Notes under the pieces: generated by a model
Told to the model about the DNA's origin: nothing
What the model saw: only the letters and a program-made list of their open reading frames with translations
The model's database searches: none
In this document: positions 1-39,531 of the stretch, piece by piece
Layout of the letters: each line of letters starts with the position of its first letter
Numbering within the stretch: the stretch's first letter is position 1
Virus record (IMG/VR): IMGVR_UViG_2548876950_000007
Reading direction: 5' to 3' (one strand)
Length of the DNA: 39,531 bases
Source of the DNA: a virus
Lineage: Duplodnaviria > Heunggongvirae > Uroviricota > Caudoviricetes
Program-made: the position numbers and the translations under genes

Positions 1-30
1 CGTGCTCAACAGGGGGATCTTTTCACCGCT

Positions 31-56
31 TGTGCCAAGTTCTCTTAAACCAAGGT
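31..56. other. cix-type crossover site for the Cin invertase (26 bp, two 12-bp half-sites around a central AA)
   Basis: ttctcttaaacc-AA-ggtttaggattg fits the hix/gix/cix half-site pattern (TT.TC.TAAACC) and abuts the 3' end of cin; the window starts just inside the presumed invertible segment. Confidence 0.5.
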
Positions 57-617
57 TTAGGATTGAAATGATGACGCCGGAAACTTCTTATAAAGCGTGG
101 AAACAGCCACATCATAGATGATTGCAACCTGCTTACGGGGGATGCCCTTCTCGAGCAATCGCCGCATTTGCTGCCATGTTTCTTCTTGGTATTTAGGCCG
201 ACGCCCACCTATACGACCTTCTGCGCGAGCTGCATCAAGTCCAGCGCGTGTACGTTCAACGATAAGCTCACGTTCCATTTCTGCCAGCGCCCCCATTACG
301 TGAAAGAAAAAGCGCCCCATTGGTGTACTGGTGTCGATGGAGTCAGTGAGACTCCGGAAGTTAATGCCTCTGTCACGCAGCTCTTCCACCAGCACAACTA
401 AGTGACGCATGCTGCGCCCAAGACGATCTAACTTCCATACGACTAGGGTGTCACCTCTGGAAAGCATACGGAGAACCTTTTTTAACCCAGGGCGTTCAGC
501 CTTTTTGCCGCTCGCCTTGTCCTCAAAAATTAGCTCACATCCTGCGCTTTCAAGGGCATTTCGTTGTAAAGCAGTGTTTTGTTCATTTGTTGATACGCGT
601 ACATAGCCAATTAACAT
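57..617 (-). CDS. cin: serine-recombinase DNA invertase Cin (186 aa)
   Basis: N-terminal MLIGYVRVSTNEQ...LDRLGRS resolvase/invertase catalytic domain and C-terminal HTH; Hin/Gin/Cin family; size matches P1 Cin. Confidence 0.9.
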   Translation of the reverse strand: MLIGYVRVSTNEQNTALQRNALESAGCELIFEDKASGKKAERPGLKKVLRMLSRGDTLVVWKLDRLGRSMRHLVVLVEELRDRGINFRSLTDSIDTSTPMGRFFFHVMGALAEMERELIVERTRAGLDAARAEGRIGGRRPKYQEETWQQMRRLLEKGIPRKQVAIIYDVAVSTLYKKFPASSFQS

Positions 618-675
618 ATTTTCTGCTCACCATAGTTATTCATAGCAAGCTGCGGATTTTAATTAACAGAAACCA

Positions 676-1026
676 GTGTGTGTGGAAATCACAAAGTGCA
701 TACCGTGCCCCAATGATGTTTTATTGAAAAGCGGGGTTACTTTAATGTTTGATTTAACCATATTTTTTATAACCATCCTTGGAGGCGTGCATTCGTTTCT
801 GAATGGGGTTCGTGAAAAACGTTACGAAGCGTCATGCAGGCAATTGATGGCCGAGTGTATTGCTGCCGTACTTGCAGGCTTTATAGGCATGTATTTCGCG
901 GAATATAAGGGTATGGATGAAAGTCTTCAGAATTGCGTGACTATTATTTGCAGCATCAATAACAGGCTCATTCTTGAAAAGTTACAAAGGATTATCGATT
1001 CGTACCTCAATAGAAATGCCTCTTAA
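676..1026 (+). CDS. small membrane protein, holin-like; first gene of the lysis/dar operon (true start may be the internal ATG near 745)
   Basis: ORF with two hydrophobic segments, co-oriented and upstream of the holin/antiholin pair. Confidence 0.4.
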   Translation: MCVEITKCIPCPNDVLLKSGVTLMFDLTIFFITILGGVHSFLNGVREKRYEASCRQLMAECIAAVLAGFIGMYFAEYKGMDESLQNCVTIICSINNRLILEKLQRIIDSYLNRNAS

Positions 1027-1093
1027 GCAACAAATGACCGATTGAGAAGTTACTTTGCATACCATTACCTCCTGACAACGTAGGAGGGAACTT

Positions 1094-1423
1094 GTGCTTG
1101 ACACACAGGAATTAGCTCCAGTTGCTATTGCGCTCCTGCTTTCAGTAATTGGTGGGATAGGCACGTTCCTGATGGATGTCCGAGACGGTCGCCAGTCTGG
1201 CAATTTGTTGGGATTGGTTACGGAGATCTTTGTTGCAGTGACAGCTGGCGCGGTGGCGTACCTATTGGGGCAACACGAGGGCTGGGAGTTATCAATTACG
1301 TACTTAATGGTAACGATAGCCAGCAATAACGGTCATGAGGTGATTTCAGGGATGAAACGAGTGAATATCGATAGCATTCTGAATGTTCTTACAAGTTTGG
1401 TGAAAAAGGGAGGCGGGAAATGA
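1094..1423 (+). CDS. lydA: holin (LydA-like, 109 aa), GTG start
   Basis: GTG start preceded by AGGAGGG SD (1083-1089); two predicted transmembrane segments; size and position match P1 lydA from memory. Confidence 0.5.
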   Translation: MLDTQELAPVAIALLLSVIGGIGTFLMDVRDGRQSGNLLGLVTEIFVAVTAGAVAYLLGQHEGWELSITYLMVTIASNNGHEVISGMKRVNIDSILNVLTSLVKKGGGK

Positions 1424-1863
1424 TTGGCTGGGGTGTATGCGTTCTTGCGTTAGCCTTAGCCGATCGCTATTTGCTAAAACGCAAGGACATCACGCATTTA
1501 GAACTTGGTGATGTGGAAATTAAACCGGGTTTCATCCGGGTGCCGTTCAAATACCGGTCTAAATTCCCGTTTTTGCGCGGCGCAACGGTCAGATATTGGA
1601 TCCGCGATGTTCAGAAGCCGACGACAGTGATTGAAGGCGAACAACGTTGTCTGACGTCGGCTGAACAGGGCGAAAACAGTGAATGGTTGTACATACCCAC
1701 TGAATATATGGGTAAAGGAGAGCGACTGTGGCATTTCAACGTCATGGTTACGCATGGCGACTCGTTCATTAACCCGTTGTATCGGATTTTCCCTGTTACT
1801 CAGCAAATCCGCAGAAGTTACGTAATAAATCTCGCACAGGATGTGTCAGATGACGAAAAATAA
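1420..1863 (+). CDS. lydB: antiholin (LydB-like, 147 aa)
   Basis: ATGA start/stop overlap with the preceding holin gene; size and synteny with P1 lydB. Confidence 0.5.
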   Translation: MIGWGVCVLALALADRYLLKRKDITHLELGDVEIKPGFIRVPFKYRSKFPFLRGATVRYWIRDVQKPTTVIEGEQRCLTSAEQGENSEWLYIPTEYMGKGERLWHFNVMVTHGDSFINPLYRIFPVTQQIRRSYVINLAQDVSDDEK

Positions 1864-2452
1864 GTATGCAACGGTCGATTTTGACCAGGTTAATGAAAAG
1901 GGGCTGAAATCCCTTATCGCGGCGATCAATAAAACCGGGGTTACGGTAATTGAGGTTGACTCCAGCAACCGCGCAACAACGAAAGATGGCGTTAAAGTTA
2001 AAACCGCAAAGCTGGTTCTTAACGACGGACAAATCCTTGCCATACAGGTAAACGATACTGGCGATATATCGTCTGTGAAACTGAATGGAAAAGCTATTCC
2101 TAACGCTCAGTCGCCGGATATCAAGACGCTTGGTACCGTCATGGGACAGGCGGCCCGCAAAAACTCCGCAAAATTCCAGAAATCACTGATCGCCAAAGCG
2201 AAGCGTGTAGCCAATCCGGTAGACAAGAAACCGGCAGTTAAATCCAACTTTCAGCGCCTGCAAGAAGCAAAACAGCGGAATGCTCAGGTGGTTGCCGCTT
2301 ATAAGTCCGCGCAGAATTCGGTGTCTTTCAATCAACAGCAGATCACTGATTTGCGGGCGAAGCTGGATAAGGAGACAGGCCGACTCAATAACGAAAAGGC
2401 CCGAAATGGCGAACTCAAACGCCGTCTTAAGCAACTGAAAGCAGGAAATTAA
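1841..2452 (+). CDS. hdf: Hdf, homolog of a DarA fragment (about 200 aa; start 1841 or 1850)
   Basis: Shares the KNSAKFQ segment and a 21-nt near-identical stretch with darA (2159-2179 vs 3057-3077); lies directly upstream of darA. Confidence 0.6.
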   Translation: MCQMTKNKYATVDFDQVNEKGLKSLIAAINKTGVTVIEVDSSNRATTKDGVKVKTAKLVLNDGQILAIQVNDTGDISSVKLNGKAIPNAQSPDIKTLGTVMGQAARKNSAKFQKSLIAKAKRVANPVDKKPAVKSNFQRLQEAKQRNAQVVAAYKSAQNSVSFNQQQITDLRAKLDKETGRLNNEKARNGELKRRLKQLKAGN

Positions 2453-2453
2453 C

Positions 2454-4373
2454 ATGGAACAGTTCAATATCAATAAAGGGGTGACGATCAAGCCTGGGCT
2501 TGACGTGCTTCCCCCGCCAGTGACTGATGATGAATATCGCGCATTAATGGCCGGTGAGGACCGCTATCTGATGACGGAATCCAACACCCTGGAGGAAATC
2601 GAGGCTACGTTCTTCTATGACACGCCGATCCACTGGTGTGCTACGGATTTACTGGAGGCGATTAGTTCTACTCGTTTGCAGTTACACCGGACCATGCAGG
2701 CATTTGTCCGGGCATTGAACCAGAAGCTGAATGGTACCGGAATCTCTGCGGGGAGTGATAAAACGGGGGATGTGGCCCAGAGCGGCGCGCGCGCGATCGG
2801 CGGCGCTGAAATTGGCCGGGCACGTAACGTTAACGGGCTGCCGGTCTTGCCAGCCATTATTCCGCTCAGTGATGGTCAGACTATCAGCATTCTGTTTCAT
2901 AGCCCGACAGCGGAAAACCGGATCACCAATAGCGATACGCTGGTTGCTTTCCAGTTCTTACTGAATAAAAAAGACGTTACTCACACAGTTGCTCCGATGA
3001 GTGGACGTGATATGACGCTGGCGCAGGTCACCATGAAACTTGCCAACCTTGCAGAGAAAAACTCGGCAAAATTCCAGCGTGCGCAGAAGAAGAAAAAAGC
3101 CCTTGTTGATGAAATAACCCAACTACAGGCTGACAGTGACCAGAAAGAGGATGCCATGAGCGACCTCGTGGATCAGGTGGCAGCGGTAGAAGGGCAGAAG
3201 GCAGATCTGGAGCAGAAAATTAACGCTGTTGCATCGGAAGCGGATTCTCTTTATGAAGAGAATGAGCGTTTGCAGACGGAGATTGATCAGCTCAATCGCA
3301 CTGGTGGGCGCGATACCATTGCTCCTGCGGGGATGACTGGTGGACACTCTCGCGCGATGATGGATCGCCTTGCCAGTATCAAAAATCGTATGCATATGAA
3401 CGGGGAAGTGACGCTCAGTAATGGTGCATCAATGAAGCAATTCATTGAGGACGGCGAAGGGTATATCCAGTTAACCGATTCGGATGGCAGCGTGTACATG
3501 ATCAAGGCTAAATCCATACAGGGTGTGGACATGGCAGATGCGATCGGCAAGCTGTTTAAAGCCTATAAAGCGGGTAATGTATCGGAATACCTGGTCCAAC
3601 CAGAAGAACATAAACCGGAAAACGTCGAACCTGAACCAGCGGAGGATACCGGTAGCTCTTCGCCTGAACCAGAAGTCTCTGTAGGGGCATATCGATATGC
3701 CCTGCAAATGCGTCCGGCGGCCCCTGGCGCAATACCTGAAGGTAACAAAGCAATTCTGCCGCGCCCTGATGAAGGTGACCCGTATTATGAATATGCACGC
3801 TACGGCATTGCTACTTACGATACCCCGCTTTCTGATCAGCAAATGAGTGAGTACGACCTGAAGTTATTGCCTCGCGAGGATTCTTTCGACTTCCTGGCGA
3901 AGACACTTACTAATGGTCCGTTTGGCAAATATGCACAAAAAGCTCTGGAGCTGGCCACCAGCTCACCAGACGAGTTCCGCGTAATGCTGAAAACTCAGTT
4001 TCAAAAAACTTTCCCCAATATTGCGTTTCCGGGGGGCGCTGGCACCGAGAAAATGGTGCAGAGCATGATCAATGCATTGCAGGCCGAAGTCGGTGAGATT
4101 ACTCAGCCAGAACCTGCCCCGGCACAGCCTGATGAAACGGTTAGCGAAGCAGATGTAGAGGCTAATAAAGCCATTGAATATCTCAATAACGTGATGGATA
4201 TGCAAAGCACTGACATGGCGGAGATCCGTAACGCCCGGGGTAATGTCCGGGAAGCGATTGCAGCCCTTCAGGCTGCCGGGCGTTTTGAGGAAAACGAAGA
4301 GCTGGTTAATGGCGCTGCTCGCCACCTGGCTGATCTGCTGGTAGCAATCCAGAAAGCGGGGGTAGCGGCATGA
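2454..4373 (+). CDS. darA: DarA, virion internal protein of the Dar anti-restriction system (639 aa)
   Basis: Size, coiled-coil-rich sequence and operon position hdf-darA-ddrA-ddrB as in P1. Confidence 0.75.
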   Translation: MEQFNINKGVTIKPGLDVLPPPVTDDEYRALMAGEDRYLMTESNTLEEIEATFFYDTPIHWCATDLLEAISSTRLQLHRTMQAFVRALNQKLNGTGISAGSDKTGDVAQSGARAIGGAEIGRARNVNGLPVLPAIIPLSDGQTISILFHSPTAENRITNSDTLVAFQFLLNKKDVTHTVAPMSGRDMTLAQVTMKLANLAEKNSAKFQRAQKKKKALVDEITQLQADSDQKEDAMSDLVDQVAAVEGQKADLEQKINAVASEADSLYEENERLQTEIDQLNRTGGRDTIAPAGMTGGHSRAMMDRLASIKNRMHMNGEVTLSNGASMKQFIEDGEGYIQLTDSDGSVYMIKAKSIQGVDMADAIGKLFKAYKAGNVSEYLVQPEEHKPENVEPEPAEDTGSSSPEPEVSVGAYRYALQMRPAAPGAIPEGNKAILPRPDEGDPYYEYARYGIATYDTPLSDQQMSEYDLKLLPREDSFDFLAKTLTNGPFGKYAQKALELATSSPDEFRVMLKTQFQKTFPNIAFPGGAGTEKMVQSMINALQAEVGEITQPEPAPAQPDETVSEADVEANKAIEYLNNVMDMQSTDMAEIRNARGNVREAIAALQAAGRFEENEELVNGAARHLADLLVAIQKAGVAA

Positions 4374-4735
4374 CACTATCAGCTATTGAGTTAATGGACC
4401 TCAGCGACAAGTTGGATTCTCTGATGTCCAAAGCTGCTACCGCGAGTGGCATGGAGTTGCTGGATATCAGCGATGAAATTGACCAGATCATGCAACAGAT
4501 GGGGTACGGCGCGTCCGGCGGTGGTAGTGGCGAGGAAAAACAACCTTCGGAACATGATGGTGTGCCAAAACTGGTTGCTGATTTCCTGGCTGATAAATTC
4601 GTCGATCAGAGCACAGATGCATTTATCGGTACCTTGCAGGACTTGAGTCAATATGTTGGCACATACATCGACCTGGACCAGGTTAAACAGCACACGGCGG
4701 CATGGATAGCCGCCAACATTGAAGAGGCAGCATAA
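4370..4735 (+). CDS. ddrA: DdrA (121 aa)
   Basis: ATGA overlap with the darA stop; size and synteny. Confidence 0.55.
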   Translation: MTLSAIELMDLSDKLDSLMSKAATASGMELLDISDEIDQIMQQMGYGASGGGSGEEKQPSEHDGVPKLVADFLADKFVDQSTDAFIGTLQDLSQYVGTYIDLDQVKQHTAAWIAANIEEAA

Positions 4736-4747
4736 GGCGTAACAGGG

Positions 4748-7735
4748 ATGAGCTTAAGCGATCAGGTGGTAATTGCCACCAGCATAGAAACGCTGATCGA
4801 GCTGCTTAAGAACCTGCCCGATTATGGGCGGGTTTCGTATGTGGTGACAGCGAAGGGAGACGAGGTAAAAACAGCGTTTGATATCGTCGATGCCTCAGCT
4901 CTTTTGGTATCCAATACTCTGGATGGGAAAATTAATCCTGACTATCCCCAGGAACTTCAGCCGCGCGACCGGACCCGCGCATCCAGCCTTCTTCAGGTTA
5001 ACCAGATATCCAAAGATTTGCGGCCTGCTCAGCTTACCGATTCCGGTTTATCCAGCCATGGCGCGCCGATAATTGGTGAGGACAATGCCGTTGAGTCAGG
5101 TAATGGACGGACCATGGGAATCATTAAAGCCTATCAGGACGGCAATGCGGATCGGTATCGTGAGTACCTGATTGAACATGCGACCGAATTCGGCATACGA
5201 CCTGAAAAGGTTGAATCAATGACGGCTCCTGTACTGGTGCGCCGCCGGTTAACTAAGGTTGACCGCGTTCAGTTTGCCAAGGACTCAAATATTTCTGATC
5301 TTCAGGAAATGGCAGCCAGTGAAAAGGCTTTTGTTGATGCCGACAGCATAACACCGGCGATGATGGCGCTGTTTAATCCGTCAGAAAGCGGAGATCTGCT
5401 TAGCCGCAGTAATGACGCGTTTATTCGCGGATTCATGACGCAAGTTGGTGCCACACAGGCTGCTGGCCTTGTAACGGAAGATGGGCGACCAACGCGGCAA
5501 CTTGTTGACCGTATACAAAACGCGATCTTTGCCAAGGCATATAAGGATGCGCGCCTGGTAAGGATGGTTGCAGAAGAACCTGATCCGGATATGCGTAATG
5601 TTCTGACGGCGCTTAATGCGGCAGCCAATGATTTTGTCCAGATGCAGGCTTTATCAGGAGAAGCGCACAAGCAGGCTGTGACAACTATTGTTGATGGCAT
5701 TGAGACAGCGGATAGCCTCGATAAAAAGGCGCTGGCGGCATTGAAAGATGCGGTAGACCTGGTAAGGCAATCGAAGGAGTCAGGCCAGCATATTACCGAT
5801 GTTATTGCTCAGGGGGATATGTTCAGCGAAACGGCCCCGGAAGTGAAAGCACTCGCGTTGTTCATCGTCGCGAATAACCGTAGCGCGAAGCGTATGGCCA
5901 CCGCCTTTAAGTTGATGGCGCAACGTATCAATGATGAGTTACAGCACCAGGGCCAGGCGCTCGGGGATATGTTTGGCGGCGGCGATGTGTCGTTACAGGA
6001 TATCCTTCGCCAAGTATCTCAGGAACTGGAAAACGAAGGTATGCAAGGGATATCTGGCGGTCTTTTCGAGTCAGCTTCTGGCGGTAGTTACAACGGTGTT
6101 GCTCCATATACCAGCTTGCTATTACATCGGGCATCCGGCATCAAAGACATTATTCATCTGATCAGGCTGCTTTCCCGTACAGATCCCCAGGATGAACAGC
6201 TTGTTCAAGTGCTTGCGCATTTTGTTCGAATGCCTGTTGCCGACGTGAAAAAATGGTGCCGATTATTCGGTATCAGCAATTCGTTACTTCGCGGCTTGTT
6301 AAATCACGCATCCTCCCTTGGGCGCGATGGCTTTGACGAGATAGCGCAGGCGATAAAAAACGGAGATATGCCACCAGCTATTGACTGGTTTTCCATTCGC
6401 CCAACCAGGGTGAAAGCATTCCTTAGCGCGGCGCATTCGGCATCACCATTGGCAGAAATGGTTCAGAGGTTGTCGCTCATATTCACAGACCATACCGCGT
6501 TGGGTGATCTGACTCTGGACGAGATGAAAGAAGCCTCCATTCAGTGGGCCGATCAACAAAATGAGGTTAACTCTGACTTCTTGCCAGCATTCAGGAAGGC
6601 CGTTAGTAAAGCGGATGATGCCCGTGGAATTCTGAAGGCATTTAAGGCATTGCAAAGTCGGGTTAATAAACATGTCGGTGATATCGATGGGGTAACGGCG
6701 GAAGGCAGGGATATCCTTAAAGAGCACGGCATAACGCCAGAGTTTATTGATGAGATCAGGACGGATATGCAGCGTGAGGTCGTATCGTCCCTGCAAATCG
6801 TAGCCAGAGCGTTGGCGGATGCTAATCCGAAGAGTGCGGCCATTGTTAACCGGGTTATTGGTGATATTGAAGCATCGGAGGGCATGGGGGCGCTGAAACT
6901 CTTCCTTTCGCGAGCGTTTAATCCTAACGGCAATATTCTCCCTGGCATTATTGGTGAGGCTAAAAGGTATGTCAGTGAAGAAGAACTTGAGCAGCTTGAC
7001 CAACTACTTAAGCGATTCTCATATAACCCGCAGACACGCTGGCAAATGAATCAGCGAAGTATGGGTTCGGTCCACGAGAAAGTGTTATCTGCCATGAACA
7101 GTGCGATCGCAAACTCATCCGTATCTGAAGAAAAAGCTCTTGAGTGGGCCGACTCTTTTATCACGGAAGAAGTGGAAGAAGCCCGCGCTGGACAGAATGG
7201 TGGGATAGACCTGCGCAAGGAACTTGCTGATATTTATCGCCTGACCGGCGGTAAAATTTCGACCTTATCAAAGGTGGTTCACCACCAGGGAAGGGCATAT
7301 GCAAATCTTAATGGTGTTGTTGCTGTCAATTTGAACGATGAAAATGCAAGTGCACTGTGGCACGAGCTGGGTCATCATCTTGAGTACAGTAACCCTGGTT
7401 TGTTAGAGAAAGCCCGGTCATTCCTGAAGGCCAATGTTGAAGGGGATAAGCCATCTTTCGTTAATATCGGTGGGCGTGGCAAGCCTGAATGGTGCTTCAG
7501 ATCTCGATTGAGTAATATTTATATGGCGAAGGTATACCCGCCAGCCTTAGTGAGTAATTCCGGGAAAATTCGGCAGAAATCACCGACTATTTCCAAAACG
7601 TCAGCAACGGAAGTATTCTCTATGGCTCTTCAGTTGTATCATGACAAAGAGGCCACTGCCGCATCACTGATGAATGGTGACGGATTGCTGGAACTGTTAT
7701 TAGGTGTGGCAAAGGAGCTAAATAATGCAGATTAA
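4748..7735 (+). CDS. ddrB: DdrB (995 aa), large Dar-operon protein
   Basis: Single 995-aa ORF downstream of ddrA; size and synteny with P1. Confidence 0.6.
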   Translation: MSLSDQVVIATSIETLIELLKNLPDYGRVSYVVTAKGDEVKTAFDIVDASALLVSNTLDGKINPDYPQELQPRDRTRASSLLQVNQISKDLRPAQLTDSGLSSHGAPIIGEDNAVESGNGRTMGIIKAYQDGNADRYREYLIEHATEFGIRPEKVESMTAPVLVRRRLTKVDRVQFAKDSNISDLQEMAASEKAFVDADSITPAMMALFNPSESGDLLSRSNDAFIRGFMTQVGATQAAGLVTEDGRPTRQLVDRIQNAIFAKAYKDARLVRMVAEEPDPDMRNVLTALNAAANDFVQMQALSGEAHKQAVTTIVDGIETADSLDKKALAALKDAVDLVRQSKESGQHITDVIAQGDMFSETAPEVKALALFIVANNRSAKRMATAFKLMAQRINDELQHQGQALGDMFGGGDVSLQDILRQVSQELENEGMQGISGGLFESASGGSYNGVAPYTSLLLHRASGIKDIIHLIRLLSRTDPQDEQLVQVLAHFVRMPVADVKKWCRLFGISNSLLRGLLNHASSLGRDGFDEIAQAIKNGDMPPAIDWFSIRPTRVKAFLSAAHSASPLAEMVQRLSLIFTDHTALGDLTLDEMKEASIQWADQQNEVNSDFLPAFRKAVSKADDARGILKAFKALQSRVNKHVGDIDGVTAEGRDILKEHGITPEFIDEIRTDMQREVVSSLQIVARALADANPKSAAIVNRVIGDIEASEGMGALKLFLSRAFNPNGNILPGIIGEAKRYVSEEELEQLDQLLKRFSYNPQTRWQMNQRSMGSVHEKVLSAMNSAIANSSVSEEKALEWADSFITEEVEEARAGQNGGIDLRKELADIYRLTGGKISTLSKVVHHQGRAYANLNGVVAVNLNDENASALWHELGHHLEYSNPGLLEKARSFLKANVEGDKPSFVNIGGRGKPEWCFRSRLSNIYMAKVYPPALVSNSGKIRQKSPTISKTSATEVFSMALQLYHDKEATAASLMNGDGLLELLLGVAKELNNAD

Positions 7736-8030
7736 AATCGCAGCGCCATTAGGCGGAGATGCCATTATCGAATTTGATGATAATGAAGAAGTTTCCGGGC
7801 GTTTAAGCATTATCTCCGGTAACATTACCGAGGACATGATCGCTGAAGCCATAGCTGGGGCAAATCCCAATAGCTATATGGGATTCGTTAACACCCTTGA
7901 TGCTCCCGCAAGTGATGTTCTCCGAACGCTGCATCTTTACGCTGGCTGGTTTGTTGATTGGCCAGCAGTAGAGGGTGGCGATGAGGACGACGATGATTTC
8001 GGTGACAATATTAATCAGATTATATTTTAA
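7725..8030 (+). CDS. hxr: Hxr-like small acidic protein (101 aa)
   Basis: Overlaps the ddrB stop; size and synteny. Confidence 0.45.
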   Translation: MQIKIAAPLGGDAIIEFDDNEEVSGRLSIISGNITEDMIAEAIAGANPNSYMGFVNTLDAPASDVLRTLHLYAGWFVDWPAVEGGDEDDDDFGDNINQIIF

Positions 8031-8189
8031 CCCATATGAGATATAATCGTTCTAATGGCATAAAGTTAGATTGTTCTTATATTCGACTTTGTGCCATCAT
8101 TAGGACTAATCATTTAGGGGTTCTTTTAGGTAGAAATTTAGCAATACATGTTTAGTATGGCAATATTTTCTAAAGGAGTTAGGTAAAAA

Positions 8190-9068
8190 GTGAAAAGAAT
8201 TATTCCTGATAAAAAATGGTTAAAAGAAGAAAGCAGTAAGCGACAAGTGCCATCAGAATGTCCCTATGCAAATTCATATCGATGTCCTAGATATCACGAA
8301 AGTGTTATTTTGTTCTCACAGATGCAAATGATTGATGGCATGTCATATAATAAAGAGAAGGAGTTGAAACAGTTCTGGGAGAGAACCGACCTCTCTTCTT
8401 TATGTAATGGAGAAACCCCGTTGGTCTCAAAAAATGATAAAGGCGGGATTTTCTCTATAGATAATTTCTGTCCAGAAATATCGTTTAGATATTTAGGTTA
8501 CTATGCAGACTATATGCTGAGATACATTGATGAAGATGCTCACACTATAGGGTATGGCATAGCTAAAAGAGATCAGAAAGAAAATGATTGGAAGTATGAT
8601 TGGTCCGAGGTCAATGCTGTTTTCTATGAGGATTGTTACCTCTTTGAGAGAGTTAAACAATTCAATAAAGAACTTCATGATAGTTTCTTTAAAAGACTAC
8701 ATCCGAATATTGTAATGCAAATAAGTAGAATGGATAAGTGTTTGGACTCAAATGACCCAACCGGTGTTTTGCATGCGGCATCTAATATTCTAGAAACAAT
8801 GGCTAAAGAAATATTAGATGATCCAAATGTATTAAATAAATCGTTTGGCTCTTTTTTTGAGAAGTTTAAAAAAGAGTCAAAGTTGCCGTTAGGGTTTATT
8901 AATGCAGTTAAAGATATTTATGACTTACGTAATAAAATACCTACTGCTGGTCATGGGGGGGTGGGGATGCCTGGGTTATCTTTATCTGATGCCATAATGA
9001 TTGCTGCATCAACAAAGGCTATTGTAGAGATTGAGTACAGAAACATTGATGTGGCTGCTATTGATTGA
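8190..9068 (+). CDS. hypothetical protein (292 aa), AT-rich, at the position of P1 isaA; GTG start
   Basis: About 35% GC against roughly 48-50% for flanking genes; SD AAGGAG at 8173-8178; four N-terminal Cys; C-terminal LRNKIPTAGH motif. Confidence 0.5.
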   Translation: MKRIIPDKKWLKEESSKRQVPSECPYANSYRCPRYHESVILFSQMQMIDGMSYNKEKELKQFWERTDLSSLCNGETPLVSKNDKGGIFSIDNFCPEISFRYLGYYADYMLRYIDEDAHTIGYGIAKRDQKENDWKYDWSEVNAVFYEDCYLFERVKQFNKELHDSFFKRLHPNIVMQISRMDKCLDSNDPTGVLHAASNILETMAKEILDDPNVLNKSFGSFFEKFKKESKLPLGFINAVKDIYDLRNKIPTAGHGGVGMPGLSLSDAIMIAASTKAIVEIEYRNIDVAAID

Positions 9069-9108
9069 GCTAATATAGCGAGGTTCCTTTTTGTATCGTT
9101 CGAATTAT

Positions 9109-9126
9109 CCCCGCCTGTCGGCGGGG
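9109..9126. terminator. bidirectional hairpin between convergent genes
   Basis: ccccgcc-tgtc-ggcgggg, perfect 7-bp GC stem; corresponds to where P1 carries IS1 (from memory). Confidence 0.5.
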
Positions 9127-9132
9127 TATAAC

Positions 9133-9915
9133 TTAATCACTTTCTACCTCTTCCGTTGAGTTTTCCAATGCTGCGCGACACAATTTCCTGGCATTGGTTA
9201 TAGCCACACTTTTTACCTCATCCGTCATTGTGCAGGTAATGTACTGATCGAGTTCTTCAGCTCGGATGATGCTTTTCCCAATCATAAACTCTATTTGCCA
9301 GAGCAGATCGGCATCCATCGTCAGTATTTCAGCCTGGCCTTCTGGGCCTGCGGGGAAGCAAACATAAGACTGTTTGCCCAGGCCGATAACTCGACAACTT
9401 GCTTCAAGAATTGCACGCTTGAGGTCTGACTTTGTAACTGAAACAGGTTGATTTTCACCTGTGATTACGCCGTTGGCATGGACGTGGAAGGGCATGTAGC
9501 TTGAAATTCGCTCTACTTTCCATACGCCAGCAAGCGATCCTTCATGCAGCACAATGGGGGTAACCGCGAGTTTCATCTCACCATATAACTGCTGGCAGAT
9601 AGCTGGATTGCTGAATACATCCAAAGGTTCACACTCAAACAGCGGTGCAATCTGCATGAGGTCCATCATGGTCATACCAGGGGTACGAGCAGTAATGAAT
9701 CTGCGCATTCCAGTATCCATTGTGCGCCAGATAGCTACACCATGCTTTTTGCTCACTTCTTCAGTAAAGCCAAGGTGGCACATGATGGTTTTTTCGATAG
9801 CCAGATCAGAGATAGAAACCTTTTCGCCTGGCACGCCATCATTATTGATGGTCACTTCGACACTCTGGCCATTACGTAGGCGGTATTGAATGGTTTTAGT
9901 ATTTTGTGCTGTCAT
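9133..9915 (-). CDS. hypothetical protein (260 aa), at the position of P1 isaB
   Basis: Intact ORF convergent with the 292-aa gene; backbone-like composition. Confidence 0.45.
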   Translation of the reverse strand: MTAQNTKTIQYRLRNGQSVEVTINNDGVPGEKVSISDLAIEKTIMCHLGFTEEVSKKHGVAIWRTMDTGMRRFITARTPGMTMMDLMQIAPLFECEPLDVFSNPAICQQLYGEMKLAVTPIVLHEGSLAGVWKVERISSYMPFHVHANGVITGENQPVSVTKSDLKRAILEASCRVIGLGKQSYVCFPAGPEGQAEILTMDADLLWQIEFMIGKSIIRAEELDQYITCTMTDEVKSVAITNARKLCRAALENSTEEVESD

Positions 9916-10093
9916 AGTCTTTTCTCTGCTTAAAAACTGATGTATTGCGCCTTCAGGTTGGTTAGGAATGTTTTCCCACCAGCGAAAGCAATATCTCGGG
10001 GTGTTCTATTCGTTAAAATCGCGTGCCATTGCCAACTTTGGCGTTTTTTAGCGAGTTCGTGCTTTTGTTGGCGCCTGGACCACCGCTTTTCTT

Positions 10094-10600
10094 TCAGTCG
10101 TTTTTTACACATTCAAAACGGAATATCGTCGTCAAAGTCCATTGGAGGTTCGTTATTGGCATTGCTCTGAGGTTTACCGCCACCGCTGTATTGCTGGTGG
10201 TTTTGAGGTTGGTTCGATTGCCCCAGCCATTTGAGGACTGCGAATCGTCACGGCGAGTGCCAATCATTTGCATGGTGCCACCCTGGCTGACGATAATTTC
10301 CGTCGTATAACGTTCTACACCGACGTCATCTGTCCACTTACGGGTTTTAAGTTTCCCTTCGATGTAGACCTGAGAACCTTTTCGTAAATACTCACTCGCA
10401 ATTTCAGCAAGTTTTCCGAACAAAACGACTTTATGCCATTCTGTTTGCTCTTTCTGTTGGCCCGTTTGCTTGTCGCGCCATGATTCATTCATTGCGATGC
10501 TGAGTCTTCCGACTGCGCCGCCATTTGGTATATATCTGATCTCCGGGTCTTGTCCCAGGGTACCAATCAGGATGACTTTGTTTACACCGCGTTGTGCCAC
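10094..10600 (-). CDS. ssb: single-stranded DNA-binding protein with an apparent frameshift; the conserved C-terminal tail is out of frame
   Basis: N-terminal OB-fold matches SSB ([13 protein letters not shown]...[16 protein letters not shown]); the [11 protein letters not shown]-stop tail is encoded in another frame ending at 10113; frames would join with one extra C in the C4 run at 10221-10224. Confidence 0.7.
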
Positions 10601-10619
10601 TTATCTTACCTAATAAAAT

Positions 10620-10636
10620 GAATTAATTAGAGCAAT
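10620..10636 (-). promoter_or_regulatory. C1 repressor operator upstream of ssb
   Basis: gaattaattagagcaat matches 15/17 of the asymmetric P1 C1 operator consensus ATTGCTCTAATAAATTT (reverse complement). Confidence 0.6.
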
Positions 10637-10768
10637 AATGTATATCTTTGAAACGTAGCTAACAAGTGATTTTCATTATCCTGTGCCTTCTAAAGGGATC
10701 GAGTCAGTCGGTATTGGCTGTGAATGGGTGTTTGTCCTGGAGCGTAAAAATTTGCTTATGAGGTCTTT

Positions 10769-11326
10769 ATGAAGGGAAAAACAGCCGCAGGAGGCGGTGC
10801 AATTTGCGCTATCGCGGTGATGATTACCATCGTGATGGGTAATGGCAATGTGCGAACCAACCAGGCGGGGCTTGAGCTGATTGGTAACGCTGAAGGTTGC
10901 CGACGTGATCCATACATGTGCCCGGCAGGGGTATGGACTGACGGGATCGGTAATACACACGGGGTAACGCCGGGTGTGCGAAAAACAGACCAGCAAATCG
11001 CCGCTGATTGGGAAAAGAATATCCTGATCGCTGAACGCTGTATTAATCAGCACTTCCGGGGCAAAGACATGCCCGATAATGCCTTCAGTGCAATGACAAG
11101 CGCGGCATTCAATATGGGATGCAATAGCTTACGGACCTACTACAGCAAAGCGCGAGGCATGCGAGTAGAAACGTCCATCCACAAGTGGGCGCAGAAAGGG
11201 GAATGGGTGAATATGTGTAACCATCTCCCTGATTTCGTGAACAGTAACGGCGTGCCCCTGCGAGGTTTAAAGATTCGCCGTGAAAAAGAACGCCAGCTTT
11301 GCCTGACGGGGCTTGTCAATGAATAA
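10769..11326 (+). CDS. lyz: endolysin Lyz (185 aa)
   Basis: N-terminal signal-anchor-like hydrophobic segment followed by a lysozyme domain; matches P1 Lyz in size and sequence. Confidence 0.85.
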   Translation: MKGKTAAGGGAICAIAVMITIVMGNGNVRTNQAGLELIGNAEGCRRDPYMCPAGVWTDGIGNTHGVTPGVRKTDQQIAADWEKNILIAERCINQHFRGKDMPDNAFSAMTSAAFNMGCNSLRTYYSKARGMRVETSIHKWAQKGEWVNMCNHLPDFVNSNGVPLRGLKIRREKERQLCLTGLVNE

Positions 11327-11611
11327 ACTCCGGCAGCTCCGCCGACTTTCGACAATGAAGTTATCGCTGGCGGCGATAGTTTTTGACTCGATTTTCATGG
11401 CGGTATATGTGCTCAATGAGACGTGGCCACTGGAACCGCTATTGTATGCCGGACTTCGGCTGTGCCTGACATTTTTGAGCATGGCTGCGAGATTGATGCA
11501 GCAGAAAGAAACCGCTTCAGATTGTCCACGCCGCGCGGTGCGCAAATATATGGCACGAAGGCGATAATAGTTAACGAGAACCCCGGCAGCTGCCGGGGTT
11601 ATTTTTGGTGG

Positions 11612-14342
<2,731 letters not shown>

Positions 14343-14408
14343 TTAATTAGAATAATTCGCATCGTGTTTGAACGGAATTTAACACTAGTCACTTGTTAAG
14401 GATTACCA

Positions 14409-17400
14409 ATGAACAAGCTATCTATGGGGGTGTTTCGCTGTTCAAGTGTCAGCGAAATATTGAAATACATTAGGGCAATAACATCTCACCGAGCGCCGAT
14501 TAAATACGGCGTGGAAAAGGTGGAAGGCAAAAGCTATGACCGACTGCGCCGGGAGGCGAATCAGAAGGCGATAGATTTGCTTAATTCGCTGGTGGACGGC
14601 GCGACACTGACAGATGAACAGCGCCAGATCCTGGCTGGGTACACCGGTGAAGGCGGCATTGGCGGGTCCGTCTCCGAATATTACACACCAAAGCCTATCG
14701 CTGAAGGTGTCTGGGAGATCATGAAGCTCTATGGCGCGGACGTAGGTAACACTCTGGAACCATCGGCGGGCACCGGCGTTTTTAATGAGACAAAACCGGT
14801 TGGTACGGTGATGACCGCAACTGAGATCAGCAGTGTTTCCGGTCGTATAAACCAGCTGTTACACCCGGAAGACAGCGTACAGATTTCCCCGTTCGAACAG
14901 CTGGCTGTAAGCACGCCTAACGATTCATTCGACCATGTTGTGGGTAACGTTCCGTTCGGTGGTCGTGATAACACACGCAACATCGATAAGCCTTACGCAG
15001 AAGAAACGGACATGGGTTCTTACTTCATGCTCCGCATGCTGGACAAGATAAAGCCAGGCGGATTCATGTGCGTGATTGTGCCGCCGTCCATTGTTTCAGG
15101 TTCAAACATGAAGCGGTTACGCCTGCGCCTATCACGGAAAGCTGAATTTCTTGGTGCCCACCGCTTGCCTACCGGTACTTTTGACGCAAACGGGACCAGT
15201 ACGGTCGTAGATGTGGTGCTGATGCGCAAACATCCGGCAGAGATGGCTGAGAAAATCCCCCTGGTGGATGAAAGCACTCTTGAATTGGCAAATGTGCTTT
15301 GGCCAACGTTTATTTCTGGCAAGTGGTTTGAAAAGGACGGCCGCCGGTTTGTTCATGGTACCCAGGAAAAGGGCTTCCAGGGGCGTATTGAGGTTCGTGC
15401 CGACGGGCAGATTGATAACCAGGCTCTTAAAGCGAAGCTGATTCATCGTTTCGAAAGTCGTATCGACTGGTCTTTGCTAGATATGGCTGAACCGTCACCG
15501 ACAGCAGACGTTGTTGATGAAGGGGAAATGCGCCTGATTAATGGCGTATGGCAAAAATATGCTGGTGGTCGCTGGATTGAAGCTGATGCTGGTAAGGAGC
15601 TTAAGATTGATGCTGCCAGTTATGGCGCGGATAGCTGGGAGGCTCTTCAGCGTAACCTGACTACAACAGAAGGCCGTCTCGGTATGACATTTACCCAGAT
15701 GGCAAATGTCCGCGATAAGTACACCACATCAATCAGCGACGATATGGTGCAGCTGGTGGACTGGATTAACAGCCAGCCTGAAAAATACCGTGAACGCTTG
15801 TATCGCGGGGCAATGATTGGCCGGATGTTAATTGAATATCAGGATATGAAGGCCGCCGGGCATAGTGCTGAACAAATCGAACAGCAGCGCCTTTCTCTGG
15901 TATCCCGTTTGCAGGCAGAGATTGACCGTTTTGGTAACCCCGGTCGCGGTCCGATAGCGAAATTATCGGGGAGCGGTGCGCGCGCCTGGTTTGCTTTCCG
16001 TGGTGCAATTAAGCTGGATGGCACTATTTCTGACGAGCTGACAGGAAAACTGGTTACGCATGATTCCAGCGCCAGTTATGACTCCACCAGCTATCAGGAC
16101 ACCCTGCGTTATCTCTACAGTGATCTCACTCGCGATCCAATCCAGCTCGATGATTTCCGCCTTGCGTTTACCGGCGAACTGCCAGCCAGTGATGACGAGT
16201 TGCTTAATTTATTGGCCAGCACCCCTGGCATTGCGGTTTCACCGTATGGCGGGATTGTTCCGTTCGCCCGCGCCACCAGCGGAGACATTAACGAGATAGT
16301 GGCACCAAAACAGGAATTCCTTGCCACACTCCCCGACGGTCCAGTAAAGAACAACGTCCTTAATCAGCTGGCAGCGATCGAAGAGAAGCGCATCAAGACG
16401 CCAGCAGAGAATATCCGCTTTAAGCTCAATAGCCGTTGGTTCGACCGTTCCGTCATTCTGGAATTTTTGCAGGAAAACGGCTATCCGGATCTTCGCTATG
16501 TGCAGTCAGTGCAGCTGGAAGGCGACGAAATGGTTTCTGACACCTATCACGGTGGTGATGGTCTGTTCGTCGGGCACCGATACGGTGTCGTCCAGCGCAA
16601 GGATAAAGAAACAGGCGAGATCCGCTACGAGTGGGACCGTAAATCAGGTGAAAACGCGACCGGGTTCCCGGCACAGCTGGAAAAGTATCTCAATGGTGCG
16701 CGTATCGGTGGCAAAGATAGCGCGACGGCGAACGGCTACCGCGAGCAGGTGGCACTGCTTGAGGACCAGTTCAATAAGTGGATCAAGACGCACGATCGCT
16801 ACGATGAGCTGGTTGCCAAATACAACGATGTTTTCAATAGCAATATCCCGTATGAACACTCTGGCGATCCGCTTGGGTTGAAGGGATTAAGCGGTAAGCG
16901 ACAGCCATTTGATTACCAGAATAGCGAGGTGCGCCGACTGTCCGAAGATGGGCGCGGCATCCTGGGCTTCGGTACCGGGCTGGGTAAAACCACGACCGCG
17001 CTGGCGCTTGAGGCGTTCAACTATGAGAACGGTCGCTCCACCCGTACTGCTTATGTAGTGCCTAAATCAGTGCTGGAAAACTGGTATTACGAAGCAAAAG
17101 AGTTCCTGAGTGAAGAAGCCTTCAGTAACTACCTGTTCGTCGGTCTGGATGTACTGATGGACGGCGATCAGATTCGCCAGGTGCCGGTGCTCAATGAGAA
17201 CGGTAAACCTGTACTTGATGCTGATGGCACTCCACTTATGCGCGATGCCCTTAAGCTGGCAGATGAAGCCACTATCACGGCGCGGATGAACGCGATCCCG
17301 CACTCAAACTACCGTGCAGTCGTGTTTACCAAAGAACAATACGCCCGCATTCCGCTACGTGATGACACCGTAGATGAGCATGCACAAGACATGCTTTATG

Positions 17401-20400
17401 ACTTCGTTGCTGCCGGGCGTGTGGCCAGCGCAATGGACTCCGATTCCCATCGCAAAGAGGCGGCGCGTCGCCGGGTATTGTCGGAGTATTCAGATACCGG
17501 TACCGAAAAAGCAGAGAAGTATCCGTACTTTGAGGATATGGGCTTCGACAGTGTGATCGCCGACGAAGGCCACAACTACCGCAATAGCTATAAAAATGGT
17601 CGCGAAGCGTCACAGCTGGCCTATCTGCCCACCAGCGCGGTGGCGCAATCGGCGCGAGATATGGCAATCAAAAACGCGTACCTGATGAAAAAGAATGGTG
17701 GGCGTGGACCGGTTCTCCTGACTGCAACGCCAGTCGTTAACACCCCGATCGATGCATACAACATGCTTTCTCATGTTCTGCCGAAGGAATACTGGCAGAA
17801 GATGGGGATCTACGGTCCTGATGACTTCGTTAAATTCTTCGGCAAGACCAGGCTGGAAACGGTACAGAAAATCAGCGGTGAAGTTGAAGAAAAAATGGCG
17901 CTGGTGGGCTTTGAAAACCTTGATGCGCTGCGCGGCATATTCCATCGCTGGACAACGCTTAAAACGGCGGAAGACGTTAAGGATACCGTGGAGATCCCGG
18001 AACTGGACGAACACCAGCAGGATGCACCTCTTACTGAAGAACAACTGGCGGCGTATGAAGAATTGCGTCAGCAGGCGGAAGCGGCGGCCAAAGCCAACAA
18101 TGGCGTAACGACCTCGGCCAATGAAGACGGCGTGATTGAGCACGAGAAAGCCCGTCCGATCTTCTCAATAATCAGGGATATGGACCGCGTATGTACTGAC
18201 ATGGACCTGTACTATCGCCGGATCACCTATCGTTTCCTGCCGGAGTACGCCGATGCGGTGCAGCAGCTGGCGGACAGTTTGCCTAAACAAGCCACCAGCG
18301 AAGACGACGACAGTGATGATTCAATCACGCAGCAATCGCAATACTCCCTGATAGATAAGGGCGAGTTTATTCAGTTGCAGGTTCCGGAAGCGTTCGAGCA
18401 GGAAGTGAATAAGCGCCTGGCCAGGTTTGGCATTGACGAACAGACCGTAACTCACCCCGTTACACCCAAATACGCGAAGCTGATCGCCACGCTGAAGGAG
18501 TTTTTCCCGGAAGGTAAGCAAATCATCTTCACGGACGAAAAAACGCAGCACCAGAAGCTCAAGCGCATTATCTGCAATGCTCTTAACCTTGAACCTTCAA
18601 AGGTGGGGATCCTGAATGCTCAGACGGTTGCCGAGGCAGGTAAAACCGGTAAGAAACTGAAAGCGGTTAAACCGCCGAAAGAGTTACCGGATGAACCAAC
18701 AGATGCACAGATAGCGAAATACAACGAGCAAATGGCTCTGTATGACGCCTATATCGCGCAGCAAAATGAAATGTCGTTGGGCGGTCTGGAAAAGATTGCA
18801 GCAGACTTCCAGGAGGGCCGGACTCCGATCATCATCTGCAACAAAAAGGCAGAGGTGGGTATCAACCTGCATCGAGGAACGACTGACATCCATCATCTGA
18901 CGTTGCCATGGACACCAGCCAGTATCGCACAGCGTAACGGTCGCGGTGCCCGAGTTGGCTCCAACCGTGCAAGCGTTCGCGTTCATTACTACTGCGGCAA
19001 GGGTTCTTTCGATGAATACCGACTGAAGACGCTGAAGCGTAAAGCAGGCTGGATCTCCGATATCCTCCGTTCAGATAAGTCAGAAATGGAGAACGCCGAC
19101 GCCAACGATATGATCGAAATGCAGATGTATACCGCTAAGGATGATGGCGAACGTCTGGCAATGATGCAGGTTCAAATGGATAAGGCGAAAGCCGCGCAAC
19201 GCGCTCGCCAGAAAGAACAGGCTACTATCGACCTTCAGAACTACATCAAGGCGCAGCACGCAGCTGGCGAGGATGTGGAGGTACTTACCGCTGAATTAGA
19301 GCGAAACAAAGCGGAACTTGAAAAGACCACCGCCGAGGTAGCTAAATTCAAACAGGCGGTAATGGCCAAAGCAGCTGATAACGCAGACTGGAAAGCCCGC
19401 TGGGGTAGCGTCCATCACACAGACCGTACGTTGTTAGCACAGTATCGCGCGTCGTTGAAAAGCGCCATTCAGCGCAAGGCTAATATCTCTCAGGCCATCT
19501 CCCGCTATGAGAAATTATTGAACCGTACTCAGAAGGCCGCGACAGATATCAAACGCCTGCGCCCGCTGGTGGAGGATGCAATAAATAAAGGCATTCTGGA
19601 TGTTGATCCTGATCTGGTTAACCATGCGAATGAGTTTCTTGTTATCGGCGATCGCTCATGGCGTGTAGGCCAATACTACGATTGTGCCGGTGATATCGTT
19701 CGCATTAAGTCGCTGGACTTCGACAGCCAGCGCGCAGACGTGGAGATCATCTTTACCTTCAAAGGCACCAAATCGGGTAACTGGGATGTGAAGACGCTGG
19801 ATAAACAGGTGGATGTAACTCCCGATGAAGATGCTGTTATGCAGAAAATCAGTGGTGGCGTCTCCATCGCCGGGATTAACGACATCATTTCCTGTGACGA
19901 TTTCTACCGTTTCCAGCAGCGCGGCATGATCAAAATCACTGACTCATACGGCGTTCAGACTACAGAGTCAGGCTATAGCATTGATTTTGTTGGCACCTAT
20001 ACGGACCCACTGAAGCATGCGGTTTACCCGGATCGCCGTGACGGCGCGCTGAAGTCGTCAATTGCAAAATGGGTGCTTGGTATGATGTCGGAAGGGAATA
20101 ACCGCCAGATCCGTTCGGCAGAAACATTCCTGGTTGAATTGTTTGGCTCCAATTATGGCGATGTAATCGCGTCATACGGAGATACGCTATCCCCTGAAGC
20201 AATTCAGGAGAAAATAGCGGATGCGATCGCCAGAATGCCGGAAAAAACAAGCCAGGGGTCTACTCGTAACGGGGATTCTGAACTTGAAGTCACCAATGCC
20301 ATTTTCGGTACCAATGAGTTCCGGGCGTCAGATTATGAGATCACCACAGCACAGTTTGGCACCATTGGCATTTACAGCAATAAAGACGAGATCAAGCAGG

Positions 20401-21176
20401 CAATGGACGCAGCAAGCGCGCGCATCGCAGCAGAACGGGAAGCCAATCTGAATCATGCAGTCGCCGCGCTGACTCAATCGTGGGTAACAGCAATCAGGGA
20501 GGCCGCCACCACAGGGAAAATCACACCTGCAATTGCGGATGTCGTAAACGACGGCTCTAAATTTATGGATGCCTATAAAATGGATTCGGTGCAGTTGCCA
20601 TCAGCCTATGGCCAACTCAGCTATCGCATGACCTACAACCTGGTATCAATGTTTTCCGACCTTGCCATCCTTGGGCTGGTGGATCTTAACGAGGTTACGC
20701 CGGAATTGCTCAGCATGCGCAAGAATCATGTGGAGATATTGCAGAGAATTAACACGGTTCTTGCCGGGCGCACCGATGAAGAGAAACAGGCAGACGCTGA
20801 TCGGATAAACCTGGCCCTTGGTAACATCACGGAGGAGGAAATTGCCGCCAGAAACGAGAAACAAGAAGAGTTATCATCAATACAGGGGGATGCCACCAGC
20901 ATAGCTCAGTCTCTTGGTCTGAATTATCGCGTATCCACTGCCGACCTGAAGATGATGTACGCACCAAAATTCGCCTCTGGCGAGGTATTTGGGCTTCAGG
21001 AGGCGTCCGGCATGAAAGGTGTCCTTTTCCGTGCTAAAGACGCAATCAAGGTGAAATTCGGCGCTCGCTGGCTGCCAGCGAAGGCGAAGAACAGCGATTT
21101 CCCGGGTAACTGGTGGATTATCGAGACAAAACACAACGTGGCGGACGTTCTGGCCGTCATCCAACAATACGCATAA
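14409..21176 (+). CDS. darB: DarB, giant anti-restriction protein (2255 aa) with an N-terminal N6-adenine methyltransferase-like domain and a central DEAH-type helicase domain
   Basis: SAM-binding motif EPSAGTGVF, NVPF motif, Walker A GTGLGKTT, DEGH box; size matches P1 DarB. Confidence 0.85.
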   Translation: MNKLSMGVFRCSSVSEILKYIRAITSHRAPIKYGVEKVEGKSYDRLRREANQKAIDLLNSLVDGATLTDEQRQILAGYTGEGGIGGSVSEYYTPKPIAEGVWEIMKLYGADVGNTLEPSAGTGVFNETKPVGTVMTATEISSVSGRINQLLHPEDSVQISPFEQLAVSTPNDSFDHVVGNVPFGGRDNTRNIDKPYAEETDMGSYFMLRMLDKIKPGGFMCVIVPPSIVSGSNMKRLRLRLSRKAEFLGAHRLPTGTFDANGTSTVVDVVLMRKHPAEMAEKIPLVDESTLELANVLWPTFISGKWFEKDGRRFVHGTQEKGFQGRIEVRADGQIDNQALKAKLIHRFESRIDWSLLDMAEPSPTADVVDEGEMRLINGVWQKYAGGRWIEADAGKELKIDAASYGADSWEALQRNLTTTEGRLGMTFTQMANVRDKYTTSISDDMVQLVDWINSQPEKYRERLYRGAMIGRMLIEYQDMKAAGHSAEQIEQQRLSLVSRLQAEIDRFGNPGRGPIAKLSGSGARAWFAFRGAIKLDGTISDELTGKLVTHDSSASYDSTSYQDTLRYLYSDLTRDPIQLDDFRLAFTGELPASDDELLNLLASTPGIAVSPYGGIVPFARATSGDINEIVAPKQEFLATLPDGPVKNNVLNQLAAIEEKRIKTPAENIRFKLNSRWFDRSVILEFLQENGYPDLRYVQSVQLEGDEMVSDTYHGGDGLFVGHRYGVVQRKDKETGEIRYEWDRKSGENATGFPAQLEKYLNGARIGGKDSATANGYREQVALLEDQFNKWIKTHDRYDELVAKYNDVFNSNIPYEHSGDPLGLKGLSGKRQPFDYQNSEVRRLSEDGRGILGFGTGLGKTTTALALEAFNYENGRSTRTAYVVPKSVLENWYYEAKEFLSEEAFSNYLFVGLDVLMDGDQIRQVPVLNENGKPVLDADGTPLMRDALKLADEATITARMNAIPHSNYRAVVFTKEQYARIPLRDDTVDEHAQDMLYDFVAAGRVASAMDSDSHRKEAARRRVLSEYSDTGTEKAEKYPYFEDMGFDSVIADEGHNYRNSYKNGREASQLAYLPTSAVAQSARDMAIKNAYLMKKNGGRGPVLLTATPVVNTPIDAYNMLSHVLPKEYWQKMGIYGPDDFVKFFGKTRLETVQKISGEVEEKMALVGFENLDALRGIFHRWTTLKTAEDVKDTVEIPELDEHQQDAPLTEEQLAAYEELRQQAEAAAKANNGVTTSANEDGVIEHEKARPIFSIIRDMDRVCTDMDLYYRRITYRFLPEYADAVQQLADSLPKQATSEDDDSDDSITQQSQYSLIDKGEFIQLQVPEAFEQEVNKRLARFGIDEQTVTHPVTPKYAKLIATLKEFFPEGKQIIFTDEKTQHQKLKRIICNALNLEPSKVGILNAQTVAEAGKTGKKLKAVKPPKELPDEPTDAQIAKYNEQMALYDAYIAQQNEMSLGGLEKIAADFQEGRTPIIICNKKAEVGINLHRGTTDIHHLTLPWTPASIAQRNGRGARVGSNRASVRVHYYCGKGSFDEYRLKTLKRKAGWISDILRSDKSEMENADANDMIEMQMYTAKDDGERLAMMQVQMDKAKAAQRARQKEQATIDLQNYIKAQHAAGEDVEVLTAELERNKAELEKTTAEVAKFKQAVMAKAADNADWKARWGSVHHTDRTLLAQYRASLKSAIQRKANISQAISRYEKLLNRTQKAATDIKRLRPLVEDAINKGILDVDPDLVNHANEFLVIGDRSWRVGQYYDCAGDIVRIKSLDFDSQRADVEIIFTFKGTKSGNWDVKTLDKQVDVTPDEDAVMQKISGGVSIAGINDIISCDDFYRFQQRGMIKITDSYGVQTTESGYSIDFVGTYTDPLKHAVYPDRRDGALKSSIAKWVLGMMSEGNNRQIRSAETFLVELFGSNYGDVIASYGDTLSPEAIQEKIADAIARMPEKTSQGSTRNGDSELEVTNAIFGTNEFRASDYEITTAQFGTIGIYSNKDEIKQAMDAASARIAAEREANLNHAVAALTQSWVTAIREAATTGKITPAIADVVNDGSKFMDAYKMDSVQLPSAYGQLSYRMTYNLVSMFSDLAILGLVDLNEVTPELLSMRKNHVEILQRINTVLAGRTDEEKQADADRINLALGNITEEEIAARNEKQEELSSIQGDATSIAQSLGLNYRVSTADLKMMYAPKFASGEVFGLQEASGMKGVLFRAKDAIKVKFGARWLPAKAKNSDFPGNWWIIETKHNVADVLAVIQQYA

Positions 21177-21209
21177 CAGGAGCGCCCGGCTCGCCGGGCG
21201 TCGCATAAT

Positions 21210-21650
21210 ATGGCCACACTATCTGATACAATAAAACCGAATAAAACATATCTTGAGGCGGTACTCCGTACGGCGTTGTTAGGAAAGACAGAAGACGAAT
21301 ACGTTGATTTCTTCCTGTCAGGGCTACGCGGGCGATTACTGAAAAATCCCCGTCTGTATCGCAGCTATGGCCCATACTGGCCGGAAATTAAAAAATTATT
21401 ACTGGAGCGCGGTTATGGTAATTTCGGTCGTCTCGTTGACCGTGACGTTCGCAAAATTTACCGTTATGACCGCCCGGCGCTAACACTCATAGCCGCGACG
21501 CTCTACAGCCAGGAGCGTTTTGATAATGGTCAGATATACTCAGCTTGGCATTTACTGCCAGTGCCTGAAGAAGTTGACGACCAGGACTATGAGTTTGAGT
21601 CTTACGATTTGGAAGTTGAAGCCTTGGCACAGGCTGGAGAGAAAACTTGA
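21210..21650 (+). CDS. ulx: Ulx (146 aa), Dar-associated protein
   Basis: Size and position immediately downstream of darB. Confidence 0.5.
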   Translation: MATLSDTIKPNKTYLEAVLRTALLGKTEDEYVDFFLSGLRGRLLKNPRLYRSYGPYWPEIKKLLLERGYGNFGRLVDRDVRKIYRYDRPALTLIAATLYSQERFDNGQIYSAWHLLPVPEEVDDQDYEFESYDLEVEALAQAGEKT

Positions 21651-21895
21651 AAAAGCGATACTACACAGTAAAGCATGGGACGCTACGAGCATTACAAGAG
21701 TTTGCTGACAAGCATAACGTTGAGGTGCGCAGGGAAGGGGGAAGTAAAGCTCTGCGCATGTACCGTCCTGACGGAAAATGGCGGACGGTCGTCGATTTCA
21801 AAACTAACAGCGTTCCCCAGGGCGTCCGCGACCGGGCATTCGAAGAATGGGAGCAGATCATCATAGATAATGCATTGCTTCTCAATGCTGATTGA
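21647..21895 (+). CDS. lxc: Lxc/Bof co-repressor-like protein (82 aa)
   Basis: 82-aa ORF overlapping the ulx stop; size and synteny with P1 lxc. Confidence 0.5.
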   Translation: MKKRYYTVKHGTLRALQEFADKHNVEVRREGGSKALRMYRPDGKWRTVVDFKTNSVPQGVRDRAFEEWEQIIIDNALLLNAD

Positions 21896-21903
21896 GTTTT
21901 GTT

Positions 21904-21923
21904 GGCCCGGTTTGCACCGGGCG
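21904..21923 (+). terminator. intrinsic terminator hairpin after lxc
   Basis: ggcccggt-ttgc-accgggcg followed by a T-rich stretch. Confidence 0.5.
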
Positions 21924-21977
21924 TTTCACAAACAATCAACTGGTTTGTAGTTCCTGCGGCGAGATGAATTATTAATA

Positions 21978-22586
21978 TTATCGTGGTGCCGATGATGCGA
22001 TAGCCTGTATGATGTTATCAATATCGTTATCGTTCAGCATGAATATAGGTACACCATTAGAGTTTGCATTTTTTTCAGTGCTCATCAAACAAAGCCCCTC
22101 ATACATGCCGCGAGTTTTTTTGAAATTGGCGACTGATGGAGTGGTGTAATTTCCTTTAAAGTGCATTCCGGCTGATTCATAAAAAGGAACCAAATCAGAC
22201 TGGCAAATCAAAGCGACCTCATTTGGAAATGCAAGTATTTCTGCCAGTATATTACTTCCAAGTCCATTACCACGATATTGCTCATATACATATATTTTAT
22301 GACAGTACAACGGAAAATTTCCCGATGGATGTCCGAAGATTAAGGCGTATCCGAACAAGTTTTCTTCATTAGTAAAGCCCATAATGCGCAAATGACCGGC
22401 TCGGTAACACTCTTCAAAAACGTTAATTATGTAGCTTCTCGCTGCTTTCAGCTCCTCTTCTGTCGGGAACATCATCAACCCCATAAGCGATGGAGTATAG
22501 GCCAGATCCTGAAGAATCCCATTAGCTTCATTTTCGAAAATTAGCGGTAAGTGCGGTACAATTTCATTTGCCGAGGTATTAGACAT
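21978..22586 (-). CDS. GNAT-family N-acetyltransferase (202 aa), AT-rich cargo gene
   Basis: Acetyl-CoA motif A (R-x-x-G-x-G in YRGNGLGSNIL); about 40% GC with a very AT-rich upstream region; occupies the slot where I recall P1 has res-mod. Confidence 0.6.
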   Translation of the reverse strand: MSNTSANEIVPHLPLIFENEANGILQDLAYTPSLMGLMMFPTEEELKAARSYIINVFEECYRAGHLRIMGFTNEENLFGYALIFGHPSGNFPLYCHKIYVYEQYRGNGLGSNILAEILAFPNEVALICQSDLVPFYESAGMHFKGNYTTPSVANFKKTRGMYEGLCLMSTEKNANSNGVPIFMLNDNDIDNIIQAIASSAPR

Positions 22587-22594
22587 AGTATGGT

Positions 22595-22618
22595 GAGTCC
22601 TTTGTTTTCAAAGGACTC
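22595..22618 (-). promoter_or_regulatory. perfect 9-bp hairpin overlapping the only SD-like sequence of the GNAT gene
   Basis: gagtccttt-gttttc-aaaggactc ends 8 nt upstream of the ATG; no U-tract after it. Confidence 0.4.
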
Positions 22619-22784
22619 ATGTTATCAGTGATAATCGTTTGTTGTAATAGTGTTGATAAAATAATTTTCTATTATGTAAGCAAGCTCATTTTTATGACGG
22701 GTAATGCAAAAAAAATAGAATCAAAAAACTAAAAAATAATAATTCATGGGGTTTTACACCATCAAAAGTCCCCACTATAAATTA

Positions 22785-23426
22785 TTAGAAATAATTATGC
22801 TTGCCTGTTAATACCCCTTTCGGCACTTTTTTTTGTTCCAGTGTCTGGGTACCCAGAATTATGTTAATAAGTGGACTTAGTAACGATGGTTCCTGGCGGG
22901 CTTCAACTTCTCCAGCCATTGCCCTGATGTAGTCGGCGCTGGCAACGTTGTTGTATTCCGTCGCAAAGCAACATAGTAACGTCAGAACATGCTCTGTCGT
23001 TATTTCGCTCCAGTTGATGTTGAAAAATTCATCGCCTTTTTTATCGTGTTCGGAATCGAAGATGCTTTGGTGGAGGATGTATTTGCCGGATTCCTTGCGC
23101 GGTAACTTGATCGCTTTCTGGCGTTCCAGCTCCTTGTAAATCTGCATTGCTTCAATCAGTACCGGCCTGCCGTTCATGAAGGGATCGCGCAACCTTACAC
23201 GCTGGCCAACTCGACCAGTAATAAAGCTGTTTTCCTCTTCCACCAGCACGATAAAACCCTTTTCCTCTTTTTCTCGCAATTCGCGCAGCAGCTGGAGTTC
23301 CATGTCGCGGCGGCGTTCAGGGTAGCTGGTCCGCTCAGCCATTATCAGCTCGTTGTTGATCCATGCAGCAGTCATTGACGCCGGTTTGCCGACGCTCATC
23401 GAAACAACGCATATTTTCTTATCCAT
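22785..23426 (-). CDS. hypothetical protein (about 213 aa from MDKKICVV); possibly the P1 mat homolog
   Basis: ATG at 23426 preceded by an AGGGG SD; position between ref and the res-mod slot. Confidence 0.45.
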   Translation of the reverse strand: MDKKICVVSMSVGKPASMTAAWINNELIMAERTSYPERRRDMELQLLRELREKEEKGFIVLVEEENSFITGRVGQRVRLRDPFMNGRPVLIEAMQIYKELERQKAIKLPRKESGKYILHQSIFDSEHDKKGDEFFNINWSEITTEHVLTLLCCFATEYNNVASADYIRAMAGEVEARQEPSLLSPLINIILGTQTLEQKKVPKGVLTGKHNYF

Positions 23427-23614
23427 AGCGCCCCTACAAAAAAGAAAAGCCACCAGCGGCGGCTTAGCAATACAACTGAAGGTAGCGCCCGGTACTCAGA
23501 CTGTGCCGTCCATGGAATATTTGAAAAGGGATCCATCCGTACCGGGCGTGTGATGATTCTGACTCAAGTCACTTGTCAGTTGTCAATCATTTAAGATTAA
23601 AAATAATATATTTA

Positions 23615-24175
23615 TTAGTGCATGATGTTTGCCATTTCATAGGCGTCAGCCAGCAACTCCATCTCTGACTTGTTCAACAAGGTGAATTCTTTCTTGCCTC
23701 CTACCACGCCATCGGCATGAACAGGGACCAGCCAGGGGTATTTTGCTCTTACTTCAGCCGGTGCTGCATGCTGGTGGTGCCATCTACAAAGTGGCAATTG
23801 CTTTTTATGACAACCCGGCGCGGTACGACCGGCGATATGGTGCAGAGACACCTCATTAGATATTACTCCATGCATATAGCAGGCAATGCAGGGGAGAGTG
23901 CCAAGAGCATTGGCGATGCGCCGTTCCTCCGCCGTTGGTGTTCTCCCCTTCAAGCCACGAGATTTTATTTTTACCGCGCTTTTCCGCGTTTTGCTGGCTG
24001 GTGGGCGCTCTTTCTGTTTAGCGATACGGCGGTCGATAGTATCCCGCATTTTCTGATATTGAGATTCTCGCCAGACCGGATCAGCCAACTTCTCCCGTTG
24101 CCGAGCGATCGCTCGTTCTCTGGCTGCCTTCTGCCACTTGCGGCACTGTTCAATTTTTTGTTCGATTGTTTTCAT
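23615..24175 (-). CDS. ref: Ref, HNH endonuclease (recombination enhancement function, 186 aa)
   Basis: HNH motif (CIACYMHG...HHIAGR...CRWHH); matches P1 Ref closely. Confidence 0.85.
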   Translation of the reverse strand: MKTIEQKIEQCRKWQKAARERAIARQREKLADPVWRESQYQKMRDTIDRRIAKQKERPPASKTRKSAVKIKSRGLKGRTPTAEERRIANALGTLPCIACYMHGVISNEVSLHHIAGRTAPGCHKKQLPLCRWHHQHAAPAEVRAKYPWLVPVHADGVVGGKKEFTLLNKSEMELLADAYEMANIMH

Positions 24176-24181
24176 ATGGTC

Positions 24182-24208
24182 AAAAAAAAGGCGGCCTAAT
24201 GGCCGCCT
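24182..24208 (-). terminator. hairpin plus U8 immediately upstream of the ref start codon
   Basis: aggcggcc-atta-ggccgcct followed by eight T on the minus strand, ending 3 nt before the ref ATG. Confidence 0.5.
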
Positions 24209-24274
24209 ATGATGTCAAGGAGTGAAGTAATGGCAACGTCTTCGTAGTTGACAAAAACTGCGACTCAATTATAG

Positions 24275-24291
24275 CAACCAATTAGAGCAAT
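24275..24291 (-). promoter_or_regulatory. C1 operator overlapping divergent promoters upstream of ref
   Basis: attagagcaat core (13/17 to consensus); flanked by a TATAAT on the minus strand (24268-24273) and TTGACA on the plus strand (24248-24253). Confidence 0.5.
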
Positions 24292-24423
24292 TAAAGTTGT
24301 TTATTTATCGCGAATCACATTTTTTCACTTCAGTACCTGTGTGCTATACTCCTTCTTGATTGATTGGATGCGGAATACAAACCCGCTCTTTTGTGCAGCC
24401 TGGCTCCTTGCCAGGCTTTTTTT

Positions 24424-24735
24424 TTATTTCATCATGGAAGCTGTTAACGCTTTGGACCTTGCTGAATTGATTGAGAGGGCTTTGTCAACATGCCCCAAAA
24501 ATTCGCCAAACTCAGACATCACTTTAGCAAAACCGCGCCGTGCTTCTTCCTCGGTGGCATTCATCACGAAATGTTCAGCACCACGCATACTTTTGACAGG
24601 GAACGCAACGGATATTGAATCAATATCAGGCATTCTATCGCTCAGCTTTACAGTGACAATGACGGCTGGCGACTGAATATTAGTGCTTACAGACAGCACT
24701 ACATATTTTCCGTCGATGTTGAAATCCTTTCTCAT
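24424..24735 (-). CDS. hypothetical protein (103 aa) downstream of cre; possibly cra-like
   Basis: ORF with a GGTGA SD; C1 operator at 24752-24768 immediately upstream. Confidence 0.45.
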   Translation of the reverse strand: MRKDFNIDGKYVVLSVSTNIQSPAVIVTVKLSDRMPDIDSISVAFPVKSMRGAEHFVMNATEEEARRGFAKVMSEFGEFLGHVDKALSINSARSKALTASMMK

Positions 24736-24751
24736 ATGTCACCATAAATAT

Positions 24752-24768
24752 CAAAGAATTAGAGCAAT
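24752..24768 (-). promoter_or_regulatory. C1 operator between cre and the 103-aa ORF
   Basis: caaagaattagagcaat, 13/17 to consensus. Confidence 0.45.
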
Positions 24769-24785
24769 CATTTACGCGTTAATGG

Positions 24786-25817
24786 CTAATCGCCATCTTC
24801 CAGCAGGCGCACCATTGCCCCTGTTTCACTATCCAGGTTACGGATATAGTTCATGACAATATTTACGTTGGTCCAGCCACCAGCTTGCATGATCTCCGGT
24901 ATTGAAACTCCGGCACGGGCCATATCTCGCGCGGCTCCGACACGGGCACTGTGTCCAGACCAGGCCAGGTACCTCTGGCCAGAGTCATCCTTAGCCCCGT
25001 AAATCAATCGGTGAGTTGCTTCAAAAATCCCTTCCAGGGCGCGAGTTGATAGCTGGCTGGTGGGTGATGGCGAGGCAACACCATTTTTTCTGACCCGGCA
25101 AAACAAGTAGTTATTCGGATCATCAGCCACACCAGAGACAGAAATCCATCGCTCGACCAGTTTAGTTACCCCTAGGCTAAGTGCCTTCTCTACACCTGCG
25201 GTGCTAACCAGCGTTTTCGTTCTGCCAATATGGATTAACATTCTCCCACCGTCAGTACGTGAGATATCTTTAACCCTGATCCTGGCAATTTCGACTATAC
25301 GTAACAGGGTGTTATAAGCAATCCCCAGAAATGCCAGATTACGTATATCCTGGCAGCGATCGCTATTTTCCATGAGTGAACGAACCTGGTCGAAATCAGT
25401 GCGTTCGAACGCTAGTGCCTGTTTTGCACGTTCACCGGCATCAACGTTTTCTTTTCGGATCCGCCGCATAACCAGTGAAACAGCATTGCTGTCACTTGGT
25501 CGCGGCAGCCCGGACCGACGATGAAGCATGTTTAGCTGGCCCAAATGTTGCTGGATAGTTTTTACTGCCAGACCGCGCGCCTGAAGATATAGAAGATAAT
25601 CGCGAACATCTTCAGGTTCTGCCGGAAACCATTTCCGGTTATTCAACTTGCACCATGCCGCCCATGACCGGCAAACGGACAGAAGCATTTTCCAGGTATG
25701 CTCAGAAAACGCCTGGCGATCCCTGAACATATCCATCAGGTTCTTGCGAACCTCATCACTCGTTGCATCGACCGGCAATGCAGGCAAATTTTGGTGAACG
25801 GTTAACGAATTAGTCAT
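24786..25817 (-). CDS. cre: Cre tyrosine recombinase (343 aa)
   Basis: Near-identical to P1 Cre along its length; differences at residues 2-4 and a few internal positions. Confidence 0.97.
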   Translation of the reverse strand: MTNSLTVHQNLPALPVDATSDEVRKNLMDMFRDRQAFSEHTWKMLLSVCRSWAAWCKLNNRKWFPAEPEDVRDYLLYLQARGLAVKTIQQHLGQLNMLHRRSGLPRPSDSNAVSLVMRRIRKENVDAGERAKQALAFERTDFDQVRSLMENSDRCQDIRNLAFLGIAYNTLLRIVEIARIRVKDISRTDGGRMLIHIGRTKTLVSTAGVEKALSLGVTKLVERWISVSGVADDPNNYLFCRVRKNGVASPSPTSQLSTRALEGIFEATHRLIYGAKDDSGQRYLAWSGHSARVGAARDMARAGVSIPEIMQAGGWTNVNIVMNYIRNLDSETGAMVRLLEDGD

Positions 25818-26209
25818 TTATTATGCGTAATTTTAACAGTTAAGCCTTGTTCATGAAGTATCTCATCAATAATTCGAATCACATCCCCTGGTAGATCATC
25901 GTTCTCGAAATATCTGTGATCGGGGATTTCTACAGTGATTGGGGTTGCTGCTTTATGCAAAATCCGAACAATCTTTTTTTCTTTTTTGCATGTTGCATAT
26001 TCAGCCTCTTCGATATCTATCCAGCTCGCACCATCAAATTGCTGGTAAACCCGAGTGTATAGTAAGCGGTTTCGCTTTACTTCTTCTGCTAACTCCCAAA
26101 TTGCAACAGCCATAGCACGTTCATTTTCATTCGTTCCAGGGTTAGCAGCTTTTTGTTTTGCGTCGTTCAGTAAGGCGTTTACCTTGGCATCTGTCAGGCC
26201 ATTAAACAT
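25814..26209 (-). CDS. hypothetical protein (131 aa), translationally coupled to cre
   Basis: Stop TGA overlaps the cre ATG (ATGA); own SD GAGGTGATGA. Confidence 0.5.
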   Translation of the reverse strand: MFNGLTDAKVNALLNDAKQKAANPGTNENERAMAVAIWELAEEVKRNRLLYTRVYQQFDGASWIDIEEAEYATCKKEKKIVRILHKAATPITVEIPDHRYFENDDLPGDVIRIIDEILHEQGLTVKITHNK

Positions 26210-26228
26210 TCATCACCTCATAATCAAG

Positions 26229-26450
26229 TTAAATTATTGTTTTCAGCAGAGTGTACAGGATCGGCTCTGCCTTTACCTGGTTATGGTTCTCGTCATAGAA
26301 ACGCCAGCGACCGCGCGTGCGTTCTATTTTCTCTTCACCGCGAGATAATGACAGTTGGTAACTATCACGCTCAAAGCCTTTTACCCGCCAGTAACCACGG
26401 TTTTTCTCAAGCTCAAGATGAGTGGACACTTTAGCAGCTGAATATCCCAT
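26229..26450 (-). CDS. hypothetical basic protein (73 aa), first gene of the cre operon
   Basis: ATG with SD GAGGTGAAAA; 19 nt upstream of the 131-aa gene. Confidence 0.45.
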   Translation of the reverse strand: MGYSAAKVSTHLELEKNRGYWRVKGFERDSYQLSLSRGEEKIERTRGRWRFYDENHNQVKAEPILYTLLKTII

Positions 26451-26482
26451 TTTTCACCTCTGATTGATTGGTGGTGCTAAGT

Positions 26483-26541
26483 GCGCTACGCGAAATCTGT
26501 AGGACTAACACCGCCAACTTTTCACAGATTTTACGTAGCGC
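26483..26541. repeat. imperfect 18-bp inverted repeat with a 24-bp spacer upstream of the cre operon
   Basis: gcgctacgcgaaatctgt (26483-26500) pairs with acagattttacgtagcgc (26525-26541), 16/18. Confidence 0.5.
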
Positions 26542-26547
26542 AACCTT

Positions 26548-26567
26548 GATCAAATGATCAAGTGATC
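26548..26567. promoter_or_regulatory. cluster of three GATC (Dam) sites in the cre-proximal regulatory region
   Basis: GATC at 26548, 26556 and 26564 plus one at 26617; P1 cre promoters are reported to be Dam-sensitive (from memory). Confidence 0.4.
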
Positions 26568-26639
26568 ACTATTTGACCTGATAAGGTATTGAACTGTATG
26601 GATTTACAGGTAAATTGATCATGTTCAATAACCCTTAAG

Positions 26640-26673
26640 ATAACTTCGTATAATGTATGCTATACGAAGTTAT
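26640..26673. other. loxP: loxP site (34 bp)
   Basis: Exact match ATAACTTCGTATA-ATGTATGC-TATACGAAGTTAT. Confidence 0.98.
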
Positions 26674-26716
26674 CAGGTCCGAAGAGGAGTTTACGTCCAG
26701 CTGTGCACAAAAATCA

Positions 26717-26733
26717 ATAATTATTAGAGCAAT
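26717..26733 (-). promoter_or_regulatory. C1 operator (immC region)
   Basis: ataattattagagcaat, 15/17 to consensus. Confidence 0.6.
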
Positions 26734-26793
26734 AAATTTAGAGAGAAAAATCCCACTCCACCAGCTAAAAACTGGATTGTTTTTCATAGTTGT

Positions 26794-26820
26794 TTGACAA
26801 TTGCTCTAATAAATTATAGT
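26794..26820 (+). promoter_or_regulatory. promoter with overlapping C1 operator driving the coi/c1 region
   Basis: TTGACA (26794-26799) immediately followed by ATTGCTCTAATAAATTA (26800-26816), 16/17 to consensus. Confidence 0.6.
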
Positions 26821-27054
26821 TTTGCCGTCGTTACGTAATACGACTTTGGATTCACTATTTAATGTGTCTTCAGCGTTGTAGAGCGGCTCAGAAGGAAATG
26901 AGCAAACAGGGAAACCTTATACAACGGCATTACAGCTATGCATTGCTCATCTTACACACAGCGCAATGTTGTTAGATTACCCCAGCATGGATCATGGGTG
27001 AAACAGTAGGTCAGAGCTTCAGGCTCTGTGTTGTCAATACAGTGAGGCATAATT

Positions 27055-27264
27055 ATGGCTTTCATTCAACCAACCATCGACGACGTTAGACATTGCTCTA
27101 ACGCTTTATCTGTAGACCCTGCCGAAACCGACGCTGCCCGCGCCATTGCTGAACACTACTCAAAGATATCCAATCAGGAGTACCGCATCACCCAAGACGA
27201 CCTGGATGACCTCACTGACACAATCGAATATCTCATGGCAACTAACCAGTTAGACTCACAATAA
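27055..27264 (+). CDS. coi: Coi, C1 inactivator (69 aa)
   Basis: 69-aa ORF directly upstream of c1; matches P1 Coi. Confidence 0.85.
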   Translation: MAFIQPTIDDVRHCSNALSVDPAETDAARAIAEHYSKISNQEYRITQDDLDDLTDTIEYLMATNQLDSQ

Positions 27265-27280
27265 ATGCACTAATAAATCT
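27264..27280 (+). promoter_or_regulatory. C1 operator-like site in front of c1 (autoregulation)
   Basis: aatgcactaataaatct, 14/17; TATAAT at 27301-27306. Confidence 0.45.
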
Positions 27281-27374
27281 ATTATTTTTGTTTGATCCCT
27301 CTATAATATAGGTCAGTAATGACCGGTTTTCTCAGCCGGGCGTTATTGACCATGTCAATTCTGGAGGAGGATCA

Positions 27375-28226
27375 ATGATAAATTATGTCTACGGCGAACA
27401 ACTGTACCAGGAGTTCGTCAGCTTCAGGGATCTCTTTCTAAAAAAAGCTGTTGCACGCGCCCAACACGTTGATACAGCCAGCGACGGTCGTCCTGTACGC
27501 CCGGTTGTCGTTCTACCGTTCAAAGAAACTGACAGCATTCAGGCTGAAATTGATAAATGGACTTTAATGGCGCGGGAACTGGAACAGTACCCAGACCTCA
27601 ATATCCCAAAGACTATTTTATATCCAGTGCCTAACATCCTTCGCGGTGTGCGTAAGGTTACAACTTATCAGACAGAGGCTGTGAACAGCGTCAACATGAC
27701 CGCTGGCCGCATTATTCATCTGATTGATAAGGACATTCGCATCCAAAAAAGCGCGGGGATCAATGAGCACAGTGCGAAATACATAGAGAACCTGGAAGCA
27801 ACAAAAGAGCTAATGAAGCAGTACCCGGAGGATGAAAAATTCCGTATGCGCGTACACGGCTTTAGCGAAACAATGCTGCGCGTCCACTACATTTCCAGTA
27901 GCCCTAACTACAATGATGGTAAATCAGTTAGTTACCATGTGCCACTGTGTGGCGTGTTTATCTGCGATGAAACTCTCCGTGATGGAATTATCATCAACGG
28001 TGAATTCGAAAAAGCAAAATTTAGCCTTTATGACTCTATAGATCCGATCATCTGCGACCGCTGGCCGCAGGCAAAAATATATCGCCTGGCAGATATTGAA
28101 AATGTAAAAAAACAAATTGCCATCACTCGCGAAGAGAAAAAGGTCAAATCAGCCGCATCAGTTACGCGCAGCCGTAAAACCAAGAAGGGGCAGCCAGTAA
28201 ACGACAACCCCGAAAGCGCGCAATAA
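27375..28226 (+). CDS. c1: C1 repressor of lysis (283 aa)
   Basis: Matches P1 C1 in length and sequence; GGAGGAGG SD. Confidence 0.95.
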   Translation: MINYVYGEQLYQEFVSFRDLFLKKAVARAQHVDTASDGRPVRPVVVLPFKETDSIQAEIDKWTLMARELEQYPDLNIPKTILYPVPNILRGVRKVTTYQTEAVNSVNMTAGRIIHLIDKDIRIQKSAGINEHSAKYIENLEATKELMKQYPEDEKFRMRVHGFSETMLRVHYISSSPNYNDGKSVSYHVPLCGVFICDETLRDGIIINGEFEKAKFSLYDSIDPIICDRWPQAKIYRLADIENVKKQIAITREEKKVKSAASVTRSRKTKKGQPVNDNPESAQ

Positions 28227-28231
28227 ATTAT

Positions 28232-28249
28232 GCCCGGCATCAACCGGGC
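28232..28249. terminator. bidirectional hairpin between convergent c1 and ant
   Basis: gcccgg-catcaa-ccgggc. Confidence 0.5.
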
Positions 28250-28258
28250 ATTCTTCCA

Positions 28259-29371
28259 TTATTCAGCCGCCACCGGTTTTAACAAGCCAGCATCGAGCAG
28301 TTTACGCGTCAACCACTGCTGGCCTTTACCCGTTAATTGAGGCGTCAACCGTATCTGGTAGCCATCTTCATCATCCAGCACCACTTCTTTCACCGTGAAA
28401 TACCCCGCGTTGATGTACTGCTGGAACGGCACATTTTTACGTCCACCGGACGCTATCAGGATGCCGTTCTCCCGTAACCAGACAAACAGCGCGTTTTGCT
28501 TAAGTCCAACAACCTTTGCAAAATTCCCAATCAGGATCCCTTTAGCTACTGATACCCGGTCGGCAAAATCGACTTTAGGAGCGGCGGCCACCAGCTGCTG
28601 ATTTAGCTGGTGGGCTTTCTGTTCCAGAAGCTGCTTTTGTTCAGCCAGTTCGGCAGCCAGGCGCAGAGCTTCTGGAAGCGTCTGGGGGATTGCAACCGGT
28701 TGCTGTTCTTTTTGCCGGAAGTAGCTGTCTTCCAGTTTTTCAAAGAATGCCCATGCTTCATTTGTGTCCACGATCTTAGACATGCGTGCAGCGCCGCGCT
28801 CTGTCCAGAGTGTAAGGCTTCTGGCGTTCTTACCAACAGAGTAACTTCCGGTTACTCTGTTCTTAAATTCTCTTAATTTTAAACCAGTTAGAAGAAAGTA
28901 ATGCTTACCTTCTTCAAAGCGGTCAAGGTTGCGAGACAAATTGTTGCGAATATTGGCTTCATCGACCCCATACCCTCTAGCAAGAGTTTCGGTTGTCACG
29001 ACACGTACTCCCTGCCATTCCAGAACGGGAATTTCATCCGGCTGATTCTGAACAACCACCAGTTCCGATTCCTGAACTGAAGGTGCATAAATTTTTTCTG
29101 ATTTAACGTTAGTTGCTTTCATTCTGTGTGCCTCCTTGCGTGCTTCGGCTGCGACGGTTGCGTAATTCAGATGACCCTGTTCGAGCAGGTATTCACGGAT
29201 ATCGGTTAGCAGAATGCGGTGAACCGCGTGTTTGTCCTTTCTCCGGTAAAGTTGTTTGGTGATCATGAAGTAGTTGGCAATAACGCCCGGTATATCCCTG
29301 GTATTGATACAGGCAGTGTGCTGTTCAATTGCCTCGATCATCTCTTCACGGGTGACTAATGACGTTCTCAT
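28259..29371 (-). CDS. ant: antirepressor Ant1 (370 aa) with an internal in-frame Ant2 start at Met84
   Basis: Bro-N/ORF6N-like N-terminal domain and KilA-C-like C-terminal domain; internal ATG (Met84) preceded by AAGGAGG; sizes fit the P1 Ant1/Ant2 pair of about 42 and 32 kDa. Confidence 0.7.
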   Translation of the reverse strand: MRTSLVTREEMIEAIEQHTACINTRDIPGVIANYFMITKQLYRRKDKHAVHRILLTDIREYLLEQGHLNYATVAAEARKEAHRMKATNVKSEKIYAPSVQESELVVVQNQPDEIPVLEWQGVRVVTTETLARGYGVDEANIRNNLSRNLDRFEEGKHYFLLTGLKLREFKNRVTGSYSVGKNARSLTLWTERGAARMSKIVDTNEAWAFFEKLEDSYFRQKEQQPVAIPQTLPEALRLAAELAEQKQLLEQKAHQLNQQLVAAAPKVDFADRVSVAKGILIGNFAKVVGLKQNALFVWLRENGILIASGGRKNVPFQQYINAGYFTVKEVVLDDEDGYQIRLTPQLTGKGQQWLTRKLLDAGLLKPVAAE

Positions 29372-29589
29372 AGTCCCTCCTGAGCAGAAGCGTTAACAGG
29401 GAGGCACCAGTAACTGAGAGAATTGCGCGAATCGGTAGAAAAGCGGGCAGAGAAAATACAGGGAGCATCCGGAAGCTGAGAACGTGCCTCATCTTCTGTC
29501 GGTGCAATAACAAAGTGATAGTGACGTTTTTGGCAGGAGTAAAAGCGCCAGATAAATTCAGGATGAGCAGGGGTAGGGATAGTAGCCAC
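29368..29589 (-). CDS. icd: Icd-like small protein (73 aa), GTG start, translationally coupled to ant
   Basis: AGGAGG SD (29598-29603); stop TGA overlaps the ant ATG (ATGA). Confidence 0.5.
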   Translation of the reverse strand: MATIPTPAHPEFIWRFYSCQKRHYHFVIAPTEDEARSQLPDAPCIFSARFSTDSRNSLSYWCLPVNASAQEGL

Positions 29590-29639
29590 AATGGCAGCCT
29601 CCTTTTGCTAATTTAAGGAGCTACCGCGTGAGGTCTCAA

Positions 29640-29700
29640 TCTCAATGGCGGTAGCACTGACTGGGTTGAGACTACCGGCGCAAAAGGGAACCGGCCTGCC
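29640..29700 (-). ncRNA. c4: candidate c4-type antisense RNA carrying elements complementary to the icd leader
   Basis: Minus-strand gtctcaa (29666-29672) and gctaccgc (29648-29655) are complementary to ttgagac (29633-29639) and gcggtagc (29620-29627) just upstream of the icd SD. Confidence 0.35.
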
Positions 29701-29773
29701 TTTCGGCAGCCCAGCCAGCACTACCATTGATCTCTGAGCTAAACGCTACGTATGGCTGTGCGATGGCATGACA

Positions 29774-29797
29774 CAAAAAAAGACGCTTTTGGCGTCT
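29774..29797 (-). terminator. strong intrinsic terminator downstream of pacB
   Basis: agacgcc-aaa-ggcgtct followed by T7 on the minus strand. Confidence 0.7.
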
Positions 29798-29928
29798 GTG
29801 TCGCCTTTTGCATTATCCGGGGTCTCAATCCCGGCACCCGTTTTACTGAGGTGCCTGATAAGCATAAACCGAAAATGCCTCAAGGCGCAAGAGGTCAGGT
29901 TCAATGTAACATCGGTAGCTAAAAAACA

Positions 29929-29945
29929 CAATTTATTAGAGCAAA
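29929..29945 (-). promoter_or_regulatory. C1 operator abutting the pacB stop codon, heading the antirepressor module
   Basis: caatttattagagcaaa, 15/17 to consensus. Confidence 0.55.
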
Positions 29946-29948
29946 TAT

Positions 29949-31433
29949 TCATTCATTAAGCCATGCCAGAGCTTCATCAACCTGCGCTTCGTCTTCGACG
30001 CTAAGCACTTCATCCTGGGGAACATAATCCGCCAGCATAGCGAAACAATATGTATCCCAATGGTCTGGTGAGTGCAGGTTGAGTTTTTTCTTCATATCCT
30101 CCTTACTCATCACCTTCCATTGACCTGCGGAGTTAATCCCTACAGGGATTTTCGACGCTTCCTCAATAGTTTCATTACCCTTATCCAGTCTCATACGACC
30201 AGATTTTACGGCCTCTGCGGCTTGAACGTTGGCATAAGCACGTTTATCAAAGTACAGGCTCTTATCTTCACGGCTATGCATCTTTTTACCCCAGCGTATA
30301 CGCTGTACGGTAATACCATAATACTCGTACATCAGATCCGCTGTTGCTTTACCCAGGCCATCGCCATCTATCGCTATGGTGATATTGGGGAATCGCTCAG
30401 GATTACATTCTGCGAAAATTTTGGCGGCAAGCTGCGTTTCTGTAACGTCTGTGTATTCCAGCATTCGATAGTTGATTACACGGCGTTTATTTCGCTGGCC
30501 GGACACCATCATGATATTGATAACGGACTTATCCCGTCCCGTACCACCAGCAACGTCCACACATGCAAGCCAGCCCCATCCTTTTGCAATCTTGACTTTC
30601 CGCCGCGTTGCACGTTCAACCTCATCACGTCCAAGAAGGAAGCCATCCTGTGATTTAGGGAATAGGCCGCGTACCTTAATCATGTACATAGGGTTATCAC
30701 GCCCGCCGTACTCCGCCAGCTTCATTTTGATAAATGCTGGCGTTACCAACGGCGATTCCTCACTGTTAAGCGTGATCGCCGTATAAACGCCATCAGGGTT
30801 ACCAGGACGCTTGGCCAGTTTATGGTGTGTATCGTAGAAATAGCCGCTTGGGCGTGTAGGCTGTGACAGCAATAAGATGCGGTTATCCTGTCCGGTAAGA
30901 GCACCGGTGATGATACCGAAAGCTCTATCACTGACACCGGAGGCTTCATCGATAATATACAGAAGATGATCTGCGTGTTCACCGGCGAGAGCTTCTTCAC
31001 TTCCCAGACGAAAGCCCTTCGGTACTACAGTCCATACACCTTTACCAGTAACCTCATAGAAAGCGGTTTCTGTCAGAACAAAATAATCAGCAAGCCATGG
31101 AAAACGGCTGGTGGCAGTAGCCCAGTTTATCTTGATGTACTTGAATATACCGGTCATTACCTGCTGAATTTTGTTCGCAACGATAATGGCGCGGGCACCG
31201 GGATACATGATTATGAACAACATGATCATGATAGAAGTCATGTCTGATTTCCCGGTACCGTGACCAGACGAAACAGATGTCTTGCTACCCTGTTCCTGCA
31301 CAGACTCAATAATCAGATCCTGCTGCCAGGTAGGTGTTTTGCCGAACAAAACATCAGCGGCAGCAATCCAGTCATAACGATATAGCGCCACCAGCTCGCG
31401 CCAACGTGGATCCGTTACGCAACTTCTGGCCAT
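29949..31433 (-). CDS. pacB: PacB, terminase large subunit (494 aa)
   Basis: Matches P1 PacB in size and sequence; ATGA overlap with pacA. Confidence 0.9.
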
Positions 31434-32626
31434 TAATCATCATCCCCGTATAGCTTGCGGGTAACTTCTTCGTCTTCCTCCTCGTCTTCGTCCAGGTCTT
31501 GTTCCAGCCATGGGTCGTTTGATGCACCTTCAGTATCAACATCTCCATAACCGCCTGTATCAACGATATCGGCGATTTCTTCCCTACGCTGCTCAATCCA
31601 CAATGCGGCATCGGCGCGGCGGTTGGCGGCCCGTTCTCGCGCAACTTTGTCCAGATCTTCAAGAGAAGGGCCACCGACGGCTGTTTGCCTTTCCTCATCA
31701 TCGGTATTGGTCTTAGGAGCACGCAGATCGGCTTTGATTTGCTCCAGCATCAGGGGCGGCACTTTTCCGCCATGCGCCTCGATGAATTCAGCTGCTTCCA
31801 GCACTGACCAGTTATTTTCACGCTTTCGTTCGTATGCCAGCTTAACAATGCCAGCTTGCCCCATAGATAAAGCGTGCTTTTCCGCCTCCCGGCTTTCTTT
31901 TCGATAGTTATTCCGGATGCTGTAAATGGTGTTGATCAGGCTGCTTATCTGCGCGGAACAGCTGTTTAGCATGCTCGCGATGCGATATTCAGGCGGAGTC
32001 CCTTCATCATCGTCTTTTTGCTGATCGCGCATTTCCTGCACCAGACGAATACACGTATCCCTGGCGTTCTCCAGCATAAGGAGATGAGAAAGAGACTTTT
32101 CCAGAAGAGTGGTTTCCAGAACATCGGCCCCGGACCGACGCAACATAGCGCGAGCGGCCTTCCGCGCTTCAACGTTATCTATCAGGTAATCGCCAGCTTC
32201 GAATTCAAAGCGTTCACCATCATCATCCAGGGTGTCGCGTTCCAGGCGATCACGTAAGGTCCGGTGGGCGCGGGTGATCACGTCATGATCATCAGAACGA
32301 TCATTTATGCGCTTATTTTGGCGCTTCGCATTCTCGACTGCGGCACTGACAACGGCATTAACCCTTTGTTTTTCCGCTATTTCAGCCGCAATGTGATCAC
32401 CTGCATGTTGATCATTAGAGTGATCAATGATCATGCTTTTTAGTGGCTTCCTGACTGGCTTATTTGGCTTGCGGCTGTCCGCTGTCCTGGTGTCTTCTTT
32501 GAAGGCACGGAGATAACGACGTGCAGTATTAGGGTTAAGATTAAACTCGGCGGCATACTGTGCGATGGTGTAACCACCATCTCGCGCCAGGCGAGCAAAA
32601 TTCTTCTTGTGATCGTCCCAGGTCAC
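31433..32626 (-). CDS. pacA: PacA, terminase small subunit / pac-recognition protein (397 aa)
   Basis: Matches P1 PacA; acidic C-terminus; contains the pac site. Confidence 0.9.
32275..32433. other. pac: pac packaging site: two clusters of TGATCA/CGATCA hexamers with Dam sites
   Basis: Hexamers at 32275, 32286, 32298 and at 32394, 32409, 32421, 32428 (plus 32247), inside the 5' part of pacA. Confidence 0.8.
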
Positions 32627-32711
32627 TTATGCTTCCTTTCGTAAAAACTCTTTTTGACGCGAGGGTAACGAAAGTCACATGTCAAAAGGCCCGGAACGGG
32701 CAAGCAATCAA

Positions 32712-33164
32712 TCAGATACGTGCGGATGTGGCATTACCGTAATGACGGTGCTGACGGACCACCTTATTGAAAAGTTGACGCGCCATCACCCAAGGCTGGT
32801 GCTCCCGGCGTTCCTTTTCGTCCTGCGTCATATAGAGTTCGTTCTGGAGTTTTTCATCAAACCGGCGCGGAGCGCGGCTGCGGCGAAAGAATTCAGGATT
32901 CAGAGAGTGGATCTGAAATCTACGTGGGCGTGTACTGTCATCAATCAAAACAGACGAATACTTAGACACAGCGATAGCCTTTAAGCGCAGATAAACATCG
33001 CGCTTATCGACATCCAGATGCGGGTATTCCTTTTCAAGAATTGCTGCGAGTTCTTTCGCTGATAGAAGAGATTTAGTGCGGATCATGTAATCCGCAATCT
33101 CGTACGATGTTATTCGTGAGTGATTTATTTCCATGAAGTGGCGTCCCTGCCAGTTAAGTAACAT
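32712..33164 (-). CDS. lpa: Lpa, late promoter activator (150 aa)
   Basis: Size and synteny; C1 operator immediately upstream. Confidence 0.55.
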   Translation of the reverse strand: MLLNWQGRHFMEINHSRITSYEIADYMIRTKSLLSAKELAAILEKEYPHLDVDKRDVYLRLKAIAVSKYSSVLIDDSTRPRRFQIHSLNPEFFRRSRAPRRFDEKLQNELYMTQDEKERREHQPWVMARQLFNKVVRQHRHYGNATSARI

Positions 33165-33234
33165 CCTGTCACCTACTGATTAGCCCATGTCAACTAATCA
33201 ACGTCGAATATAATACCCCCGATTAAATAAATAG

Positions 33235-33251
33235 CAATACATTAGAGCAAT
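33235..33251 (-). promoter_or_regulatory. C1 operator upstream of lpa
   Basis: caatacattagagcaat, 14/17. Confidence 0.5.
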
Positions 33252-33252
33252 T

Positions 33253-34296
33253 TTATCTAACGCTCGACGAATGACTTGTGATAGCGCCGACTCCAAGCGC
33301 GTAATCAAAGAACAATCGTTGATGCATCGCCAGCCTACCGTGCGTCTTCTCCCAATTATCGCGGTCACGCTCAATATCACGCTGGCATGACTGGCACAGA
33401 GGAATTGCGTAAATGTCATGCGCGCATAATCGACTATGACGAACGATATAAGGCGTAATGTGAGCGCCAGCTCCCGCCGCTCCACACCCACAGCATGGAC
33501 GGGAAGCAACAAAGTCCATGTACTCAGGTAATTTTAGCGATTGCAGTTTTGGTATTTTGAAATGCGCCATGCCAGGGTCGGAGTCAACATCCACAGGGCA
33601 TACTTTTGCACGCATCGGCGCGGCGCGTTCTTCCATCATCTGAACATATGCTGTAGCGCGATCGTCATACGGGCGAATATCCGCCTCTTTCAGAGGTCCG
33701 CTATCCTGCGTTGCGGCTTTCATCTTATTTATTGATATACGGCAAACTTCTTCCGGCATCAGGTGCATCATGTTGCGCATGAAAGCCCACCAGCACAGTT
33801 CCTGAATACTTAAATCATGGCCATCTGAAAGCCCCATTTCCTGACGGGCGACATCCAGTATCCAGTTAACGCGATTATTATGCAGCGTTTCTTTCAGCTC
33901 ATTAAAACCACGCATCCGGTAATGGTTATCGTGATGCCAGCACAACAACACCGCGCTATTGTCTCGTTCTGCGTGGACAATATGGTTGTCACACCAGCTA
34001 CGATCTGCGGCCTGGCATTGCCCCTCTTTCCTGCGCAACCACGCCACCAGCGCGTCAATTCCACCAATACGGCGAAACAGTTCATCGCTGTTAAAAAACG
34101 GCTGCAACGCCTCATTTGTTGCCATAGTTTGCTCGGAAACAACGAGGCCGTCGTCCATGTGCTCGATTAACTCACGCGGCACCGGCTCCATAATAAATTT
34201 ACGGCCAGCCTCCACCAGCTTTCTGACTTCCTGATCCACTTTGAATGTGGCGACGCCAAGCTCTTTTTGTACAAAGGGAGTAATTACGGCTTTCAC
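33253..34296 (-). CDS. pdcB: PdcB-like protein (347 aa) with a Cys/His-rich C-terminal region
   Basis: Size and synteny; CCGCG...H...C..C cluster near the C-terminus. Confidence 0.45.
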
Positions 34297-34323
34297 ATCA
34301 CACCTTTCATCACTGATTGGGCT

Positions 34324-34524
34324 TTATCTGCTGCCCGGCATTCTCTGTTTAAGCACAACCATTTCCTGACGGCATAACACAGCAATAGCGGTCCTGGCAC
34401 CAATTTGCTTACCAACCAGGTATTGCTTTACCTCGCGGCGACTCACGCCATCAAGAAGCATCTTTAACGCTTCACGGGACAATTTGTTGTATTTACGTGC
34501 CATTAATCTACTCCGCGGAACCAT
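34324..34524 (-). CDS. pdcA: PdcA-like small protein (66 aa)
   Basis: Size and synteny; overlaps the doc 3' end. Confidence 0.4.
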
Positions 34525-34888
34525 ACAATCTACGTAACGTGTCGGCGACAGAAGATACAGATATCTCGCCAGTCGCAGCCCCTACAGTAAGGTCTGCCAG
34601 TTCAGGGGAATCAAATACCTGCACCCCGTTACGGCGTAGAAATAGCAGCGCACTGTTTAGCGCGGTACGCTTATTGGCATCATTGAATATATGCCCTCTC
34701 GCTGTAGCTACCAGGTAGGTGGCGGAGACTTCGAAAAGGTCGGTGATCTCTTCGTAGGCAACTCTGGCCTGAACTCTCCCGATAATGGCCTCTGCCCTAC
34801 CCGGATCTGACATTCCCGGCAGGCCGCCGTAGCGGTTTATATTCGCATCATGAAGCGCAATAAGTTCTTCCGGTGATATATGCCTCAT
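34508..34888 (-). CDS. doc: Doc toxin (Fic-fold kinase, 126 aa)
   Basis: Matches P1 Doc in length and sequence. Confidence 0.9.
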
Positions 34889-35109
34889 TATCGGTTAACC
34901 AGTTCCTTGTTGGTGGAGTCCAGGGTGTCAAACAGGGATGCAAATTCAGCATCCAGCGCCGCTTTTTTGTAGGCTTCGAAAGTAGCCTTGCTGACAATTA
35001 CTGCTGGCTCACGGCCTCTGCGGGTGATTTCAACCTCTTCCCCGGCTTCAACATTGTTGAGCACTTCAGAAAGGTTGCCACGCGCGGTACGGAAGTTAAT
35101 GGATTGCAT
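34888..35109 (-). CDS. phd: Phd antitoxin (73 aa)
   Basis: [32 protein letters not shown]... matches P1 Phd; stop overlaps the doc start. Confidence 0.9.
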
Positions 35110-35181
35110 AAACACCTCGTGTACTCGTTATGTGTACACAATTATAAACTTCACAGGCATAAAGCACCAGCACTTTGCAGC

Positions 35182-35571
35182 TTAAATAACCGGACAATCA
35201 TCAAATTCCCCACTTCGGGCATCATTGATGACATGAGTGATCACACCAAAAACAGCATTACTGCCCGTGTATCCATCGTCATCTACTGGTAACGCCTCTT
35301 TCTTCCCGGTGCTTAAGTCCTCCAGGTGCTGGCGCGGATACTTCCTGTATCTCTTTATGCGATATTCACCCTCCATAGCGCACACAAGCAGAGAACCATC
35401 AACCGGAGTAAGCGAGGAATCAACCACCAGCAAAGCACCCTGCAATATTCCCTCACGGTGATGGCTATCAGCTGCCCGCATGAAGTAGGTCGCTGAAGGA
35501 TGTCTAATTATCTGCTGATCAAGAGAAATTCGGCTTTCAACATAATCCGCCGCAGGAGAAGGGAAGCCCAT
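35182..35571 (-). CDS. humD: HumD, UmuD'-like protein (129 aa)
   Basis: UmuD/LexA-type S24 peptidase fold without the N-terminal cleavage arm; matches P1 HumD. Confidence 0.8.
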   Translation of the reverse strand: MGFPSPAADYVESRISLDQQIIRHPSATYFMRAADSHHREGILQGALLVVDSSLTPVDGSLLVCAMEGEYRIKRYRKYPRQHLEDLSTGKKEALPVDDDGYTGSNAVFGVITHVINDARSGEFDDCPVI

Positions 35572-35589
35572 AGCGTTTTACCTCAATGA

Positions 35590-35609
35590 TACTGTTTATT
35601 CATACAGTA
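35590..35609. promoter_or_regulatory. LexA (SOS) box upstream of humD
   Basis: taCTGT-ttattcat-ACAGta fits CTGT-N8-ACAG, 19 bp upstream of the humD start. Confidence 0.6.
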
Positions 35610-35694
35610 TACATTGAAAAGGCATAGTTTGTGAAAGCGGGGTTTGTAGGCGCGCCACGCTGGGGGCTAATCACATTTCTCCCCCATCTTGCCG

Positions 35695-35946
35695 TTATTT
35701 TTTTGGTGCATCCTCGTTCTGATACACCGGATCGCTCCCTTTTGGCAACTGGAGGCTTAACTGCCGGTAGTGCCGTAGCCGTTCCATGAAATAGGCGCGC
35801 AGGTTTTCCGGTTGCTCACGGGCCACCTGCTCTGCAATCACAGGTATATTCAGCCGTTCTTTGTAAGCAACGCCGCTGGCGGCAAGGTCTACGTTCACCT
35901 TGTCTCGCTCTTCCTGGCTTTTAGCTGCTATATTTCGATCTGACAC
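35695..35946 (-). CDS. hot: Hot, homolog of the DNA polymerase III theta subunit (83 aa)
   Basis: [36 protein letters not shown] aligns with E. coli HolE. Confidence 0.75.
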
Positions 35947-36313
35947 AAGAAACCTCCAGGAGTTAGTGGATCAGGCACATGCACAATAACGTTCTCAATG
36001 TTAGCCGTTCAATTCAGACAATCAGAGACTGCACCAGTGTGGTGGCATCAATCCCATTGCGGAACAGCATAGACGAACTGCAAATTCGTGTATTGAATCC
36101 GAATCAGGCTAATAAGCAATTGCGCTTTATTTTGACGCTGAAAAGTGAAACAGAGGGGATAAAGCACAGCGTAAAAGTGTTTTCTGAGGCCATTCTGCTT
36201 AATGGGAAGCTCCGGCATCTGGTAAGGCCAGAACGTCAATATCCTGACGTCCTGGCGCGTGAAAAAGACCTTCTTTCTGAAGTTCAGGATAGGGTGATCG
36301 ATTTCGTCAAATG

Positions 36314-36598
36314 CTATCCCCTGCATTGAGGGCAGGTGTTCCCTTCCGCAAAGTAGGGAAAATTGCTATCAAGTTCATCACACCATCTGCGATGGTCGTA
36401 GCACCAAAACGCCTCCCACGGTGCACGGAAATACTTCATCCACCAGGACACTCGATCAGGTATATCTGCTGGTGGCAGTTCTTCTGGCAATAATTTGCCT
36501 GATAATTCCCTTTCCGCCCGCGACAGCATTTTTTTGAGGCTCGCGTTCTCTTTTTCAAGCTCATCTACGCGCACCTGTAATTCAGCTTTCGTTGGCAT
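36314..36598 (-). CDS. hypothetical protein (about 94 aa from the internal ATG at 36598) with coiled-coil and a C-terminal Cys cluster
   Basis: Long ORF 36314-36679 overlaps the upstream gene; internal ATG gives a tidy junction. Confidence 0.35.
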   Translation of the reverse strand: MPTKAELQVRVDELEKENASLKKMLSRAERELSGKLLPEELPPADIPDRVSWWMKYFRAPWEAFWCYDHRRWCDELDSNFPYFAEGNTCPQCRG

Positions 36599-37232
36599 GG
36601 TCCACCTCATGCTTTTCAGCCACCAGCGGCAATAAAGCCCTGGCCATCTTATGAACCAATAGTGCATCAATAATGCCAAGCGTATGCCCCGGCTTAATGT
36701 TTAATGCCGCCTCAAGGCGACACCTTTCCAGGCCACTTTTCTCGGCTTGTTTATGATGATCTGGTGTAATAACGTCGCCCAAAACACGGCTAATTCTTTC
36801 TCGTAATTGCTGGGTGCCAGCACACTTGATCGCTGTATCGTGGAGACGGTTAACCAGTTCGCGATAAACATGCGGCTTAATTCGGATACGTTCACCGGTG
36901 ACGCCCTTTCCTGGTGCTGGCACCGAACTATCCGGAATATCCGGATAGTTGCCAGCCTCGTAAGCTACCCGCAGCCAGTGCATGAATGTTTCAGTGGACA
37001 CACAACCACAGTCCACATCGATTTTCCCGCGTTGCTGTTCCAGCCAATGCTCAAAATTCAATCTACACGTATTACTTTCATGTTGCTCTTTTTGTCTCAA
37101 GGCCAGCATCTGCTGGGCTATTTCCAATACTTCATCTGCCGTATATCCAGCACCGTGACCATACATTTCGATACGGGAAATAATCTCTGATATGCGCTCT
37201 TCAGTGATTCTGGTCATTTCTTTTTGCGCCAT
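36582..37232 (-). CDS. hypothetical protein (216 aa)
   Basis: Intact ORF in the co-directional late-region gene string. Confidence 0.45.
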   Translation of the reverse strand: MAQKEMTRITEERISEIISRIEMYGHGAGYTADEVLEIAQQMLALRQKEQHESNTCRLNFEHWLEQQRGKIDVDCGCVSTETFMHWLRVAYEAGNYPDIPDSSVPAPGKGVTGERIRIKPHVYRELVNRLHDTAIKCAGTQQLRERISRVLGDVITPDHHKQAEKSGLERCRLEAALNIKPGHTLGIIDALLVHKMARALLPLVAEKHEVDHANES

Positions 37233-37588
37233 TTCTTTTCACATTCCTTAGTCCATTCTTCAATGTTCATTTTGGCAATATCAGTCATTCCATCACCTAA
37301 GAAATACTTTTTCCGGTATGTCTTGCACTTAACCCACACTACAACAGCCACCAGCCAGAAAATAAAAGGCCATACAGCAATACCAACGACAGCCGCGATA
37401 AAGCCCAATAGCCATAAATGAAGCTCTCCAACTTCTGTTTGCGGCAATATTCTTAAAGAATTAAACAGCAGACTGAAGGAATGGTCGTATGCATTGGCGG
37501 TATAAGACATGCAATCCATATAATTAAAGTCATAGCCTGCGGCTGCCGCCCATAATGGGCGGTCAAGAAAATGTTTTAGTGTCATCAT
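37214..37588 (-). CDS. small membrane protein (124 aa), AT-rich
   Basis: Long hydrophobic segment (LHLWLLGFIAAVVGIAVWPFIFWLVAVVVWV) and a Lys-rich C-terminus. Confidence 0.45.
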   Translation of the reverse strand: MMTLKHFLDRPLWAAAAGYDFNYMDCMSYTANAYDHSFSLLFNSLRILPQTEVGELHLWLLGFIAAVVGIAVWPFIFWLVAVVVWVKCKTYRKKYFLGDGMTDIAKMNIEEWTKECEKKWRKKK

Positions 37589-37594
37589 ATAAAT

Positions 37595-37984
37595 TTAAGG
37601 TTCAGACCAGTTATCTTCAATAGCAATGCTTAATCTTTGTAGCCATTCTGCTAATTTCAGCATTGCTTCTCTTTCGCTTAAACCACGAGGAAAATCATCA
37701 AGTGAAATTGTTGGCTTGAATCCCCCGTAATTATCCATTTCAACTGTCAGATTTTGTTCCAGCACGGTATTTCTTACGCGACTATTGTGCCGGAGCAAAT
37801 ATACTGAGCGTGATTTATTGGTTTTGTGGTCTAGCTTATATTCGGTAAGTATCATCTGGCTTTTGCCATGATTATTACCTCTCCACATACTTACCTCACT
37901 TAATAAAACAACTCCATGCGTAGTTGATGATTTTTTCCCACGTAATATAAATCTGCACTCCGGCAGTAAAACCAAAGCCAACAA
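37595..37984 (-). CDS. hypothetical protein (129 aa or shorter), AT-rich
   Basis: ORF in the AT-rich block; start uncertain. Confidence 0.35.
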   Translation of the reverse strand: MLALVLLPECRFILRGKKSSTTHGVVLLSEVSMWRGNNHGKSQMILTEYKLDHKTNKSRSVYLLRHNSRVRNTVLEQNLTVEMDNYGGFKPTISLDDFPRGLSEREAMLKLAEWLQRLSIAIEDNWSEP

Positions 37985-38066
37985 TTGCTGAAAAAATCAA
38001 AACATTTACTTTTGACATTATAAATTTTCTCTCGGTGTCGTAGGTTATAGCACCATAATTGATAAT

Positions 38067-38318
38067 TTAGTGAGTTAGCAGTTCCATTTTTTGGATGATT
38101 TCCGCATGAGCATCATCGTTGTCAACACTTAACTCGTTTAATGCCTCTCGCACTACATCAACTTCTTCTGGTTGGAAGAAGTCATCTCGGTAGTCACCAA
38201 ATAGAACCGAAACAAGCCTTCCACCAGCAACATCAAGATTGGCGCTAACAGGTGGCTCTTTACCATCCTCAAATTCGACTACAAAAGTTAATTTCCCCAT
38301 CGTTACCACCAGCGACAA
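38067..38318 (-). CDS. hypothetical acidic protein (83 aa), AT-rich
   Basis: ORF in the AT-rich block. Confidence 0.4.
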   Translation of the reverse strand: MSLVVTMGKLTFVVEFEDGKEPPVSANLDVAGGRLVSVLFGDYRDDFFQPEEVDVVREALNELSVDNDDAHAEIIQKMELLTH

Positions 38319-38382
38319 ATTGAATACAAACCCAGTGCTGCCGCCATCACAATTCCTACCGTTGCGAATGCTTCAGGCCAGC

Positions 38383-38742
38383 TCATTGACCTGCCTCCTG
38401 GGGAGGTTCTGGTAGCAGCATCCAGAACAAGGCGTTCCCTAACCAGGATAAAGTGCCGTCGCTCAACTCCACGTATTCCCCTTGCACCTGTCCTGCCATA
38501 TACTCACCGTGCTTTGAATAAATTAAAATCCAATCATCTTGAGCGGGCATTCGCTCACTACAGCTTATCCAACCATCCTTAGATGCGGCTGTATTGGCAT
38601 AGGCCTTACGGTGCTTCTGTAGCTCTGCTGCAATCGCTCTCACGACTTCAACTGGTGCCCTTGCAGCAAACTCAATGTTGGTGATCAGCTCATTAAGATA
38701 TTTCTCGCTTGGGTAGCATTTCTTATTGGTAAAGGTTGTCAT
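38383..38742 (-). CDS. DUF551-like phage protein (119 aa)
   Basis: W-rich C-terminal region typical of DUF551; start overlaps the upstream stop (TAATG). Confidence 0.45.
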   Translation of the reverse strand: MTTFTNKKCYPSEKYLNELITNIEFAARAPVEVVRAIAAELQKHRKAYANTAASKDGWISCSERMPAQDDWILIYSKHGEYMAGQVQGEYVELSDGTLSWLGNALFWMLLPEPPQEAGQ

Positions 38743-38930
38743 TAGGCAGCTCTCTCAACAACAAGCAATTCGTCGTAGTCATAATCAGTTTCGGAACCAT
38801 CCGTACCGAACAGAGTCACTTTGTCACCGTCCATCCAGAAAGATTTAACCGCACATTGTTGACCTTTAGATGTTATGACCACATCACCAGGTATTACGTC
38901 CTCAGCGCGAACTTCTATAGTTCTCATCAT
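38742..38930 (-). CDS. small protein (62 aa), translationally coupled to its neighbours
   Basis: ATG at 38930 overlaps the stop of the upstream gene (ATGA). Confidence 0.35.
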
Positions 38931-39250
38931 GCTGATCCCTCTTTCTCTCCCCGGATAATTCTGTTGCACACATCCACGCACTCGTCGCAGATGAAAACGG
39001 CGTCCCCAGCAATTAACTTTTTGACGGCGTGCTGGGATTTGTTGCAGAAGCTGCAACAAAGTGTTCGCCTGACTGATAAGGATGGAGCGCCAGATGTCAG
39101 CCGCTCCATATCGTTCTTGCGACGCAATATCACACGGCTGAACTCAACCAGTTTCTCCGGGGATATATCCTCCTCCGTAGCGAGCGTCTCTAGTCGTTCG
39201 AGTATGTTGAAGGCTTTTTCTTGGGTAATAGCAGAGTGCGATGTGGTCAT
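38927..39250 (-). CDS. small protein (107 aa) with a ClpX-type N-terminal zinc-binding domain
   Basis: [37 protein letters not shown] aligns almost residue-for-residue with the E. coli ClpX ZBD ([37 protein letters not shown]). Confidence 0.6.
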
Positions 39251-39522
39251 TTTCTTTCACCTTCAATGTTCGTGGCGCTGGCAAGATTGTCCTTGCGAAG
39301 AAGAGCGGCTATGCGCTTACTTCCATCCGAGATAACGCCCTCGTAATACTCACGCTGCTCGTTGAGTTTTGATTTTGCCAACTCCAGTTGTTTTGTTAGT
39401 TCCGCAATACGGCAAACATCGTTGATACGCGTTTCCTCTAATGCGTTGATCTCATCCAGTAGTGCCAGCACGGTTTCTGGTCCGGCCAGAAATTTGAAGG
39501 CGTTGAGCGCATCAATATCCAC
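39247..39522 (-). CDS. hypothetical coiled-coil protein (91 aa)
   Basis: ORF whose stop overlaps the start of the ZBD-like gene (ATGA). Confidence 0.4.
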
Positions 39523-39531
39523 ACCGTAATC

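Follow-up and report, generated by a model that had tools for sequence, protein, structure and literature searches.

Single-protein HEPN abortive-infection (Abi) systems with variable N-termini are a known kind of defence, represented by AbiJ, SadR of Staphylococcus aureus, Taranis of a Vibrio cholerae integron, and HepS of the Gifsy-1 prophage of Salmonella. Proteins of the AbiJ/Abi_C type (PF14355), among them SadR and Taranis, consist of a variable N-terminus joined to a C-terminal HEPN RNase domain, and their genes ride on mobile elements. The Abi_C motif has the form R-polar-X-H and lies within the C-terminal 120 residues, X being 2-6 residues long and most commonly 5. In SadR the motif reads RNEYGDAH, and mutation of the R, the N, or the H abolishes RNase activity and defence. 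HepS (PDB 9oik) is a solo HEPN protein carried as prophage cargo with no partner gene; its only domain is a HEPN domain whose Rx4H motif (R100-H105) is canonical, it is inactive by default, and it carries out both the sensing of infection and the abortive response. It is activated by a siphovirus tail-tip protein, acts as an anticodon nuclease, and shows that a carrier phage must avoid triggering its own system. Esos, a single-gene integron cassette of V. cholerae N16961 in which a HEPN-like domain alone is recognisable, is a validated anti-phage system that leads to growth arrest or death on infection.

The gene described here is located in a window (the whole 39,531-nucleotide stretch of DNA that was analysed) which represents a P1-like phage-plasmid, and its product shares with the AbiJ/Abi_C proteins the organisation of a single polypeptide with a C-terminal HEPN module behind a separate N-terminal domain, as well as carriage on a mobile element (Table 1). 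On the combined evidence of module architecture, residue conservation, and genomic context, it is rather probable that the protein is a self-contained defence of the abortive-infection type, carried as cargo by the phage-plasmid. The coding sequence is present identically in RefSeq (WP_029791854.1, 'hypothetical protein'), and its GTG start is supported by homologues that align from residue 1 (MKRIIPDKKW). No model in PADLOC 2.0 (2023), PHROGs, NCBIfam 2026, or Pfam (above cut-off) recognised the protein, and phmmer and profile searches of PDB with the whole protein and with each module gave only chance matches, to synaptobrevin and NodB. New relative to the known kind are the sub-threshold Abi_C score, the longer spacer in the putative catalytic motif, and an N-terminal domain that has neither a family nor a fold relative.

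Table 1. Coordinates of the gene, its modules and motifs, and the surrounding features in the window.
Feature	Position	Strand	Remarks
ddrB	4748-7735	+	
hxr, 101 aa	7725-8030	+	Flanks the variable slot on the left; homology to the backbone extends to 8005-8030
AT-rich 5' leader/putative promoter region	8031-8189	+	159 bp, 30.8% GC; arrived with the cargo
AGGAG	8174-8178	+	Ahead of the GTG start of the 292-aa gene
CDS, 292 aa	8190-9068	+	GTG start, TGA stop; two-module protein
N-terminal module, residues 1-160	8190-8669	+	Alpha/beta domain; putative metal-binding sensor/regulatory role
Cys codons C24, C32, C94, C149	8259-8261, 8283-8285, 8469-8471, 8634-8636	+	
C-terminal module, residues 166-292	8685-9065	+	HEPN-fold domain, Abi_C/AbiJ type; putative RNase effector
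E202-T-M-A-K206	8793-8807	+	E-x3-K motif of HEPN; invariant in 25 full-length homologues and 34 diverged C-terminal modules
R247-N248-K-I-P-T-A-G-H255	8928-8954	+	Putative catalytic R-polar-x6-H; R, A, G, H, and G invariant, N at least 90%
GC-rich hairpin CCCCGCC-TGTC-GGCGGGG	9107-9124	.	Between convergent stop codons; counterpart of the backbone hxr/isaA terminator hairpin
isaA orthologue, 260 aa	9133-9915	-	96% identity to P1 IsaA residues 57-320; flanks the slot on the right; homology to the backbone starts again at 9126-9167
ssb	10094-10600	-	
lyz	10769-11326	+	

The C-terminal module has the four-helix up-down bundle of the HEPN fold. Fold matches were assigned to this half of the protein because the N-terminal module alone matches nothing. 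The full-length AF2 model has a pLDDT of 63.6 overall and is good across residues 170-250, and H255 falls within a low-confidence loop (residues 253-259, pLDDT < 50). A profile search of PDB with the C-terminal module found no solved structure related by sequence. A transmembrane segment was considered and rejected, as the sole hydrophobic window, residues 263-281 in a scan of the homologue P0002 (73% identical), lies inside the last HEPN core helix.

The sequence LRNKIPTAGH occupies residues 246-255 and places seven residues between R247 and H255. The earlier note had remarked that this spacing is too long by one residue, and the gap does exceed the classical Rx4-6H by one, though both residues proved invariant in 25 full-length homologues and in 34 diverged C-terminal modules that stand behind unrelated N-termini. 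Invariant positions in the 34 diverged modules comprise an N, E202, K206, an S, R247, and the A-G-H255-G stretch. Hallmarks of HEPN domains given by Anantharaman et al. (2013) include a polar residue (N, D, or H) after the Arg and an E-x3-[KR] motif, and both were found in the protein, the former as N248, which directly follows the motif Arg and is at least 90% conserved across the 34 diverged modules, and the latter as E202...K206. Like the motif of SadR, RNKIPTAGH can be read as R-polar-X-H; in R-N-KIPTAG-H the spacer X is 6 residues, which is at the upper end of the Abi_C range and differs from the usual 5. The HEPN-type, abortive-infection-like character proposed in the earlier note is supported by these results, since neither a match to an unrelated fold nor variability of the Arg/His pair was found.

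The Pfam Abi_C model (PF14355) scored 13.9 bits against the full protein and 16 bits against the C-terminal domain alone, below its gathering cut-off of 24 bits. Weak matches to the same model were obtained for 13 of the 25 close homologues (best E 4.4e-4) and for 2 of the 34 diverged modules. In other proteins the module is joined to pentapeptide repeats, to WD40 propellers, or to ATPase regions of the AAA_16 type, a pattern that fits an effector domain. We conclude that the module is an AbiJ/Abi_C-type HEPN domain belonging to a distinct subfamily outside the Pfam model. It could alternatively be a non-catalytic binding or regulatory module, comparable to MtlR or to nucleotidyltransferase-associated HEPN proteins, in which case the whole protein would be a regulator. 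This is highly improbable. Even very diverged sequences with unrelated N-termini keep R, N, H, E, and K unchanged or almost unchanged, as is typical of a catalytic site; non-catalytic HEPN families characteristically lose the motif; and no DNA-binding domain was detected in the protein.

Of the six cysteines in the protein (24, 32, 72, 94, 149, and 184), four are invariant in the N-terminal module. Alignments of 54 and then of 39 diverged sequences, extending down to 25% identity, showed W10, C24, C32, C94-P95-E96, and C149 to be invariant and C72 to be variable. For the four-Cys N-terminal cluster proposed previously, the invariant residues are C24, C32, C94, and C149 and not the first four cysteines. 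Four cysteines that are invariant, widely spaced, and located in a cytoplasmic domain indicate a metal site, and to judge by this conservation the N-terminal module probably binds metal. An AF2 model of the module built from the diverged-sequence alignment reached a pLDDT of 94.5 and a pTM of 0.87, and a fold search of PDB and BFVD with this model returned no match; nor did the module match anything in Pfam, PHROGs, PADLOC, NCBIfam, or the PDB sequences. One divergent member of the family matches AbiJ_NTD4, and the protein itself matches no AbiJ_NTD model in Pfam. Its N-terminus is also outside the types listed for Abi_C (AbiJ-NTD3, NTD4, NTD5, and Sdh5), with four invariant Cys instead.

A profile search with the N-terminal module yielded 636 clusters, all unnamed. 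The module was followed by the HEPN module in 45 of 165 members, by a hydrophobic helix in another 45, by some other tail in 56, and by nothing in 14, and 5 members were partial. For most of the 56 members with another tail, this was a conserved amphipathic stretch some 40 aa long, KPGFMGISLNI..LLTRLAKWWLSK. Further proteins carry the module together with TIR_2 or with a CAP12/Pycsar-type TIR domain (PF10137); the TIR regions of these fusions match PADLOC TIR models, and PADLOC searches of fusions of the module to unrecognised C-termini gave matches in TIR regions alone. AbiJ N-terminal domains are likewise fused to TIR and other effectors, and Anantharaman et al. (2013) reported a parallel mix-and-match architecture for AbiJ-NTD1 to NTD5. 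Because it is joined to RNase, NADase, and membrane modules, the N-terminal module is read as a swappable sensor or regulator.

A wider proposal, which is put forward tentatively, is that the N-terminal module is an undescribed new-fold sensor with a Cys4 metal centre (Zn or Fe-S), and that it defines a one-protein immune family of at least 636 clusters whose killing modules are interchangeable, the choice being between HEPN RNase, TIR NADase, transmembrane helix, and an amphipathic tail active on membranes. If this were true, the Cys4 domain, with a confident model, no fold relative, and four kinds of effector, would be a new sensor; combinations of this kind have been a recurrent sign of new immune sensors. 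Its trigger would extend the short list of known phage cues, and the P1 gene would provide the first E. coli genetic handle on what the sensor detects. Being small and carried by an E. coli element, the gene lends itself to simple tests.

The range of partners, namely HEPN, TIR including the CAP12/Pycsar type PF10137, and transmembrane helices, also mirrors the effector repertoire of signalling systems. The protein could on this ground be the effector of a diffusible second messenger, produced elsewhere in the cell by a system resembling CBASS, Pycsar, or type III CRISPR, with a ligand-binding N-terminal module comparable to CARF, SAVED, or cNMP-binding domains. Effectors of those systems are distinguished by linkage to a cyclase and by a CARF, SAVED, or cNMP-binding sensor fold, and the protein displays neither. 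No cyclase or other conserved neighbour was present in 21 homologue loci and none in the window, and copies of the gene move as single-gene integron cassettes and single-gene morons, which makes control by a second messenger quite unlikely.

In the abortive-infection reading preferred here, the C-terminal HEPN domain, with E202-x3-K206 and R247-N248-x6-H255, would be a latent RNase, and the N-terminal four-Cys domain, as sensor or regulator, would keep it off in the lysogen. A cue made during infection by another phage would be detected by the N-terminal domain, whereupon two HEPN domains would pair into a composite active site that cuts cellular RNA (tRNA, rRNA, or mRNA). Translation would then halt and the infecting phage would be aborted, protecting the clonal population together with the P1 prophage resident in it. 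HepS is the best functional analogy for such a protein, as both are solo HEPN proteins encoded by prophage cargo without a partner gene; the present protein differs from it in adding a 160-residue Cys4 domain. If the reading is true, then, as with HepS, a question of self-immunity follows, namely how a prophage-borne abortive system spares its carrier on induction.

Other HEPN systems differ from this locus in the arrangement of their regulators. The MNT-HEPN type VII systems have an adjacent nucleotidyltransferase antitoxin, whereas the neighbours here are hxr and isaA, and the locus is without the repeat-RNA antitoxin of the AbiV/AbiF/AbiQ type III systems. A type III repeat RNA within the AT-rich leader was considered and rejected, as no tandem repeats (score of at least 30) were found in 7900-9300 and a search of Rfam over the same interval gave no credible match, only three sub-threshold hits. 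The regulator of the protein appears instead to be fused in cis.

A cis-inhibited HEPN RNase could also serve as a stress or addiction toxin that stabilises the P1 plasmid or induces dormancy, and its release could follow from losing the plasmid or from a metal or redox change in which Zn or an Fe-S cluster is lost. HEPN domains are common as the toxins of toxin-antitoxin systems, the four invariant Cys suggest a redox-responsive metal site, a HipA-family kinase toxin can occupy the same P1 slot, and integron arrays are rich in toxin-antitoxin cassettes. This explanation is nevertheless unlikely. No antitoxin partner, MNT gene, or ToxI-like repeat RNA was found, and plasmid loss offers no obvious sensing route for a cis-inhibited protein. 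The partners of the N-terminal module (TIR, transmembrane helices, and HEPN) are a typical immune effector set, and the homologues occupy phage defence hotspots.

The close family of the protein comprises 29 clusters, all annotated as 'hypothetical', from Pectobacterium, Serratia, Hafnia, Salmonella, Shewanella, Vibrio, and others. An exhaustive profile search raised 576 representatives, among which residues 1-~160 and ~165-286 also occur apart. The homologues are solo genes: no neighbouring gene family was common across 21 homologue loci. A conserved partner gene was rejected in the same set, as the recurrent neighbours were the P2 core genes gpA, portal, and terminase.

Copies in P2-like prophages are located between the replication gene gpA (phrog_91) and the portal gene gpQ (phrog_68), a cos-proximal hotspot that holds old/tin and has been shown to be a reservoir of anti-phage systems. 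The copy in a Salmonella prophage occupies a tail-fibre moron slot, where a DUF4145 (HEPN) gene and a GT4-conflict glycosyltransferase are its neighbours, and the copies in Pectobacterium and Shewanella lie in integrase-bounded islands. In V. cholerae the gene makes up a superintegron cassette on its own, with VCR attC sites on either side. Attachment-site-like (attC-like) ends, with the stop codon within TAACAAA and a GTTAGAT core upstream, were also found for copies in Shewanella, Methylophaga, Moraxellaceae, Desulfobulbaceae, and Burkholderiales. Each integron cassette is a unit of one gene, and anti-phage functions account for a sizeable share of such cassettes. Each of the four alternatives discussed in this work fits these contexts less well than does a one-protein abortive-infection system. 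Three prophage copies are broken into two ORFs, so the gene is dispensable in those prophages.

Esos resembles the V. cholerae homologue in being a superintegron cassette, and it was compared with the present protein by description only; this comparison is the main uncertainty regarding the novelty of the protein. The Vibrio homologue is unlikely to be a protein of the heavily sequenced pandemic lineage, because its cluster is small (29 member sequences, 3 contigs).

Megablast of positions 7000-10700 matched P1, P7, SJ46, RCS47, and relatives at 95-98% identity, in the flanks only. The surrounding backbone was matched by 488 plasmid records, and the gene itself was present in only 4 plasmid records. 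It was found in 5 of 5,426 complete E. coli genomes, every time on a plasmid of ~95-102 kb, and tblastn against 50,697 phage records gave no match. The position between hxr and isaA is a variable slot. It is empty in the relative L011. L001 and L009 have a 364-aa gene there without a family match, which one phage record labels 'terminase large subunit'; L010 has a HipA-family kinase (YjjJ) that starts with an HTH domain; L012 has a 95-aa gene; and P1 itself has isaB together with IS1. No meaningful flanking repeats or insertion-sequence-like borders were detected around the gene. The gene is real, foreign in composition, and horizontally acquired accessory cargo of the hxr-isaA slot.

The earlier note had correctly placed the gene at the IS1 locus of P1, as the slot is the site of isaB-IS1-isaA in that phage, and P1 IsaA, IsaB, and IS1 share with it the position between hxr and ssb. 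Its fallback suggestion of a conserved, isaA-like gene did not hold: BLASTP gave E = 1.8 against IsaA (320 aa) and E = 1.7 against IsaB (201 aa), the isaA orthologue is the adjoining minus-strand gene, and no IS1 is present at the locus. Conservation as a P1 gene was likewise rejected on the 4 plasmid records with the gene as against 488 with the backbone.

The same counts bear on a role in the P1 life cycle or in counter-defence, such as the breakdown of RNAs of the host or of competitors by an RNase in the course of lytic growth. The Dar and Ddr genes of P1, which neighbour the slot, have anti-restriction functions. The gene is on the same strand as ddrB and hxr and directly follows them, and read-through is possible since the slot terminator hairpin is downstream of it. 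Such a role is very unlikely, as nearly all P1-like elements are without the gene, no phage record was matched by tblastn, homologues occur in chromosomal integrons and in islands without a phage, and the gene has its own AT-rich leader, which came along with the cargo.

If the abortive-infection reading is true, the hxr-isaA junction joins the defence and cargo hotspots of temperate elements, and the slot could be mined for more systems, its occupants including the 364-aa gene, the HipA-family kinase, and the 95-aa gene. P1-like plasmids are very common in Enterobacteriaceae, and the backbone is shared by the 488 records. Siting in hotspots is guilt by association, and the slot in P1 also houses IS1 and genes of unassigned role.

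The GC content of the ORF is 35.4% (GC3 31.2%); the window as a whole has 48.3%, and the four genes next to the ORF have 45-50%. In sliding windows of 879 bp, the minimum was located at the gene (0.332, at 8001; mean 0.483, sd 0.039). The low GC of about 35% and the AT-rich intergenic region of about 160 bp reported from the first inspection of the sequence were both borne out, the gene being the lowest-GC region of the window. The leader contains one weak sigma-70-like site at 8055-8083 and a long imperfect hairpin at ~8049-8106. Promoter-like sites in the leader were not above chance (2 found vs 5.1 expected). Its RNA fold has an energy of -39.3 kcal/mol (z = -3.4 relative to shuffled sequences). 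No conservation of the leader sequence was found upstream of homologues, and for this reason it was assigned no function despite the strong fold.

A 'GC-rich bidirectional terminator' had also been noted downstream of the gene. The hairpin is present; it has no U-run on either strand and was not called by a terminator scan, so the description holds only in part. Plasmids with an empty slot carry a matching hairpin at the equivalent place, CCCGCCAATCGGCGGG followed by T9, and from this agreement in position and sequence the hairpin is attributed to the phage-plasmid backbone and not to the cargo.

The V. cholerae homologue of the 292-aa protein (L040, 5001-5861 and flanks) was identified as a superintegron cassette with VCR attC repeats on its flanks. 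A common leader, GTTAGATTTTCAA(A/T)GGAG, was present in the homologues of Shewanella, Methylophaga, Moraxellaceae, Desulfobulbaceae, and Burkholderiales (L023-L027, around 6001-6864), and the stop codon of these copies was located inside TAACAAA... attC-like sites. The superintegron cassettes of V. cholerae and the attC-like ends elsewhere therefore indicate that one gene is mobile among integrons, P2 hotspots, and P1 plasmids.

At the P2 gpA-gpQ hotspot, the homologue of prophage locus L014 was adjoined by an ABC-ATPase-like gene and an HNH endonuclease-like gene (see the table). This pair, which was also found in L018, has the appearance of a candidate two-gene defence system of ATPase + HNH type. 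The homologue of the Salmonella prophage L005 was preceded by a gene of the HEPN family DUF4145 and a GT4-conflict glycosyltransferase gene, and the three formed a small accessory cluster adjoining tail-fibre assembly genes. Three IMG/VR prophage contigs (L016, L017, and L021) carried a broken homologue at 6001-6867, with one ORF at 6001-6345 and a second at 6415-6867; such copies are probably pseudogenes.

In other P1-like plasmids, different genes occupied the hxr-isaA slot, in the manner of a hotspot for cargo or defence genes. Another variable slot of the window was occupied by a second low-GC cargo gene, for a GNAT N-acetyltransferase, the product of which matched PDB chain 9s30_A very strongly over all 202 residues (E 8.7e-137); other P1-like phages carry there, between lxc/ulx and mat, a RelA/SpoT-family gene.

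Coordinates of cargo genes, neighbours of homologues, and the leader repeat
Feature	Location	Strand	Context
549-aa gene, ABC-ATPase-like, phrog_8066	L014:8201-9850	+	adjoins homologue, P2 gpA-gpQ hotspot
287-aa gene, HNH endonuclease-like	L014:9852-10715	+	adjoins homologue, P2 gpA-gpQ hotspot
DUF4145 gene	L005:7181-7879	+	precedes homologue
GT4-conflict glycosyltransferase gene	L005:5706-6848	+	precedes homologue
364-aa gene, no family match, 'terminase large subunit' in MH422554	L009:966-2060	-	hxr-isaA slot, P1-like plasmid
434-aa HTH + HipA_C kinase (YjjJ)	L010:966-2270	-	hxr-isaA slot, P1-like plasmid
95-aa gene	L012:1150-1437	-	hxr-isaA slot, P1-like plasmid
GNAT N-acetyltransferase gene, 202 aa, ~37% GC	window 21978-22586	-	variable slot, PDB match
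Imperfect long inverted repeat	window 8049-8106	+	cargo leader

The imperfect inverted repeat, AATGGCATAAAGT...ACTTTGTGCCATCATT, was located immediately 3' of the hxr stop codon, and the fold of the 165-nt leader gave a z of -3.4 relative to shuffles. Conservation of the repeat was not found among the homologues. It could be a ddrB-hxr terminator, an operator, or a 5'-UTR element.

Short forms of the N-terminal-module family were drawn from P0116, P0124, P0181, P0194, P0201, and other members, none of which was annotated. The commonest form, of ~200 aa, combined the Cys4 domain with either a conserved amphipathic tail of ~40 residues (..VE[IV]KPGFMGISLNI[KR]xLLTRLAKWWLSK) or WYK[KR]P followed by one transmembrane helix, and a third short form ended in G-x-IGF.

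In plasmid pAPEC201602 (L032, NZ_CP127299.1), an IS3-family element was inserted directly 3' of the stop codon of the gene and 5' of the backbone hairpin, at the equivalent of window positions 9081-9084, the sequence of which was present as a duplication.

Follow-up and report, generated by a model that had tools for sequence, protein, structure and literature searches.

Probable recent loss of one G from a short tract detaches the acidic tail from the ssb product of a P1-like phage-plasmid

When the ssb gene of a phage-plasmid ends in the wrong reading frame, has the organism lost the partner-binding tail of its single-stranded DNA-binding protein, or has a base been lost from the record? The question is raised by a stretch of 39,531 nt (IMG/VR record IMGVR_UViG_2548876950_000007), hereafter the window, for which an earlier note, made without database searches, described an ssb gene with an intact OB fold and a C-terminal tail displaced into another frame at a short homopolymer. 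Three causes were left open in that note, namely a homopolymer sequencing error, a phase-variable tract and a real inactivation of the tail.

The ssb locus and its frameshift

The window covers part of a P1-like phage-plasmid: starting at the cin end, it takes in the lysis and dar genes, ssb, lyz, pro, prt, darB, cre, c1 and the pac genes and reaches the phd/doc side. Its identity to phage P1 and to many P1-like plasmids of Escherichia and Salmonella is about 97-98%; no record identical to the window was found in the phage, plasmid and E. coli collections, the best matches reaching ~98% over long stretches. The ssb gene is an orthologue of P1 ssb (P1_gp016), with 96.3% DNA identity over 701 nt and conserved synteny with lyz, from which it is divergently oriented, as in P1. 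The P1 protein is the SSB-P1 of Lehnherr et al. 1999.

Base-by-base transfer of the P1 annotation places the regulatory region of ssb at 10603..10665 on the minus strand, as are all ssb features given below. The -35 (10665..10660) and -10 (10642..10637) elements of P2ssb are identical to those of P1, and so are the -35 and -10 hexamers of P1ssb and the GTG start codon. The C1 operator Ossb (10636..10620) matches that of P1 at 16/17 positions; its last base (10620) is changed from T to C on the coding strand compared to P1, as it is in the E. albertii plasmid CP034163. Located behind this C1-controlled operator, ssb should be repressed in the lysogen.

As written, the ssb open reading frame (10094..10600) starts with GTG, terminates at a TGA (10096..10094) and encodes 168 aa. 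The OB-fold domain responsible for ssDNA binding and tetramerisation (residues 6-106; 10283..10585) is in frame and intact, and matches the Pfam SSB profile PF00436 with 134.1 bits (cut-off 26; profile positions 1-100 of 104) and TIGR00621 with 167.1 bits (cut-off 53.95). The frame is wrong from residue 128, past a run of four Gs in the linker (10221..10224; C4 on the plus strand) which is the longest G/C run of the gene. Consequently, residues 128-162, comprising most of the disordered linker and the entire SSB-Ct, are lost, and 41 unrelated residues followed by a stop codon (10094..10219) are gained. The coding sequence for the native 35 residues and stop (10113..10220) is still present in the -1 frame, where the SSB-Ct motif is encoded intact (10140..10113) and the last codons read CCA ATG GAC TTT GAC GAC GAT ATT CCG TTT TGA, with the TGA at 10115..10113, in agreement with the endpoint at 10113 given in the earlier note. 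Instead of the acidic DFDDDIPF, the product terminates in FRFECVKND, as that note had also read, and, by charge count, the 41-residue extension has a net charge of +3 compared to -4 for the native 35-residue tail.

Insertion of a single G into the run (one extra C at 10221-10224) joins the two frames into a 162-aa Ssb, as had been predicted, and this protein differs from the Ssb of E. albertii plasmid CP045689 by a single substitution, T37M. The profile comparisons reproduce this picture: the Pfam SSB match is the same in the written and repaired versions (134 bits), whereas NF006533, which describes enterobacterial SSB, gives 226.3 bits and covers profile positions 1-135 of 177 for the written protein, below the cut-off of 260, but gives 267.5 bits and covers positions 1-177/177 for the repaired one. 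The central claim of the earlier note, an intact OB fold and an acidic tail removed by the frameshift at the G run, is thus verified.

In an alignment with P1 (NC_005856, AF125376) and three P1-like plasmids of E. albertii, the sole gap falls in the G run, which reads GGGG in the window and GGGGG in 5/5 relatives, such that one nucleotide is missing from the window at a run that is G5 in every close relative, including P1, with which comparison had been suggested. Three residues (T37M, A93V and A115T) separate the repaired protein from P1 Ssb, and of these T37M is private to the window; it is the missing G of G5 that converts residues 128-162 into 41 out-of-frame residues. The nearest relatives are the E. 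albertii plasmids p2RM10705 (CP045689), p06-3542 (CP034163) and pEA16-1_1 (CP117651), which are 99.3-99.4% identical over 701 nt and share with the window identical tail-coding sequence downstream of the run and an identical neighbouring cassette with its 260-aa ORF; unlike the window, they have the G5 run, and their 489-nt CDS is intact and bears the annotation single-stranded DNA-binding protein. The suggestion that this lineage might naturally lack the tail is therefore contradicted, given its presence in relatives with 99.4% identity over the 701 nt of the ssb region. The presence of five Gs in the reference and in the close relatives identifies G5 as the ancestral state, but does not in itself refute a frameshift in the sample from which the window derives.

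Codon 37 (10490..10492) is ATG (Met) in the window and ACG or ACA (Thr) in the relatives, a missense change within the OB fold that is private to the window and is the only substitution in the ssb CDS compared to the closest relative. Residue 37, which precedes by four residues the Trp corresponding to W40 of E. coli, is Thr in 113/114 related SSBs with the motif, and the codon is ACG or ACA in 81/81 related loci. A change at a nearly invariant residue is weakly suggestive of relaxed constraint on ssb, and implies that even the function of the OB fold is not guaranteed.

Sequencing error versus mutation

The most serious alternative to a genuine mutation is that a true G5 was under-called and that ssb is intact in the organism. 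Under-calling of a G/C homopolymer from five to four bases is a classic indel error, all relatives carry five Gs, and the tail codons downstream of the run are pristine, all of which is in keeping with an error. The 108 nt following the run contain no substitutions relative to the three E. albertii plasmids, indicating that the event, if real, would be young; such pristine sequence fits a very recent mutation and an error alike.

The evidence of the assemblies points in the opposite direction. The exact 168-aa product was recovered from two sources, the NCBI contig that corresponds to the window and the Logan collection, forming a cluster of one from a single sample. Over the 20,507 nt compared, contig SRR21142951_118 of Logan (28,370 nt) shows 100% identity with positions 94..20600 of the window, and G4 is the single path in both assemblies. 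For Logan, each SRA run is assembled separately with Cuttlefish2 and Minia3 from 31-mers that occur two or more times (PMC12424806). The shortened run is hence present in repeated 31-mers of the raw reads and does not stem from a single assembler or polishing step. Very probably, the NCBI and Logan assemblies share the same reads, in which case a systematic miscall at the level of the reads would show in both. The perfect agreement of a 28-kb contig with the other assembly would imply that the reads are accurate. Both assemblies also split the ~95-kb plasmid into pieces of 28-40 kb, as is usual with short accurate reads, in which indels in 5-nt runs should be rare.

Comparison with four references (about 34 kb alignable) likewise argues against an error. 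The gap in ssb is the only isolated, uncompensated frameshifting indel that is private to the window. The remaining small indels form compensated pairs where the sequences diverge, have lengths divisible by three, coincide with breaks at the ends of alignments or are poly-A/T differences between genes. The window contains 556 homopolymers of at least 4 nt; 381 of these are comparable, and 379 of the 381 agree with at least one reference. The two runs discordant with every reference are the ssb run, the only one inside a gene, and an intergenic T9, whereas none of the 21 G/C runs of 5-7 nt was flagged as discordant. A generally noisy assembly was also considered and rejected on the basis of the indel and homopolymer scans. 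The T9 run (24417-24425) is located between the homologues of c8 and ref, with no open frame of at least 150 codons across it, and corresponds to T7-T8 in the references, which vary among themselves.

The G tract among P1-like ssb alleles

The state of the tract in other elements was assessed in two ways. A pattern scan that allowed 4-6 bases at the run found G5 in 54/54 IMG/VR contigs, 21/21 metagenome contigs and 1/1 GTDB genome contig, with neither G4 nor G6 among these 76 contigs. The second approach was a G4-specific megablast query, on the tract part of which G5 records are unable to seed, joined to 60 nt of conserved OB-fold sequence as a control. In the plasmid collection, the control matched 498 records and the G4 part 0/498, and among complete E. 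coli records the control matched 500 and the G4 part 1/500, leaving 499/500 without G4; these counts, which are not independent because the two collections overlap, pertain to G4 on alleles with CAATC(G/A) beside the run, the query being blind to G6 and to a G4 of the CAGTCA allele.

The sole E. coli record with G4 is plasmid p3 of E. coli E1624 (NZ_JBXYCD010000004.1), in which ssb (AC083T_RS25000) is marked by PGAP as a 'frameshifted' pseudogene. The G5-to-G4 change is the same as in the window and affects the same tract, but the allele is clearly different, with about 20 substitutions, another 3' flank and a product that would be 166 aa long and end in RFRVNL, indicating an independent event. 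One other gene is marked as 'frameshifted' in the 50 kb of this plasmid that were examined, an observation which favours sequencing error.

A search with the full-length 168-aa protein retrieved the same junction (GWG, one of N, S or H, then.TNLKTT) in proteins P0002, P0003, P0004, P0124-P0127 and P0129. Overall, the tract junction occurs on several allele backgrounds (P0001-P0004, P0124-P0127, P0129 and E1624 p3), and the 9 distinct proteins with a tract frameshift compare with 2151 different sequences in the main cluster of intact ones. Of the disrupted alleles retrieved, more are broken at the G tract than at any other point. P1-like ssb is also broken elsewhere, by an upstream frameshift (P0005/P0130), by a shift into the third frame (P0012/P0131), at an A4 run (P0121), by a premature stop found on 5 contigs (P0010) and by truncation (P0128).

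The G4 examples differ in quality. One (L089) comes from a clean Logan assembly with 3 gap openings in 4 kb compared to P1. In another (L090; ENA ERZ1714329 contig_269), which carries its G4 on the CAGTCA allele, there are 28 gap openings in 4.5 kb compared to P1, and the portal and pro genes are fragmented, so that it resembles an uncorrected long-read assembly and the G4 of its ssb is probably erroneous; the occurrence of the same G4 in such an error-ridden contig counts in favour of a miscall in the window as well. Accordingly, sporadic loss of the accessory P1-like ssb recurs in nature, and the G tract is a rare site of natural mutation and also a site of sequencing error.

With the evidence on both sides taken into account, we regard a miscalled G5 as unlikely, and the G5-to-G4 change in the window as probably a real, recent and isolate-specific slippage deletion. 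The three causes that the earlier note had left open can thus be ranked: real inactivation is favoured, with G4 repeated in an assembly built straight from raw-read 31-mers; sequencing error is less likely; and phase variation is disfavoured by the shortness of the tract and the essential fixation of G5.

Consequences of the tail loss and the remaining alternatives

Under the preferred reading, slipped-strand loss of one G would have inactivated the tail while the promoters, the C1 operator, the start codon and the OB fold were retained. By analogy with E. coli SSB, the resulting protein could still tetramerise and coat ssDNA, but could not recruit SSB-Ct-dependent partners, such as the Pol III chi subunit and ExoI. 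The SSB-Ct is the partner-docking element, and C-terminally blocked SSB fails in ExoI binding and in strand-displacement synthesis by Pol III and is dominant-negative at high copy (PMC7293020). The closest experimental counterparts of the window protein are a GFP fusion (SSB-C-term-GFP) and tail deletions of E. coli SSB, in which the OB fold is likewise kept and the SSB-Ct unavailable, with DNA binding in the absence of partner recruitment being the expected outcome (PMC7293020). However, those variants are engineered alleles of an essential host gene with the tail deleted or capped, whereas the window carries an accessory phage copy, nonessential for P1 (PMC10695390), in which the tail is replaced by unrelated sequence. 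The frameshifted ssb would therefore be a loss-of-function allele and at most mildly dominant-negative.

Such a loss would be tolerated because P1 ssb is nonessential, because the host SSB would suffice for its function and because the lysogen should keep the gene under C1 repression. When P1 ssb was knocked down by CRISPRi, the EOP in plaque formation was 0.57, and the gene was scored as nonessential (PMC10695390). According to a secondary citation in PMC3208561, P1 SSB can complement E. coli ssb-1. The window ssb thus looks like an ordinary pseudogenisation, of an already known kind, of a known and dispensable phage gene. It is properly labelled a frameshifted ssb pseudogene or tail-less variant, and represents neither a functional Ssb nor a new type of SSB. 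The case illustrates that the accessory P1-like ssb is dispensable and now and then lost in nature, and its main value lies in annotation and quality control: those who deduce interactions between phages and the host replisome from the presence of an SSB-Ct should check the G tract. No new biological question arises unless the tail-less form proves to be selected.

Selection for a tail-less variant would mean that loss of the SSB-Ct is advantageous, for instance, by escape from a defence system that senses phage SSB or by altered host replication. The recurrence of P1-like ssb disruption in nature, the retention of promoters and OB fold, and T37M, the one residue differing from the nearest relative, which also alters the protein, are compatible with this possibility. 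Set against it, the frequency of the allele is far below 1%, no lineage on record shows its spread, the cluster consisting of one member from one sample, and the disruptions are heterogeneous (various frames and nonsense changes), as one would expect of neutral loss. Selection of the tail-less variant is accordingly improbable. Similarly, we attach a low probability to the broader reading in which the G tract of P1-like ssb serves as a switch that mutates at a low rate or selection favours the tail-less allele, a reading kept in consideration by the recurrent, independent hits on the tract and the preserved promoter and OB fold. If it held, some phage-plasmids would deliberately dispense with the SSB-Ct tip, for instance, to evade a host defence that responds to phage SSB; alternatively, the benefit might lie in poisoning host SSB tetramers upon induction.

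A phase-variable contingency tract, with high-frequency slippage in the G run switching ssb or its tail ON and OFF, is very improbable, despite the independent hits on several allele backgrounds. Contingency loci have tracts of about 7 nt or more, whereas the run in question measures 4 nt (5 ancestrally), and the tract is neither long nor commonly polymorphic: G5 was found in 76/76 contigs and, within the alleles covered by the query, in 498/498 plasmids and 499/500 E. coli records, while the ratio of 9 tract-frameshift proteins to 2151 intact sequences fits rare mutation or error rather than a switching polymorphism. Programmed recoding, in which a -1 ribosomal frameshift or transcriptional slippage would restore the native tail in some of the products, can be dismissed as extremely improbable: the native tail does lie in the -1 frame, with a 132-nt overlap, and a -1 shift on GGC would give GWGQSN..., but there is no X XXY YYZ heptamer within this overlap (the only one, A AAA AAC at 10106, lies downstream of the native stop codon), transcriptional slippage requires a longer run than G4, and a single 489-nt ORF is present in all close relatives, such that the two-frame layout is not conserved.

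The window also departs from P1 outside ssb. Downstream of the gene (8005-9915), the isaA-IS1-isaB block of P1 is replaced by another cassette, which is common to the E. albertii P1-like plasmids and contains the 260-aa ORF (9133-9915, minus strand) and an ORF of roughly 292 aa at 8190-9068 (293 codons when taken as the plus-strand frame 8187-9068), neither of which has a match in Pfam. Inside the latter ORF there is a G7 run (8955-8961), also present as G7 in the two related loci that share its flanks; as the longer of the two, it is more liable to slip than the ssb tract. At 21893-22840, the EcoPI res-mod genes and IS5 of P1 (P1 3413-9752) are absent and a short segment is present instead, with a 209-codon open frame (21978-22607, minus strand) that is the counterpart of a GNAT N-acetyltransferase annotated in P1-like plasmids of E. 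fergusonii and E. coli.

Follow-up and report, generated by a model that had tools for sequence, protein, structure and literature searches.

A probable accessory cassette between cra and cre in the loxP–cre module of a P1-like phage-plasmid

Introduction

Few recombination tools are used as widely as Cre-lox, whose natural operon is generally regarded as completely described. In P1 (AF234172 positions 1-1467; X03453) the cra gene lies at 207..428, between loxP and cre, and ends 7 nt before cre at 436, which has an independent start without a Shine-Dalgarno sequence. The function of P1 cra is described as cre-associated and non-essential.

Here we analysed the corresponding region of a Caudoviricetes virus record (IMG/VR: IMGVR_UViG_2548876950_000007), whose full stretch of 39,531 nucleotides is called the window. 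The region is probably the known loxP–cra–cre module of a P1-like phage-plasmid, with one accessory cassette placed between cra and cre. This cassette is a modest curiosity and not a new regulatory system. Only a minority of wild P1-like plasmids have this additional conserved gene, which is tied to cre by a stop/start overlap; many of these carriers come from Shiga-toxin E. coli O111 and related strains.

Results

Organisation of the loxP–cre interval

P1 position p and window position 26657-p are interconvertible, and the interval contains the following features.

26640-26673, no strand: loxP, with 13-bp arms and an 8-bp spacer
26229-26450, minus strand: cra (73 aa), homologue of the P1 'cre-associated' gene, equivalent to P1 207..428
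25818-26228, minus strand: inserted segment, 411 nt in place of the 7-nt cra–cre spacer of P1, a net gain of 404 bp
25814-26209, minus strand: orf131 (131 aa), encoding an ORFan, putatively accessory protein
24786-25817, minus strand: cre (343 aa), product 98.5% identical to P1 Cre

The distance from loxP to the cre ATG is 822 nt, in agreement with a sequence-only reading of this DNA made before our analysis. That reading had described two unknown ORFs upstream of cre and had assumed that in P1 the interval from loxP to cre is free of genes. The assumption was wrong, as P1 has cra there, on the same strand as cre. The 73-aa ORF of the window is this gene, with a product 93% identical in amino acids to P1 Cra (AAQ13977), and only the 131-aa ORF is extra compared with P1. 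The reading had also offered two ways to refute itself, namely that P1 contains both ORFs or that relatives do not conserve them. Regarding the first, cra is present in P1 and orf131 is not; regarding the second, orf131 is absent from most relatives and is under purifying selection where it is present (see below).

The three genes are co-directional and closely packed, with a 19-nt gap between cra and orf131 followed by a 4-nt overlap between orf131 and cre. The two ORFs upstream of cre do share an identical Shine-Dalgarno sequence GAGGTGA, at 26454-26460 for cra and at 26213-26219 for orf131, each with a 3-nt spacer to the ATG. The reported overlap of the orf131 stop with the cre start is the ATGA at 25814-25817 on the minus strand, and the cre ATG has no preceding Shine-Dalgarno sequence. 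The inserted segment thus consists of a 19-nt spacer carrying GAGGTGA and the body of orf131. Downstream of cre the order of genes is that of P1, with c8 followed by ref.

A profile and structure search of the two small proteins had been proposed, and it brought family assignments and empty fold searches. Cra matches phrog_804 (PHROG 804) with an E-value of 2.6e-32 over 71/72 profile positions. No DNA-binding domain or fold was found for Cra with Pfam, NCBIfam or Foldseek, the latter used with an AlphaFold2 model of pLDDT 61. ORF131 matches only PHROG 20152, as described further below.

The control region upstream of cre

26617-26620, no strand: GATC, Dam site 1 of P1
26592-26611, minus strand: LexA box, identical to the box annotated in P1 at 46..65
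26548-26567, no strand: three Dam (GATC) sites 8 bp apart, starting at 26548, 26556 and 26564
26528-26553, minus strand: predicted promoter pR1 (P3cre), TTGATC ... TAAAAT, assigned through its identity to the annotated P1 promoter
26482-26542, no strand: inverted repeat, with 19-nt arms at 26482-26500 and 26524-26542, 89% complementary and separated by a 23-nt spacer
26345-26374, minus strand: predicted promoter pR2 (P2cre), inside cra, with -35 TTGAGC (TTGATC in P1) and an unchanged -10
26233-26257, minus strand: predicted promoter pR3 (P1cre), at the 3' end of cra, with -35 TGTACA kept and -10 ATAAT (ATTAT in P1)

The inverted repeat and the Dam cluster, which had been taken as signs of a distinct regulatory input to Cre, are present upstream of cre, the arms of the repeat being 19 nt long instead of 18. 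The distinct input did not hold up, as the repeat, the Dam sites, the LexA box and the promoters are those of the P1 control region and are also found in the Salmonella lineage. P1 and the window share identical sequences for loxP, the LexA box, Dam sites 1-3 and pR1, the inverted repeat is in the same position, and pR2 and pR3 are in the same places with one substitution each, which for pR2 removes the GATC of the -35. All three annotated P1 cre promoters are kept upstream of orf131. P1 has three of the four GATC sites at corresponding positions; within the cluster, two are Dam sites 2 and 3, overlapping the pR1 -35, and the extra one (26564-26567) is GACC in P1. By a rough Poisson estimate, three GATC within 20 bp are not very improbable in 39.5 kb. 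The weight of the cluster comes from its conservation and the P1 annotation and not from statistics.

The left arm of the inverted repeat contains the -10 of pR1, and as RNA the repeat is predicted to fold at -31.6 kcal/mol (z = -2.8). The Salmonella lineage, with cre and cra only ~64-70% nucleotide-identical to those of the window, conserves the control region as well. There the core of the LexA box, CTGTAAATCCATACAG, is kept and the arms of the repeat are conserved at 32/34 positions, with a diverged and inverted loop. The repeat is equally conserved in elements lacking orf131, and loxP is the same in the E. coli locus L003 and the Salmonella-lineage loci L004-L008 that were searched. The presence or absence of the cassette makes no difference to the loxP sequence. 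By these comparisons the region with the inverted repeat, Dam sites, LexA box and promoters represents the ancestral control region of P1 cre. We also considered the repeat as an actively flipping switch in E. coli and rejected this, as no full-length match to a query with the repeat flipped exceeded ~90% in 695 genomes.

Expression of the operon

The coding strand of cra-orf131-cre has no terminator-like site; within the insert this strand shows no consensus promoter or terminator, and nothing between loxP and cre matches an Rfam family. In the window, pR3 sits just upstream of the ribosome-binding site of orf131. With the three P1 cre promoters all upstream of orf131 and nothing resembling a terminator in between, orf131 is expected to be co-transcribed with cre. 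That cre is the distal gene of a three-gene operon, as had been suggested, is a reasonable inference from the tight co-directional packing, the lack of a terminator-like site and the P1 promoters upstream, and we treat cra-orf131-cre as a putative transcription unit on the same grounds.

From this anatomy and the P1 annotation, both co-transcription and translational coupling would follow. orf131 would be weakly transcribed in the plasmid prophage, and also in the early phase of infection, and would be translated from its own strong ribosome-binding site. Cre, which has no such site, would be made by termination-reinitiation at the ATGA overlap.

Distribution of the cassette

orf131 was found in 14 of 704 plasmids and in 32 of 699 complete E. 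coli genomes having the locus, that is in ~2-5% of P1-like elements, and is absent from ~95-98%; these frequencies do not count independent events, since many of the carriers come from a few related STEC lineages (O111:H8 and others). None of 24 phage records carries it. cra occurs without orf131 in >95% of P1-like elements.

The position of the cassette is constant. All 14 tblastn matches to orf131 in PLSDB adjoin cre, and the order cra-orf131-cre is the same in the E. coli locus L003 and in the Salmonella-lineage loci L004-L008, always in the same slot. Only two states of the cra–cre junction occur in E. coli, a span of 401 bp (empty) or one longer by 404 bp (805), and no other cargo was present at this junction in the sample. 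The empty site is the common state in Salmonella and Klebsiella relatives, too.

Exchange of the cassette between lineages

Between the E. coli and Salmonella lineages the nucleotide identity of orf131 is 89%, compared to 70% for cre, 64% for cra and 53% for c8. The corresponding dS of orf131 is 0.37-0.46 and that of cre is saturated. The window and plasmid pO111_2 have zero differences over pO111_2 positions 436-925, which cover orf131 and 86 nt of cre, whereas c8 differs by 15%. The segment of high similarity defines one further feature.

25783-26276, minus strand, approximate: exchanged block, running from ~15 codons before the end of cra through orf131 to about codon 10 of cre

Within this block the similarity between lineages is far above that of its flanks. 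Moreover, the GC content of orf131 is 40%, compared to 48-50% nearby and 50% in cre. The sequence comparisons indicate that orf131 is a foreign, mobile cassette which was recently exchanged. The cassette carries no mobility genes and moves by homologous recombination, in which the conserved 3'-terminal part of cra and 5'-terminal part of cre serve as arms.

Cre residues 2-4 had been reported to differ from P1; residues 2 and 4 do (S2T, L4S), and residue 3 is unchanged. The resulting N-terminus MTNSLTV is of the Salmonella-lineage type and is native to empty sites of that lineage. Transfer of the cassette by recombination through the 5' end of cre explains why the window Cre has the Salmonella-lineage MTNS. 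The fixed position of the cassette is accounted for by one insertion event and later spread via the homologous flanks.

orf131 and its product

ORF131 is a soluble, mildly acidic ORFan of 131 aa, 15.0 kDa and pI 5.6. Its N- and C-terminal domains are conserved and its middle (residues 63-90) is variable. The dN/dS between lineages is 0.12-0.35 overall and falls to ~0.06-0.13 in residues 1-62 and 91-131; in residues 91-131, the window and L004 differ by 10 synonymous and 3 non-synonymous changes over 25 and 98 sites, respectively. Five diverged alleles retain the full-length ORF, and a few truncated variants occur (P0006, P0007). This substitution pattern identifies orf131 as a real gene under purifying selection.

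The match to PHROG 20152, a family of unknown function, has an E-value of 3.8e-92, with residues 1-131 aligned to profile positions 1-131 of 131. Homologues fall into six 90%-identity clusters among 5.8 billion, and none was found outside P1-like elements, neither in that search nor in an exhaustive phmmer search of 1.84 billion representatives. The remaining matches are long repetitive proteins and look spurious. There was no significant match in Pfam, NCBIfam, PADLOC or a PDB sequence profile search; among the PADLOC-DB 2.0 defence profiles only JetC was hit (E = 0.01, 11.7 bits), consistent with coiled-coil noise. The AlphaFold2 model has a pLDDT of 53, and Foldseek searches of the ORF131 and Cra models against PDB and BFVD gave nothing at E < 0.6. 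Such low-confidence models and empty fold searches are uninformative, so the predicted structures give no argument for a new fold. In the low-confidence model of ORF131, a helical hairpin is followed by a beta-alpha-beta unit.

The N-terminus of ORF131, MFN(G/S)LT, resembles the MTNSLT of Cre. An origin of orf131 from a duplicated cre start is unsupported at the nucleotide level, at least as a recent event, because the Ser and Leu codons differ between the two starts. BLASTP found no similarity between ORF131 and Cre.

orf131 is already annotated, as a 'hypothetical protein' in RefSeq and as an entry in PHROGs, and its novelty is therefore modest. We found no paper that mentions WP_000481733, WP_000542341 or the locus tag, and the cra–cre junction with orf131 is not discussed in the phage-plasmid surveys we checked.

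Discussion

Possible functions of ORF131

Function is the weakest step of our interpretation. Most likely, ORF131 is an accessory 'moron'-type factor in phage-host or phage-phage conflict, acting for example in anti-defence, exclusion or host modulation. We favour an accessory protein which is co-expressed with Cre and is not a Cre cofactor: ORF131 would act outside the Cre-lox mechanism and use the cre operon only as an expression slot. Cre-lox works without the cassette, since loxP is the same whether or not it is present and the window Cre shares 98.5% identity with that of P1. The exclusive site of orf131 beside cre and its overlap with the cre ATG fit a Cre-related role just as well.

Such a role would make ORF131 a dedicated modulator, which inhibits, chaperones, times or adjusts the dosage of Cre, is coupled to it and alters when or how efficiently lox recombines. 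We regard this as unlikely. Every carrier in both diverged lineages has orf131 only between cra and cre, the ATGA overlap links Cre synthesis to orf131 translation, the cassette travels together with the first ~10 codons of cre, and the two N-termini resemble each other. However, a single insertion and spread by flanking homology account for the fixed position, and the resemblance uses other Ser and Leu codons, which speaks against a recent duplication. Furthermore, 95-98% of P1-like elements, including P1, run Cre-lox without orf131, the gene is found alongside Cre alleles that share only 81% identity, and there is no co-varying change in Cre beyond the residues hitch-hiking with the cassette. 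ORF131 also has no BLASTP similarity to Cre and no detected DNA-binding or Xis-like domain. A more specific form of this idea, in which ORF131 is a natural, translationally coupled Cre partner (inhibitor, chaperone or timing factor) through which lox recombination becomes conditional in some P1-like plasmids, is quite improbable in our judgement.

Very unlikely is the model of the sequence-only reading, a new three-gene operon in which two novel proteins, the inverted repeat and the Dam cluster form an input to Cre absent from P1, with one of the proteins binding the repeat. The gene packing, the shared ribosome-binding sites and the overlap are real, the arms of the repeat are conserved across lineages far above background and so are likely to have some function, and Cra is small, basic (pI 9.6) and always present and could be an autoregulator. 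Against the model, P1 already has cra, the repeat, the Dam sites and the promoters, which leaves no distinct input; the repeat is conserved regardless of orf131 and so is not linked to the new gene; and neither Cra nor ORF131 has a detected DNA-binding domain or fold.

That orf131 is a chance or decaying ORF without a functional protein, or forms a toxin-antitoxin pair with cra, is extremely improbable: the missing homologues and domains, low-confidence model and few truncated variants would suit it, but they are opposed by clear purifying selection, full-length ORFs in five diverged alleles and a strong ribosome-binding site, and, for the pair, by the many elements with cra and no orf131, incompatible with an obligate partnership, and the lack of a toxin-antitoxin or defence profile match.

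If the favoured accessory protein is a conflict protein (anti-defence or exclusion), it is one more private accessory gene in the phage-plasmid repertoire. If ORF131 modulates Cre, it is of practical interest; as a Cre partner it would have no known predecessor among proteins modulating Cre, and it could become a tool to turn Cre on or off. Either way, the cassette is a clean example of spread between diverged relatives purely through flanking homology.

Comparison with known systems

Among the elements closest to the window is pO111_2 of E. coli O111:H- 11128 (NC_013370), which together with similar STEC P1-like plasmids has the identical cra-orf131-cre arrangement. Its orf131 is 100% nucleotide-identical to that of the window (WP_000481733.1), and its backbone differs by 3.4% in cre, 15% in c8 and at 5 positions of the inverted-repeat loop. 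The window is thus a different mosaic with the same cassette.

In P1-like plasmids of Salmonella, Klebsiella and Pantoea (L004-L008, L020-L030, L012), cra is directly ahead of the cre homologue in all three lineages, and a minority of the Salmonella elements have orf131 in the same slot. loxP, the LexA box and the inverted-repeat arms are as in the window in L004-L008 and L020-L023. Cre of the divergent Salmonella, Klebsiella and Pantoea plasmids is only 64-81% identical. Upstream of cra, these plasmids have a further gene of ~350 aa, with a UVR motif, that the window lacks, and in Pantoea this place holds an unrelated 143-aa ORF with no similarity to ORF131.

Compared with toxin-antitoxin systems, cra and orf131 do not co-occur obligatorily and have no recognisable toxin or antitoxin domain. 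With Xis-type recombination directionality factors ORF131 shares the adjacency to a recombinase, but these are small basic DNA-binding proteins and ORF131 is acidic, with no HTH or Xis profile in Pfam or NCBIfam. The cassette resembles phage morons, which also show presence/absence polymorphism in collinear genomes, a GC content below that of their flanks and exchange faster than the backbone; the polymorphism and the atypical composition are both found here. Classical morons carry their own promoter and terminator, whereas the cassette has neither and would borrow the cre promoters, and the overlapping stop and start tie orf131 to cre.

Layout of the loxP-cre interval

The sequence-only reading had described cre as the distal gene of a three-gene operon, and its description of the anatomy held. 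The distance from loxP to the cre ATG is 822 nt, both small ORFs are preceded by an identical GAGGTGA ribosome-binding site 3 nt from the ATG, and the stop of the 131-aa ORF (orf131) overlaps the cre start. The inverted repeat and the GATC cluster upstream of the small ORFs are likewise present. The features are as follows.

26640-26673, minus strand: loxP
26548, 26556, 26564 and 26617: GATC sites
26482-26500 and 26524-26542: arms of the inverted repeat, 19 nt, 89% complementary
26229-26450, minus strand: 73-aa ORF (cra), with GAGGTGA, a 3-nt spacer and ATG
25814-26209, minus strand: 131-aa ORF (orf131), with GAGGTGA, a 3-nt spacer and ATG
25814-25817, minus strand: ATGA, overlap of the orf131 stop and the cre start
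24786-25817, minus strand: cre, 343 aa

The flanking genes are P1 genes in P1 order, with c8 (103 aa) and ref (186 aa) 3' of cre and coi (69 aa) and c1 (283 aa) past loxP.

ORF131 protein and gene

ORF131 is a hydrophilic protein of 15.0 kDa with a pI of 5.6. It matches PHROG 20152, a family without assigned function, over its full length, and has no significant match in Pfam, NCBIfam, PADLOC or the PDB. At 90% identity, ORF131 sequences make up six of 5.8 billion clusters, and every one of the six comes from Escherichia or Salmonella. Beyond its own cluster, an exhaustive phmmer search of 1.84 billion representatives returned just a 63-aa piece of ORF131 and some long proteins that aligned in several short segments; we took the latter as spurious. 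Judged by these searches, ORF131 is an ORFan. The AlphaFold2 model (pLDDT 53) suggests a helical hairpin at the N-terminus, then two short helices and, at the C-terminus, a beta-alpha-beta unit; Foldseek found no match for it in the PDB or BFVD.

The GC content is 40% in orf131, 50% in cre and 48% across the window. Five alleles retain the full ORF, and dN/dS between lineages is 0.12-0.35; residues 1-62 and 91-131 are at about 0.06-0.13, and residues 63-90 are relaxed (0.2-1.0). These values mark orf131 as a real gene under purifying selection.

The N-termini of ORF131 (26189-26209, MFN(G/S)LT) and the neighbouring Cre (25797-25817, MTNSLT) are alike. ORF131 alleles with Ser at position 4 have 5 of the first 7 residues in common with Cre, with different Ser and Leu codons. 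Possible explanations are coincidence, selection acting on the N-terminal codons, and an ancient duplication of the start of cre.

Distribution and spread of the cassette

The insert is present in 14 of the 704 PLSDB plasmids matching the 1-kb region, and a tblastn search with ORF131 found exactly the same 14, each copy adjoining cre. Among complete E. coli genomes with the locus it occurs in 32 of 699, many of them O111:H8 or other Shiga-toxin strains. One carrier is pO111_2, where the product is annotated as a hypothetical protein (WP_000481733.1). The insert is absent from all 24 phage records matching the region. Sampled by probe across 699 E. coli records, the cra-cre junction is either empty (401-bp span) or 404 bp longer (805-bp span). 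The empty state, with 7 nt between cra and cre, is also the common one in the Salmonella and Klebsiella lineage, and orf131 is the only cargo seen at this site.

A divergent Salmonella P1-like lineage has the operon orf356-cra(71 aa)-orf131-cre(342 aa). Its nucleotide identity to the window is 70% in cre (dS saturated), 64% in cra and 53% in c8, versus 89% in orf131 (dS 0.37-0.46). The block of high similarity reaches from approximately the last 15 cra codons to about cre codon 10. In the Salmonella/Klebsiella lineage with an empty site, cre natively starts ATGACCAATTCGTTAACCGTT (MTNSLTV), the N-terminus of the window's Cre; therefore these codons arrived with the cassette. Between the window and pO111_2 there are no differences over orf131 and the first 86 nt of cre, compared to 3.4% in the rest of cre. 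We conclude from these alignments that orf131 is a cassette without mobility genes, spreading by homologous recombination through conserved sequence at the 3' end of cra and the 5' end of cre, and that its exchange is more recent than the divergence of the backbones.

The window is mosaic, put together from P1-like backbones. Its c8 (24424-24735) differs by 15% of nucleotides from the pO111_2 allele (1922-2233 of that locus), beside an identical orf131. Neither of its two best overall plasmid matches (H109 and H110) belongs to the 14 PLSDB carriers.

Expression and possible role of orf131

Transcription would run from the three annotated P1 cre promoters, pR1-pR3, through orf131 into cre, because all three lie upstream and no terminator-like site was found on the coding strand of this unit. 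ORF131 would be translated efficiently from its own strong ribosome-binding site, and Cre probably by reinitiation at the ATGA, since the cre ATG has no Shine-Dalgarno sequence ahead of it. ORF131 and Cre would be expressed together, soon after infection and in the plasmid prophage.

Cre-lox operates without orf131 in 95-98% of relatives, P1 included. Furthermore, loxP is identical in elements with and without orf131, and orf131 is found alongside Cre alleles with a mutual identity of only 81%. We therefore favour an accessory role, apart from the recombination chemistry; from the context, our guess is a function in phage-host or phage-phage conflict. The main rival, a Cre-specific modulator, has a small chance of being correct: its only support is the fixed position of orf131 and the stop/start overlap with cre, but both are explicable by history alone. 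A natural Cre modulator would be considerably more interesting than the accessory function that we prefer.

The inverted repeat upstream of cra

The arms of the inverted repeat are conserved at 32 of 34 positions between lineages whose cra and cre are only about 64-70% identical in nucleotides. The inner stem and loop are variable, with the 59-nt length kept (window 26482-26542; 2599-2657 in L004, a Salmonella-lineage locus with orf131; 1599-1657 in L024, a Salmonella/Klebsiella relative). The 25-nt centre of the Salmonella repeat matches the window at 14 of 25 positions as reverse complement and at 5 of 25 directly (shuffle p about 2.5e-4). The flipped form did not occur in any of 695 E. coli genomes; we therefore rejected an active invertible switch and read this as an old, fixed inversion. 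Another Salmonella variant has a different inner stem, GGGG/CCCC.

As RNA, the repeat folds with -31.6 kcal/mol (z = -2.8). Since the left arm contains the pR1 -10, this arm would be missing from transcripts that start at pR1. It seems more likely that the repeat acts at the DNA level, for example as an operator, than as an RNA hairpin. The repeat has no connection with whether orf131 is present.

Other genes of the interval and the window

The constant partner of cre is cra, in Escherichia, Salmonella, Klebsiella and Pantoea relatives, and the genes upstream of it vary. P1-like plasmids of Salmonella, Klebsiella and Pantoea have a gene of about 350 aa whose stop overlaps the cra start (L004 2699-3769; the Pantoea relative L012 1277-2335; L020-L030, Salmonella/Klebsiella relatives, 1934-3004). 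It is missing from the window and P1. Its product belongs to a widespread family (242 matches) with a UVR motif, called 'UvrB/UvrC motif-containing protein' in some sources; the Salmonella protein itself has no Pfam family match. In Pantoea, an unrelated 143-aa ORF also lies upstream of cra. Many RefSeq/NCBI records (e.g. NZ_CP012497.1; one cluster has 633 member sequences) call Cra a creatininase, which a 73-aa phage protein cannot be; no domain backs the name, and it looks like propagated gene-name confusion.

Elsewhere in the window, a second immunity-type module (28259-29854, minus strand) lies between c1 (27375-28226) and a 494-aa ORF (29949-31433) that we read as pacB. It includes a 370-aa ORF resembling an antirepressor; matching plasmids have annotated KilAC-domain antirepressors. 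Rfam matches to C4 antisense RNA (29644-29731, 75 bits) and isrK (29776-29854, 58 bits) precede this ORF. In P1, the c4/ant (immI) region is elsewhere in the genome. Eight GATC sites within 185 bp (32248-32432) lie in a 397-aa ORF (31433-32626, minus strand), taken here as pacA. They presumably correspond to pac, the packaging site of P1-like phages that is under Dam regulation.

Comparison with P1

The locus was read accurately as sequence and, by our alignments, mis-compared with P1. P1 had been described as having no gene between loxP and cre, which is wrong: in the P1 reference (AF234172) cra is at 207..428 and cre starts at 436. Annotated as 'cre-associated function', cra is found 7 nt before cre in P1, P7 and every matched P1-like phage record, and X03453 already lists it as ORF1. 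Both cra and cre were non-essential in a P1 CRISPRi screen (PMC10695390), which gives Sternberg et al. 1986 as its source on the regulatory region of cre. Thus, of the two ORFs called unknown, the 73-aa one is P1 cra (93% identical at the protein level), and the 131-aa one does lack an annotated function and is not in P1.

The regulatory input that had been thought distinct is P1's cre control region, since the elements match position by position. The LexA box, Dam sites 1-3 and pR1 are unchanged and the inverted repeat is the same; pR2 has one -35 change (TTGATC in P1, TTGAGC in the window) and pR3 one -10 change (ATTAT to ATAAT). An extra GATC at 26564 (GACC in P1) is the sole regulatory difference toward more Dam sites.

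In the alignment, 411 nt (25818-26228) stand in place of the 7-nt cra-cre spacer of P1, a net gain of 404 bp, and minor differences reach into the final cra and initial cre codons. Cre residues 2 and 4 differ from P1 as claimed; residue 3 does not. The new part of the locus is a rare, conserved and horizontally exchanged ORFan chained to cre, and the rest is already known in P1.

Follow-up and report, generated by a model that had tools for sequence, protein, structure and literature searches.

A probable second immI-type antirepressor switch at the pacB-c1 junction of P1-like phage-plasmids

The window analysed here, that is, the whole stretch of 39,531 nucleotides of the viral record IMGVR_UViG_2548876950_000007, carries a complete antirepressor module of the c4-icd-ant type between the terminase gene pacB and the primary repressor gene c1. 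A first-pass annotation, made from the letters of the sequence, had stated that in P1 pacB lies directly beside c1 and immI far off next to kilA-repL, and had left it undecided whether the module is relocated or additional. The P1 record agrees with that statement. This raises the question of whether the element carries its immI region at a new site or possesses a second switch, and by which RNA contacts such a switch would be operated.

The module and its flanking genes

The module is encoded on the minus strand, and all of the parts listed in the first-pass annotation were found where it had placed them. In the direction of transcription of the module, the features are as follows.

29949..31433, minus strand: pacB terminase gene, whose stop codon lies 3 nt before the C1 operator
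29929..29945, minus strand: C1 operator, equivalent of P1 Op51/Oc4; TTTGCTCTAATAAATTG, a 15/17 match to the consensus ATTGCTCTAATAAATTT
29903..29931, minus strand: upstream promoter-like site, equivalent of P51a/P2c4; -35 TTGTGT (29931-29926), 17-nt spacer, -10 TACATT (29908-29903)
29855..29883, minus strand: second promoter-like site, equivalent of P51b/P1c4; -35 TTGAGG, 17-nt spacer, -10 TATCAG
29776..29854, minus strand: IsrK-type leader RNA; Rfam isrK RF01394, 58.2 bits (gathering score 50)
29644..29731, minus strand: C4 antisense RNA; Rfam RF01695, 75 bits (gathering score 45)
29620..29655, minus strand: alternative cis hairpin; GCUACCGC (29655-48) pairs with GCGGUAGC (29627-20), a2 in the loop
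29598..29639, minus strand: C4 target region in the icd leader; a2 UUGAGAC (29639-29633) and b2 GCAAAAGG (29608-29601)
29368..29589, minus strand: icd-like ORF; 73 aa, GTG start, AAGGAGG eight nt upstream
28259..29371, minus strand: antirepressor, Ant1 form; 370 aa, 57% identical to P1 Ant1
28230..28251, no strand: GC-rich hairpin between the convergent ant and c1 stops, found by terminator scan
27375..28226, plus strand: c1 primary repressor gene; 283-aa ORF, convergent with the module

The stop codons of pacB (29949) and c1 (28226) are separated by 1,722 bp. The P1 reference does not carry the module at this junction, where its spacer measures 24 bp; thus, the present element has an insertion of 1.7 kb. 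Homology to P1 stops at the pacB stop codon, the stop codons of both pacB and c1 differ from those of P1, and DNA similarity of the module to P1 is confined to the 3' third of ant. The GC-rich hairpin, which is likely a bidirectional terminator, stands in place of the P1 spacer. In related loci, the gene at the c1 position encodes a protein 96-99% identical to P1 C1, and the records of JL22, RCS47 and pHNTH9F11-2 carry the C1 annotation. An insertion of the transposon type was considered and rejected, since there are no flanking repeats at the junctions and the insert just replaces the P1 spacer.

The operator proposed by the first-pass annotation is confirmed by its consensus match; in the window, the consensus is matched 7 times versus 0.11 expected by chance. 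Its last 3 nt overlap the -35 box of the upstream promoter-like site, a geometry also seen in the annotated P2c4 promoter of P1, whose -35 overlaps Oc4. In an alignment of window-type and P1-type leaders (A2), the -10 box TATCAG of the second site is aligned with TATAGT of P1c4. Neither site reaches the threshold of a consensus promoter scan, and both are therefore kept as putative promoters by homology only. In almost every P1-like module, the operator lies at the same distance from icd (-330 to -358).

The predicted Icd is 81% identical to P1 Icd and matches the NCBIfam family phage_ICD_like with 49.8 bits; its gene starts with GTG, where most relatives have ATG. Its stop codon overlaps the start of ant in the sequence ATGA (29371-29368), and a nested start at Met84 (ATG, 29122-29120, with AAGGAGG at 29137-29131) aligns with the Ant2 start of P1, so that the icd reading and the Ant1/Ant2 arrangement of the first-pass annotation both hold. 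Homology of the 370-aa protein to Ant/KilAC proteins is likewise evident, with the ANT/KilAC domain (PF03374) at residues 258-359 scoring 107.3 bits and being about 93% identical to that of P1 Ant1. The N-terminus is conserved, too, whereas the central ~125 residues are replaced and include an ORF6N domain (residues 116-200), which the domain search did not detect in P1 Ant1. Due to this replacement, binding of C1 by the present Ant is not assured. The NCBIfam search returned no family for Ant and none for a 39-aa ORF.

The IsrK-type leader, C4 RNA and its targets

The structured leader noted in the first-pass annotation is resolved by Rfam into two RNAs, each above its gathering score. The IsrK-type RNA folds into three hairpins and ends in an intrinsic terminator with a stem at 29797-29781 followed by seven T's, in agreement with the strong terminator previously placed at 29774-29797. 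It carries a1 (UUGAGAC, 29828-29822) in a hairpin loop and b1 (GCAAAAGG, 29811-29804); the additional copy of the a element that had been reported is found as GATTGAGACC at 29830-29821. The assignment of a1 is based on alignment, as an automated search sometimes took a G-U-tolerant match in the promoter region. That the terminator closes an RNA bearing copies of both targets is a point which the first reading had missed.

The C4 RNA, the only one found by the Rfam search of the window, would have a mature form of about 29725-29647, as judged by alignment to the mapped 77-nt C4 of P1. Folded alone, it reaches -46.4 kcal/mol (z = -5.6), and the MFE fold is identical to the Rfam consensus. The element b' (CCUUUUGC, 29687-29680) occupies the loop of hairpin 2, and a' (GUCUCAA, 29672-29666) is single-stranded. 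With the icd leader, a'/a2 gives a 7-bp and b'/b2 an 8-bp pairing, the b2 element overlapping the icd Shine-Dalgarno sequence AAGGAGG (29604-29598). When further C4 targets were sought across the window, paired a and b sites were found inside the module only.

Over 25 distinct leader variants, each of the 375 cells of a'/a2 and b'/b2 is paired (100%), and 7 of the 15 pairs show compensatory change, three of these positions belonging to b'/b2; the pairings a'/a1 and b'/b1 give the same values (100% paired, 7/15 compensatory). The covariation score is 0.449, as compared to 0.150 for shuffles and no more than 0.136 for slid controls, and draws on about five allele combinations and, hence, on few independent events. 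Since alignment A2 has an offset of 1-2 columns within C4, covariation was counted on the window-type alignment A3 only, and P1-type alleles were read by pattern. Wherever a C4 is present (89 loci), complementarity is full. Two alleles of a and two of b occur in all four combinations, plus a fifth type, always with a three-way match.

With regard to the second contact of C4, the first-pass annotation had named GUCUCAA/UUGAGAC and GCUACCGC/GCGGUAGC (in DNA form, GCTACCGC at 29655-48 and GCGGTAGC at 29627-20) as the two antisense pairs. Both are perfectly complementary in the window, and the latter is paired in 97% of cases with one compensatory pair. Both the Rfam consensus and the MFE fold, however, place GCUACCGC in the basal stem of C4 as its 3' strand, where mature C4 keeps it, and GCGGUAGC has no upstream '1' copy, unlike the GCAAAAGG element over the Shine-Dalgarno sequence with its three compensatory positions and its matching b1. 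It is thus very improbable that C4 acts via the two pairs as originally named. Two-site antisense pairing and its a contact stand; the other pair is a basal stem strand engaged in cis, forming a hairpin which has a counterpart in P1 (CCUGCCACC/GGGUAGCAGG). The predicted equivalent of P1 b'/b2, namely the hairpin-2 loop CCUUUUGC with GCAAAAGG, is fully supported by covariation.

Cognate duplexes have energies of -19 to -22 kcal/mol, whereas the non-cognate duplexes between this module and the canonical module of JL22, which has a P7-type b allele, reach -13.9 and -8.3 kcal/mol, on a measure that takes no account of intramolecular structure and whose background is high (-8 to -15 kcal/mol). By these energies, the separation of the two modules is at least that of the heteroimmune pair P1/P7.

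Occurrence of the module and relation to known systems

The closest full replicon, pHNTH9F11-2, shows 100% identity in the 489 nt of leader and icd that were compared and carries, besides the pacB-c1 module, a canonical icd-ant-kilA-repL locus at 7122-10223. JL22 (99.1%) likewise has both, and in either replicon the C4 specificity of the canonical locus is unlike that of the pacB-c1 module. Two or three modules are present in several IMG/VR contigs and genomes, and in 12 of 12 replicons or genomes with at least two modules, which are phylogenetically non-independent, the alleles differ in each module. To judge by the nearest full replicons, the correct one of the two options left by the first-pass annotation is a second, additional immI-type switch. 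In PLSDB, 308 plasmids have the pacB-c1 module and 314 the uninterrupted P1 junction; roughly half of natural P1-like plasmids carry it.

Three other readings have to be weighed against this one. Relocation of immI from beside kilA-repL, leaving a single switch in the element, would agree with the one C4 of the window, whose ORFs include no kilA-repL downstream of ant, as had been noted before; the canonical site lies outside the window. Relocation is rejected because the nearest full replicons retain the canonical locus, and the several contigs and genomes with two or three modules leave it the least probable of all. An inert remnant or passenger insertion is suggested by copies that are disrupted or chimeric (L034, L064 and the 673R5 record). 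It is nevertheless highly unlikely, given that most of the 62 loci with pacB-c1 context retain an intact icd and ant, as do 308 plasmids, that the three-way RNA complementarity is kept through allele changes and that the operator position is conserved.

Somewhat less remote, though still unlikely, is a role of the ORF6N-containing Ant against a repressor other than P1 C1, by which co-resident prophages would be induced or engaged in cross-talk, as is done by Gifsy antirepressors; the C1 operator would then merely couple expression to the state of the P1-like prophage. The replaced centre of Ant would fit such a role, as would the finding of isrK/C4-antirepressor modules in a large number of unrelated phages, phiP27, APSE and Stx phages among them, and trans-acting antirepressors are on record in the literature (PMC3121763). 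Against it stands what is shared with P1 Ant1, namely the N-terminus specific to Ant1, the start of Ant2 and the KilAC domain. In addition, some elements (L041) have the same type of Ant upstream of kilA-repL, at the canonical site, which implies that it is interchangeable with P1 Ant. The additional immI-type switch remains the preferred reading.

In part order, the module corresponds to the immI region of P1 and P7 (Op51-c4-icd-ant1/ant2), with a C1 operator over the first promoter, a1/b1, C4, a2/b2 with b2 on the icd ribosome binding site, a 73-aa Icd, and Ant2 nested at codon 84. It differs from immI in site, which in P1/P7 is between sim and kilA-repL; in the leader, which scores 58 bits with isrK as compared to 35 bits for the P1 leader, named c4-a1b1; in a/b specificity (UUGAGAC/GCAAAAGG versus UUUGACA/GUUAGUG); and in the central domain of Ant. 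RCS47, pTZ20_1P, JL22 and vB_EcoM-673R5 share the insertion and its site with 88-99% identity; their records annotate proteins only (ant, 'Roi', icd, hypotheticals) and not the operator, the IsrK-like RNA or C4. The C4 gene appears in these records as a 39-aa 'ash family protein'. Two of them have C4 alleles unlike that of the window, namely GUCAAAGG in RCS47, also written CCUUUGAC, and UUGGCCU/GUCUAAGG in 673R5.

Phage D6 has an immI-like region (icd D6_83, anti-repressor D6_82) that is 95-97% identical to the module from isrK through the icd start and agrees with it in both the a and the b allele; the antirepressor of D6 belongs to the Rha type, and a P1-type C1 operator was not found within 430 nt upstream. 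The CI RNA of P4 with seqA/seqC resembles the module in being a processed antisense RNA with target copies upstream and downstream; CI acts in transcription termination of replication genes and not in control of an icd-ant operon. In the APSE-7 record, isrK, C4 and a'/b' are annotated together. The isrK-orf45-anrP system of Gifsy-1 shares with the module an IsrK-family RNA with its own terminator, read-through into a small ORF translationally coupled to an antirepressor, and a downstream RNA complementary to IsrK, in Gifsy-1 the processed and stable STnc1160. In Gifsy-1, orf45 overlaps the structured region and the short IsrK activates translation in trans; the authors of that work likened IsrK to P4 SeqA (Hershko-Shalev 2016, PMC4825925). 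The module is unlike Gifsy-1 in its separate icd ORF after C4, its P1 C1 control and the absence of antQ nearby. Trans-activation by IsrK is known for Gifsy-1 only; for the leader of the module, the sequence shows complementarity of a1/b1 to C4.

The arrangement as such is already known, and the novelty implied by the first-pass annotation does not hold: RCS47 is annotated as pacB-ant-c1, the arrangement is mentioned for RCS47 in a 2019 paper (PMC6906374), and it is present in the PLSDB plasmids counted above. The JL22 paper has no discussion of the module. As the switch is of a known kind, the value of the present analysis lies in comparison and annotation rather than in a new mechanism.

Proposed working and implications

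Most likely, the module is a second self-contained immI-type switch in one P1-like phage-plasmid lineage, working as in P1 with an RNA specificity of its own. The steps taken from P1 are based on established knowledge and on the P1 GenBank annotation, which gives the roles of Oc4, a1/b1, a2/b2, Icd and Ant1/Ant2. In the sequence, the C1 operator overlaps the -35 of the upstream promoter-like site, and a second such site precedes the leader directly. Transcripts would open with the IsrK-like RNA bearing a1 and b1 and its strong terminator, with read-through into C4. According to fold and covariation, C4 would expose a' and b' for pairing with a2 and b2, the latter covering the icd ribosome binding site. 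By analogy with P1 genetics, C4 would be excised from its precursor by RNase P, and the block of icd translation would prevent synthesis of the translationally coupled Ant1 and Ant2. The a1/b1 leader may bind the same C4 loops, acting within the precursor (in cis) or as a decoy in trans, comparable to the short IsrK activating orf45-anrP in Gifsy-1. Once C1 control lapses, transcription would exceed the capacity of C4, Icd and Ant would be made, and Ant would inactivate C1.

Within one plasmid, the module and the canonical immI have distinct a/b alleles, and cross-talk between the two switches is therefore not expected. In a prophage with both modules, immunity would extend to the Ant expressed by superinfecting relatives of either of two specificities, D6-type phages with the same allele among them; an infecting phage so equipped could bypass the C4 of the resident in two independent ways.

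Modules of the immI type are found at up to four sites (canonical, pacB-c1, downstream of mat, and between mat and cre). Their a and b alleles may reassort independently, co-resident modules never share an allele in the sample, and one allele is common to D6, across genera. In the papers that were found, this multi-module occurrence and allele structure are not described. As a tentative view, held at clearly less than even probability, P1-like phage-plasmids might run a combinatorial RNA lock-and-key immunity, in which the pacB-c1 module is an acquired second specificity and the IsrK-like leader a C4 decoy. If this were true, the module would broaden the range of superinfection immunity and provide an infecting phage with a second way past the C4 of the resident.

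P1-like phage-plasmids bear clinically important resistance genes, such as SHV-2 and CTX-M-55 in RCS47 and JL22, and coexistence, exclusion or induction between any two of them depends on the immunity circuitry. With about half of natural P1-like plasmids carrying a second, presumably insulated switch beside c1, the laboratory phages P1 and P7 would be unrepresentative for the control of lysogeny in this family.

The pacB-c1 insertion and its parts

The window comes from a P1-like phage-plasmid and includes homologues of darB, cre, c1, pacB, pacA, lpa, and phd/doc. The antirepressor module, on the minus strand, lies within the 1,722 bp that separate the pacB stop (29949) from the convergent c1 stop (28226), while the spacer in the P1 reference is only 24 bp long and without the module, in agreement with the first-pass annotation. 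Neither direct nor inverted repeats were found flanking the insert at either border. The stop codon of pacB (29949-29951) is TGA in the window and TAA in P1; that of c1 (28224-28226) is TAA and TAG, respectively. The operator, terminator, icd-like ORF, 370-amino acid protein, and Met84 start listed earlier are all present, and what had been called a "strong terminator" closes an IsrK-like RNA at its 3' end.

29945-29929, minus strand: C1 operator TTTGCTCTAATAAATTG, 15/17 consensus positions
29854-29776, minus strand: IsrK-family RNA (Rfam, 58.2 bits; gathering score 50)
stem 29797-29781, then seven T's, minus strand: terminator (terminator scan)
29731-29644, minus strand: C4 antisense RNA (Rfam, 75 bits; gathering score 45)
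minus strand: icd-like ORF of 73 amino acids, GTG start, AAGGAGG eight nt upstream, 81% identity to P1 Icd

The operator is one of seven consensus matches in the window, versus 0.11 expected by chance; the six others (10620-10636, 14463-14479, 26717-26733, 26800-26816, 27264-27280, and 33235-33251; one to three mismatches) are scattered, which fits a P1-type genome, where operators are dispersed. Its 3' end overlaps the -35 of the first promoter-like site, as in P1 immI. The two putative promoters of the module were assigned by alignment to those of P1; neither was reported by a consensus promoter scan. A 68-amino acid ORF (29746-29952, minus strand), annotated in phage JL22 as hypothetical protein gp120, lies across the pacB stop, the C1 operator, the two promoter-like sites, and the IsrK-like RNA; it matches no Pfam family and is unlikely to be a gene.

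The icd stop and the ant start overlap as ATGA. The antirepressor (370 amino acids, ORF6N and KilAC domains) shares 57% identity with P1 Ant1, and its Met84, with AAGGAGG ahead of it, falls exactly at the P1 Ant2 start in the alignment. The least certain point is that this ORF6N-containing Ant would still target C1; its Ant1 N-terminus and KilAC domain argue for it, as does the related locus L041, where an Ant of this type occupies the canonical site ahead of kilA-repL.

P1 immI has the same order of parts, namely an operator over the -35 of the first promoter, a second promoter, an a1/b1 element, C4 (a', b'), the target sites a2/b2 (b2 at the ribosome-binding site of icd), icd itself, and ant1/ant2. 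The upstream element differs, since that of P1 scores as c4-a1b1 (51 bits) and reaches only 35 bits as isrK, whereas window-type modules score as isrK.

Antisense contacts of the C4 RNA

Folded alone, C4 adopts the family consensus (-46.4 kcal/mol, z = -5.6), which comprises a long basal stem and two hairpins, with an unpaired stretch separating hairpin 2 from the stem. At 29608-29727 (minus strand), atop the C4 gene and its targets, PGAP places a 39-amino acid "ash family protein" in plasmid pHNTH9F11-2; the match of this translation to Pfam Phage_ASH (PF10554; 29.1 bits, cutoff 26) is that of a translated RNA gene with compensatory stem changes.

The leaders of 85 related loci, each with an Icd alignment, and of added reference loci split into two families, window-type and P1-type. 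In the window-type family, a1 (IsrK hairpin loop), a' (C4 unpaired stretch), and a2 (downstream of C4) co-vary in three versions (UUGAGAC/GUCUCAA, UUGGAAC/GUUCCAA, UUGGCCU/AGGCCAA). A second trio, b1 (IsrK-like RNA), b' (C4 hairpin-2 loop), and b2 (on the Shine-Dalgarno sequence), likewise has three versions (GCAAAAGG/CCUUUUGC, GUCAAAGG/CCUUUGAC, GUCUAAGG/CCUUGGAC), and the first two a alleles occur with the first two b alleles in all four combinations. Covariation was counted in a 26-sequence alignment with 25 distinct rows. For a'/a2 with b'/b2, 100% of cells are paired and 7 of 15 pairs have changed on both sides, with a covariation score of 0.449 versus 0.150 shuffled and at most 0.136 slid; a'/a1 with b'/b1 gives the same pairing (100%; 7/15) and score (0.449 versus 0.149 shuffled, at most 0.136 slid).

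Of the two antisense pairs proposed in the first-pass annotation, the a contact is thus borne out. The other, GCUACCGC/GCGGUAGC, is paired in 97% of cells, with both sides changed in one of eight pairs and a score of 0.095 versus 0.074 shuffled; 13 of 500 shuffles attain the observed 0.095. In the C4 basal stem, GCUACCGC forms the 3' strand. The most plausible reading of its pairing with GCGGUAGC is an alternative hairpin in cis with a2 in its loop, the P1 equivalent being CCUGCCACC/GGGUAGCAGG; the contact that had been missed is b, which covers the ribosome-binding site.

An additional module among mosaic relatives

The module had been suggested to be either relocated or additional. The closest full replicon, pHNTH9F11-2 (NZ_CP054193.1; 100% identity across a compared stretch of 489 nt covering leader and icd), has the pacB-module-c1 arrangement and, some 43 kb from it, a canonical icd-ant-kilA-repL locus, and JL22 (99.1% identity) also possesses both; judged from these nearest relatives, the module is additional and not relocated. 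The canonical module of pHNTH9F11-2 (a' CUGCUAA, P7-type b' loop) is unrelated in its alleles to the second. Cognate C4/target duplexes range from -19 to -22 kcal/mol, compared with -13.9 kcal/mol for the window module's C4 on the P7-type b-allele target of the JL22 canonical module, -8.3 kcal/mol for P7-type C4 on the window module's target, and -12.7 and -13.3 kcal/mol for P1 with P7, a known heteroimmune pair; by this measure, albeit simple and crude, the two modules are no closer to each other than P1 is to P7. In the sample of replicons and genomes with two or three modules, alleles differ between modules in 12 of 12.

One contig, IMGVR_UViG_2698536372_000019, carries three modules, each with a C4 allele of its own. 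Modules with P1-type leaders also occur at two further sites, one downstream of ref-mat and the other between mat and cre (IMG/VR loci L078-L093, e.g., L089:2480 and L086:2480); the window has neither. Between mat and ulx/darB, at the P1 res-mod position, which is already known to vary (RD-1 of Venturini 2019), the window has a 202-amino acid ORF (21978-22586, minus strand), in place of which some relatives have an immI-like module.

The loci show no fixed association of leader family, Ant type, and insertion site. Besides L041, this mosaicism is seen in L060 (window-type leader and P1-type Ant1 ahead of kilA-repL) and in L078-L093, whose Ants are window-type or intermediate. The immI leader of phage D6 (L008 4002-4269) is 95-97% identical to the window module, with identical a and b alleles, but lacks a P1-type C1 operator upstream and is followed by a Rha-type antirepressor, which suggests that P1-like and D6-like plasmid prophages may be cross-immune at the RNA level.

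Prevalence, precedent, and proposed mechanism

In PLSDB, 308 plasmids contain at least 80% of the module and 314 have an uninterrupted P1-type pacB-c1 junction; therefore, about half of the P1-like plasmids carry the insertion. Leader plus icd was found in 209 of 5,426 complete E. coli genomes (542 of 559 places on plasmids), and 62 of the 85 IMG/VR and genome loci have the pacB context. Novelty had been overestimated. The RCS47 record of 2014 annotates "ant" at this place, Venturini et al. (PMC6906374) mention the arrangement, naming RCS47, and two c4-icd regions had already been noted in a D6-like plasmid. In the GenBank record of APSE-7, isrK and C4 are annotated along with a'/b', and the IsrK paper (PMC4825925) describes a terminated sRNA, a read-through mRNA, a small ORF coupled to an antirepressor, and a processed downstream RNA, likening IsrK to P4 SeqA/CI. 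Both the arrangement and this type of mechanism are, hence, known; neither the RNA anatomy of the pacB-c1 insertion nor the allele structure was found described in the papers covered. The initial observation is confirmed and its interpretation partly supported, and the module is a well-formed and very probably functional example of an already known type of regulation.

Direct observations are the operator and terminator, the fold and Rfam matches of the RNAs, the covarying complementarity of the three sites, the coupling of the ORFs, and the conserved Ant2 start; the steps that follow are inferred from P1 (GenBank annotation, established immI knowledge) and IsrK. C1 would repress the operator-overlapping promoter, and the second promoter would keep C4 supplied in the lysogen. 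C4, cut from its precursor, would block the icd ribosome-binding site, and the resulting loss of coupling and polarity would prevent Ant synthesis; the a1/b1 leader would engage C4 through the same loops, either in cis or by acting as a decoy. Upon a rise in transcription, Icd and Ant1/Ant2 would be made, and Ant would inactivate C1. Because their alleles differ, the canonical and pacB-c1 switches should operate without cross-talk. If they are so insulated, the antirepressors of a wider range of superinfecting relatives would be silenced.
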